A DNA stretch of 32,000 bases from Candidatus Saccharimonadota bacterium (GCA_963718045.1 OY970350.1:1-32000); one strand, 5' to 3'; positions 1 to 32,000 are shown, numbered from the stretch's first letter. Notes: a model not told the origin generated them from the sequence alone. Translations and numbers: made by a program.

Positions 1-288
1 CTAGATGAAATACCACAGCTATTTAGCATTGTTAAAGGAGATATTAGTTTAGTAGGCCCTAGGGCACTTGATACCTTTGAACTTGAGAAATATTCTAAAA
101 AGAACCTGATTTTAGCAGTTAAGTCCGGTTTAACTGGATTAGCCCAGATATCCGGCAGAAGAGATTTAAGTTTTGAAGAAAAAAGACGTATCGACCTATA
201 TTACGTCCAGAACTGGAGCTTCTGGGGAGATATTATTATCCTTATTAAGACTGTCTGGGTTGTACTGTTTCATAAAGGAGCAGCATGA
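1..288 (+). CDS. Polyprenyl-phosphate glycosylphosphotransferase (bacterial sugar transferase family), C-terminal fragment; 5' end lies outside the window
   Basis: Frame 1 is open from base 1 to TGA at 286-288. The translation LDEIPQLFSIVKGDISLVGPRAL...KSGLTGLAQISGRRDLSFEEKRRIDLYYVQNWSFWGDIIILIKT matches the conserved C-terminal catalytic core of WbaP/PssY-type initiating transferases. Not in the ORF track because it lacks a start. Confidence 0.85.
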   Translation, partial: LDEIPQLFSIVKGDISLVGPRALDTFELEKYSKKNLILAVKSGLTGLAQISGRRDLSFEEKRRIDLYYVQNWSFWGDIIILIKTVWVVLFHKGAA

Positions 289-1382
289 AAGTAGCCATTG
301 TTTGTGACTGGCTACTTGGTATCGGTGGATCTGAGAGAGTAGTTCTAAGCCTTCATGAGATGTTCCCTGATGCCCCAATATATACCTCTCAATATAACCG
401 AAAAGATATACCATGGTTTGATAACGCCGATATTAGAACTACCTGGCTTCAGAAGCTGCCTCCCAGTCTAAAAAAGTTCTTGCCACTACTTCGGGCTTAT
501 ACTTTCAGCCGACTTGATCTAAGTGAGTATGATCTTGTTATATCTTGCACGGGGGCTGAGGCTAAGGGTGTTAAAACCGGACCAAATACTGTTCACATTT
601 GTTATTGCTATGCACCGACCCATTACTACTGGACAAGACAGGAAGAGTACCACAAGAATCCTGGCTTCCCACTAGGTTTAAACTGGTTGGCACGGCTGGG
701 CTTAAGAATATTTGAGACTCCCCTCAAGCAGTGGGATAAGCACGCCGCTAAACAGCCGGATTATTTTATCACCCTCTCTACCTACTCTCAAGACAACATT
801 AAGAAATACTATAACCGCGAGTCAATAATTATCTACCCACCGGTAGATGTCGAGAGATTTAAACTAAAGGGTAAACCACTTTCAAGACACGGTTTAGTTA
901 TTGCCGGTAGGCAAACACCATATAAACGATTTGATCTGGCTATTGAAGCTTGTAATAAACTAAGGGTACCTTTAATTGTTATTGGTAATGGTCCAGACCA
1001 TAGACGACTAGAAAAGATGGCTAGACGAACTATAACCTTTTTAACAGGTGTTAATGATCTTAGTATTGTTGAACACTTTCAATCATCCCTAGCTTTTATT
1101 TTCCCTAACGCCGATGATTTTGGCATTGTGGCGGTTGAAGCCCTAGCCGCTGGCACACCGGTTATCGCTTTCAAAAGAGGTGGCGCTATGGACTACATTG
1201 AAGACGGAAAGAATGGCGTCTTTTTTGAAAGACAAACAGTTTCGAACTTAACTAAGACAATTGAGTCCGCACTTAATAAGAAGTTTGATTACCAATATAT
1301 ATCTAAGTCCGTTAATAAGTTCTCGCCTGACCGGTTTAAAAAAGAAGTTGAGCAATATATAAAGAAAGTGAACGTTAGATAG
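285..1382 (+). CDS. Glycosyltransferase, GT-B fold, family 4 (group 1)
   Basis: ATG at 285 follows AAGGAG (275-280) and overlaps the upstream stop (ATGA). The C-terminal half has the GT4 signature FPNADDFGIVAVEALAAGTPVIAFKRGGAMDYIEDGKNGVFF (EX7E-type). Confidence 0.85.
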   Translation: MKVAIVCDWLLGIGGSERVVLSLHEMFPDAPIYTSQYNRKDIPWFDNADIRTTWLQKLPPSLKKFLPLLRAYTFSRLDLSEYDLVISCTGAEAKGVKTGPNTVHICYCYAPTHYYWTRQEEYHKNPGFPLGLNWLARLGLRIFETPLKQWDKHAAKQPDYFITLSTYSQDNIKKYYNRESIIIYPPVDVERFKLKGKPLSRHGLVIAGRQTPYKRFDLAIEACNKLRVPLIVIGNGPDHRRLEKMARRTITFLTGVNDLSIVEHFQSSLAFIFPNADDFGIVAVEALAAGTPVIAFKRGGAMDYIEDGKNGVFFERQTVSNLTKTIESALNKKFDYQYISKSVNKFSPDRFKKEVEQYIKKVNVR

Positions 1383-2815
1383 TGAAAGTCAATGGCAATA
1401 TTTTTAGAGGTTATGATCTACGTGGATTGGTTGGTGAGGACTTGAGTCCAAAGTTGGCTTTACATCTTGGGAAGGCTTATGGAACTTATCTAAAACGACA
1501 TGGTCAAAGCAAAGCTATTGTTGGTAGGGATTGCCGGGAAACAGGGCTAATATACGCTAAGAATCTTATTGAGGGTCTAAGGTGGGCCGGTATAGATGTT
1601 ATAGACATCGGCATGCAGCTTGTAGGAACCTTTTATTGGGCCCAGTATCATTTAAAATCTCCAGCAGGTGTATATGTTAGCGCCTCGCATAATCCACCCC
1701 AGTATAATGGCTTTAAATTTGCCAATGATTATTCCGAAACATTAGTAACAGATGGCATGATAGAGCTTAGACGTCTGGTTGAAAATGAAGACTATGATCA
1801 GGCTGAAAAACAAGGTAGTTTCAATGAAAAAGATATCAGACCAGCCTATATAAAAGACATACTAACTCGCTTACCTATTCATAAACATTTCAAGGTTGTC
1901 ATTGATCCGGGCTGCACTACCGCTGGCAGCATTGCACCAGAACTGTTTAAAGCAGCTGGCTGCGAGGTTATTGAATATAACACCAAGGTTGATCCTACCT
2001 TCCCTCTTGGTGTTGCCGATCCGACAGAAACACGGGTTGTTGAGCGCCTGCAAAAAGAGGTTCTTGAAAGCAAGGCAGATATTGGCTTTACCTACGATGC
2101 TGATGGAGACCGTATCGGCATAGTTGATGACAAAGGCAATATTATTTGGAACGATATGCTGGTTGCTATATTTGCAATGGATGTACTCCGTGATCATCCG
2201 GGGGCTAAGATTATGTATAACATTCTATGTTCCCAAGCCGTCCCTCAGACTATTACTAAATACGGCGGACAGCCTTATATGTGGCGGGTGGGACATTCTT
2301 TCTTAAAGAAAAAGAACCAGGAAGTAAAAGCAGCATTTATTGGTGAGTTATCTGGGCATTTCTTTTTCTCGGCTGACTTTTATAACCATGACGATGGCCT
2401 TTATTCTAGCCTTAGGCTATTACAGGCAATCGAAAGATCTAATAAGAAGCTGTCTGAACTTATTGCTGAACTACCCCAGTATGTTTCTAGCCCTGAGATT
2501 AAAGTATTTTGTTCAGACGATGACAAAAAGGACGTTATTGCTAAGATAGCTAAGATTCTGAAGAAAAACTATTCAGATGCTGAAATTATTGATGATGAGC
2601 GTGCTGGTGACGGTATCAGATTAGATCTTAAGGGTGGCATGTTTGTGATTAGATATTCTCAAAATGGACCATACTTGACCATAAAGATCGAAGGTAAAGA
2701 TGAATCTACCTATGAAAAGTTAAGAATAGATATTAATAAACTTCTGCACGAGTTTAAGGAAATAGACTGGGAGTCAGATATTAGTGCAAATGTTGAAGCG
2801 CTAACAAAAGGCTAG
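1382..2815 (+). CDS. manB: Phosphomannomutase/phosphoglucomutase (alpha-D-phosphohexomutase)
   Basis: GTG start overlaps the upstream stop by 1 nt. N-terminal IFRGYDLRG, catalytic phosphoserine loop VSASHNPPQYNGFKF, metal-binding loop FTYDADGDRIGIVD and sugar-binding GELSGHFFF are present. The IFRGYDLRG type N-terminus fits PMM/PGM rather than GlmM. The symbol is assigned from context (adjacent manC) and is not certain. Confidence 0.8.
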   Translation: MKVNGNIFRGYDLRGLVGEDLSPKLALHLGKAYGTYLKRHGQSKAIVGRDCRETGLIYAKNLIEGLRWAGIDVIDIGMQLVGTFYWAQYHLKSPAGVYVSASHNPPQYNGFKFANDYSETLVTDGMIELRRLVENEDYDQAEKQGSFNEKDIRPAYIKDILTRLPIHKHFKVVIDPGCTTAGSIAPELFKAAGCEVIEYNTKVDPTFPLGVADPTETRVVERLQKEVLESKADIGFTYDADGDRIGIVDDKGNIIWNDMLVAIFAMDVLRDHPGAKIMYNILCSQAVPQTITKYGGQPYMWRVGHSFLKKKNQEVKAAFIGELSGHFFFSADFYNHDDGLYSSLRLLQAIERSNKKLSELIAELPQYVSSPEIKVFCSDDDKKDVIAKIAKILKKNYSDAEIIDDERAGDGIRLDLKGGMFVIRYSQNGPYLTIKIEGKDESTYEKLRIDINKLLHEFKEIDWESDISANVEALTKG

Positions 2816-3861
2816 CTTTGTTTCTCTTGGTTGATCCTCTTGCTTATTTCACCTACTTTTGGGGATAAGTCTTTACGGGCGACCAGTATTCCTTCAGGAG
2901 TGTTAATAACAACTACGTTATTTAGCCCAATTACAGCTATTGGCTTGTTTTCAGTGTTTTGAACCAGGCTGTTTTCTACCTCCTCAATCTCAATGTTACC
3001 CAGCAAGCTATTCCCCAGTTTATCACCGCCAATTGCTGTTGCCAGATCATTAAACGATCCCATGTCCATCCAGTCAAATGAGGCTTGGATTACTAATAGA
3101 TCTGGTACTTTTTCGATGAGTGCCGTATCTATCGGCTGAGATTCAAAACTAAGGTAGGTATTGTTATATTTCCCGTTAGTAGACTTATTAAGCTTATTAT
3201 AGTTTTCGTAAAGCTCTGGAGCGTACGACTGCATTGCTTTTTTAAAAGTATTCAGTGAACCAACAAAGTAGCCGCAGTTCCAAAGATAATTACCTGTCTT
3301 AAGATACGATCTAGCTGTTTCGAAATCTGGTTTCTCTTTGAATGACTTAACATGATAAGCAAAACTTTGATCCTGATTTTCAAGGAGTGCACCTTTTTCA
3401 ATATATCCAAAGGCTGTTGATGGGTAAGTTGGTTCTACTCCTAGTAAAACAATTTGGTTTTTCTTAGCGGATATAAACTTAGCAAGGTTAAAGCTATTAG
3501 AGAAACCTGCCAGATCTCTGACATAATGATCAGCATGAATTGAAGCTATTGGTTCATCTGGATTACACTTACCCTCAAGTCTTTGGAGTGCGGATACTAT
3601 GCAATTAGCTGTCCCTCTTCTGCCAGGTTCGCTAATTACATTGTTTTCTGGTAAGTCTGGGAGTTGCTCCATGACATGTTCAATATGACTATTTTCAGTT
3701 ACTACATAGATTTCTTGGCTGACTATCTTTGCACGTTCGTATGTTTGCTGGAGTAAAGATCTTGAGTCACCATTAATCTTAATAAGGTGCTTTGGATAAT
3801 TTGGAGTCGATAGAGGCCACAGCCGTGTACCTGAGCCACCGGCAATAATTATTACTGTCAT
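2812..3861 (-). CDS. manC: Mannose-1-phosphate guanylyltransferase (no PMI domain)
   Basis: MTVIIIAGGSGTRLWPLS nucleotidyltransferase P-loop, then the IHADHYV and GVEPTYPSTAFGYIE motifs typical of ManC/CpsB N-terminal domains. The ORF-track start at 3879 is a TTG. The ATG at 3861 gives the canonical N-terminus, so it is preferred. Confidence 0.85.
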   Translation of the reverse strand: MTVIIIAGGSGTRLWPLSTPNYPKHLIKINGDSRSLLQQTYERAKIVSQEIYVVTENSHIEHVMEQLPDLPENNVISEPGRRGTANCIVSALQRLEGKCNPDEPIASIHADHYVRDLAGFSNSFNLAKFISAKKNQIVLLGVEPTYPSTAFGYIEKGALLENQDQSFAYHVKSFKEKPDFETARSYLKTGNYLWNCGYFVGSLNTFKKAMQSYAPELYENYNKLNKSTNGKYNNTYLSFESQPIDTALIEKVPDLLVIQASFDWMDMGSFNDLATAIGGDKLGNSLLGNIEIEEVENSLVQNTENKPIAVIGLNNVVVINTPEGILVARKDLSPKVGEISKRINQEKQS

Positions 3862-3903
3862 CTTGATATATAATACCAACTTATCAAAAGATTGGCCTGC
3901 TGT

Positions 3904-3913
3904 TTGATATAAT
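3904..3913 (+). promoter_or_regulatory. Candidate extended -10 promoter (TTGATATAAT) for galE
   Basis: Exact 10-mer TTGATATAAT (TG-n-TATAAT) lies 23 nt upstream of the galE ATG in the divergent manC/galE spacer. The same 10-mer recurs at 6512 and 11502, also just upstream of plus-strand genes. Confidence 0.45.
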
Positions 3914-3936
3914 CGGTGTAATTAAAGAAAGTATTT

Positions 3937-4950
3937 ATGCCTAGGATACTGGTAATAGGTGGCGCAGGTTTTATTGGCTCCCATACTGTCCTTGCATTGG
4001 ACCATTCTGGTATGACACCAATTATACTGGATGATTTTAGCAATTCTGAAAGCTTTATTGTCGACCGGCTTAATGCTTTAACGAAAAAAAGGATTACCTT
4101 TTATGAGCAAAATTATCAAGATAAGGTTAAGCTAAAAGACATAATAAAAAAAGAGAAAGTTGATGGTGTCATACATTTTGCCGCATTTAAAGCGGTTGGC
4201 GAGTCTGTTGAAAACCCATTAAAGTATTATTTAAACAACGTTAATGGATTTGTAGATTTGTTACATGTAATGGATGAATGTGACATTAGAAATATAGTAC
4301 TATCCTCAAGCGCAGCAGTTTATGGGCTGCCCCCCACAGATAAGGTATCAGAAACTACTGACCGTAACCCTTCATCGCCCTATGGTTGGAGTAAGTATTT
4401 TGATGAGGTAATTTTGGAAGATGTTTGTCGAGCTAACTCTAAGCTCAACGCTATCGCTCTTAGGTACTTCAACGTTGTCGGCGCAGATCATACGGGTAAA
4501 TTAGGTGAACTCCCTAAAGGAAAGCCACAGAATCTACTACCCATAATAATAAAGGCTATTACTACTGATACTAAGCTGACCATTTTCGGTAACGATTATC
4601 CCACATTAGATGGAACATGCTTAAGGGATTACGTACATGTAGTTGACCTGTCTAAAGCACATGTTGCTGCCCTAAAACGATGTTTTAATAACACTGGTGG
4701 CTATTCAGTATACAATGTCGGTACTGGCAAACCTACCAGCGTAATGGAACTTATAAAGACATTTGAAAAAGTCAATAAAATAAAAGTGCCCTATTCTATT
4801 GGAGAACGGCGACCTGGTGATCCACCAGCATATTATGCTGTAACGGATAAAATTAGTAAGGAACTTCATTGGAAAGCTACAAAGAGCTTAGAAGATGCAG
4901 TACATGATGCTTGGAATTGGCAAAAAGCCTTAGACAATATATTAGATTGA
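3937..4950 (+). CDS. galE: UDP-glucose 4-epimerase
   Basis: ILVIGGAGFIGSH Rossmann motif, SSSAAVYG, catalytic SPYGWSKYF (YxxxK) and C-terminal GDPPAYYA, all typical of GalE. Length is 337 aa. Confidence 0.85.
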   Translation: MPRILVIGGAGFIGSHTVLALDHSGMTPIILDDFSNSESFIVDRLNALTKKRITFYEQNYQDKVKLKDIIKKEKVDGVIHFAAFKAVGESVENPLKYYLNNVNGFVDLLHVMDECDIRNIVLSSSAAVYGLPPTDKVSETTDRNPSSPYGWSKYFDEVILEDVCRANSKLNAIALRYFNVVGADHTGKLGELPKGKPQNLLPIIIKAITTDTKLTIFGNDYPTLDGTCLRDYVHVVDLSKAHVAALKRCFNNTGGYSVYNVGTGKPTSVMELIKTFEKVNKIKVPYSIGERRPGDPPAYYAVTDKISKELHWKATKSLEDAVHDAWNWQKALDNILD

Positions 4951-5415
4951 TTCCCGGCTTTTTAGTTTTTCAAACATTATTTTTCGCAAGAAAAAGCTCC
5001 ATAGCATTACTACTAGGATAGCGACCACTTCACCAATTAAATACTTAAGATGGAATTTGGAGACACATATCCAGAGAACTAATTCATTAATACCTAGCCC
5101 TGCTACACCAATGGCTGTAAATATCGTTAACTCAAGCTTAAAGAACTTACTTCTTGAAAATATCCATAAAACACTTAGAAGGTAATTGACTAAAGTAGCT
5201 ACTATAAACGCAATGAGTTCTGAGAATAAATAGTTGACACCTACCAGCGAGGTAAATACATATAAAAGAACTAGATTAACGACCGCCGAAAATCCTCCGA
5301 CAAATAAATACCTAACAAACTGCACTAAGCCATGATTAGTTCGTTTTTCAACAAAAAGTTTATTGACTAGGCTGGAGAAAGAATCGGCGTTAAATAATTT
5401 ATAAACTCTATCCAT
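4942..5415 (-). CDS. GtrA-family membrane protein (putative polyprenyl-phosphate-sugar flippase)
   Basis: Small protein with four predicted TM helices and the GtrA-type opening LVQFVRYLFVGGFSAVVNLVLLYVF. The ORF-track start at 5433 is GTG (13-nt overlap with the upstream gene); the ATG at 5415 is preferred, but the start is uncertain. The 3' end overlaps convergent galE by 9 nt. Confidence 0.75.
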   Translation of the reverse strand: MDRVYKLFNADSFSSLVNKLFVEKRTNHGLVQFVRYLFVGGFSAVVNLVLLYVFTSLVGVNYLFSELIAFIVATLVNYLLSVLWIFSRSKFFKLELTIFTAIGVAGLGINELVLWICVSKFHLKYLIGEVVAILVVMLWSFFLRKIMFEKLKSRESI

Positions 5416-5420
5416 ATTAT

Positions 5421-6464
5421 TTAAGATACCCACTTAAGAACACGAATCACTCCAAGTTTGGCAGCTTGCTTATGGGCTGATACATCCTTACGATTTTTAA
5501 TATCATCAAGATTATTGTGATAGTATTTATAAGCTTTCAGAAGCATGTCTTTATTATTTAGTGTTGGAGCCCATGATAATTCTTTTTTGATTCTTGTAGT
5601 ATCAAAAGTAAAGCTTTCGGCAATCATTTTATACTGATAAGGGCCAAGCGGTGATAACTTTAAAGCATAAGCTAACTTCATAAGCGGTATTGCAATCTCC
5701 CTTGGGAAGTTTGCTACCCGAGCTTTACTGCCAGATTTCTTAATCACATAATCATAGGCTTCTTTAAAGGTTGGCACGTCATCTGAACCAATATTCATAA
5801 CCATTGTCTTGTTATAATCTAAAGCTTTAAGGCAAGCATTTATTAAGTCTTTGGCATAAATGAATTGATAACGATTATCGCCGCCGCCGACAACCCAGAC
5901 TTTGCGATCTTCATCGATAAACTCGAATAAAATTGCTAGTAAGCCAAGACGACCAGAATCAATAATTGTCGGGCATCTAAATATAACACTATTAAAATCT
6001 TTATTATGTTTTAAGAGAATTTTTTCACCTTCCCACTTGGACTTACCATAGATTTCAACTGGCTCAGGTTTATCATCTTCAGTTACTGGTCGGTTAAAAT
6101 TTTTAGCCCACAAGCAATTGGAAGAAGTGAAAATAACTTTTTTGATGCCATACTCTTTAGCAAGTTCGGCGATGTTTTCTGTACCATCAACATTACTGGT
6201 CCATAGAAAATTTTTATCTTTTACCGCATGTGCTAGTATTGCCGCAATATGAAATATGGCATCGAATTTGTACTTCTTGGCTAGATCTTCCAGGGTTGCC
6301 ATGTTTCTTATGTCACCCTTTATACTAACTAAATTTTTGTGCTTATAAATGTCATTTTCTAGGTCAATCGACACACACTTAAAATTCCTGTTCAGAAGTT
6401 CGATTTTTAGCAATTCACCAAAAAATCCGGCACCACCTGTTAACAATACTGTCTTCGAGCTCAT
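5421..6464 (-). CDS. NAD-dependent epimerase/dehydratase (extended SDR)
   Basis: VLLTGGAGFFG Rossmann motif, FTSSNC and catalytic IYGKSKWEGE (YxxxK). Substrate not assignable from sequence. Confidence 0.8.
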   Translation of the reverse strand: MSSKTVLLTGGAGFFGELLKIELLNRNFKCVSIDLENDIYKHKNLVSIKGDIRNMATLEDLAKKYKFDAIFHIAAILAHAVKDKNFLWTSNVDGTENIAELAKEYGIKKVIFTSSNCLWAKNFNRPVTEDDKPEPVEIYGKSKWEGEKILLKHNKDFNSVIFRCPTIIDSGRLGLLAILFEFIDEDRKVWVVGGGDNRYQFIYAKDLINACLKALDYNKTMVMNIGSDDVPTFKEAYDYVIKKSGSKARVANFPREIAIPLMKLAYALKLSPLGPYQYKMIAESFTFDTTRIKKELSWAPTLNNKDMLLKAYKYYHNNLDDIKNRKDVSAHKQAAKLGVIRVLKWVS

Positions 6465-6511
6465 TTTCTACATTATACATTATCAAAACTATTATCGTTT
6501 CTAAAGAGTTC

Positions 6512-6521
6512 TTGATATAAT
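6512..6521 (+). promoter_or_regulatory. Candidate extended -10 promoter (TTGATATAAT) for the FAD-oxidoreductase/GT-C operon
   Basis: Exact TTGATATAAT ends 14 nt before the ATG at 6536 and there is no Shine-Dalgarno between, implying a very short leader. Confidence 0.4.
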
Positions 6522-6535
6522 GCATACTTGATAAT

Positions 6536-8143
6536 ATGAAGTCTGGAAAACAAACTGCGATTATTATTGGCGCTGGACCTGCTGGATTAACCGCAGCTTA
6601 TGAGCTACTCCACAAGACCGATATTAAGCCTATTGTCTATGAAGCAACCAATGATATAGGCGGTATTTCGAAGACTGTCAATTATAAGGGTAACAGAATT
6701 GATATTGGAGGGCATAGATTTTTTTCTAAGTCAGACCGTGTGATGGAGTGGTGGAATAATATATTGCCAATTCAAAAAGCTCCAAGTAATGTGTCTTTCA
6801 ACTTGAAATTTCAGGATAAATCAAGATTACTGATTGGCAGTGAGAAAGGTGTAGACCCAGATAAGACGGATGAGGTCATGCTTATTCGAAGCCGATTAAG
6901 TCGCATATACTACCTAGGTAAGTTCTTTAATTATCCAGTAACTTTGGAGCCTTCTACGATAAAAAATCTGGGTATGTGGCGAATCACCAAAATGGGGATA
7001 AGCTACATTAAGATTCGCATTAAACCTTGTAAAGAAGTATCGCTGGAAGATTTTTATATAAACCGCTTTGGTCGGGAATTATACAATACATTCTTTAGGG
7101 ATTACACTGAAAAAGTCTGGGGCGTACCCTGCTCCCAGATAGCTCCCGACTGGGGAGCGCAGCGGGTTAAGGGTTTATCGGTCACAAAGGCTATTACTCA
7201 CGCAATAAAGTCTACAATACCTAAACGTAAAAATTCCGATATTTCTCAAAAGGGTACAGAAACCAGTCTTATTGAATATTTTCTATACCCAAAGCTAGGC
7301 CCGGGCCAAATGTGGGAAACGGTTACCAAGATTGTCAAGAAAATGGGTGGCGAGGTTCATTTAAATCACGAAATAGTTAAAGTTCATGTCAAGAACAATA
7401 AAATTTCTGGTGTAACAGTAAGAGAGTATAAAACAGGTAAAACATCGTTAGTTGAAGGCGACTACTTCTTCTCTACTATGCCGGTCAAAGATCTGATTAA
7501 TGCTATTGATGGCGTTAAAGTACCTAGTAATACTAAAAGGGTTGCTAATGGCTTGCCGTATCGTGATTTTATAACAGTCGGGCTTTTGCTTAATAAACTC
7601 AAAATTAGCAACCAAACGGGACGAAAGACCAAGAATAATGTCGTACCTGATAACTGGATTTATATTCAAGAGCCAGGTGTTAAAGTTGGACGTTTACAGA
7701 TATTCAATAACTGGAGCCCCTATCTATTAAAGGACGAGGACAAGGTCTGGATCGGGATGGAGTACTTCGTTAACGAAGGTGACGAATTATGGTCTATGAA
7801 AGACGAAGATATGACTAAGCTTGGTGTTGAAGAGTTATCTAGTATTGGAATTATTGATGAGAAAGATGTAGTTGATAGAACTGTAATAAGAGTAAAGAAA
7901 ACTTATCCAGCATATTTTGGTACTTACGGAGAATTTGATAAAGTCCGTAACTTTGTTGATGGTTTCCCCAATCTATTCTTGGTAGGTCGAAATGGAATGC
8001 ATCGCTATAATAATCAGGATCATTCCATGCTAACTGCTATGACAGCAGTAGAGAATATTATTGAGGGACGTAAAGATAAAGATAATATTTGGGATGTCAA
8101 TGTTGAAAAAGAATACCATGAAACTAAAAGCTCTGATAAATAA
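6536..8143 (+). CDS. FAD/NAD(P)-binding oxidoreductase (Rossmann GR2/amine-oxidase-like; UDP-galactopyranose-mutase/protoporphyrinogen-oxidase superfamily)
   Basis: N-terminal dinucleotide-binding motif [17 protein letters not shown]...[11 protein letters not shown]...IDIGGHRFF and a C-terminal [15 protein letters not shown] motif. Exact activity unknown. Confidence 0.7.
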
Positions 8144-9773
8144 AATCTCTACCTACACTAAAAATAATCGAATTCGCATATGGACAGTTTTCGTTACATC
8201 ATTAATCTTGATTTTGCTTTCCTTGGTCTTGGCTTATCATATAAGACCTTACAACAGTGACGATGTATCCTGGCAGAACGCACTGCTAACCTGGCATCCT
8301 TTTAAGCACCAAACGCTATATTTAACTCCTGACACATGGGTAGCAAATGTTCCATTCTACATGCTGTTCAGCCACATCCTTGCACCCGGAAGAAGGGTTC
8401 TGCTAGCCGAAGGAGGCTTTTTTGCGGTCCTAAATTTCACAATTTATTTTTGGTCGGGACTATATTTTATTAAAAAACAGCATCGTAAAATTGATCTACT
8501 CTACCTATTGCCATTTTTGTGGCTTGCCAGTTTTGGATTTGCTTTAGCCAATTTATTTCTTAATACAAACTTGCGAAGCTTCGAAATAGGTCTATCTATA
8601 TTACTATTTGTGGCTATAGCCAAAATTTATCATGAGGAATTTGATCCTATGAGATCTTGGCTAACAAGGTTGGCCACGCTATTGGGCTGTTTTCTAGTGG
8701 GTCTTCTTATATACAATGACCCCTATTTTCTTTATCTAATAGTTATACCCGCTATTTTGCTTCTAATTTATCTTTACTATAAAAATCGTAGTGCCAGGCG
8801 ATCAATTTTAATTATGGCTGCTTGTTTTGTAATATCTGGTGTGGCCTATGAGATAATTCATAAAATTGGGACTACGGCTGGAATAGTTATCATACCGCAA
8901 CCAGCTATATTTGTTGCTTATGGTCAACTATTTTCACAGGTCGCTACGGCCATACAAAGCGTCTTAATAATATTCGGAGCGGATATAACTGGAAGGGTCG
9001 TATTAAATTTTGTCACTATCGTTTATTTGCTTAATCTATTTTTGTTAGCAATTGTCTCTTTTCAAGTAGTAAAGAATCTACGATTACGTTTTACCGATAA
9101 GTCTCTGGAGAAGAACGACTCGCAACTTTGGATGAGCTTCTTAGCGTTTGTGATAGTTTTCGCTCTGGCTGTTTACACATTCAGCAACCAGGCTATTAAT
9201 ATAGAAACCTATCGCTATTTAATAATTGTACCGTTTGTAGCGGTTATCTTATTAAGTATGGGCATCGGTCAATGGAGCAAAACTTTACGGTCAATTATCA
9301 GCATAGTTTTGGTGATAAGCATAATCGGTAATATAAGTGTATCTGTAGCAACTGCTAAAGGGCATGACTTAATTTTGATAAGCAACACCGATAAGGGCAA
9401 CTATCAAAATTTTGATCTAATAAGAGCTTTGGAGGCTAAAGGACTTAGTAAGGGCTATGCTCAGTACTGGGACGCTAATATAAATGCCTATCTATCTAAG
9501 GGCAAATTAGTTATCTTACCTATAGTTTGTACTCCTAGTAATACTTCTGAGCCTTATGATTGGTTTATTAATGCAAGCCTACTAAAGAAACCATCGGCTA
9601 GAACATTTTTAATAACTGATATAGGCAACGTCCCATCAAGTCCTATGTGCAGCTCGGAATCGCTTAGCCTTCAATTTGGCACGTCCACAAGCAGTTTTAT
9701 GATAGATAGCTATAAGGTATACGTTTATAATTACGACATCGCTTCTAAAATGAGTTCTGTTGGTTTGGAGTAA
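8094..9773 (+). CDS. Polytopic membrane protein, GT-C-like (putative extracytoplasmic glycosyltransferase)
   Basis: About 11-13 hydrophobic helices. The first predicted external loop carries an acidic pair ([17 protein letters not shown]). A soluble tail of roughly 150 aa follows ([27 protein letters not shown]...), as in ArnT/PMT/YfhO-type enzymes. Start is ambiguous: TTG 8061, or ATG 8094, 8100 or 8118. Confidence 0.5.
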
Positions 9774-9781
9774 GCCACAAT

Positions 9782-11389
9782 ATGACTAAGAATAGTAATT
9801 GGCGGCGTTTGTTACTCATCCACTTACTGCCGTTGATTGCGTTCCTATTAATAGGAGCTAGTGTAGCTACTATTGCAGGTCAGGATCAAAACTGGGATTT
9901 GCATAATTACCATTACTACATACCTTATGCATTTATCCATCACAGAGAAAGCCGAGATTTTGCAGTTAGCGGTATCCAATCCTTTGCTAACCCATTACTC
10001 GACACTGTTTCTTATTCCTTAATCCAAAACTTTAGACCTATTGTAGCTAGTGCAATTTTAGGCGCTATTCAGTCGTTAAATGTTTGGATTATATATGAAC
10101 TAGCAATTTTGATTTTCTCCAGGTTTATAAAAAATAAGTGGTTATATGTTTTTGCATTTATAATCTCGGTACTTTCGTTTTTTGGAGCAGGTAATTTAGG
10201 GGAAGTCGGTGAGACAATGACCGACAACCTCGATAGCATACCTATTTTATTGAGTCTGTTAATGGTCTTAATGATAATAAAGAATAGGTATAGGTGTAGT
10301 CATAAAAAGATACTAACGCTCAAGTTCATTGCATACGGCGTCCTTGGTATAGCCGTCGGGCTAAAACTAACTGACATTATTTTTGCCGTGCCTTTAGTCT
10401 TCTTGGAAATATTTAATTATAAAAGTATGTGGAATTTTGTAAGACAGGGTCTTTGGGATGGGTTTTCTTTTCTGATTGGGATGTTTTTGAGCATCGGGCC
10501 GTGGAGTATTTACCTATATAGAACTTATAAGAGCCCTTTCTTCCCCATATATAATGCTATATTTCACTCTCCCTATTACAGCAACAGTAACTTTAACTCA
10601 CCGCAGTGGTTCCCACATGGGCTTATGCACATATTATTCTTCCCCTTTTATTTTCTATTCCACCCTAGCCTTACAGCAGAAACACATTTTACAGATCCTC
10701 GTATAGCCTTACTCCTAATAGTAATGATTGTATTCTTGGTCTTTTTAGTGATTCGCTATTTTACGCATTATTTTCACAGAATTAAAATTCCAAAAGAGGT
10801 CTTAGCCTTACTTAGCTTTGTCATAATCGGTTATGTACTATGGGAAAAATTTTTCGCTTACTACAGGTACCTAATGGTTCTTGAATTTCTGTCCATAACA
10901 ACCATAGCAGTCGTCATATGGATAATGATACCGAAGCGTAAGGTTGCTTTAGTAGTTTTGGCAACACTTATGGTGTTAGTCACGGTCATTACCAGGCCCA
11001 TGGACTGGACTAGAATCCCTTGGCAAAAGTCATTCTTTGGAGTACAAATACCACCTAACTTTGTTAAGCGAGATTCAGCCGTGTTGTTGGCTGGTAGCGT
11101 ACCCATCGGTTACTTAATACCTTTTTTCCCGCCGAGTATCTATGCTATTCGAGTAGAAGATCCATTACAGCCCACCCTAGAGTCATCTCCCGCCTCCCAA
11201 CGTCTTATAAGAAGTAAGATAGAGACTCTAGAAAAAGATGGCAGTAACTTCTATGGTGTAGAGACGCCAGGAGCTACGATTGACGTGGAATCATTTAAAC
11301 AATACGGGTTTGAAAATAGTACCTGTAAGACAATTACTTCAAATCAAGGTGGGGGCTATAGTATTTGTAAACTAGTTAAAATCAGCTGA
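9782..11389 (+). CDS. Polytopic membrane protein, GT-C-like (putative polyprenyl-phosphate-sugar-dependent glycosyltransferase)
   Basis: ATG at 9782, 8 nt after the upstream stop. Many TM helices. The first loop GQDQNWDLHNYHYYIPYAF...NPLLD is acidic/aromatic like catalytic loops of mannosyl/arabinosyl GT-C enzymes. A C-terminal soluble domain of roughly 120 aa follows. Confidence 0.5.
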   Translation: MTKNSNWRRLLLIHLLPLIAFLLIGASVATIAGQDQNWDLHNYHYYIPYAFIHHRESRDFAVSGIQSFANPLLDTVSYSLIQNFRPIVASAILGAIQSLNVWIIYELAILIFSRFIKNKWLYVFAFIISVLSFFGAGNLGEVGETMTDNLDSIPILLSLLMVLMIIKNRYRCSHKKILTLKFIAYGVLGIAVGLKLTDIIFAVPLVFLEIFNYKSMWNFVRQGLWDGFSFLIGMFLSIGPWSIYLYRTYKSPFFPIYNAIFHSPYYSNSNFNSPQWFPHGLMHILFFPFYFLFHPSLTAETHFTDPRIALLLIVMIVFLVFLVIRYFTHYFHRIKIPKEVLALLSFVIIGYVLWEKFFAYYRYLMVLEFLSITTIAVVIWIMIPKRKVALVVLATLMVLVTVITRPMDWTRIPWQKSFFGVQIPPNFVKRDSAVLLAGSVPIGYLIPFFPPSIYAIRVEDPLQPTLESSPASQRLIRSKIETLEKDGSNFYGVETPGATIDVESFKQYGFENSTCKTITSNQGGGYSICKLVKIS

Positions 11390-11501
11390 ATTTAATCTGA
11401 CTTCAGACTAGAATAAAAGTTGTCCCGACGAAATCCTACCTCACACTTTATAAGCGTTGGGGATGATTGCTTGCATGCCTCTCGGTGTTCTATTGCTTGT
11501 T

Positions 11502-11511
11502 TTGATATAAT
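11502..11511 (+). promoter_or_regulatory. Candidate extended -10 promoter (TTGATATAAT) for the Ig-like/lectin operon
   Basis: Third exact copy of TTGATATAAT, in the 160-bp spacer and ending 38 nt upstream of the ATG at 11550. Confidence 0.45.
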
Positions 11512-11549
11512 AAAGATGCAGTATAAAAAATAAAAAGTAAAATATTAGT

Positions 11550-12122
11550 ATGGCACGTAAATCTAAAAAACCTTTTAAAGTCTGGTTAATACCATTGGTA
11601 GCTATAGTGGTCATAGTTATATTGGTTTTATATTACTTTGCGCATCATAACAGTAAAGCTAATACAGGTTTAACTAATAGCACAAAACAAACCATTAAAT
11701 CAGCTGAATCTAGTCCTTCTTCTCAACCATCGTCGACATCTATGCCTGGTGCATCCAAATCTTTAAATACCGGGGGCAGTATTAATGAGAATGGCCAGGC
11801 TGTAAGTAATCTGCCCCCATCATCAGACTGGGCAACATCTTCTTCTGGTGCTATAACACTTCAGGAGCCAACAGTAAACACCGTATTATCTAACGGCGAT
11901 ACAATAACGGGACTAGCCAATGTAAGTAACATTAGTTTTATATTATCTAACAGTTCAGTCGGGCTAATTGACCAGGGCAATTTAAGCGTTGTGAATGGCC
12001 GGTTCACTGGGAAATTGGACTTTACTTCAACTTCTAAATTAGGGACACTGCAGGTGTACTACCCAAATCCTACAAATGGCGCGGAAGAAGATATGGTGGA
12101 GATAGATGTTAGCTTTAATTAA
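11550..12122 (+). CDS. Membrane-anchored surface protein with Ser/Thr-rich linker and C-terminal Ig-like (Gmad2-type) domain
   Basis: N-terminal basic stretch plus one TM helix (VWLIPLVAIVVIVILVLYYFA), then a low-complexity SSPSSQPSSTS linker. The C-terminal roughly 90 aa (ITLQEPTVNTVLSNGDTITGLANVSN...GRFTGKLDF...GTLQVYYPNPTNGAEEDMVEIDVSF) follows the Gmad2 Ig-like pattern. Confidence 0.6.
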   Translation: MARKSKKPFKVWLIPLVAIVVIVILVLYYFAHHNSKANTGLTNSTKQTIKSAESSPSSQPSSTSMPGASKSLNTGGSINENGQAVSNLPPSSDWATSSSGAITLQEPTVNTVLSNGDTITGLANVSNISFILSNSSVGLIDQGNLSVVNGRFTGKLDFTSTSKLGTLQVYYPNPTNGAEEDMVEIDVSFN

Positions 12123-14367
12123 GAAGATTAATGCACGTAGATCAATAACAGTAGCAGTATTTGTGTTTTGTCTATTGTTTACATCCATTTTTATATTTAA
12201 AGGCAACACCCATGCGTTCACAGTCAATTACAACCCTAGCAACTTAATAGACAATGGTACCTTACTTAACAACAGTGCGATGAGTGAGGGTGCTATTCAA
12301 ATTTTCTTAACGAATGTTGGTAGCGGTTTAGCTAGCGTTCAAGATGTTGAGGCATGTGATTCAACAATAGCACCTTATTATACTCACTGTAGTCAAACCA
12401 TTTCAGCTGCCCAAATTATTTATGATGCAGCACAGGCTTATGGAGTCAACCCTGAGGCTATACTTGCTACCCTTCAGAAGGAACAAAGTCTCGTTACACA
12501 ACCCGCACCTCCCCCTAGCGATAGTACGGCAGTTGCTAGCTATCAGGCAGCCTTAAATTGCGCTATGGGGTACAACTCTTGCAATGATTACGTTGGCTTC
12601 TTCACTCAGGTTGATAATGGTGCTTGGACTTTAGTCTACAATACTGAAGCAGCTATGCAGGTAGCAAACTGGATGGGTTGGTTACCTGCTACCAATTATC
12701 GTTGTTCAAAAGCAGGTTATATTGATAATGGCACGGTCCAGGTATATTCTACAGGGCTTTATCCAGGTAACACAGTTACATTTGATGATCCGGGTGGAAC
12801 TGCAGAAACAGTCACTTTGGCAAACGCAGCCACAGCTTCTTTATACTGTTATACCCCTTATGTAGGACCTTATAGTGAGACTGGTTATTCTGGGAGTTAT
12901 AACTTTGTTTACTATTTCCAGCTTTGGTTTGGCAACACTCAATCATCTACTGCTTACGCCTGGGATTATGAAGGTCAAGGTGAGTACACTAATGACGGAT
13001 ATTCTGATCCGTTTACAAACGGTCTTTACACAGCTCCCGGACAAACGGCCTATTTGTCAGTAACGGCACGTAATGTCGGTTATGATACCTGGCAACAATC
13101 TGTAGTCCATCTTGGCACGTCTCACCCAGAAGATAGAGATAGCGTATTCACCAATGATAGCTGGCTGTCACCAACGAGAATTGCGATGCAACAAAGCAGT
13201 GTTATACCCGGAGCAGATGCTACTTTTGAGTTTTCTATAACAGCACCCTTAACAACGGGTACTTACTATGAATACTTCAATCTTGTCGCAGACGGTATAA
13301 CTTGGATGGATGATCCGGGCCTATACTTCACTATAAACGTAGTTCAACCACAAACACCAACAAATAATACTAATACTGGGTTACAGCCTGGGCAAACTCT
13401 AAGTATTAGGCAACATCTTTTGTCTCCAGATACTCAAAGTACATTGGCTCTACAGCCAGATGGTGATGTCATTTTAACAAGTGGCGGTCAGGTAACTTGG
13501 AGCAATAGTATAAATAACTCAAATGCCAACAGTCTCATAATGCAATATGATGGGAATTTAGTTGAATATGACAGCAATGGTCGGCCTGTTTGGTCGTCAG
13601 GCACGGGTGGTAATACCGGGGACTCGTTAGCACTACAAATTGATGGGAATTTAGTTATATATAGCTCGAGTGGCTCGCCACTTTGGTCTACTAATACTGG
13701 GAGCAACCCATATTATACGGATAAGGTAGACAGTTTCATCCAACCTGGAGCAGTTATCTTTCCTGGTCAAATATTACAAACAGCTAATAGAGATTACTCA
13801 CTCATAATGCAATATGATGGGAATTTAGTTGAATATAACAGCAATGGTCGGCCCATTTGGTCCTCAGGCACGGGCGGTAATACCGGTGATACGTTGGTTA
13901 TGCAAAATGATGGGAATTTAGTAATTTACAGTTGGCAAGGTATACCTATTTGGTCCTCAGGCACGGGCGGCCTTCCTGATAGCTACTTTACTTTGCAGCC
14001 AGATGGTTCTTTAACAGTCGCAACACCTAACGATGATTCTATTTTGTTGGTAAACTCTAGCCTACAAGATGTCCAAACCATGTTCACGCCGGGGCTAAGT
14101 TACTCGCTAGTTATGCAAAATGATGGGAATTTAGTTATATATGACAGCAATGGTCGGCCCATTTGGTCCTCAGGCACGGGCGGTAATACCGGTGATACGT
14201 TGGTTATGCAAAATGATGGGAATTTAGTAATTTACAGTTGGCAAGGTATACCTATTTGGTCCTCAGGCACGAGCAGTAATAAAAATGATAGCTTGGTACT
14301 GGAAAATAACGGCAATTTAGTTATATACAACATGTCTGGTCGGGCAATATGGAATTCAAACACTTAA
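12106..14367 (+). CDS. Secreted multidomain protein: signal peptide, N-terminal Cys-containing domain with SLT/lysozyme-like motif, Ig-like module, three tandem bulb-type (MMBL, beta-prism II) lectin domains
   Basis: ATG at 12106 follows GGTGGAG (12095-12101) and overlaps the upstream gene by 17 nt. Signal peptide with a likely THA|FT cleavage site. There are six canonical QxDxNxVxY lectin motifs (13543, 13636, 13810, 13903, 14116, 14209) and three degenerate ones. Confidence 0.85.
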   Translation: MLALIKKINARRSITVAVFVFCLLFTSIFIFKGNTHAFTVNYNPSNLIDNGTLLNNSAMSEGAIQIFLTNVGSGLASVQDVEACDSTIAPYYTHCSQTISAAQIIYDAAQAYGVNPEAILATLQKEQSLVTQPAPPPSDSTAVASYQAALNCAMGYNSCNDYVGFFTQVDNGAWTLVYNTEAAMQVANWMGWLPATNYRCSKAGYIDNGTVQVYSTGLYPGNTVTFDDPGGTAETVTLANAATASLYCYTPYVGPYSETGYSGSYNFVYYFQLWFGNTQSSTAYAWDYEGQGEYTNDGYSDPFTNGLYTAPGQTAYLSVTARNVGYDTWQQSVVHLGTSHPEDRDSVFTNDSWLSPTRIAMQQSSVIPGADATFEFSITAPLTTGTYYEYFNLVADGITWMDDPGLYFTINVVQPQTPTNNTNTGLQPGQTLSIRQHLLSPDTQSTLALQPDGDVILTSGGQVTWSNSINNSNANSLIMQYDGNLVEYDSNGRPVWSSGTGGNTGDSLALQIDGNLVIYSSSGSPLWSTNTGSNPYYTDKVDSFIQPGAVIFPGQILQTANRDYSLIMQYDGNLVEYNSNGRPIWSSGTGGNTGDTLVMQNDGNLVIYSWQGIPIWSSGTGGLPDSYFTLQPDGSLTVATPNDDSILLVNSSLQDVQTMFTPGLSYSLVMQNDGNLVIYDSNGRPIWSSGTGGNTGDTLVMQNDGNLVIYSWQGIPIWSSGTSSNKNDSLVLENNGNLVIYNMSGRAIWNSNT
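13838..13965 (+). repeat. Intragenic direct repeat, copy 1 (128 bp, identical to 14144-14271)
   Basis: By-eye alignment shows 13838-13965 is base-for-base identical to 14144-14271. The offset is 306 nt (102 codons, in frame). It encodes NGRPIWSSGTGGNTGDTLVMQNDGNLVIYSWQGIPIWSSGT. Confidence 0.9.
14144..14271 (+). repeat. Intragenic direct repeat, copy 2 (128 bp, identical to 13838-13965)
   Basis: See copy 1. Flanks diverge immediately at both ends (A/G at 13837/14143, G/A at 13966/14272). Confidence 0.9.
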
Positions 14368-14397
14368 TATATCAGGCAACATTAGAGCTTAATCTTT

Positions 14398-15690
14398 CTA
14401 ATATAAATCGTTAATAATCTTCGTCAATTGATCAAAAGTATCTCGCCAACTTGTTGGCTTATATTTGTCCCTTATATCGGCTTCTAGTTGAGATCTAAGT
14501 TTACCATCAGTCAGTCTTAGCATTTGTTCTAAAAAGGCAGACGGATCATATGGTGAGGCATATATACAAAATTCCTTCCCAACTTCTGTCATAGACGATG
14601 TATCGCTACTAATACAGCACTTGCCATAATTTAATGATTCAGCTACTGGCAACCCCCAGCCTTCATAAAATGACGGGAAAACGGTGTACAGACAGTTTTG
14701 ATATAGCCAGGCTAATTCCGTGTCTTTTATGGATGTACATATGGTAATGTTTTTATTAATCTTGGGGTCTTCTGTTAGTAAAGTGAAGGCTTCTTCTGCC
14801 ATCCAACCCTTACGCCCAACAATGACTAGATGAGGAAGCTTGATGCCTTTTTGAAATGCTAAGTTGTATACATAGTAAAAAAGCAGGTAGTTTTTGCGTA
14901 TCTCAATTGTACTAACAGATAGTATAAACTCTTTGGGTATATTAATTTTGGGGGATAATGTTCGCTGCCCGTTTGTTAATCTAATATCTGTCCCAAGTGT
15001 TATAGTCGGCAATATTGGTTTGTTACTAATATTATTCACTTCAAGAAACCACTCAATATCGTGTTTAGTTGATTCAGATATTGCGGGCAATGCATCTGCA
15101 ACTTTAAAGATCTTCTTAAAGTAACTACCAATAATCTTATTGGCACCCTTGTTGGCTAAAGCCGGATTGTTGTATGCTATAAGATCCTGGACAACGTGAA
15201 CTAGCTTAAAGTCGATTTTTTGTTTATCGGCAATTATCTTTTCTGCATATCCATAGAACTGCCAATTCCCATCGACGACAACTACTACATCATCCTTACT
15301 GAACAGTGGTTTTATAACATGGGCGGGTAGGCTCCTAGCATTCCTATACAACGACCTTATTGTGTTGTATGTACCTCTAAGCTGAGGCTCAATTGATAGA
15401 CCCCTAGCTACTTTTTTAGATGTAACGAGTGTATAATAAAGAACTTTTTGTGGCTTTAATTTGCTAATAAAGGGCTCTTTGGAAATGGTAGTTTTAGTCT
15501 GTTTTCTTTGCTCCAAACCAGCTTTTAAATCGCTGAACTTAAGTTCGGTAAAGACGCCGTGATAAACAAACAGCCCATAATCCAGACCTGAATTATCAAG
15601 TTCTTCGGCAATATTAAAATTCACCCTTTGAATGCCAGTAAAGTTACCTTGCCAATGAGCTAATCCTGATACATCAAGCCATATTTTCAT
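14398..15690 (-). CDS. Glycosyltransferase family 4 (group 1)
   Basis: ATGA start/stop overlap with the upstream gene. Typical N-terminus MKIWLDVSGL...GIQRV and C-terminal signature FPSFYEGWGLPVAESLNYGKCCISSDTSSMTEVG. Confidence 0.8.
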   Translation of the reverse strand: MKIWLDVSGLAHWQGNFTGIQRVNFNIAEELDNSGLDYGLFVYHGVFTELKFSDLKAGLEQRKQTKTTISKEPFISKLKPQKVLYYTLVTSKKVARGLSIEPQLRGTYNTIRSLYRNARSLPAHVIKPLFSKDDVVVVVDGNWQFYGYAEKIIADKQKIDFKLVHVVQDLIAYNNPALANKGANKIIGSYFKKIFKVADALPAISESTKHDIEWFLEVNNISNKPILPTITLGTDIRLTNGQRTLSPKINIPKEFILSVSTIEIRKNYLLFYYVYNLAFQKGIKLPHLVIVGRKGWMAEEAFTLLTEDPKINKNITICTSIKDTELAWLYQNCLYTVFPSFYEGWGLPVAESLNYGKCCISSDTSSMTEVGKEFCIYASPYDPSAFLEQMLRLTDGKLRSQLEADIRDKYKPTSWRDTFDQLTKIINDLY

Positions 15691-17942
15691 TGATTTTCCT
15701 TTAGCTCTTTAGATATCAGGCTAGCATATTTCTTAAATGAATACTCACTAGCCAAAAACTTACGGGCAGCCTGACCTATTGTATCTCGACTTTTTGGATC
15801 GTTGATTAAGTCACTAACCTTTTTAATTAGTTCATGCTCGCTACTCACTTTTACTACACACTCGTCCGGCAGTTCAGCAAACCACCCAATATCTCTAACA
15901 ATAACCACCGTACCCCAGCGCATGGCTTCTAGGGCGCTACGAGAAGTTTCACCGTGATATTTAAGTCTGTAGTTAATTAGTATGTCGCTGCCACCTAAAG
16001 CGTCTTGGAACTCTTTGTCGGTCAGGTCCTTAATTACTTCAATGTTGGTAGCCAGATTTTCAAGTAGTGGACTTTCGCCAAGTACACCAAACCCAAAAAC
16101 CTTAACTTTGATGTTGCTAAGTTCAGCTATATTAGCAACGAGACTTATGCCTTTGTCTTCGGATATAATTCCGGCAAAACTAACTGTTATGCCATCACGG
16201 ACCGGAGTATTCTTCGGTACTCCTATCGGATGAAATATTTGGTTAATATTTAAGTTGGTCGATATCTCTTCTATGGACTGGCAAGAATACCCGGAATGGC
16301 AGAAAATAGCCTTTTGGTTAGTCACAATACTGGAAAGACAGCTAGATTTTTTATTAGCTAATTTTGTGTCAATTAACGATTCGTAGAGCCGACGCTTCTT
16401 TGTTAAGTAGCCGTAGCGCTCCATATAATCGAATATGCCGTTAAGCCAGGTATCATGAACAATGGCATTAGCTGGATAGCGCAGAGCACTTAATATAGTC
16501 TGGGTATGGAATTCGCTATTGCCAATGTGATAGAGCACGCGGTCATATTTGTCTTTATTTCGCTCAAAAAAAGCTACTGGGTAGTATTTGGTGGCATACT
16601 CTAAAATATTAGGCCGTGACGGTTCGAATTCAGTTTGGCCGTTTTCATAATAATAGTCGATGTCGTAGAGCCTGGACAGCTCGGCGTGCACCTCAAAGGC
16701 ATATTTACCCACCGCTGAGTAGGAAGACGGCGAAGGACAAAATATAGCCAGCTTTGCTCTTTTGTTTGCCTGCTCTATACGTTTCAATGCTCCCATAAAC
16801 AGAGAAGCGGTATTGTTCCAGGTAAACTTAGCTTTTATCTCTTGGTAGCGCTTTATAAAATGGGTTTGATCGCTTTTAGAATGATCACTCAGAATTGATC
16901 TAAGTATGGTTGTCATGCTGGTGATGGATTTAGGATCAAAAAAGGAAAAGGCATCAGTGCTAATTTCTCTAAATACCGGGATATTAGAACAGGCTACTTG
17001 GGTGTTTCTATTCACTGCCTCGAGTATAGGCAAGCCCAGTCCTTCATACTCGCTCGGGAAAAATACTAGACGTGTATTATCTATGAGCCAGAGTAGTTCG
17101 CTGCTAGATACGCTACCAGAAAATATAATATCCGGGTATATACCCTTAAGCTGGCGCTGAGTTTCTTGGCTAAAATTAGAAGTTACGACTAGCTGATTAC
17201 TGCCCTTCAGTTCGGCAAAGGCTCTAACAGCCAGCTCATTATTCTTCCGGAAATCGTCACCGCTCGGCATAAGAACAAAATCGTTGTTTAAGCCGTCTAT
17301 TTTGGGTTTGCTAGGTTTAGTCTTGTCTGTGTGCGCACCGGCACCAAAGATGGGTGCTGTTCTTATAGGATCAATACCAAAATATATCGTTAGGTCATCG
17401 GCGGTTGTCTCAGAGTCCGTTACATACAGATCGGCTTTATAGGCCTCCGCCCATCGTTGGGAGTAGTCTATGCGAGCGCTACTCTCGTGATCACGGAAGT
17501 ATTGTTTGGGGTATAAAAAAGGTATTATATCGTGAAATTGGAGAAGGTTGGCTGTGCCCTTGCTCGGAAATACTGGGTATATTTCACTGCTAAAAAGAGC
17601 TGGTATAAAAAAGACTGTTTTGGTAGATTGACCTTTGTTTACTATTAGACTATCGATGGTAGCCTTATTGGCTTTTACGGCCTGGCCATAAAGCTCGCAG
17701 TTCTTTTTAGCCAGTAATTTAGCTTTTAGGACATCTCCTCTAAAACCGCTGAGTATTGCTGCGTCTTTTTCGGATAGGTCAGGCAGTTGGCTGTTAGTGA
17801 TAAAAGTCCACTGTACGCCGGGTTCGTTTTGGGTAGAAAGAGCTTCAAGGAGGTTCTGTAAATACAGCCCCATACCGCGGTAACGGTCACTGGTTTGCAG
17901 TAACTGGCAATCAAATATGACATGTAGATGGTTGCCTGGCAT
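15687..17942 (-). CDS. Two-domain glycosyltransferase (tandem GT4-like GT-B modules), candidate chain-extending polymerase
   Basis: 751 aa. The first module has FFPSEYEGLGLPILEAVNRNTQVACSNIPVFREI (EX7E). The second has YHGETSRSALEAMRWGTVVIVRDIGWFAEL (EX7E). TAATG overlap with the upstream methyltransferase gene. Confidence 0.75.
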   Translation of the reverse strand: MPGNHLHVIFDCQLLQTSDRYRGMGLYLQNLLEALSTQNEPGVQWTFITNSQLPDLSEKDAAILSGFRGDVLKAKLLAKKNCELYGQAVKANKATIDSLIVNKGQSTKTVFFIPALFSSEIYPVFPSKGTANLLQFHDIIPFLYPKQYFRDHESSARIDYSQRWAEAYKADLYVTDSETTADDLTIYFGIDPIRTAPIFGAGAHTDKTKPSKPKIDGLNNDFVLMPSGDDFRKNNELAVRAFAELKGSNQLVVTSNFSQETQRQLKGIYPDIIFSGSVSSSELLWLIDNTRLVFFPSEYEGLGLPILEAVNRNTQVACSNIPVFREISTDAFSFFDPKSITSMTTILRSILSDHSKSDQTHFIKRYQEIKAKFTWNNTASLFMGALKRIEQANKRAKLAIFCPSPSSYSAVGKYAFEVHAELSRLYDIDYYYENGQTEFEPSRPNILEYATKYYPVAFFERNKDKYDRVLYHIGNSEFHTQTILSALRYPANAIVHDTWLNGIFDYMERYGYLTKKRRLYESLIDTKLANKKSSCLSSIVTNQKAIFCHSGYSCQSIEEISTNLNINQIFHPIGVPKNTPVRDGITVSFAGIISEDKGISLVANIAELSNIKVKVFGFGVLGESPLLENLATNIEVIKDLTDKEFQDALGGSDILINYRLKYHGETSRSALEAMRWGTVVIVRDIGWFAELPDECVVKVSSEHELIKKVSDLINDPKSRDTIGQAARKFLASEYSFKKYASLISKELKENQ

Positions 17943-19054
17943 TAGTTGGCCACCATTTTTTTAAGGATTTTACTCATTAAGCCGTACACCTTTGAGGTCA
18001 ATTTCCAAAAAAAGAGCTTAAAATAACTTCTAAACAGAGTTTTTGTCTCTTTGATATTTTGATTATCCCGATTATGAATAAAAGCCAACATTTCTTCTTT
18101 TGAAATCTTTTCGCCATTAAGTACACTTGTAAGCTTTGGGTCATTTTGATATTTCAATCCCCTTAGTTGTTTGAAGCCATTCGCCCGTCTATTAAGTCTG
18201 GCCTGTATTTCTGTGTTTAATCGCCGGACAAGGAATTTGACATCCCTTTGTTGCTTTTGCAAAAATATTATTTCTTGTTCTTGATCAGATATTTTGTTGA
18301 GTATTATTTTTTCTCGCTCTTTTACGATTTTCTCGGTCTCTTTTTTCGCGTCTTGTTTAATTTCTTGTTCGGCCAAAAAATACACGGGGGTTCCCGACAG
18401 TACTGCATTAGGGTAATTAAAGTATTTTTTTCTATTTAGCGATTCTTTGGCCAAATAGTATTTATTAACGCCATCATAAAATACTTCGTTATAATCATAA
18501 TCTTTAAGCAGTGGTTGCCAGTCCCTGTGTATATGGCTGGTTTCAATGCAAATTAGTTCAGGACGAACATTTTTAAAGTCATAGCCTGCCAATACTTTAT
18601 ACTCATACCCCTCCACATCTATCTTTAGAAAGTGCACGTGTTCAACCTCATGTTCATTAAACACTTCCCCGAGACTCTCGACTAGGACTTTGTAATCTTT
18701 GCTCTTCCGTGTCGGGTAGTTATTTTTAGAATTTTTGTAGACGGCTCTCATCGATTTGTCAAAAGTTGATAGACCGTCTTCTCCGGGATACTCAGTGAAC
18801 AATAGTTCTTCTTTTTTCTCGCCAATACCAATACACAGATTTTTGTCTCGAGGTCTCTGTTTATTGAGGTTGTCTATGTGTTTTTTAATAGGATCGATAT
18901 TTATACCATGCCAACCTTCATCATAAAATAGCTTGGTGACAGAGTCGATCACTGGGTCATTGGCACCAACGTCAATGTAAAACCCATTGTTAACATCAGA
19001 GAAAAAAGACTTAATAAGCAAGTCTTCTCTATTTTGCGAATAATAAAATCGCAT
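17942..19054 (-). CDS. FkbM-family SAM methyltransferase fused to a coiled-coil and a C-terminal amphipathic helix (candidate chain terminator)
   Basis: FkbM motifs FYIDVGANDPVIDSV and FLKIDVEGYEYKVLAG within aa 1-215. Heptad-rich, charged aa 228-292 (nt 18179-18373). C-terminal FRSYFKLFFWKLTSKVYGLMSKILKKM (nt 17951-18040). GAGGA lies 9 nt upstream of the ATG. Confidence 0.75.
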   Translation of the reverse strand: MRFYYSQNREDLLIKSFFSDVNNGFYIDVGANDPVIDSVTKLFYDEGWHGINIDPIKKHIDNLNKQRPRDKNLCIGIGEKKEELLFTEYPGEDGLSTFDKSMRAVYKNSKNNYPTRKSKDYKVLVESLGEVFNEHEVEHVHFLKIDVEGYEYKVLAGYDFKNVRPELICIETSHIHRDWQPLLKDYDYNEVFYDGVNKYYLAKESLNRKKYFNYPNAVLSGTPVYFLAEQEIKQDAKKETEKIVKEREKIILNKISDQEQEIIFLQKQQRDVKFLVRRLNTEIQARLNRRANGFKQLRGLKYQNDPKLTSVLNGEKISKEEMLAFIHNRDNQNIKETKTLFRSYFKLFFWKLTSKVYGLMSKILKKMVAN

Positions 19055-19056
19055 TA

Positions 19057-20082
19057 TTAGATTTCCTCTTCTATATGAACGTGCGATAGTTTATGCTTAG
19101 AGAAAACTAGGAATGTTAAAGACTCTGTAGTGCTAATTACCTGTCCATATTCCGTATTTTCTAGGTGTCTTAACTGCCCGTCTGGCATAATACTGTATAC
19201 AAACTCAAAGTCAGATATAAGTTGGGCGTAGAATTTTTGAGGGTTTTCATATCCACCTTTTGTAAACTCCATAAAAAGTATTAAATTTGGGCTCTCTTTT
19301 ACTATTCTCCTCATACCTTCATATGCAGTTTCTTCATACCCCTCAATGTCCATTTTTATAAGGTCAATCTTTTTAATCTTATTCATCTTACAATAACTAT
19401 CTAGGTCAATAGTTGGCACAGTCACAGTACTTTCAGCCTCAACGTTCATTTGGTGTCCGTTGTAACTCATAAGTCGCTCGATTGACTGCATTGATGATGA
19501 GCCAATATAATCTTTAAGTATATTCAACTTAGAAGTACCTTTTTTGTTACTGAGCGCCGTGTTTTCTACAATAGTATTTTCGTTCAACCAATTAACAGAA
19601 AGGGTTTTATGTATATAGTGATGAAGATTGGGATTGGCTTCAAATAGTATTACTTTGCCACGTTTTCTGTTCATCTGAGCGGCAAATACGCTGTAGTAGC
19701 CAAAATTTGCTCCTATATCAACAACTACCGGATCTGGGCGAACGTCCTTTTCTAGTGTAGCAAGCCAAGCATATGTAATCTCCCTCTCCCATATACGTTC
19801 AAGGGCTATATGCGGTACCACGGCTATATCATAGGGGTCTAGATACATGATAAGGTCGTTGAAGAGTTTAACTGCAATCTCCCTCTCTGAAATAGGCATT
19901 ATGCCCACTGTGTCATATCTGCCCATCCTATCTTGTACATCTGAGAGTTTTTTAACATCTTTGCGCAAAGCTTCTGTAGCCGTCTCAAGTCCTACTAGTC
20001 TTTTAAATGCATTGCCCGTCATCTTATTGGCTACCGCTTGGTAAACACTTTTACTGTTCTTCACTAGAATCCTCTTCTCCAT
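19057..20082 (-). CDS. FkbM-family SAM methyltransferase with N-terminal extension
   Basis: VVVDIGANFGYYSVFAAQ and LIKMDIEGYEETAYEGM motifs. Start is ambiguous: in-frame ATGs at 20166 (116-nt overlap with wzt), 20082 (32-nt overlap) and 20022 (no overlap). None has a clear SD. Confidence 0.7.
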   Translation of the reverse strand: MEKRILVKNSKSVYQAVANKMTGNAFKRLVGLETATEALRKDVKKLSDVQDRMGRYDTVGIMPISEREIAVKLFNDLIMYLDPYDIAVVPHIALERIWEREITYAWLATLEKDVRPDPVVVDIGANFGYYSVFAAQMNRKRGKVILFEANPNLHHYIHKTLSVNWLNENTIVENTALSNKKGTSKLNILKDYIGSSSMQSIERLMSYNGHQMNVEAESTVTVPTIDLDSYCKMNKIKKIDLIKMDIEGYEETAYEGMRRIVKESPNLILFMEFTKGGYENPQKFYAQLISDFEFVYSIMPDGQLRHLENTEYGQVISTTESLTFLVFSKHKLSHVHIEEEI

Positions 20083-21274
20083 GTTTAGTCTTGAGTACGA
20101 CTGACATGGGCGGCATGATCGCAGTAGTTGATCGTTCAATTCTTTTAACAACGAATGAGGCAGCATTACTATACCAATCCAGGGGAGTATGCGATCCGTC
20201 TACCAATGTGAGCGTAACAAAATACCTGCCATCACTAAAAATGTTTAAAACTTCCCATTCTAATCGCACTGTTTCTGACTTTTTCAGCTCAATTATGTCT
20301 GGTTTGTTGACCATTCGGTTGTTTGTAGCGACAATTTCTTTGCCATCAACACCTGATATATGAATTCCATACTGAATTAATTCGAAATCTTTTGTCTTTG
20401 CAGTCACATCAGCCTGAACATATACATGATCATCCTTCGTGATAACTTTGACTTTATCGTATTTAGCATCGCCAGTTCCCCAGCGCTGCGACTGAGAAGA
20501 ATTACCACTCTCTGTTTCTGCTTGATTATCTATAAATAGGAGAGAGTATTCCTTAGCAACATCCCCGGATAAACCACTTGCCTTGAGTCGGGCGTCATCT
20601 ATAAGCACTGCTCGATCACAAAACTCACGCACTGCGTCCATATCATGGCTCACAAAAACAACTGTTTTTTTATTCTTCTTTAGGGTCTGGAAATATTCAA
20701 AACACTTCCGTTGAAAGTCGGCATCACCAACTGCGAGCACCTCATCGACTAGCAATATATCTGCCTTGGCTCTTGTTGCCATTGAAAACGCTAAACGCAC
20801 TTGCATGCCCGATGAATAGTTTTTTAGCTTCTGGTCCATGAATCGTTCAAGTTCAGCAAATGAAACTATTTCATCGTACATTGCTTCGACCTCATCACTA
20901 GAAAATCCCAACATTGCACCATTTAAATAAACATTGTCCCGACCCGATAACTCTGGATTGAATCCTACGCCTAATTCTATAAAAGGTACCAGCTTACCTA
21001 TTGTGGTTACATTACCTTTTGTTGGTTGGTAAATAGATGCTAGCAATTTGAGAAGTGTGGTTTTCCCACTTCCATTTCTGCCAACGATACCAAAAAATTC
21101 ACCTTTTTTTATTTCGAAAGATATGTCTTTAAGGGCGTGTTGCTTCTCCTTAATCCTCGTAGCTTTATTAAACATACTGGTAAATATGCCTTTTACACTC
21201 CCCACCCTTTCGTGAGGTAAAATAAAGTCTTTATAGACATTTTCAACCCTAATTACAATTTCATCATTTTCCAT
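20051..21274 (-). CDS. wzt: Polysaccharide ABC exporter ATP-binding protein with C-terminal Wzt_C-like carbohydrate-binding extension
   Basis: Walker A GRNGSGKTTLLK, signature YSSGMQVRLAFS and Walker B ILLVDEVLAVGD are present. An extra roughly 150 aa follows the NBD (RWGTGDAKYDKVKV...FVTLTLVDGS...). The ORF-track start at 21292 is TTG. The ATG at 21274 follows a perfect AGGAGG (21281-21286) and sits 1 nt after the wzm stop, so it is preferred. Confidence 0.85.
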   Translation of the reverse strand: MENDEIVIRVENVYKDFILPHERVGSVKGIFTSMFNKATRIKEKQHALKDISFEIKKGEFFGIVGRNGSGKTTLLKLLASIYQPTKGNVTTIGKLVPFIELGVGFNPELSGRDNVYLNGAMLGFSSDEVEAMYDEIVSFAELERFMDQKLKNYSSGMQVRLAFSMATRAKADILLVDEVLAVGDADFQRKCFEYFQTLKKNKKTVVFVSHDMDAVREFCDRAVLIDDARLKASGLSGDVAKEYSLLFIDNQAETESGNSSQSQRWGTGDAKYDKVKVITKDDHVYVQADVTAKTKDFELIQYGIHISGVDGKEIVATNNRMVNKPDIIELKKSETVRLEWEVLNIFSDGRYFVTLTLVDGSHTPLDWYSNAASFVVKRIERSTTAIMPPMSVVLKTKHGEEDSSEEQ

Positions 21275-21275
21275 A

Positions 21276-22082
21276 CTAAACCTCCTCGGCAAACGATTTA
21301 GACCGTCTGCGGAAATAGTTTGAGGTCAGAATAAAAAGTATAACTGTGATCCCGATTGGGATAGCCCATACCCAATAATCACCTCCATATACCTTGGATA
21401 TCGTTTGTGTGGAATGCGTTATAAGCACATATCTGGAGTCTTGAATAACTTGAGCCATCGGGTTAAGTATCAAAAACTTAGCAAAAGAGTGAGGGACACG
21501 TGTTAATGGGTAAAGTATTGGTGTCGCATAGAAAGCTGCCTGGATTATAACTTCCCAAATATAGGACATGTCTCTATACCTTACAAAAGCAGTACTTAAG
21601 AAAAAGGCAGCTGTTACTGCTATCAGAACGAGCTCAAGAAGAAGTGGTATCAATAATAGAGCTTGAAGATGAACGGCGACATGCCCAACTACCATAAAGA
21701 TAATAACTACTACAGCTGTTAAAGATAGGTTAATTAAAGCAGCAATAATAACGGCCAGAATAATTACATACTTAGGAAAGTTAATTTTACGAATTAGATC
21801 ACCCTTCCCCACAATGGATGTAACGCTTCCCATTGTCACTTCAACAAAAAAGTTCCAGAACAATAGTCCGAGTAATAAGTAAACCGGATAATGAGGGACA
21901 CTATTCCCGACTTTTAAGAACTTAGTAAAGACAAAATATAGGATTAAGAATAGTAGCAGGGGACGAAGAAGTGACCATACATAACCAAGTATTGAGTTTT
22001 GGTAACGTAGCTTAAAATCAGTACGGACGATTTCACGAAGTAAAATAACCGAGTATCGGTAACGCTGTTTTAATTTCCCCAT
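21276..22082 (-). CDS. wzm: Polysaccharide ABC exporter permease (ABC-2 type)
   Basis: 268 aa with six predicted TM helices, the ABC-2 N-terminus REIVRTDFKLRYQNSILGYVWSLLRPLL, and tight coupling to the downstream ATPase. Confidence 0.85.
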   Translation of the reverse strand: MGKLKQRYRYSVILLREIVRTDFKLRYQNSILGYVWSLLRPLLLFLILYFVFTKFLKVGNSVPHYPVYLLLGLLFWNFFVEVTMGSVTSIVGKGDLIRKINFPKYVIILAVIIAALINLSLTAVVVIIFMVVGHVAVHLQALLLIPLLLELVLIAVTAAFFLSTAFVRYRDMSYIWEVIIQAAFYATPILYPLTRVPHSFAKFLILNPMAQVIQDSRYVLITHSTQTISKVYGGDYWVWAIPIGITVILFILTSNYFRRRSKSFAEEV

Positions 22083-22163
22083 TAGCAGTAATTTTACTGA
22101 TTATTGCGGCTGTCGGCAAGGATACTGTCTTTTGCAGTGATACTATTGTAGTCTGATTACAGT

Positions 22164-23090
22164 ATGACCAAAGTATTAGTGACAGGCTCAAACGGTTTTG
22201 TTGGTAAACATCTTTTAGATGAACTTTTGGCCAATGGTTATGAAATATTAGCTATTGGAGGACGCCAATTATCAGACATAGTTAACGATAGGGTTGAGTA
22301 TAAGGCGCTTGATCTTACCGATATTAAAGAGGTTGAGAAATTAAACTTTAGTAAAATTGATTCAGTAATCCATTTAGCCGGACTTGCAGCTGTTGGCCCG
22401 TCTTTTGACGACCCAATGGGTTATATATCGGCAAACATAGGGATGGAATGTAACCTATACGAGATTGCCAGGAAACAAAATGTTCATCCGAGATTCTTAA
22501 TAATTAGTAGTGGTAGTCTCTATGATCCAAGCTCTGGCCTGCCCTTAAATGAAGATTCGGCGGTTAAACCATTATCTCCATACTCGGTAAGTAAGCTAGG
22601 CCAGGAACAGTTAGCTGAATACTACGAAGGTCAGGGTTTTGAATATATTATTGCTAGACCTTTCAACCATTGCGGCCCAGGACAAGGACCTGGATTTTTA
22701 GTATCAGATTTAGCCAGACAACTTGTTGATTGTGAGAAAAATAAAGGTAACGAAGTAACTGTCGGTAATATCAAGACAAAACGTGACTATACAGATGTTA
22801 GGGATATTGTTAGAGCCTATAGATTGCTGTTAGAGAAAGGTGAGTCACATAAAGTTTATAACGTTTGCTCTGGTAAGGCGCATAGCGGCCAAGAAATATT
22901 AGATACTCTAATGAGCTTCGCGAACAAAAGGCCCAAGATAGTTGTTGATCAAGATAAGTTTCGCCCAACAGATATTGACAGTATATTCGGAGATAACTCG
23001 TATCTAAGTAATACCACTGGCTGGCAGCCTCAAATAGAGTTGAAGCAAACACTAGCTGATGTCATGGACTACTGGAGGAGTATGGAATAG
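22164..23090 (+). CDS. rmd: GDP-4-dehydro-6-deoxy-D-mannose reductase-like SDR (predicted GDP-D-rhamnose synthase)
   Basis: VLVTGSNGFVGKHL, SPYSVSKLGQE (YxxxK), ARPFNHCGPGQ, VYNVCSG and TGWQPQIELKQTL follow the Rmd pattern as recalled from Pseudomonas/Aneurinibacillus enzymes. It is convergent with and 7 bp from gmd. The Rmd versus other 4-reductase assignment needs phylogeny. Confidence 0.65.
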   Translation: MTKVLVTGSNGFVGKHLLDELLANGYEILAIGGRQLSDIVNDRVEYKALDLTDIKEVEKLNFSKIDSVIHLAGLAAVGPSFDDPMGYISANIGMECNLYEIARKQNVHPRFLIISSGSLYDPSSGLPLNEDSAVKPLSPYSVSKLGQEQLAEYYEGQGFEYIIARPFNHCGPGQGPGFLVSDLARQLVDCEKNKGNEVTVGNIKTKRDYTDVRDIVRAYRLLLEKGESHKVYNVCSGKAHSGQEILDTLMSFANKRPKIVVDQDKFRPTDIDSIFGDNSYLSNTTGWQPQIELKQTLADVMDYWRSME

Positions 23091-23097
23091 CTATCGT

Positions 23098-24096
23098 TTA
23101 GGCTGAGGGTATATCCCTAGCCGACTCAAGACCTATATCATACTCAACCATCATCTTGACTAGACCCTGAAAATCTACTTTTCTTTTCCAGCCTAGTTTC
23201 TTTTCTGCTTTGGATGGGTTCCCTAGTAATATGTCCACTTCTGCCGGCCTCATAAAGGCTGGGTTTTGTTTGACATAAGGTTTCCAGTCATTAATCCCAA
23301 CCTGTTTAAAGGCTAGGCTCAGAAAGTCCTCGATTGAATGAGTTTCGCCGGTAGCCAATATATAGTCATTTGGTTGTTTTTGCTGGAGCATCCGCCACAT
23401 ACCCTCGACATAGTCGCCAGCATAGCCCCAATCTCTCTTCGGCTCTAGATTACCGAGTTCAATATGATCTTGCAGGCCTAAATGTATTCGAGCAACTGCA
23501 TTACTTATTTTTCTGGTAACAAACTCTATGCCTCGATAAGGCCCTTCGTGGTTGAATAAAATACCGCAGCTTGCGTGCATTCTATAGCTTTCCCGGTAAT
23601 TTTTAGTAATCCAGTGACCATATAGTTTTGCAACGCCATACGGGCTTCTGGGATGAAATAATGCATCTTCATCATATCCTTTGCCAGGACGGTTATAGTC
23701 TAGGCCGCCAAACATTTCACTGGTTGATGCCTGGTAAAAACGGATAGTCTTTGTGCCACCAGTTAAACGAATTGCTTCTAATAAATTCAGAACGCCTAGG
23801 CCGGTAACTTCAGCTGTTAAAAAAGGATTCTTAAAAGAATAGCCAACATGGCTGACGGCTCCAAGGTTATACACTTCATCGGGCTTAGCGACTTCTAGTG
23901 CGCGTGTCAGTGATGTTTGATCTGTTAGATCAGCCTCAATTAGTTTTATATAAGGCTGTTCCTGTTCAATCCGTATTTTTTTAGGGTTTTGCTGCCCACG
24001 AATGACCCCATATACCTCATAGCCTTTCTCTTGCAGCAGTTCAGATAAATGATGGCCATCTTGACCCGTGATACCTGTTATTAGAGCAGTTGGCAT
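23098..24096 (-). CDS. gmd: GDP-mannose 4,6-dehydratase
   Basis: ALITGITGQDGHHLSELLQEKGYEVYG, QASTSEMFG, SPYGVAKLYGHW and FNHEGPYRG are hallmark Gmd motifs. AAGGAG (24101-24106) lies 4 nt upstream of the ATG. Confidence 0.92.
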   Translation of the reverse strand: MPTALITGITGQDGHHLSELLQEKGYEVYGVIRGQQNPKKIRIEQEQPYIKLIEADLTDQTSLTRALEVAKPDEVYNLGAVSHVGYSFKNPFLTAEVTGLGVLNLLEAIRLTGGTKTIRFYQASTSEMFGGLDYNRPGKGYDEDALFHPRSPYGVAKLYGHWITKNYRESYRMHASCGILFNHEGPYRGIEFVTRKISNAVARIHLGLQDHIELGNLEPKRDWGYAGDYVEGMWRMLQQKQPNDYILATGETHSIEDFLSLAFKQVGINDWKPYVKQNPAFMRPAEVDILLGNPSKAEKKLGWKRKVDFQGLVKMMVEYDIGLESARDIPSA

Positions 24097-24145
24097 AAAT
24101 CTCCTTTAACAATTATTTCTTGTAGCTAGTATAGCATCGTGGTTT

Positions 24146-25264
24146 ATGCGATATTATTACTTAATGGGTTTAATAGCTATTGATGCCAGGTCATCAGGCA
24201 CATCAACTGGTAGGTACATAGATAAATTAATTGAATATATTGCTAAGATTGATCCTGATTACGACTTCAATATAATCACTTACTCCAACCGGGCAGATTT
24301 TATAAAGAAGATTGCACCTAAATATGCTGTCTGTGAGACTAAAGTCCCGCTGTTAGGATTCAAAGAGCAGACAGATCTTCTTAAAGAAGTTAATGAATTA
24401 GATGCTGATCTCGTACACTTCGCTATGACCCAGCAACCAGTTATGTATCGAGGCAAAGTCGTAACGACAATACATGATTTAACCATGTCTAAATCAGAAT
24501 TTCGTAATCCTTTAACGCCACGACCAGTATTTGAGGTTAAGAAAATTGTATATAACCGAATAGTTAAAATGGCAGCATCTAAATCGACGGTAATAATTAC
24601 GCCTACTGAATATGTAAAGAGTGATGTCATTAAATTTACCCATCAGCCCGCAAATAAGTTTGTTGTGACTCTAGAATCAGCAGACAAGATAAAAGAGAAG
24701 GCTGATCCGATGAAAAAATTAGTTGGTAAGAAGTTTATTATGTATATTGGCCGGCCGTGGCCTCATAAAAACTTAAACCGTCTAATTGATGCTTTTGAGA
24801 TATTAAAAGTCAAACATCCTGAACTATGTTTAGTCCTAGCTGGTAAGAAAAATGATAATTATCTAAACATAGAGAAAGACGTTAAAGAGAGGGGCCTTAA
24901 AGATGTTATCTTTACCGACTTTATATCTGAAGGACAGCTTAGGTGGCTATATGAAAACTGTGCAGCCTATATCTTCCCTTCTTTAAGTGAGGGTTTTGGT
25001 TTGCCCGGACTCGAGGCAATGGTACATGGAGCTCCTGTGGTATCTAGTAATGCCGCCTGTTTACCAGAAGTTTACGGTGACGCTGCGATGTATTTTGATC
25101 CTAAAGACATTGACAATATGGCTGACGTTATTAACAAGGTCTTAAGTGACGAGAATCTGCGTACCAAGATGATTAAGAAAGGTCATACCCAGGTTGCTAA
25201 ATACTCCTGGCAAAGAATGGCTGAGCAAACACTGGCTGTCTACGACCGGGTGTTGAAGTCTTAA
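24146..25264 (+). CDS. Glycosyltransferase family 4 (group 1)
   Basis: IAIDARSSGTSTGRYIDKL N-terminus and FPSLSEGFGLPGLEAMVHGAPVVSSNAACLPEVYGDAAMYFDP signature. An alternative ATG at 24164 (MGLIAIDAR) would give a more typical N-terminus. Confidence 0.85.
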   Translation: MRYYYLMGLIAIDARSSGTSTGRYIDKLIEYIAKIDPDYDFNIITYSNRADFIKKIAPKYAVCETKVPLLGFKEQTDLLKEVNELDADLVHFAMTQQPVMYRGKVVTTIHDLTMSKSEFRNPLTPRPVFEVKKIVYNRIVKMAASKSTVIITPTEYVKSDVIKFTHQPANKFVVTLESADKIKEKADPMKKLVGKKFIMYIGRPWPHKNLNRLIDAFEILKVKHPELCLVLAGKKNDNYLNIEKDVKERGLKDVIFTDFISEGQLRWLYENCAAYIFPSLSEGFGLPGLEAMVHGAPVVSSNAACLPEVYGDAAMYFDPKDIDNMADVINKVLSDENLRTKMIKKGHTQVAKYSWQRMAEQTLAVYDRVLKS

Positions 25265-25728
25265 TCTTTAGCAGGTTTTAAGACAATGTGCCTGTCCCGG
25301 CCTTCACCTTCCGAATCACTTATTAAGCTGTATTCTCCAGCTAGTTTATGAATTACCCGGCGGTCTGAAGCATTCATAGGTTCTAGTGACATTGGTTTTT
25401 TACTGTCTCTGACCTTTTTCATCCAGTCTTCAGCCCTATCTCTTAGTCTGTCGGCTCTTTGTTTCTTATATTCAGCTATGTCGACATTTACCCTGGTATG
25501 TGAGAAATCGTTATTCTTTAGTGCTGTTGAAGTAAGGTACTGCATGGAGCGCATATTCTCACCTCTTTGGCCTATTAAAAAGCCGTTGAGATGGGTACTT
25601 GGTACGCCTAACTGTATAACTTCGTCCTCACTGGTGGCATAGACATCAGTATTTAGCCCAAAGAAAGACAATATATCTTCAAGGTATTTTTTAGCATAAA
25701 TAATAGCTTCTTCCAGTGAATCGTTCAT
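25261..25728 (-). CDS. jag: Jag/KhpB-type RNA-binding protein (KH + R3H domains)
   Basis: KH-type GxxG (LIGQRGENMRSMQYL) and R3H (ASDRRVIHKLAGEY...GEGRDRHIVL). AGGAG lies 6 nt upstream. ATGA overlap with yidC; conserved yidC-jag synteny. Confidence 0.85.
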   Translation of the reverse strand: MNDSLEEAIIYAKKYLEDILSFFGLNTDVYATSEDEVIQLGVPSTHLNGFLIGQRGENMRSMQYLTSTALKNNDFSHTRVNVDIAEYKKQRADRLRDRAEDWMKKVRDSKKPMSLEPMNASDRRVIHKLAGEYSLISDSEGEGRDRHIVLKPAKD

Positions 25729-26681
25729 CTCTTTCTCCTCTTTTTAGACTTCTTCCTCTTAGGGTTTTTAGGTTTTGGGGTTTTAGGAGGTGTCTCTTTA
25801 GAATCAATAAGTTCAGCTTCAGGAATAGCACTCACATCTTTAGATGGCACTGTAGGTGTATCTGCCATGCCTTCTAACTCAGTTTCATCTTCGCGCAATG
25901 CTATGCTCTGCTGAATATAGGCTACCAGACCGCTGGTGAACCAGTAAAGGCTAAGGGCTGAGGCTAGTTCGACGGTAAAAAAGAATATCATGAAGGGCAG
26001 AATATACTGGGTGCTTTTACCAACTGCACCGCTTATCTCGCTCTGATCGGCCTGGTTCCCTTTGCTAGCCTCCTTCATTATCTGTCTAAGACCTTTTTGG
26101 TCTTTACTCGTTGGCATCAGCTGCTTAGATTGGAAGTACTGGCTGGCAGCACTCAGGACAACTATTATCATAGCGGGCCAATAGACACCGCCGGAAGATA
26201 GAGCGCTTCTGCCAAGATTTACGAAACCAAAAAGAGTGTTATCAAAAAGATGGATGTTAGCAGCTAAATGCCTCATCCAAGGCAAATGCCTAACCCAGGA
26301 ATAAGAGAATGTAATAACTTCTTGTCGGTTGGCTATTATCTTTCTTAGCCCGCTGTTTAGCCCGATTAAGATAATTATCTGAACAACAAAGATTGGCAGT
26401 GTGCCGACCGGATTAATGCCCTGCTCTTTATATAAGGCCATAACCATCTGGCCTTCTTTCTGTTTGTCTCCTTTGGCATCTTTTTTAATTTGTTTGAGTT
26501 CAGGTTGGAGCTTACGCATTGCTTTAGCCTGGTGAAGCTGCTTTTTAACAAGCGGCCAAAGAACAAGTCTAAATAAGATAGTGAAGATAATTAGAGCTAG
26601 ACCAAAGTTATGGCCAGGCAAAATGGCATAAATAAAGACCAGTAAATTAAACAGCGGTTTTACAATAATAGTAGTAAACAT
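25725..26681 (-). CDS. yidC: Membrane protein insertase YidC/Oxa1 family, short Gram-positive type with basic C-terminal tail
   Basis: LVLWPLVKKQLHQAKAMRKLQPELKQIKKD...ALYKEQGINPVGTLP core and C-terminal PKTPKPKNPKRKKSKKRRKR. Located in rnpA-yidC-jag synteny. Confidence 0.9.
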   Translation of the reverse strand: MFTTIIVKPLFNLLVFIYAILPGHNFGLALIIFTILFRLVLWPLVKKQLHQAKAMRKLQPELKQIKKDAKGDKQKEGQMVMALYKEQGINPVGTLPIFVVQIIILIGLNSGLRKIIANRQEVITFSYSWVRHLPWMRHLAANIHLFDNTLFGFVNLGRSALSSGGVYWPAMIIVVLSAASQYFQSKQLMPTSKDQKGLRQIMKEASKGNQADQSEISGAVGKSTQYILPFMIFFFTVELASALSLYWFTSGLVAYIQQSIALREDETELEGMADTPTVPSKDVSAIPEAELIDSKETPPKTPKPKNPKRKKSKKRRKR

Positions 26682-26729
26682 CGGTAGCAGTCCCCTTTTG
26701 CTAACGTTTACTATATCATGTCTGTTAAC

Positions 26730-27080
26730 TTAGGGATCTATAAGGCCAGCTTTTTTAAGCAGCTGGTCAAAAAGTTCATCCAGCTCAACCGCTTTCATGA
26801 CAGCCAGATCATTACTGTGGACGCTTACTATCATATCGACATTTTGGTTGAGGCTTGGTTTTTTAAGCCTGGCAAGCCCATACACCCGCCGTCTTATCCT
26901 GTTCCTAACAACAGCAGATTTATCCGCCTTACGCGTAACAACGACACTTACCCTATAGGGTTTGTCTGGTTTTATCGGTAAATATTTAATACTAACCTGG
27001 TTAAAAGAAACAGTCTGGCCTTTTCTATAGACCGTACTTAAACTGTTGTGACCATGAAAGCGGTTAATTTTCGGAATCAT
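26730..27080 (-). CDS. rnpA: Ribonuclease P protein component
   Basis: 116 aa, basic, with the RNR motif (AVVRNRIRRRVY). AGGAG (27091-27095) lies upstream. Immediately downstream of rpmH. Confidence 0.9.
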   Translation of the reverse strand: MIPKINRFHGHNSLSTVYRKGQTVSFNQVSIKYLPIKPDKPYRVSVVVTRKADKSAVVRNRIRRRVYGLARLKKPSLNQNVDMIVSVHSNDLAVMKAVELDELFDQLLKKAGLIDP

Positions 27081-27112
27081 TGGCCGTGGGCTCCTAGGAC
27101 CTTAGGCTTTAA

Positions 27113-27250
27113 CTAAGCAGATAAACGGCTTCGGCCCTTAGCCCGGCGACGGGCTAAGACATTACGGCCGGCCTTGCTGGCCATTCGTTTCATAAAGCCA
27201 TGCTGACGGCTTCGGTGCCGCTTCTTTGGTTGATAAGTTCTTTTAGGCAT
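27113..27250 (-). CDS. rpmH: 50S ribosomal protein L34
   Basis: Not in the ORF track (45 aa). Manual minus-strand translation from ATG at 27250 to TAG at 27113-27115 gives [45 protein letters not shown], the canonical L34 sequence. Confidence 0.95.
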
Positions 27251-27519
27251 AGGTCTATTGTACCCTAGAAATACCAAGAGCTATTAGTAAATTAATTTGT
27301 TCCTTAAAAAGTGAATTTAACAATATTTATTGTACTAAACGGGTTTAGTTATCCACGTACCTACAGCGTCTGTCCACACAATTCTAGATATGAAAGGCCG
27401 ATGTGTACAAGTCAACCCTGAACCACGTGCGATTTATTACAGAACAGAATGTACTTGCCAGGGGGGTGTGGAAAAGTTCTATAATATAGGCTATATTGTA
27501 GAGAGAAAAAGGGTAATAC
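27251..27519. promoter_or_regulatory. rpmH-dnaA spacer: candidate oriC segment / dnaA promoter with DnaA-box-like sites
   Basis: Matches to TTATCCACA: TTATCCACG 27349-27357 (1 mismatch); CTGTCCACA 27370-27378 (2); TGTGTACAA 27402-27410 (reverse orientation, 2); TGTGGAAAA 27467-27475 (reverse orientation, 1). AT-rich tract at 27281-27345. Putative dnaA promoter TTGCCA (27455-27460), 19-nt spacer, TATAAT (27480-27485). Confidence 0.6.
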
Positions 27520-28893
27520 ATGCAAAATGATAGCTTGTGGCAAGCTGTTTTAGGTGAAATTGAACTTTCCGTTTCCAGGGGAAATTTCCTGACCTGGTTT
27601 AAAAACACAGAGTTGGTTAAATCTGATGAAACTACTGCTGTTATCGGTGTACCCAATATCTTTATTAAGCAGCAGCTGGAGCGAAAATATAACTCTTTAA
27701 TATCCGAGGTTTTGATTAAAAACGGTATTAAACCAAAAAGTATTGAATATAAGATAAGCTCTATAGGCCCTCAGAAATCAACTTTTGATGACCCGACCAT
27801 GTTTGGCGAAGAGGCGGCCTTAGAGGATGAATTAATACATAAGGCTTCTGCCGGCAGCAGTCTAGCCCACTCTTATAGACAAGGCTTAAATGACCGCTAC
27901 ACTTTTGATAACTTCGTCGTTGGTGCCAGCAATGAGCTGGCCTTTGCTGCCTGCCAGGCAATAACCCAAAATCCCGGTAAGAAATATAACCCGCTCTTTT
28001 TGTACGGTGGGGTTGGCATTGGCAAGACTCACCTTATCCAGGCAGTTGGCAATGCTATGACAGCTTCAAAACCAGATCTTAGGATTCTATATATATCTAC
28101 TGAGCAGTTCTTACAGGAGTTCGTTGATGCCCTAAGATTTAGAAAAACTGCCGATTTTGCTGGTTACTACCGTTCAGCCGATGTTTTAATTGTCGATGAT
28201 ATCCAGTTTATTGCCGGTAAAGAAAAGATCCAGGAAGAGTTCTTCCATACCTTCAATGCGCTGTACCAGGCAAACAAGCAGATTATTATTAGCTCAGACA
28301 AACCACCGAAAGAGATACCAACCCTGGAAGAAAGACTAAGAAGCAGGTTCACCTGGGGAATGAGCATAGACATGCAGACTCCTGATTTTGAGACAAGATG
28401 CGCCATCATCCAATCTAAAGCCCAAGGGCATGATGTAACCCTAGCGCCTGAAGTAGTTGAGTATTTGTCTAATAATATACCGACAAATATTAGGGAGCTT
28501 GAAGGAGCCCTAAACCAGCTTCTTGCTTTTTGTGAGATGAGATCCCTAGAGCCATCATTGGCTGTCGCTACTAGTTTACTTGGCACAACCAAAACAAGAC
28601 CAAAACACTTAAGCGCCAAGCAAATTATTGAAAGAACTTCTAGACATTTCCAGATCCCTATCGAAGATATTATTGGTCCTAAAAGAGACAAAGACATTGT
28701 TGTGCCCCGGCAAATTGCCATGTATATGCTGCGCAGCGAACTTCACCTAAGCTTCCCTAAAATAGCCCGTGAATTAGGTAAGAAAGACCATACAACAGCT
28801 ATACATTCAGTCGAGAAAATAGAGAAGCAGTCACGGCTTGATCCTGGTCTTAGACAGACAATTGCCGACATAAAGGAGCGTCTTTATGCCTAA
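27520..28893 (+). CDS. dnaA: Chromosomal replication initiator protein DnaA
   Basis: N-terminal LWQAVLGEIELSVSRGNFLTWF, AAA+ Walker A GGVGIGKTHL, Walker B VLIVDDIQF, and C-terminal DNA-binding helix HTTAIHSVEKI. Confidence 0.97.
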   Translation: MQNDSLWQAVLGEIELSVSRGNFLTWFKNTELVKSDETTAVIGVPNIFIKQQLERKYNSLISEVLIKNGIKPKSIEYKISSIGPQKSTFDDPTMFGEEAALEDELIHKASAGSSLAHSYRQGLNDRYTFDNFVVGASNELAFAACQAITQNPGKKYNPLFLYGGVGIGKTHLIQAVGNAMTASKPDLRILYISTEQFLQEFVDALRFRKTADFAGYYRSADVLIVDDIQFIAGKEKIQEEFFHTFNALYQANKQIIISSDKPPKEIPTLEERLRSRFTWGMSIDMQTPDFETRCAIIQSKAQGHDVTLAPEVVEYLSNNIPTNIRELEGALNQLLAFCEMRSLEPSLAVATSLLGTTKTRPKHLSAKQIIERTSRHFQIPIEDIIGPKRDKDIVVPRQIAMYMLRSELHLSFPKIARELGKKDHTTAIHSVEKIEKQSRLDPGLRQTIADIKERLYA

Positions 28894-29140
28894 AAATATG
28901 TTTAAAGTCTGTGTAGATATAGTGCCTAACCTGTTCTTAATAACCGGTTTTTTAAACACAGACAATTCTATAACTAATTCTACGGGGGACAACTTGGCTG
29001 TTTGTACTAAGTTTTTAAACAATCAAATAACAGCTTTTGATCAACTAAATGAGTGGGATTTAAGGAGGGAAAGTTAGTTTTTTCCTACAAATCCACAATT
29101 ACTATAATAATAAAGACTAAACTAACTAAATATAATTATT
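28894..29140. promoter_or_regulatory. dnaA-dnaN spacer: possible second oriC segment / unwinding region
   Basis: 247-bp non-coding gap. It holds one box-like site with an intact core (AAATCCACA, 29089-29097) immediately followed by a very AT-rich 43 bp (29098-29140). A looser TTAAACACA-type site lies upstream. Confidence 0.35.
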
Positions 29141-30232
29141 ATGAAACTACAAGTTACACAAGAAAATTTTAACCGGGCTTTAGGTTCGGTTGCCCGTGTA
29201 GCCGATAACCGCGGAACTCTACCAATACTGGCAAATGTTTTAATAAAAGCCGCTAAAAACAGATTAAGTGTAGCTGCGACCAATTTAAATATTGGTATCA
29301 CTCACTATATCGGCGCAAAGATTGAAAAAGAAGGTGTTATTACTGTCCCAGCAGCCTTGCTGGCCAGTTTTGTAGCCAGCTTGCCGCCCGGCGTAATCCA
29401 CCTTGAACTAGAAGATAAAAAACTTAAACTAACCACAGACCAATACAACTCGACAATCAATGGCGTTTCCGCTGAAGATTTTCCTGTAATGCCAGCCATT
29501 GAAGATGGAGAAACAATAAAAGTTAATGCGCCGGAGCTAAAAAGAGGACTTCAGCAGGTGGTTTTCGCCGCCTCGTCTACCGACAGCAGACCTGTCTTAA
29601 GCGGTGTCTTCTTCAATTCTGAAGACGGCAAGCTTTTTATCGCCGCGACTGACAGCTCAAGATTGGCTGAGAAAACAATTGCCGCTAAGGTTCCGAATAT
29701 TGAACTTTTGGTACCGGCTTCAGCCATGAACGATCTTTTGAGAACGCTAGATGATAACGTTGAAACAGTAAAAATTGTTAAAGATGAGCAGCAGGCATTA
29801 TTCAGTTTTGGTGATGTCGAGCTGGTTACCAGGCTAATAGACAGCTCCTACCCCAATTACAAACCATTAATCCCAACGAAGGCTGAAAATTCAGCAACCC
29901 TTAAAAGAGCAGATCTATTAAACATTGTTAAGGTGTCCAGTCTTTTCGCTAGGGAAACAGCCGGGAGTATAACAATTGAACTTAGTGAAGAAAAACAAAA
30001 TGTCGAGATTAAATCTTTAGCCTCACAACTAGGTGAAAATGATGCCAAAGCGGCTGCTAAGGTAACTGGTGCCGGCAGCATAACCTTAAACTCCAGATTT
30101 TTAATTGACGGCATAAACGCCTTTAATGGTGAAAGTATTGTTTTCTCGTTTAATGGCAAGATAGAACCCGTGCTTCTAAAAGATCCAAGATCTAAAGATT
30201 ATGTTCATGTCATAATGCCTCTGAAGTCCTAA
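29141..30232 (+). CDS. dnaN: DNA polymerase III beta sliding clamp
   Basis: MKLQVTQENFNRALGSVARVADNRGTLPILANVLIKA, the canonical DnaN opening. 363 aa with a three-domain length. Located in dnaA-dnaN-recF synteny. Confidence 0.95.
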   Translation: MKLQVTQENFNRALGSVARVADNRGTLPILANVLIKAAKNRLSVAATNLNIGITHYIGAKIEKEGVITVPAALLASFVASLPPGVIHLELEDKKLKLTTDQYNSTINGVSAEDFPVMPAIEDGETIKVNAPELKRGLQQVVFAASSTDSRPVLSGVFFNSEDGKLFIAATDSSRLAEKTIAAKVPNIELLVPASAMNDLLRTLDDNVETVKIVKDEQQALFSFGDVELVTRLIDSSYPNYKPLIPTKAENSATLKRADLLNIVKVSSLFARETAGSITIELSEEKQNVEIKSLASQLGENDAKAAAKVTGAGSITLNSRFLIDGINAFNGESIVFSFNGKIEPVLLKDPRSKDYVHVIMPLKS

Positions 30233-30249
30233 AGTTCCCAAAAACAAAA

Positions 30250-31299
30250 ATGATCACTAGCCTAAAGGTTCAAAACTTCCGCTCCTATCTGAACAGCTTG
30301 TTTAACTTCAGCCCATCAGCCAATATTATTGTTGGGCCAAATACTGCCGGGAAAACTAATATTTTAGAAGCCATACTTTTCTCACGAACCGGCTCGTCTT
30401 ACCGGGCTAAAGATTTGGAGCTAATACGCTTTAAAAAGAGCTGGTTAAGGATTGAATGCGAAGATGATGGCAGTAAAAGGATAATTAAGGTCAGGAATGA
30501 CCAAAAACCCAACAAAACATATGAGATTAATGGCAAGCAATATAATAGACTGCCCATTAGTTTAAAACTGCCGGTAGTAATATTTGAACCCAACCACTTA
30601 CAGCTTCTTAGTGGCTCGCCTGAAAAGAGGCGCAACTACCTTGATTCTTTCCTGGCCCAGCTGGCAAGCGAATACCCTTCTCTTATTAGAAAGTATGCCC
30701 GCGCTCTCGCTCAGCGAAACTCCTTACTTAAAAGGCCGGTTGGTATAACAAATTCCCAATTATTCCCCTGGAATATTCGTTTGAGCCAATTGGCCGGGCA
30801 GGTAGTCCAGGCAAGAAACAACCTTATTGTTGAGATAAACAAGACCCTGCCGGATATATATATGGGTCTTTCTAAAGATAAGGTTAGACTTTTAATGACA
30901 TATAAAACACAGTTTGACCCTAGAATGTACGAGACTTCTTATTTGAAACAGCTGGAGAGTGATTTAGAGGACGACTTAAGAACCGGCTTTACGCTTCACG
31001 GCCCGCATCGTGATGATTTCACTGTTCTATATAATAATCATCCATCCACGAGCTATGCTTCGAGGGGTGAGCTTAGGACTGCTGTTTTGGCCCTAAAAAT
31101 AACTGAACTTAATAAGCTAGATAATATTAAAGGCACTAAACCAGTGATACTGCTAGATGATGTATATAGTGAACTCGATAGTGTTAGGAGAAAGTCGTTA
31201 ACCGGCTATTTGAAAGACAATCAATCCTTTATTACTACGACAGACGCTGACGTGGTCTTAAAAAATCTGGATATTAAAAGTAAAGTTATTGAACTGTAG
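30250..31299 (+). CDS. recF: DNA replication and repair protein RecF
   Basis: Walker A GPNTAGKTNILEAI, SMC-type signature SRGELRTAVLALK and Walker B VILLDDVYSELD. Confidence 0.92.
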   Translation: MITSLKVQNFRSYLNSLFNFSPSANIIVGPNTAGKTNILEAILFSRTGSSYRAKDLELIRFKKSWLRIECEDDGSKRIIKVRNDQKPNKTYEINGKQYNRLPISLKLPVVIFEPNHLQLLSGSPEKRRNYLDSFLAQLASEYPSLIRKYARALAQRNSLLKRPVGITNSQLFPWNIRLSQLAGQVVQARNNLIVEINKTLPDIYMGLSKDKVRLLMTYKTQFDPRMYETSYLKQLESDLEDDLRTGFTLHGPHRDDFTVLYNNHPSTSYASRGELRTAVLALKITELNKLDNIKGTKPVILLDDVYSELDSVRRKSLTGYLKDNQSFITTTDADVVLKNLDIKSKVIEL

Positions 31300-32000
31300 G
31301 CTGAGACGGCGGAGTACCAGCGGGGTTGATGTCTACTGTTTGTTCTACAGGCGACGCAGGACCAGCAGGTGTTACTGCTGGTCTTTCCCTGTCATAAAGG
31401 GATACTGGCGCTACATTCTGGCTGTTATCAACACCCGGGGTAGTAGTTATGAGGCTTGTTTCTGTCGGGCTGGCAACAACTTGGATATGGACATGGTTTT
31501 GGCCAGCAAAGAATAATCCCTGGCCGACCGGGAACTGGCTTAATCTCTTTTTCTCTTCGCTGGTTAACTTAAAAACATCAGACAGTACATCTACCGCTGA
31601 AGTAGACTGTTTAAGCAGAAACTGCATCGAAGCGTTAGCCACGACTGCCCTGCCCATTCTGGAACCCATAAAGTCTTCAACATCCTGGGTAACGGTCGTA
31701 ACTCCTAAATTATATTTTCTGGCTCTTTTAGCCAGACTATATAAGAAATTGGCTGAGTCCTCATACTTCATTAACTGCCAAGCTTCATCAATAATTAAGA
31801 TCCGGCGTTTTTGGTCTATCTTTGTCTTGTTCCAAATGTAATTTAAGACGATGTACATAGCGACAGGCCTTAGCTCATCTTCAAGATCGCGAATATTAAA
31901 TACTGCCATGGGGTTATTAATGTTTATATTTGACTGCTGGGAGAAAATACCGGAGAAGGTGCCGGTTGTATACTTTCTTAACCTTTGGGCTAACTGCGGA
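31286..32000 (-). CDS. VirB4/TraC-like type IV secretion ATPase, C-terminal part; 5' end lies beyond the window
   Basis: The minus-strand frame stays open from 31909 to base 32000 (…TFSGIFSQQSNININNPMAVFNIRDL…), so the listed ATG is internal. Walker B RRILIIDEAWQL, then YNLGVTTVTQDVEDF and ASMQFLLKQ typical of VirB4-family C-termini. A Pro/Thr-rich tail of roughly 50 aa follows. Overlaps the recF 3' end by 14 nt. Confidence 0.75.
   Translation of the reverse strand, partial: PQLAQRLRKYTTGTFSGIFSQQSNININNPMAVFNIRDLEDELRPVAMYIVLNYIWNKTKIDQKRRILIIDEAWQLMKYEDSANFLYSLAKRARKYNLGVTTVTQDVEDFMGSRMGRAVVANASMQFLLKQSTSAVDVLSDVFKLTSEEKKRLSQFPVGQGLFFAGQNHVHIQVVASPTETSLITTTPGVDNSQNVAPVSLYDRERPAVTPAGPASPVEQTVDINPAGTPPSQPTVQ

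What the first reader, a model, noticed from the sequence alone, without database searches (positions are those of the whole stretch)
12106..14367. Secreted 3x bulb-lectin (MMBL) protein with a possible muralytic head, encoded inside a D-rhamnose/mannose glycan locus
Domain layout of the 753-aa product: (i) a Sec signal peptide. (ii) A roughly 250-aa N-terminal domain with several Cys residues, carrying AAQAYGVNPEAILATLQKEQSL (12427-12492). That motif resembles the catalytic-Glu helix of SLT/lysozyme-like muramidases, at motif level only. (iii) An Ig-like module resembling NBR1-type domains (about 12955-13345). (iv) Three tandem monocot-mannose-binding (beta-prism II) lectin domains from about 13378 to the stop. 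Nine QxDxNxVxY positions are visible. Six are canonical (13543-13569, 13636-13662, 13810-13836, 13903-13929, 14116-14142, 14209-14235). Three are degenerate (LQPDGDVIL, LQPDGSLTV, LENNGNLVIY). Established knowledge: tandem MMBL domains build the LlpA-type lectin-like bacteriocins, whose surface receptor is the D-rhamnose of the Pseudomonas common polysaccharide antigen. Here such a protein is embedded in a locus predicted to make GDP-D-rhamnose. Hypothesis (a): the lectin triplet anchors the protein non-covalently to the cell's own rhamnan/mannan, since there is no LPXTG or other anchor. Hypothesis (b): it targets mannose/rhamnose glycans on another cell (host or competitor) and delivers the N-terminal domain, as a lectin-guided lysin, bacteriocin or adhesin. 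I do not recognise this head + Ig + 3xMMBL architecture as a described family.
Basis: partly seen in the sequence, partly recalled or inferred. Interest (0 to 1): 0.78.

Follow-up and report, generated by a model that had tools for sequence, protein, structure and literature searches.

The report
Lectin-tethered wall glycosidase of Saccharibacteria
A secreted protein of an ultra-small Saccharibacteria-type bacterium joins an unnamed enzyme-like head, folded like peptidoglycan-cutting GH73 enzymes, to three mannose/rhamnose-binding lectin domains; the gene sits with a small membrane partner inside the cluster that makes the cell's own D-rhamnose/mannose surface polymer, so it is most likely a wall-cutting enzyme held on that polymer.

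Summary
ORF 12106-14367 encodes a 753-aa protein with a signal peptide, a Cys-containing head, an NBR1-type Ig-like module and three beta-prism II (B_lectin) domains. Six QxDxNxVxY sites are canonical and three are degenerate.

The head matches no Pfam, NCBIfam, PHROG or PDB sequence. It defines a very large family (5,399 clusters at 50% identity), mostly in Patescibacteria. K125, E126, Q168 and Y249 are invariant. AlphaFold models are confident. The compact family member matches GH73 N-acetylglucosaminidases (AtlE TM 0.54, probability 0.99), but E-values stay near 0.05-0.1 and profile-profile comparison with FlgJ fails.

The surrounding locus resembles the Pseudomonas CPA locus: Gmd, Rmd, ManC, PMM, Wzm, Wzt with Wzt_C, GT4s and FkbM methyltransferases. 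All 15 lectin-type homologues examined have a translationally coupled, membrane-anchored Gmad2-like partner gene upstream. Eight of nine with full flanks lie beside Wzm/Wzt. Gmd/Rmd accompany the lectin-type C-terminus (8/13) but rarely other C-termini (1/14).

Best reading: a lectin-anchored GH73-like wall glycosidase held on the cell's own rhamnan/mannan. A host-directed lysin or adhesin remains a serious rival. It is not an LlpA bacteriocin. It is a new variant of a known kind.

The parts
11550..12122 (+). Partner gene: 190-aa protein with a K/R-rich N-terminus, one TM helix, a Ser/Thr/Pro/Asn-rich linker and a C-terminal Gmad2-like Ig domain of about 95 aa. Its stop overlaps the lectin gene start by 17 nt.
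   Evidence: ORF; a same-strand ORF of 149-203 aa with an N-terminal TM helix ends -23 to +11 nt from the start of all 15 MMBL-type homologues. phmmer gives 1e-21 to 1e-52 to 11 of them. Gmad2 PF10648 in 6 of 7 orthologues (best 27.6 bits against a cutoff of 25.7). The window copy itself is not detected by Pfam.
12106..14367 (+). Gene for the 753-aa secreted head-Ig-3xMMBL protein
12106..12216 (+). Sec-type signal peptide (aa 1-37, predicted cleavage after THA)
   Evidence: Read from the sequence. Homologues have equivalent N-termini.
12217..12951 (+). Head domain (aa 38-282): an unnamed family with a GH73-like (lysozyme-like) fold
   Evidence: No Pfam, NCBIfam, PHROG or PDB sequence hit. AF2 pLDDT 89.2. 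Foldseek top hits are GH73 and GH23 enzymes. The family has 5,399 clusters at 50% identity.
12478..12483 (+). Invariant Lys125-Glu126 of the LQKEQSL motif. E126 is the proposed catalytic acid, at the C-terminal end of the helix that follows G-V-N-P.
   Evidence: Invariant in alignments A1, A3, A5 and A7. Gapless extension of the hhalign segment puts E126 on the FlgJ catalytic Glu of ALESGWG (the alignment itself is not significant).
12844..12858 (+). Conserved Y247-x-Y249-T-P251 motif (ATASLYCYTPY). It may correspond to the active-site Tyr of GH73, but this is untested.
   Evidence: Y249 is invariant. Y247, T250 and P251 are invariant or nearly so.
12955..13350 (+). NBR1/FW-type Ig-like module (aa 284-415; Pfam match at aa 310-398)
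   Evidence: E=1.1e-4, below the cutoff. Homologues reach 2.5e-23. Other family members carry 2-4 copies.
13351..13728 (+). MMBL (beta-prism II) domain 1. Sites: degenerate QPDGDVIL, then canonical QYDGNLVEY and QIDGNLVIY.
   Evidence: Q480, D482, N484 and W465, W496, W527 are invariant in 37 homologues.
13729..14055 (+). MMBL domain 2. Sites: canonical QYDGNLVEY and QNDGNLVIY, then degenerate QPDGSLTV.
14056..14364 (+). MMBL domain 3. Sites: canonical QNDGNLVIY twice, then degenerate ENNGNLVIY. The protein ends with the domain, with no C-terminal extension.
14398..22082 (-). Convergent operon for glycan assembly and export: GT4 (14398-15690), double-GT4 (15687-17942), two FkbM methyltransferases (17942-20166), Wzt ATPase with a Wzt_C domain (20051-21292) and Wzm permease (21276-22082).
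   Evidence: Pfam. Synteny.
22164..24096 (.). GDP-D-rhamnose genes: Rmd (22164-23090, +) and Gmd (23098-24096, -)
   Evidence: Gmd: PF16363 at 3e-123 and TIGR01472 at 389 bits. Rmd: the best PDB hits are the two solved Rmd enzymes, 2pk3 at 5.9e-56 and 6x3b at 2.7e-48.
285..11389 (.). Rest of the locus. GT4, PMM/PGM, ManC-type GDP-mannose pyrophosphorylase, GalE, GtrA, an SDR and a PRK07208-type FAD oxidoreductase. Two 535-570-aa multi-TM proteins without a family assignment lie directly upstream on the same strand as the partner and lectin genes.

Best explanation
The gene encodes a Sec-secreted, modular cell-envelope enzyme of a Saccharimonadales (TM7) bacterium.

1. Head (aa 38-282). This is a highly diverged lysozyme-superfamily glycosidase with a GH73-like fold. 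Invariant Glu126 sits at the end of the helix-GxNP-helix element and would act as the general acid on a beta-1,4-HexNAc glycan, most probably peptidoglycan. This step is inferred from fold and residue conservation.

2. Ig-like module. It acts as a spacer (inferred).

3. Three beta-prism II lectin domains. They carry six intact QxDxNxVxY sites and form a multivalent wall-binding module. They would hold the enzyme non-covalently on the D-rhamnose/mannose polymer that the surrounding Gmd/Rmd-ManC-GT4-FkbM-Wzm/Wzt locus builds and exports. The domain identity and the locus content are shown. The ligand is inferred from LlpA and pyocin L1, and from covariation of lectin type with gmd/rmd.

4. Upstream partner. 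This translationally coupled, membrane-anchored Gmad2-domain protein is an obligatory partner. It is probably a tether or regulator of the hydrolase at the membrane-wall interface. The pairing is shown; the role is inferred.

The design parallels autolysins targeted by wall-polymer-binding modules, such as LytB on choline teichoic acid or SLH domains on secondary cell-wall polymers. Whether the cut wall is the cell's own or the host's at the contact zone is not settled.
For: Lectins: B_lectin at 1.5e-22, six canonical motifs, best PDB hits putidacin L1 and plant bulb lectins. Site residues and the Trp triad are conserved in 37 homologues at 39-60% identity.

Head: confident AF2 models with pLDDT 89.2 and 94.7. 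In three Foldseek searches the top hits are almost all peptidoglycan glycosidases. AtlE gives probability 0.99, TM 0.54/0.47 and rmsd 5.3 A over 196 columns. AcpCD gives probability 0.99, LytB TM 0.50, and SagB rmsd 4.0 A over 134 columns. K125, E126, Q168 and Y249 are invariant. E126 falls in register with the FlgJ catalytic Glu. Across 5,399 clusters the head is fused to interchangeable carbohydrate- or wall-binding modules: B_lectin, ricin, tectonin, DUF5648, FG-GAP, ChW, LGFP and dockerin. One member carries a D-Ala-D-Ala carboxypeptidase. This is the usual build of wall hydrolases.

Locus: Gmd, Rmd, ManC, PMM, Wzm, Wzt+Wzt_C, GT4s and FkbM.

Synteny: 15 of 15 MMBL-type genes have the coupled partner. 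Wzm/Wzt lie within 10 kb in 8 of 9 with full flanks. For the paired versus the unpaired subfamily the figures are 20/30 against 1/27, p=4e-7. Gmd/Rmd lie beside MMBL-type genes in 8/13 cases against 1/14 for other C-termini, p=0.004.

The gene is vertically conserved at 37-68% identity in the same position, as expected of a housekeeping envelope function.
Against: No sequence or profile method connects the head to GH73 or any other glycosidase: Pfam, NCBIfam, PHROG and PDB profile searches are empty, and hhalign against FlgJ gives probability 0.15%. Foldseek E-values never go below 0.045. The window's own head gives only TM 0.26-0.31. The structural equivalence of E126 and the GH73 Glu could not be inspected. 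The motif is E-Q-S, not the E-S of GH73 and GH23. Sugar specificity of these MMBL domains is untested. D-rhamnose binding is known only for the proteobacterial LlpA family. The covariation statistic uses related genomes, so the cases are not independent events. One lectin-type gene (L007) has no glycan genes nearby. Head genes in other Patescibacteria lie near different polysaccharide genes and VirB2-like pilin arrays, so part of the association may be inherited origin-proximal synteny.
Confidence: 0.45

Rival explanations
1. Host-directed lectin-lysin or adhesin. The lectin triplet recognises mannose- or rhamnose-containing wall glycans of the actinobacterial host (lipomannan, LAM, rhamnose wall polysaccharide). 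The GH73-like head then opens host peptidoglycan locally for attachment or nutrient uptake by the epibiont.
For: Cultivated Saccharibacteria are obligate epibionts of Actinobacteria. TM7x binding to its host is roughly halved by mannose and nearly abolished by rhamnose, and the lectins responsible have not been identified (PMC11623550). Essential envelope proteins with glycan-binding domains are proposed to target host glycans (PMC10633639). The protein is secreted with no covalent anchor. The closest lectin-only relatives are in Actinomycetota genomes.
Against: The gene is fixed inside the producer's own glycan locus, and the lectin type covaries with gmd/rmd in that locus. A host-range determinant would be expected to vary more and not to track the producer's own sugar genes. 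The rhamnose used in PMC11623550 was L-rhamnose, whereas Gmd/Rmd make D-rhamnose. No homologue was shown here in cultivated oral strains.
Confidence: 0.25
2. Kin-directed bacteriolysin with an immunity protein. In LlpA-like logic, the lectins bind the D-rhamnan of competing Saccharibacteria and the head lyses them. The small coupled membrane protein is the immunity factor.
For: The tandem MMBL part scores 239.6 bits against the putidacin L1 model. A small, translationally coupled, membrane-anchored exo-domain protein sits immediately adjacent, which is a typical toxin-immunity layout. Competition between Saccharibacteria species is documented (PMC11623550).
Against: The score is below the LLB_putidacin cutoff of 275. 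There is no LlpA C-terminal peptide, and neither BamA nor an outer membrane is expected in the likely targets. The pair is syntenic and vertically conserved across the order at 37-68% identity, not patchy like bacteriocins. LlpAs need no immunity gene (PMC6465234 abstract).
Confidence: 0.1
3. Accessory enzyme of the glycan pathway itself. The head acts on the locus product or its HexNAc linkage unit, to trim it, release it or transfer it to the wall. This would resemble PslG, BcsZ and AlgL encoded in exopolysaccharide operons, with the lectins serving as substrate-binding modules.
For: Conserved position between the membrane glycosyltransferase-like genes and the GT4/Wzm/Wzt operon. Head genes in other Patescibacteria also lie beside polysaccharide genes. 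No LCP-type ligase was seen in the window.
Against: Lysozyme-like folds act on beta-1,4-HexNAc glycans, not on alpha-rhamnans or mannans (established knowledge of these families). The head is shared by loci that make different polymers, which argues for a common substrate such as peptidoglycan.
Confidence: 0.1
4. Non-catalytic surface adhesin. The head is only a binding or structural module.
For: No enzymatic family assignment by sequence.
Against: An invariant K-E pair plus invariant Gln and Tyr in several hundred aligned sequences representing a family of thousands of clusters, on a GH73-like scaffold, is the pattern of an active site.
Confidence: 0.05

Closest known systems
LlpA / putidacin L1 / pyocin L1 lectin-like bacteriocins (Pseudomonas)
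   Same: Tandem MMBL (beta-prism II) domains with QxDxNxVxY sites. This is the best PDB sequence hit (3m7h, 3.7e-23) and the best NCBIfam hit. The known ligand is the D-rhamnose of CPA, which is made by a Gmd/Rmd/Wzm/Wzt locus like the one here (PMC3916391, PMC6240691).
   Different: Scores below the family cutoff (239.6 < 275). Has three rather than two MMBL domains. Six sites are intact, whereas in LlpA the N-domain sites are mostly degenerate. There is no C-terminal peptide, which is the BamA-targeting element. A 415-aa head plus Ig module precedes the lectins. The organism is a monoderm CPR bacterium. The gene sits inside the producer's own rhamnan locus.
GH73 N-acetylglucosaminidase autolysins with wall-targeting modules (S. 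aureus AtlE, Atl and SagB; S. pneumoniae LytB; C. perfringens Acp; E. faecalis AtlA)
   Same: Best fold matches. Same helix-loop-helix-Glu element. Same build of catalytic domain plus wall-binding repeats: choline-binding repeats in LytB and LysM in AtlA. SagB works with a membrane partner, SpdC (6u0o), as the head here may work with its partner.
   Different: No detectable sequence homology. The motif is E-Q-S rather than E-S-G-W-G. The head carries an extra N-terminal subdomain and insertions. The targeting module is a lectin triplet. Activity is untested.
M. smegmatis MSL (LysM-MMBL protein, PDB 4oit) and the MMBL-containing secreted esterase 9oee
   Same: Bacterial MMBL domains fused to a wall-binding or enzymatic domain. 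Both are found as PDB hits (1.3e-13 and 1.1e-8).
   Different: Different partner domains, a single lectin domain or a different arrangement, and no link to a glycan locus is known to me.
P. aeruginosa CPA (D-rhamnan) and E. coli O8/O9a polymannose ABC-transporter pathways
   Same: Gmd, Rmd, a ManC-type enzyme, GT4 transferases including a double-GT4, methyltransferases, Wzm, and Wzt with the Wzt_C carbohydrate-binding domain that reads a capped chain end (pathway knowledge from memory).
   Different: The organism is expected to be a monoderm, so the polymer cannot be an LPS O-antigen. No initiating transferase or ligase was identified in the window. A secreted lectin-enzyme gene pair is embedded in the locus.
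Non-covalent wall-display systems (SLH domains on pyruvylated secondary wall polymers, choline-binding proteins, CWB2 on PSII, LGFP repeats)
   Same: A secreted enzyme held on a secondary wall polymer by repeated binding modules. The binding module is matched to the polymer the cell makes.
   Different: The binding module is a beta-prism II lectin, and the presumed polymer is a rhamnan/mannan. This has not been described for CPR bacteria in the literature I could search.

Membership tests
B_lectin / MMBL (beta-prism II) domain | Match to PF01453 above the gathering score | tested here: met
   80.5 bits against a cutoff of 32.4, E=1.5e-22, 7 stretches. PDB bulb lectins score 1e-13 to 1e-23.
B_lectin / MMBL (beta-prism II) domain | Three QxDxNxVxY subsites per domain and a conserved Trp triad | tested here: met
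   Six canonical and three degenerate sites. W465, W496 and W527 are invariant, and W585, W616 and W687 are at least 90% conserved in 37 homologues.
B_lectin / MMBL (beta-prism II) domain | Binding of mannose or D-rhamnose | not testable with these tools
   Needs glycan arrays or ITC.
LlpA (putidacin L1) lectin-like bacteriocins | NCBIfam NF033557 score at or above the curated cutoff | tested here: not met
   239.6 bits against a cutoff of 275.
LlpA (putidacin L1) lectin-like bacteriocins | Architecture of two MMBL domains plus a C-terminal extension or peptide, with no other domains | tested here: not met
   SP + 245-aa head + Ig + three MMBL. The protein ends with the third domain. LlpA residues 242-276 have no counterpart.
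LlpA (putidacin L1) lectin-like bacteriocins | Kills BamA-bearing relatives | not testable with these tools
   Producer and presumed hosts are expected to lack an outer membrane (established knowledge about Saccharibacteria and Actinobacteria).
GH73 (PF01832 Glucosaminidase) | Sequence or profile match to the family | tested here: not met
   No Pfam hit at E<=1 in the window head or in 85+79 family members. hhalign of head profile A3 against FlgJ GH73 profile A6 gives probability 0.15%. The profile against PDB sequences gives 0 hits at E<=10.
GH73 (PF01832 Glucosaminidase) | Lysozyme-like alpha+beta fold superposable on GH73 structures | tested here: inconclusive
GH73 (PF01832 Glucosaminidase) | Invariant catalytic Glu at the end of the second core helix | tested here: inconclusive
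   E126 is invariant. It is in register with FlgJ E of ALESGWG when the hhalign segment is extended without gaps. Structural equivalence was not inspected.
GH73 (PF01832 Glucosaminidase) | Cleaves the GlcNAc-beta-1,4-MurNAc bond | not testable with these tools
   Needs enzymology.
GH23 / SLT lytic transglycosylases | E-S, GLMQ and AYNxG motifs, or a Pfam SLT match | tested here: not met
   No SLT hit. The motif is E-Q-S. Fold matches to MltC and g-type lysozyme are weaker than to GH73: TM 0.31-0.35, probability 0.41-0.54.
NBR1/FW-type Ig-like domain (PF16158) | Match above the gathering score | tested here: inconclusive
   Window protein: 23.1 bits against 28, E=1.1e-4. Orthologues and other family members pass, down to 2.5e-23.
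ABC-transporter-dependent D-rhamnan/mannan pathway (CPA-like) | Gmd + Rmd (GDP-D-rhamnose synthesis) | tested here: met
   Gmd: 3e-123 on PF16363 and 389 bits on TIGR01472, just under that model's 415 cutoff. Rmd: best PDB hits are 2pk3 and 6x3b.
ABC-transporter-dependent D-rhamnan/mannan pathway (CPA-like) | Wzm/Wzt exporter with the Wzt_C terminal-cap reader, a capping methyltransferase and GT4 polymerising transferases | tested here: met
   ABC2_membrane, ABC_tran + Wzt_C (1.3e-12), two FkbM, four GT4 genes (one with two GT4 domains).
ABC-transporter-dependent D-rhamnan/mannan pathway (CPA-like) | Initiating phosphoglycosyltransferase and ligase to the final acceptor | not tested
   None recognised among ORFs of 100 aa or more in the window. 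No dedicated search was made.
Gmad2 Ig-like domain (PF10648), partner protein | Match above the gathering score | tested here: inconclusive
   The window copy has no hit at E<=1. Six of seven orthologues hit over the whole profile, and one is above the cutoff (27.6 against 25.7). Orthology is shown by phmmer at 1e-21 to 1e-52.

The most novel reading that the evidence does not exclude
The head-Ig-lectin protein and its Gmad2 partner are the so-far unidentified glycan-recognising device by which Saccharibacteria engage the host. On this reading, a surface-displayed lectin-guided GH73-like enzyme reads rhamnose or mannose wall glycans of the actinobacterial host and breaches its peptidoglycan at the contact site. 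The head would then be the founding member of a CPR-wide family of host-wall-opening enzymes with swappable targeting modules. That family would be a candidate for the 'missing' wall hydrolase of Patescibacteria, whose T4SS and pilus loci mostly lack VirB1.
Probability: 0.2. Interest if true: 0.85.

Novelty: new variant of a known kind. Interest (0 to 1): 0.62.

Why it matters
Patescibacteria (CPR) make up a large share of bacterial diversity, and most of their surface proteins are unannotated. This analysis gives a first structural and functional handle on one very large unnamed family: 5,399 clusters at 50% identity, with no Pfam or NCBIfam model. The family is a GH73-like glycosidase scaffold with an invariant Lys-Glu pair and interchangeable glycan-binding tails.

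In Saccharimonadales the family forms a fixed two-gene module inside the surface-glycan locus, and the lectin type tracks the sugar genes. That pattern suggests a lectin-glycan system for displaying wall enzymes on a monoderm CPR cell.

It also supplies concrete candidates for the unidentified lectins behind rhamnose- and mannose-sensitive host binding of Saccharibacteria (PMC11623550). If the head is active, it is a new peptidoglycan hydrolase family that could be tested directly with an E126Q mutant.

Tried and rejected
1. Sequence route to the head's identity. Pfam on the head alone and on 85 and 79 family members, NCBIfam, PHROGs, PDB phmmer and a PDB profile search all gave nothing for the head.
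2. tblastn of the head against 50,697 phage records found no match, so there is no evidence of an endolysin origin.
3. Profile-profile comparison with a GH73 profile, using the last homologue search on E. coli FlgJ. Only close FlgJ relatives were listed, so the profile was narrow. hhalign probability was 0.15%. I treat this as not proving homology and use only the register of the short segment.
5. The exhaustive profile search lists only the best 150 of 5,399 hits. It therefore could not bridge to a known family through weak hits.
6. The genome-contig scan was swamped by lectin-only proteins of Actinomycetota and others, because the pattern was taken from the lectin motif. Only about 14 loci were useful. 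The metagenome scan with the head-only profile fixed this.
8. LlpA membership was considered and rejected (see the membership test).
9. An SLT/GH23 assignment was considered and ranked below GH73.
10. A lipoprotein anchor was rejected because there is no lipobox.

Full report
**1. The observation**

The ORF at 12106..14367 (+) exists and encodes 753 aa. A GGAG lies 8-9 nt before the ATG, and the start overlaps the stop of the upstream ORF by 17 nt. The N-terminus has the layout of a Sec signal peptide ending in THA and has no lipobox (read from the sequence).

Pfam B_lectin is hit at 1.5e-22 in seven stretches. The N_BRCA1_IG Ig-like domain is hit at aa 310-398 with E=1.1e-4, below its cutoff. 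The best PDB sequence matches are putidacin L1 (3.7e-23) and plant bulb lectins.

**2. Organism and locus**

The closest homologues come from Candidatus Saccharimonadales MAGs. The window has 35-44% G+C. It carries rnpA, yidC, khpB/jag, dnaA, dnaN and recF at 25.2-31.3 kb, so it lies next to the replication origin. The identical protein is on record on a 764-kb contig.

Around the gene lies a complete-looking ABC-transporter-dependent glycan locus:
- GT4, PMM and ManC.
- GalE and GtrA.
- An FAD oxidoreductase and two large multi-TM proteins without a family.
- GT4, a double-GT4 and two FkbM methyltransferases.
- Wzt with the Wzt_C domain, and Wzm.
- An SDR whose best solved relatives are the two known Rmd enzymes (2pk3 at 5.9e-56, 6x3b at 2.7e-48).
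- Gmd (PF16363 at 3e-123).

From my knowledge of the Pseudomonas CPA and E. coli O8/O9a pathways, this is the gene set for a capped D-rhamnose/mannose homopolymer.

**3. The lectin part**

The three domains (aa 416-541, 542-650, 651-753) each carry two canonical sites and one degenerate site. In an alignment of 37 homologues at 39-60% identity, the Q/D/N/V/Y site residues and the Trp triad are invariant or at least 90% conserved. The sites are therefore under selection.

The protein is not an LlpA bacteriocin. It scores 239.6 bits against a cutoff of 275 for NF033557. It ends with the third lectin domain and has no C-terminal extension. It carries 415 extra N-terminal residues. In LlpA-type proteins the C-terminal peptide and BamA are central to killing (PMC6240691; bioRxiv 10.64898/2026.09.25.754295 abstract). 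A monoderm epibiont and its actinobacterial hosts are not expected to have BamA.

**4. The head**

No sequence method recognises it:
- Pfam on the head alone gave nothing.
- Pfam on 85 and on 79 family members gave nothing for the head.
- NCBIfam, PHROGs and a profile search of PDB sequences gave nothing for the head.
- tblastn against phage genomes gave nothing.

Yet the family is enormous. A head-only profile finds 5,399 cluster representatives at 50% identity with E<=1e-3, and 3,308 at 1e-30. K125, E126, Q168 and Y249 are invariant, and Q124, Y247, T250 and P251 nearly so.

AlphaFold2 gives a confident model of the window's head (pLDDT 89.2, pTM 0.86). Foldseek against the PDB and against viral models returned no significant E-value. 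However, the top of both lists consists almost only of GH73 glucosaminidases and GH23 or g-type lysozymes.

The Saccharimonadales heads carry insertions, so I modelled a compact member (the P0035 head, 191 aa, 39% identical; pLDDT 94.7, pTM 0.90). Its matches are much clearer:
- S. aureus AtlE: probability 0.99, TM 0.54/0.47, rmsd 5.3 A over 196 columns.
- C. perfringens autolysin: probability 0.99.
- LytB: TM 0.50.
- SagB: rmsd 4.0 A over 134 columns.
- MltC and g-type lysozymes follow.

E-values remain 0.045-0.1. A profile-profile comparison with a narrow FlgJ GH73 profile fails, with probability 0.15%. The only segment it aligns is AAQAYGVNPEAILATL against ASQQSGVPHHLILAQA. Extended without gaps, that alignment puts E126 on the catalytic Glu of ALESGWG.

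My reading is that the head is a very diverged lysozyme-superfamily domain, closest in fold to GH73, with a plausible catalytic Glu. The fold is supported, the homology is not demonstrated, and the activity is unknown.

**5. Architecture space**

The head is combined with many C-terminal modules:
- NBR1-type Ig domains (one to four copies).
- NPCBM_assoc and CARDB.
- FG-GAP, DUF5648 and DUF4832.
- Dockerin.
- Tectonin, ricin and DUF346.
- ChW and LGFP repeats.
- In one case a D-Ala-D-Ala carboxypeptidase.

A conserved catalytic-looking head with interchangeable carbohydrate- or wall-binding tails is the standard build of cell-wall hydrolases.

The head+Ig+MMBL form itself has more than a hundred clusters, of 600-940 aa with two to five lectin domains. 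None carries a functional name in the source records: where a source gives a name, it is almost always 'hypothetical protein'.

**6. A conserved two-gene module**

The upstream ORF 11550-12122 encodes a 190-aa protein. It has a basic N-terminus, one TM helix, a low-complexity Ser/Thr/Pro/Asn linker and a beta-rich C-terminal domain of about 95 aa.

An equivalent same-strand ORF ends -23 to +11 nt from the start of all 15 lectin-type homologues. Such an ORF precedes 35 of the 100 head-family loci analysed. Eleven are clear orthologues by phmmer, at 1e-21 to 1e-52. Six of seven tested hit the Gmad2 Ig-like domain over its full length, one of them above the cutoff.

**7. Co-occurrence with the glycan locus**

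Lectin-type genes at 37-68% identity sit in the same place, between membrane-protein genes and a GT4/Wzt/Wzm block. Often the divergent Rmd/Gmd pair follows, and in one case the same khpB-yidC continuation.

Across 100 loci:
- Wzm+Wzt homologues lie within 10 kb of 20 of 30 'paired' genes, against 1 of 27 unpaired genes (p=4e-7).
- They lie beside 8 of 9 lectin-type genes that have 5 kb or more on both sides.
- Among paired genes, Wzm/Wzt adjacency does not depend on the C-terminus (10/13 against 9/14).
- Gmd/Rmd homologues accompany the lectin type in 8 of 13 cases, against 1 of 14 for other C-termini (p=0.004).

The cases are related genomes, so this p-value overstates independence. The direction is nonetheless what hypothesis (a) predicts: the binding module matches the sugar chemistry of the cell's own locus.

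In Berkelbacteria-type genomes, unpaired head genes lie near other polysaccharide genes, HSP20, a nucleotidyltransferase and VirB2-like pilin arrays. In one of these the neighbourhood also includes rnpA and yidC. Part of the linkage may therefore be old origin-proximal synteny.

**8. Mechanism**

Most likely (confidence about 0.45), the protein is a secreted GH73-like wall glycosidase. Its lectin triplet would hold it, with high avidity from six sites, on the rhamnan/mannan exported by Wzm/Wzt. The membrane-anchored Gmad2 protein would act as tether or regulator. SagB-SpdC is a precedent for a GH73 enzyme that works with a membrane partner, and SagB is among the fold hits.

Shown:
- The domain identities of the lectins.
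- The content of the locus.
- The pairing with the upstream gene.
- The synteny.
- The invariant residues.
- The fold resemblance.

Inferred:
- Catalysis.
- Peptidoglycan as the substrate.
- The sugar ligand.
- The role of the partner.

**9. Rivals**

- A host-directed lysin or adhesin (0.25) fits the epibiotic lifestyle. It also fits the report that mannose and rhamnose inhibit TM7x binding while the lectins remain unidentified (PMC11623550; PMC10633639). It does not explain the covariation with the producer's own gmd/rmd.
- A kin-directed bacteriolysin with the partner as immunity protein (0.10) fits the gene-pair layout. It does not fit the vertical, order-wide conservation.
- A pathway accessory enzyme acting on the polymer or its linkage unit (0.10).
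- A non-catalytic adhesin (0.05).

**10. Novelty**

In the searchable literature I found no description of this architecture, of the head family or of the gene pair. The search covers open-access papers only. The components (MMBL lectins, a GH73-like fold, a CPA-like locus) and the principle (a wall enzyme plus a polymer-binding module) are known.

New here:
- The head family.
- Its lectin tail.
- The coupled Gmad2 partner.
- The fixed position in the glycan locus of a CPR lineage.

I rate it a new variant of a known kind, with interest 0.62.

Noticed in passing
window 11550-12122: Small membrane-anchored protein with a Gmad2-like C-terminal domain. It is translationally coupled to the lectin gene and conserved upstream of 35 of 100 head-family genes.
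   Followed up: yes
window 25261-31909: The origin-proximal set khpB/jag, yidC, rnpA, dnaA, dnaN and recF is followed by a TraG/VirB4-type P-loop gene (31286-31909, -). This fits the reported proximity of Patescibacteria T4SS genes to dnaA (PMC12102498). The glycan locus therefore abuts the origin. The same khpB-yidC continuation is seen in L088, and rnpA-yidC lies near a head gene in L085.
   Followed up: partly
window 17942-21292: Two tandem FkbM methyltransferases sit next to a Wzt that carries the Wzt_C domain. This suggests chain-length control by terminal methylation and cap recognition, as in E. coli O8/O9a and the Pseudomonas CPA pathway, here in a presumably monoderm CPR cell.
   Followed up: no
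window 8061-11389: Two 535-570-aa multi-TM proteins have no Pfam or NCBIfam hit. They lie directly upstream of the partner and lectin genes, and syntenic equivalents occur in L001 and L002. They may be GT-C-type extracytoplasmic glycosyltransferases that use GtrA/GT2-made polyprenyl-phosphate sugars. ORF 8061 starts with TTG and overlaps the preceding gene by 83 nt, so its true start is probably later.
   Followed up: no
L012, L014-L024, L026-L029, L031-L047, L049, L050 and L052-L082 (genome-contig scan): The closest lectin-only relatives of the MMBL triplet (33-45% identity) are tandem-MMBL proteins. Most are in Actinomycetota (Kitasatospora, Streptomyces, Amycolatopsis, Cellulomonas, Rathayibacter and others). 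Myxococcales and Bacteroidota also appear. Actinomycetota is the phylum that hosts cultivated Saccharibacteria. Whether this reflects gene exchange between host and epibiont was not examined.
   Followed up: no
L007 (JAJZNL010000001.1, 133.8-kb contig labelled 'Actinomycetes bacterium'): It carries a typical Saccharimonadales-type partner gene plus a 970-aa head-Ig protein with five MMBL domains, and no Wzm/Wzt or Gmd/Rmd within 10 kb. This may be a mis-binned epibiont contig or a real exception to the synteny.
   Followed up: no
P0217-P0219: Proteins of 824-1,116 aa contain three or four tandem copies of the head domain.
   Followed up: no
L084-L086: In Berkelbacteria-type genomes the head gene sits in a recurring neighbourhood. 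This includes HSP20, a nucleotidyltransferase, a solute-binding protein, an array of 4-6 VirB2-like T4SS_pilin genes and a T2SSE ATPase. Most Patescibacteria with VirB2 arrays are reported to lack VirB1 (PMC12102498). The head family could be the missing wall hydrolase, but this is untested.
   Followed up: partly
L135:9905-11857: A paired head-family member has five LGFP repeats as its C-terminal module. LGFP is an actinobacterial-type wall-anchoring repeat. Several other paired members (L013, L092, L094, L115, L130, L133, L139) have long repeated C-terminal regions with no Pfam match.
   Followed up: partly

Follow-up and report, generated by a model that had tools for sequence, protein, structure and literature searches.

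The logic of glycan assembly with ABC-transporter export is already established, for O-antigens in Gram-negative bacteria and for S-layer glycosylation in Gram-positive ones, and the locus described here leaves the workings of such pathways unchanged. A monoderm example is the slg cluster of Geobacillus stearothermophilus NRS 2004/3a (WsaP, Wzm/Wzt, WsaC-F, WsaE, WsaB), in which a WbaP-like initiating transferase, WsaP, is encoded with the exporter, multi-domain glycosyltransferases make the rhamnan in the cytoplasm from dTDP-L-rhamnose (RmlABCD), and the terminal rhamnose receives a 2-O-methyl cap from the methyltransferase domain of the polymerase WsaE. The cap is the proposed stop and export signal, and the cluster also encodes a Wzy_C-family transferase, WsaB; the acceptor is the S-layer protein SgsE, encoded nearby (PMC2943079). 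In the diderm Aquifex aeolicus, the polymer handled by WzmWzt (PDB: 8dku, 7k2t) consists of D-rhamnose and D-mannose with a 3-O-methyl-rhamnose or 3-O-methyl-mannose cap; Trp362 of Wzt stacks on the 3-O-methyl group, and the product is ligated to lipid A-core (PMC9445017).

The CPA loci of Pseudomonas (pa5447-pa5459 in P. aeruginosa and the 'TET' operon of P. syringae) contain a gmd/rmd pair with an adjoining glycosyltransferase family 4 (GT4) gene and vary between relatives from wzt onward within fixed flanks; the LPS-linked product is started by WbpL with GlcNAc-1-P (PMC3560663, PMC7820976). Two methyltransferases of the P. aeruginosa locus are needed for CPA but are not WbdD-like length regulators and have no membrane or spacer domains, and control of chain length by export or glycosyltransferases has been proposed for PA5455/PA5456 (PMC3560663). 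The E. coli O9a and O8 systems use the terminator WbdD, which joins a catalytic domain to a long helix and a C-terminal amphipathic anchor, together with a two-module GT4 polymerase, a Wzt carbohydrate-binding domain (CBD) that reads the cap, a WecA-type start and ligation to lipid A-core. Finally, the rhamnose wall polysaccharides of streptococci and lactococci and mycobacterial arabinogalactan are lipid-carrier wall polymers of monoderm or non-LPS cells. They contain L-Rha or Galf/Araf, start with GlcNAc-1-P (TagO/WecA/RgpG type), leave the cell through Wzm/Wzt-type exporters, receive their decoration outside from GT-C enzymes working with GtrA-like proteins and are attached by LCP enzymes. 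To our knowledge, their exporters have no Wzt_C cap-binding domain.

A glycan island beside the replication origin

The window, the whole stretch of 32,000 nucleotides analysed, belongs to a Saccharibacterium genome of 764 kb, recovered as a single contig and 100% complete. The contig record is circular, and the gene for the initiating transferase runs over the record start. A cell-surface glycan island of ~28 kb, ~3.6% of the genome, extends from a Wzy_C gene at G000:C1:761547 to window position 25264 and adjoins the replication origin. Six reverse-strand genes, beginning with wzm and ending with a GT4 gene (14398-22082), form a single tight operon in which neighbours abut or overlap, with gaps of at most 2 nt: wzm, wzt with its Wzt_C domain, two FkbM methyltransferase genes, a two-module GT4 gene and a GT4 gene. 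The operon is flanked by rmd, gmd and one more GT4 gene. Scans for promoters and terminators did no better than on shuffled sequence.

Neither LpxC nor Omp85 was found anywhere in the 100%-complete single contig, and the 80 best Wzt relatives come nearly all from Saccharibacteria/Saccharimonadia metagenome-assembled genomes. These data support a host predicted to have no outer membrane and no LPS, in agreement with the monoderm, CPR-like context proposed in a preliminary description of this DNA. The gene content listed there was recovered as well: manB, manC, gmd, the Rmd-like reductase gene, wzm/wzt, two FkbM genes, the transferase fragment at 1-288 and four GT4 enzymes, one of them bidomain, are all intact ORFs at the coordinates given there.

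Precursor supply

A phosphomannomutase/phosphoglucomutase of ManB type (1382-2815, forward; PGM_PMM domains I-III; NF046027 PgmG at 370 bits, under the cut-off) lies beside the mannose-1-phosphate guanylyltransferase ManC (2812-3879, reverse; NTP_transferase and ManC_GMP_beta-helix). ManC comprises the GMP part only, without an isomerase domain, its TIGR01479 match covering profile positions 2-350 of 467; a PGI/PMI-family gene is located at 54 kb in the genome. The UDP-glucose 4-epimerase GalE (3937-4950, forward; TIGR01179, 382.7 bits against a cut-off of 262) may be the source of UDP-Gal for the primer, for a furanose branch or for both.

The GDP-mannose 4,6-dehydratase Gmd (23098-24096, reverse; PF16363, 412 bits; TIGR01472, 389 bits, just below the cut-off of 415) adjoins a short-chain dehydrogenase/reductase (SDR; 22164-23090, forward) assigned as an Rmd-type GDP-4-keto-6-deoxy-D-mannose reductase from PDB matches and motifs. 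Its best PDB matches are Rmd enzymes (2pk3, 193 bits, 5.9e-56; 6x3b, 168 bits, 2.7e-48), followed in third place by a GDP-heptose 4,6-dehydratase at 127 bits, and in a full-length alignment it has the SPYxVSK and RPFNHxGPGQ motifs common to both Rmd structures. Comparison with reference reductases, named earlier as a means of refutation, therefore shows the two solved Rmd enzymes to be the nearest matches of the protein, and the suggested branch from GDP-mannose to a GDP-6-deoxyhexose stands, with a true Rmd-type reductase and Gmd both present. The pair recurs in 39 of 80 related loci at a median distance of 976 bp, and its predicted product is GDP-D-rhamnose, whereas the slg cluster uses dTDP-L-rhamnose. 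The predicted D-Rha/D-Man composition likewise differs from the sugars of the wall polysaccharides and arabinogalactan.

Export and cap recognition

The operon begins with the ABC-2 permease gene wzm (21276-22082, reverse; ABC2_membrane, PF01061, 60.6 bits), which has homologues in 75 of the 80 related loci. It is followed by wzt (20051-21292, reverse), encoding an ABC ATPase (ABC_tran, PF00005, 78 bits) with a C-terminal carbohydrate-binding domain (Wzt_C, PF14524, 48.4 bits against a cut-off of 30.4); the likely start codon is the ATG at 21274. The best PDB match, and best structural relative, is A. aeolicus Wzt, which aligned over residues 48-385 through both the nucleotide-binding domain (NBD) and the CBD (E 1.7e-61). 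The cap-stacking Trp362 has W373 as its aligned counterpart, a residue retained by 68 of 78 Saccharibacteria homologues; 76 retain the Asp before it. The pocket differs at A. aeolicus Ala348, which is Thr here, and in a trap loop that is 3 residues shorter. The best NCBIfam scores of Wzt and Wzm were to teichoic-acid and mycobacterial galactan exporters, all under the cut-offs. Thus the C-terminal extension reported for Wzt is a recognisable binding domain with the stacking Trp retained, as opposed to a TagGH-like exporter lacking one, and the assignment to an ABC-transporter-dependent pathway is borne out by Wzm and a Wzt with a predicted cap-binding domain.

Saccharimonadia share a conserved wzm-wzt core adjoining jag-yidC-dnaA, and their sugar and cap genes vary; in a class-wide sample of 301 genomes, 135 carried Wzt_C. 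Variation from wzt onward within fixed flanks is also the pattern of the Pseudomonas CPA loci.

Methyltransferases and chain termination

The first methyltransferase after the exporter (19057-20166, reverse; PF05050, 70 bits; TIGR01444, 98 bits) has an FkbM catalytic domain at residues 150-327 preceded by an N-terminal region, and homologues in 11 of 80 related loci. The ORF as called overlaps wzt by 116 nt, so the actual start codon may be further downstream. The other enzyme, FkbM370 (17942-19054, reverse; 370 aa; PF05050, 89 bits), was modelled with AlphaFold2 (AF2) at pLDDT 87.6. The model has a helix at 226-292 (67 residues, ~100 Å) with a moderate heptad pattern (10 of 19 a/d positions hydrophobic) and a second, C-terminal helix at 341-369, which is basic and amphipathic (net charge +7, hydrophobic moment 0.56). 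Homologues with similar basic tails occur in 29 related loci. A Foldseek search with the model returned generic methyltransferases only, and neither sequence nor fold comparison turned up WbdD. The modelled order of catalytic domain, long helix and amphipathic anchor is the build of WbdD, differing from it in the ~100 Å helix and in the FkbM-type catalytic domain without a kinase, and it makes FkbM370 a candidate membrane-tethered chain terminator. By contrast, the P. aeruginosa methyltransferases lack the spacer and membrane domains predicted here, and in slg the methyltransferase is a domain of WsaE, not a free enzyme.

The gene directly after wzt was compared in 68 loci (67 related loci and the window). 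It encodes an FkbM protein in 30, another SAM methyltransferase in ~11, a protein-kinase domain in 3, a GT4 in 14 and RgpF in 3 related loci. Gene order and domain architecture suggest that terminal methylation is the stop signal; since the P. aeruginosa enzymes are not length regulators, methyltransferase adjacency is in itself no proof of termination.

Chain assembly and decoration

The two remaining operon genes encode a two-module GT4 of 751 aa (15687-17942, reverse; Glycos_transf_1-type stretches spanning 221-358 and 602-738; 30 of 80 loci have a homologue) and, at the operon's end, a GT4 of 430 aa (14398-15690, reverse; PF00534, 60 bits; homologues in 62 of 80 loci). By analogy with WbdA and WsaE, the two-module enzyme is a candidate chain polymerase. 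Conservation among the glycosyltransferases of the locus is highest for the GT4 beyond gmd (24146-25264, forward; 372 aa; PF00534, 121 bits), of which 71 of 80 related loci have a homologue, and its place relative to gmd/rmd resembles, as a positional analogy only, that of wbpZ in Pseudomonas, judged from the P. syringae gene order (PMC7820976). GT4 matches in PDB and NCBIfam were generic and assign no sugar specificity.

A second group of genes, the upstream module of the island, points to decoration outside the membrane. It comprises a small GtrA-family membrane protein, a candidate polyprenyl-phosphate-sugar flippase (4942-5433, reverse; PF04138, 75 bits); an extended SDR epimerase/reductase (5421-6464, reverse; PF01370, 114 bits) with generic PDB and NCBIfam matches only; and an FAD enzyme of the uncharacterised family PRK07208 (6536-8143, forward; NF005546, 867 bits), distant kin of eukaryote-type UDP-galactopyranose mutases (PDB: 4dsg, 7e-12; 3uka, 1e-11). 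The next protein (8100-9773, forward; 557 aa) matched no Pfam family. Its AF2 model (pLDDT 86, pTM 0.86) identified it as a GT-C-fold membrane glycosyltransferase, all 13 best Foldseek matches in PDB being GT-C enzymes (AftB, ArnT, PglB and OST among them), with AftB best. The protein has a conserved SDDVSWQN motif in its first loop and, going by the model, would use lipid-linked donors on the outer side of the membrane. A second polytopic membrane protein (9782-11389, forward; ~11 hydrophobic segments) appears to be a distant paralogue of this GT-C family (18% identity in the alignment). Such a module is absent from slg and shared with the wall polymers. Next in order come a single-pass membrane protein of 190 aa (11550-12122, forward; one N-terminal hydrophobic segment) and a secreted protein that carries bulb-type mannose-binding lectin domains (12106-14367, forward; PF01453, 80.5 bits). 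The two genes co-occur in 5 related loci, which makes the smaller protein a partner of the lectin.

Initiation and acceptor candidates

Window positions 1-288 (forward) encode the C-terminal 95 aa of a polyprenyl-phosphate hexose-1-phosphate transferase of WbaP/WsaP type (Bac_transf). The gene starts at G000:C1:762925; the last 1152 contig bases joined to 1-288 give 479 aa, and the joined frame crosses the record start without a stop. PF02397 profile positions 88-178 match in 1-288, and positions 1-87 match at the contig end together with CoA_binding_3. In a genome-wide profile search, Bac_transf gave these two half-matches only, that is, a single gene. The one Glycos_transf_4 member of the genome is MraY-like, with an HHHFE motif, and no TagO/WecA/RgpG-type GlcNAc-1-P transferase homologue was found in the genome. 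A GT4 gene (285-1382, forward; PF00534, 91.7 bits) overlaps the transferase stop with its start and, from this position, is a candidate for the adaptor glycosyltransferase.

Divergent from the initiating transferase and just upstream of it lies a Wzy_C gene of 438 aa (G000:C1:761547-762863; PF04932, 50.7 bits), the only one in the genome and part of the island across the record start. No PDB or NCBIfam match tells whether its product is a ligase or a protein transferase. No Wzx-type flippase was found in the genome, which speaks against a polymerase role. The earlier statement that the window holds no O-antigen ligase or lipid A genes is thus literally true and yet misleading, as this candidate ligase or oligosaccharyltransferase lies just across the circular record start. 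The suggested search of the rest of the genome for LCP-family ligases yielded two membrane-anchored LCP proteins (PF03816, 106.7 and 97.9 bits, above the cut-off), encoded outside the island, 10 kb and 60 kb away. Over the whole genome, polyprenyl-phosphate transferase (PGT) and Wzy_C genes are each represented once and LCP genes twice. Of seven ORFs picked out by a scan for Ser/Thr-rich stretches, one encodes an LCP protein, and by eye its counterpart likewise ends in a Ser/Thr-rich tail; as a sign of glycosylated acceptor proteins this amounts to no more than a hint.

Proposed pathway and alternatives

We propose that the locus encodes an assembly line of known type, in which a D-rhamnose/mannose chain is built inside the cell, probably methyl-capped, and exported only when capped; we put the probability of this reading at about 0.7. 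Gene and domain identities are what is directly seen, and from them we infer the remaining steps. GDP-mannose would come from ManB, ManC and a bifunctional-type PGI/PMI encoded at another place in the genome; Gmd and Rmd would turn part of it into GDP-D-rhamnose, and GalE would provide UDP-Gal. The sole WbaP-type transferase would load hexose-1-phosphate onto undecaprenyl phosphate, the GT4 enzymes at 285-1382 and 24146-25264 would add the adaptor, and the two-module GT4 and the GT4 at 14398-15690 would lengthen the D-Rha/D-Man chain in the cytoplasm. One or both FkbM enzymes would then O-methylate the non-reducing end sugar, FkbM370 holding the membrane by its basic amphipathic C-terminal helix with the ~100 Å helix as spacer, in a WbdD architecture without the kinase. 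The Wzt C-terminal domain would bind the methylated end, Wzm/Wzt would move the lipid-linked chain out, and the GT-C enzymes (8100-11389) and GtrA would attach side sugars outside the membrane. Transfer to the acceptor may fall to the adjacent Wzy_C-family enzyme (to protein, as WsaB does with S-layer proteins, or to lipid) or to an LCP enzyme (to peptidoglycan). Characterised precedents exist step by step (PMC9445017, PMC2943079, PMC3560663, PMC7820976).

The same pathway might instead make a wall polysaccharide on the plan of the streptococcal and lactococcal rhamnose polymers and of arabinogalactan, attached to peptidoglycan by an LCP enzyme and decorated outside by the GT-C enzymes, with the Wzy_C protein serving another purpose; this differs from our proposal only in the acceptor. 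The two membrane-anchored LCP proteins, the sub-cut-off resemblance of Wzt and Wzm to teichoic-acid and galactan exporters, GtrA and the GT-C enzymes with AftB as top fold match, the UDP-galactopyranose mutase-like FAD enzyme beside GalE and RgpF after wzt in some relatives all favour it. However, both LCP genes lie outside the island, the genome has no enzyme of the TagO/WecA type that starts most LCP-linked polymers, and the Wzy_C gene divergently adjoins the sole initiating transferase. We regard LCP attachment as a reasonable possibility, though one we would not bet on at even odds.

Two further alternatives concern the cap and the sugar. It is unlikely, in our view, that the methyltransferases add internal or non-stoichiometric O-methyl groups while export or a glycosyltransferase sets the length and the Wzt CBD reads an unmethylated feature. 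Such an arrangement would fit the P. aeruginosa CPA enzymes, which gave no WbdD-style chain shortening (PMC3560663), the partial conservation of the CBD pocket and the GT4 in place of a methyltransferase in 14 of 68 loci, but a methyltransferase directly follows wzt in ~60% of loci, the methyl-stacking Trp is kept, and the modelled spacer helix and anchor of FkbM370 are hard to account for in a simple decorating enzyme. Because Rmd and the related GDP-6-deoxy-D-talose synthase are inseparable by sequence, the sugar could also be 6-deoxy-D-talose. The reductase at 22164 could otherwise use a heptose-derived intermediate, and in either case the polymer would be no rhamnan. Reductases that act on the same 4-keto intermediate and give the opposite C4 configuration fall in the same SDR subgroup, and the third PDB match is the heptose-pathway enzyme. 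We nevertheless consider this quite improbable: the top two matches are biochemically defined Rmd enzymes, aligned over the full length with a clear gap in score (193 and 168 against 127 bits), and the reductase is strictly paired with a canonical Gmd.

Relation to known systems and significance

The preliminary comparison with O8/O9a or CPA held for ABC export, the Wzt CBD with its predicted reading of the cap, the methyltransferases after wzt (two, as in P. aeruginosa), the candidate two-module polymerase and the GDP-6-deoxyhexose branch with its adjoining GT4, but not for initiation, which is of WbaP/WsaP type, not WecA or WbpL; nor does the lipid A-core ligation of E. coli and A. aeolicus, or the LPS linkage of Pseudomonas CPA, fit a genome in which neither LpxC nor Omp85 was found. 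In initiation the locus resembles slg, which shares the monoderm host, the WbaP-type transferase with an ABC exporter, the overlapping order of wzm, wzt and the next gene, a Wzy_C-family gene and, in our proposal, cytoplasmic rhamnan synthesis and an O-methyl cap; the proposed polymer and cap resemble those of A. aeolicus. The claim that no such system had been characterised in this kind of organism accordingly applies to Saccharibacteria and the CPR, for which the literature searched gave passing mentions only, and not to monoderms in general, given the G. stearothermophilus S-layer glycan (PMC2943079). Those mentions are of 'unexplored glycosylation processes' (10.1101/2024.11.25.624915) and, in Southlakia, of unnamed EPS genes of importance to growth (PMC10633639).

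Saccharibacteria are tiny parasites that spend their lives attached to other bacteria, with a surface chemistry of their own about which next to nothing has been described. The commitment of ~28 kb of a 764-kb genome to one glycan, at a fixed place by oriC, suggests that the glycan is important. If the locus works as proposed, the envelope should contain D-rhamnose and O-methyl sugars, export should depend on the cap, and a Wzy_C or LCP enzyme should carry out the acceptor step, all testable in strains that are by now genetically tractable. For the class as a whole we tentatively speculate, with more doubt than confidence, that a methyl-capped D-rhamnose/mannose polymer from the conserved origin-adjacent locus is the main wall or surface glycopolymer, replacing teichoic acids; that the stretch from wzt onward, cap enzyme and glycosyltransferases included, behaves as a serotype cassette replaced from lineage to lineage; and that FkbM370 is a molecular-ruler terminator which arose independently of its analogue WbdD. 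If so, cassette swapping would set how phages, the host bacterium and the lineage's own wall enzymes with lectin domains recognise these cells.

The glycan island and its export operon

The genome is a single contig (G000:C1) of 764,076 bp with a GC content of 42%, and the window is its first 32 kb. An initiating sugar-phosphate transferase begins in the final 1152 contig bases, which encode its N-terminal 384 residues (CoA_binding_3 and Bac_transf profile positions 1–87), and positions 1–288 carry Bac_transf profile positions 88–178. The frame joined across G000:C1:762925–764076 and 1–288 gives 479 amino acids with no stop, which indicates that the record is circular and that the glycan island crosses its start. 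The preliminary description was correct in assigning an initiating transferase to 1–288, but what it called a fragment is part of an intact gene split by the record start. Directly upstream of this gene, and divergent from it, lies a gene of the Wzy_C (O-antigen ligase/oligosaccharyltransferase) family (G000:C1:761547–762863, minus strand; 438 amino acids, approximately 10 hydrophobic segments), the only one in the whole genome. The island covers approximately 28 kb, or 3.6% of the genome, with the Wzy_C gene at one end and position 25264 at the other. Upstream of the Wzy_C gene come genes for a PIN protein, a sortase, and a 377-amino-acid protein of no assigned family, as well as a LexA-like gene.

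The export operon consists of six minus-strand genes with overlapping or abutting ends: wzm (21276–22082; ABC2_membrane), wzt (20051–21292; ABC_tran and Wzt_C, the latter at 48.4 bits against a cut-off of 30.4, with the ATG at 21274 as the likely start), the FkbM methyltransferases FkbM369 (19057–20166) and FkbM370 (17942–19054), a 751-amino-acid protein with two GT4-type modules (15687–17942), and a GT4 glycosyltransferase (14398–15690). The FkbM369 open reading frame and the end of wzt share 116 nt (20051–20166); the annotated FkbM369 start is uncertain, since initiation at the in-frame methionine at residue 29 or at residue 49 would reduce or abolish the overlap. An SDR gene (22164–23090) is divergent from wzm, with gmd (23098–24096) on the same side and another GT4 gene (24146–25264) beyond it, followed in order by jag, yidC, rnpA, dnaA, dnaN, and recF. 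Just past recF, a VirB4/TraG-type P-loop ATPase (31286–31999) opens a type IV secretion locus. The stretch at lower coordinates than the operon encodes the Bac_transf part, a GT4, a ManB-type mutase, a ManC that lacks the isomerase domain, a GalE matched above cut-off by TIGR01179, GtrA, an SDR, and an FAD enzyme, and then a pair of large polytopic proteins, a small membrane protein, and a lectin protein. Open reading frame listing and Pfam and NCBIfam scans bear out the inventory of the preliminary description. None of the GT4 enzymes received an NCBIfam name above cut-off, nor did Wzt, Wzm, or Rmd (GDP-4-keto-6-deoxy-D-mannose reductase). Searched by sequence against the PDB, the two-module GT4 and the GT4 at 24146–25264 matched only MshA-like enzymes, which are uninformative on sugar specificity; labor would be divided among the GT4 enzymes. 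An Rfam scan of the window gave no match, and a promoter and terminator scan of 14000–25800 performed no better than on shuffled sequence.

Wzt carries a C-terminal carbohydrate-binding domain

The best structural relative of Wzt is full-length Aquifex aeolicus Wzt (PDB: 8dku/7k2t; E 1.7e-61), aligned over residues 48–385 and including the C-terminal carbohydrate-binding domain (CBD). A grouping with teichoic-acid TagGH exporters, which lack a CBD, had been proposed as a check on the original reading; this alternative was rejected because Wzt bears Wzt_C and the alignment with A. aeolicus Wzt runs through the CBD. The A. aeolicus O antigen is a D-Rha/D-Man polymer with a 3-O-methyl-Rha or 3-O-methyl-Man cap, and the CBD, whose methyl pocket comprises Leu300, Thr346, Ala348, and Trp362, binds 3-O-methyl-D-mannose but not mannose (Spellmon et al., PMC9445017). 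Allowing for a PDB-chain numbering offset of one, Thr346, Ala348, and Trp362 correspond to T360, T362, and W373, and relative to A. aeolicus the trap loop lacks three residues. W373 is conserved in 68 of 78 Saccharibacteria Wzt homologues, and the preceding aspartate in 76 of 78. O-methyl capping would serve as both the stop and the export signal.

A predicted membrane-anchored methyltransferase as candidate terminator

An AlphaFold2 model of FkbM370 (24 homologues, mean pLDDT 87.6) comprises a methyltransferase domain (residues 1–220), a single unbroken helix of 67 residues and approximately 100 Å (226–292), a lower-confidence stretch, and a final helix (341–369). The tail has a net charge of +7, a hydrophobic moment of 0.56, and a mean hydrophobicity near zero, a combination characteristic of in-plane membrane anchors. 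Similar basic amphipathic tails are found in 29 FkbM370 homologues, most of them encoded directly after wzt. WbdD, the terminator of E. coli O9a, consists of a catalytic head, a coiled coil, and a C-terminal membrane helix; FkbM370 has the same architecture, except that its head is of FkbM type and a kinase is lacking. The heptad regularity of the long helix is only moderate, and a Foldseek search of the model against the PDB returned generic class-I methyltransferases (E ~1e-3) and no WbdD, a result that is uninformative on terminator homology; the resemblance is therefore one of architecture, not membership.

Among 68 loci (the window and 67 related loci), wzt is directly followed by a gene for an FkbM methyltransferase in 30 cases, for a different SAM methyltransferase in approximately 11, for a GT4 in 14, for RgpF in three, and for a kinase-domain protein in three. 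These counts suggest that a candidate cap-making enzyme beside the cap reader is the rule in Saccharimonadia. The kinase-domain genes, all in related loci (3/67, two also matching APH), recall the kinase half of WbdD. Adjacency to wzt should not be equated with termination, since the two partly redundant methyltransferases of the Pseudomonas aeruginosa D-rhamnan (CPA), whose combined loss abolishes CPA, have no extra domains and are not WbdD-like rulers (PMC3560663). The predicted anchor distinguishes FkbM370 from these enzymes.

Precursor supply

The SDR at 22164–23090 matched Aneurinibacillus thermoaerophilus Rmd best in the PDB (2pk3; 193 bits, E 5.9e-56), followed by P. aeruginosa Rmd (6x3b; 168 bits), a GDP-heptose dehydratase (127 bits), and, below that, GalE-type proteins. 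It aligns end to end with both of these Rmd enzymes, which are biochemically defined, and has in common with them the SPYxVSK catalytic motif and a RPFNHxGPGQ stretch, while its scores against the NCBIfam Fcl, GalE, RmlB, and Gmd models fall far under the cut-offs. By this bit-score ranking, used in place of a formal tree, the protein sits with Rmd and not with non-GDP-sugar SDRs, a placement on which the preliminary description had made its reading depend. We therefore assign it as a predicted Rmd-type GDP-sugar reductase; D-rhamnose and 6-deoxy-D-talose, which differ in C4 stereochemistry, are not separable at this level. The chain would be composed of D-Rha and D-Man. An incomplete supply of GDP-mannose was considered: family searches of the genome detected neither a type I nor a type II phosphomannose isomerase, yet a bact-PGI_C gene (G000:C1:54022–54468), from a family that includes bifunctional PGI/PMI enzymes, is the only recognizable route to mannose-6-phosphate. 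Its presence makes GDP-mannose synthesis from fructose-6-phosphate plausible, and the alternative was rejected.

A putative extracytoplasmic decoration module

Pfam searches at E up to 1 found nothing for 8061–9773, 9782–11389, or 11550–12122; of these, the first was identified by its fold alone. The protein at 8100–9773 has no Pfam family and 22 homologues, all unnamed. Its model (pLDDT 86, pTM 0.86) has a GT-C fold: the 13 best PDB fold matches are all GT-C glycosyltransferases, among them AftB (the best), ArnT, PglB, OST, and DPY19, and its first loop contains a conserved acidic motif, SDDVSWQN. The 535-amino-acid polytopic protein at 9782–11389, also without a Pfam family, aligns as a distant paralogue. 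The protein at 8100–9773 could found an undescribed GT-C family. The FAD enzyme (6536–8143) belongs to the uncharacterized NCBIfam family PRK07208 (867 bits); given its distant relationship to UDP-galactopyranose mutases of the eukaryote type and the closeness of its gene to GalE, it may make a furanose sugar donor. Together with GtrA and the SDR, these proteins resemble the extracytoplasmic post-polymerization glycosylation modules that PMC11127046 reviews, and decoration would take place outside the membrane.

Envelope and attachment

Genome-wide family searches found neither LpxC nor Omp85/BamA in this genome, which is rated 100% complete; the same searches were positive in diderm control genomes. 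The monoderm, reduced genome originally proposed is thus supported. The genome encodes one Glycos_transf_4 member, MraY-like with an HHHFE motif, one Bac_transf gene, two LCP genes, and six GT2 genes elsewhere.

Two routes of attachment to the acceptor were weighed. Neither the PDB nor NCBIfam returned a match for the Wzy_C protein. A Wzy-dependent pathway was rejected for it because no Polysacc_synt-type flippase, the only flippase family searched, was found in the genome. The gene adjoins that of the genome's sole initiating transferase, and this, with the lack of a Wzx-type flippase, points to a ligase or protein O-oligosaccharyltransferase, like WsaB in Geobacillus. The two LCP proteins (G000:C1:41674–43446 and 702904–704421, both minus strand) are each anchored in the membrane at the N-terminus and end in a long Ser/Thr-rich tail, a type of sequence that is a typical substrate for O-glycosylation. 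Attachment to peptidoglycan by the two LCP enzymes and Wzy_C-type transfer are about equally possible.

Conservation and precedents

A Wzt scan of one genome per species gave 563 relatives, of which the best 80 (47%–63% identity), almost all from Saccharibacteria/Saccharimonadia MAGs, define the related loci searched by tblastn with the window proteins. Homologues of Wzm were present in 75/80 loci, of the GT4 at 24146–25264 in 71, and of the GT4 at 14398–15690 in 62; Jag was found in 54 (median distance to wzt 5.3 kb), YidC in 49, and DnaA in 38. Gmd and Rmd occurred together in 39 (median spacing 976 bp), FkbM370 and the two-module GT4 in 30 each, and FkbM369 in 11, with both FkbM types in only two. 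Across the class, Wzt_C was detected in 135 of 301 evenly sampled genomes; for high-quality genomes the figure was 123 of 260, and for genera 101 of 160. Judged from these homologues, the locus appears to combine a wzm-wzt-GT4 core, fixed in place beside the origin, with sugar, polymerase, and cap genes that can be exchanged. The P. syringae "TET" operon (wzm, wzt, a bifunctional glycosyltransferase gene, plus one for an O-methyltransferase) follows the same pattern; strains swap its wzt-onward part, which tracks with their sensitivity to tailocins (PMC7820976).

Our literature search found no description of this locus in Saccharibacteria. Every step of the proposed pathway has a characterized precedent: A. 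aeolicus for the exporter and cap, Pseudomonas CPA for the sugars and operon, and E. coli O9a for the terminator architecture. The S-layer glycan (slg) cluster of Geobacillus stearothermophilus, with its WbaP-type start and Wzy_C transferase, provides the same logic in a monoderm (PMC2943079).
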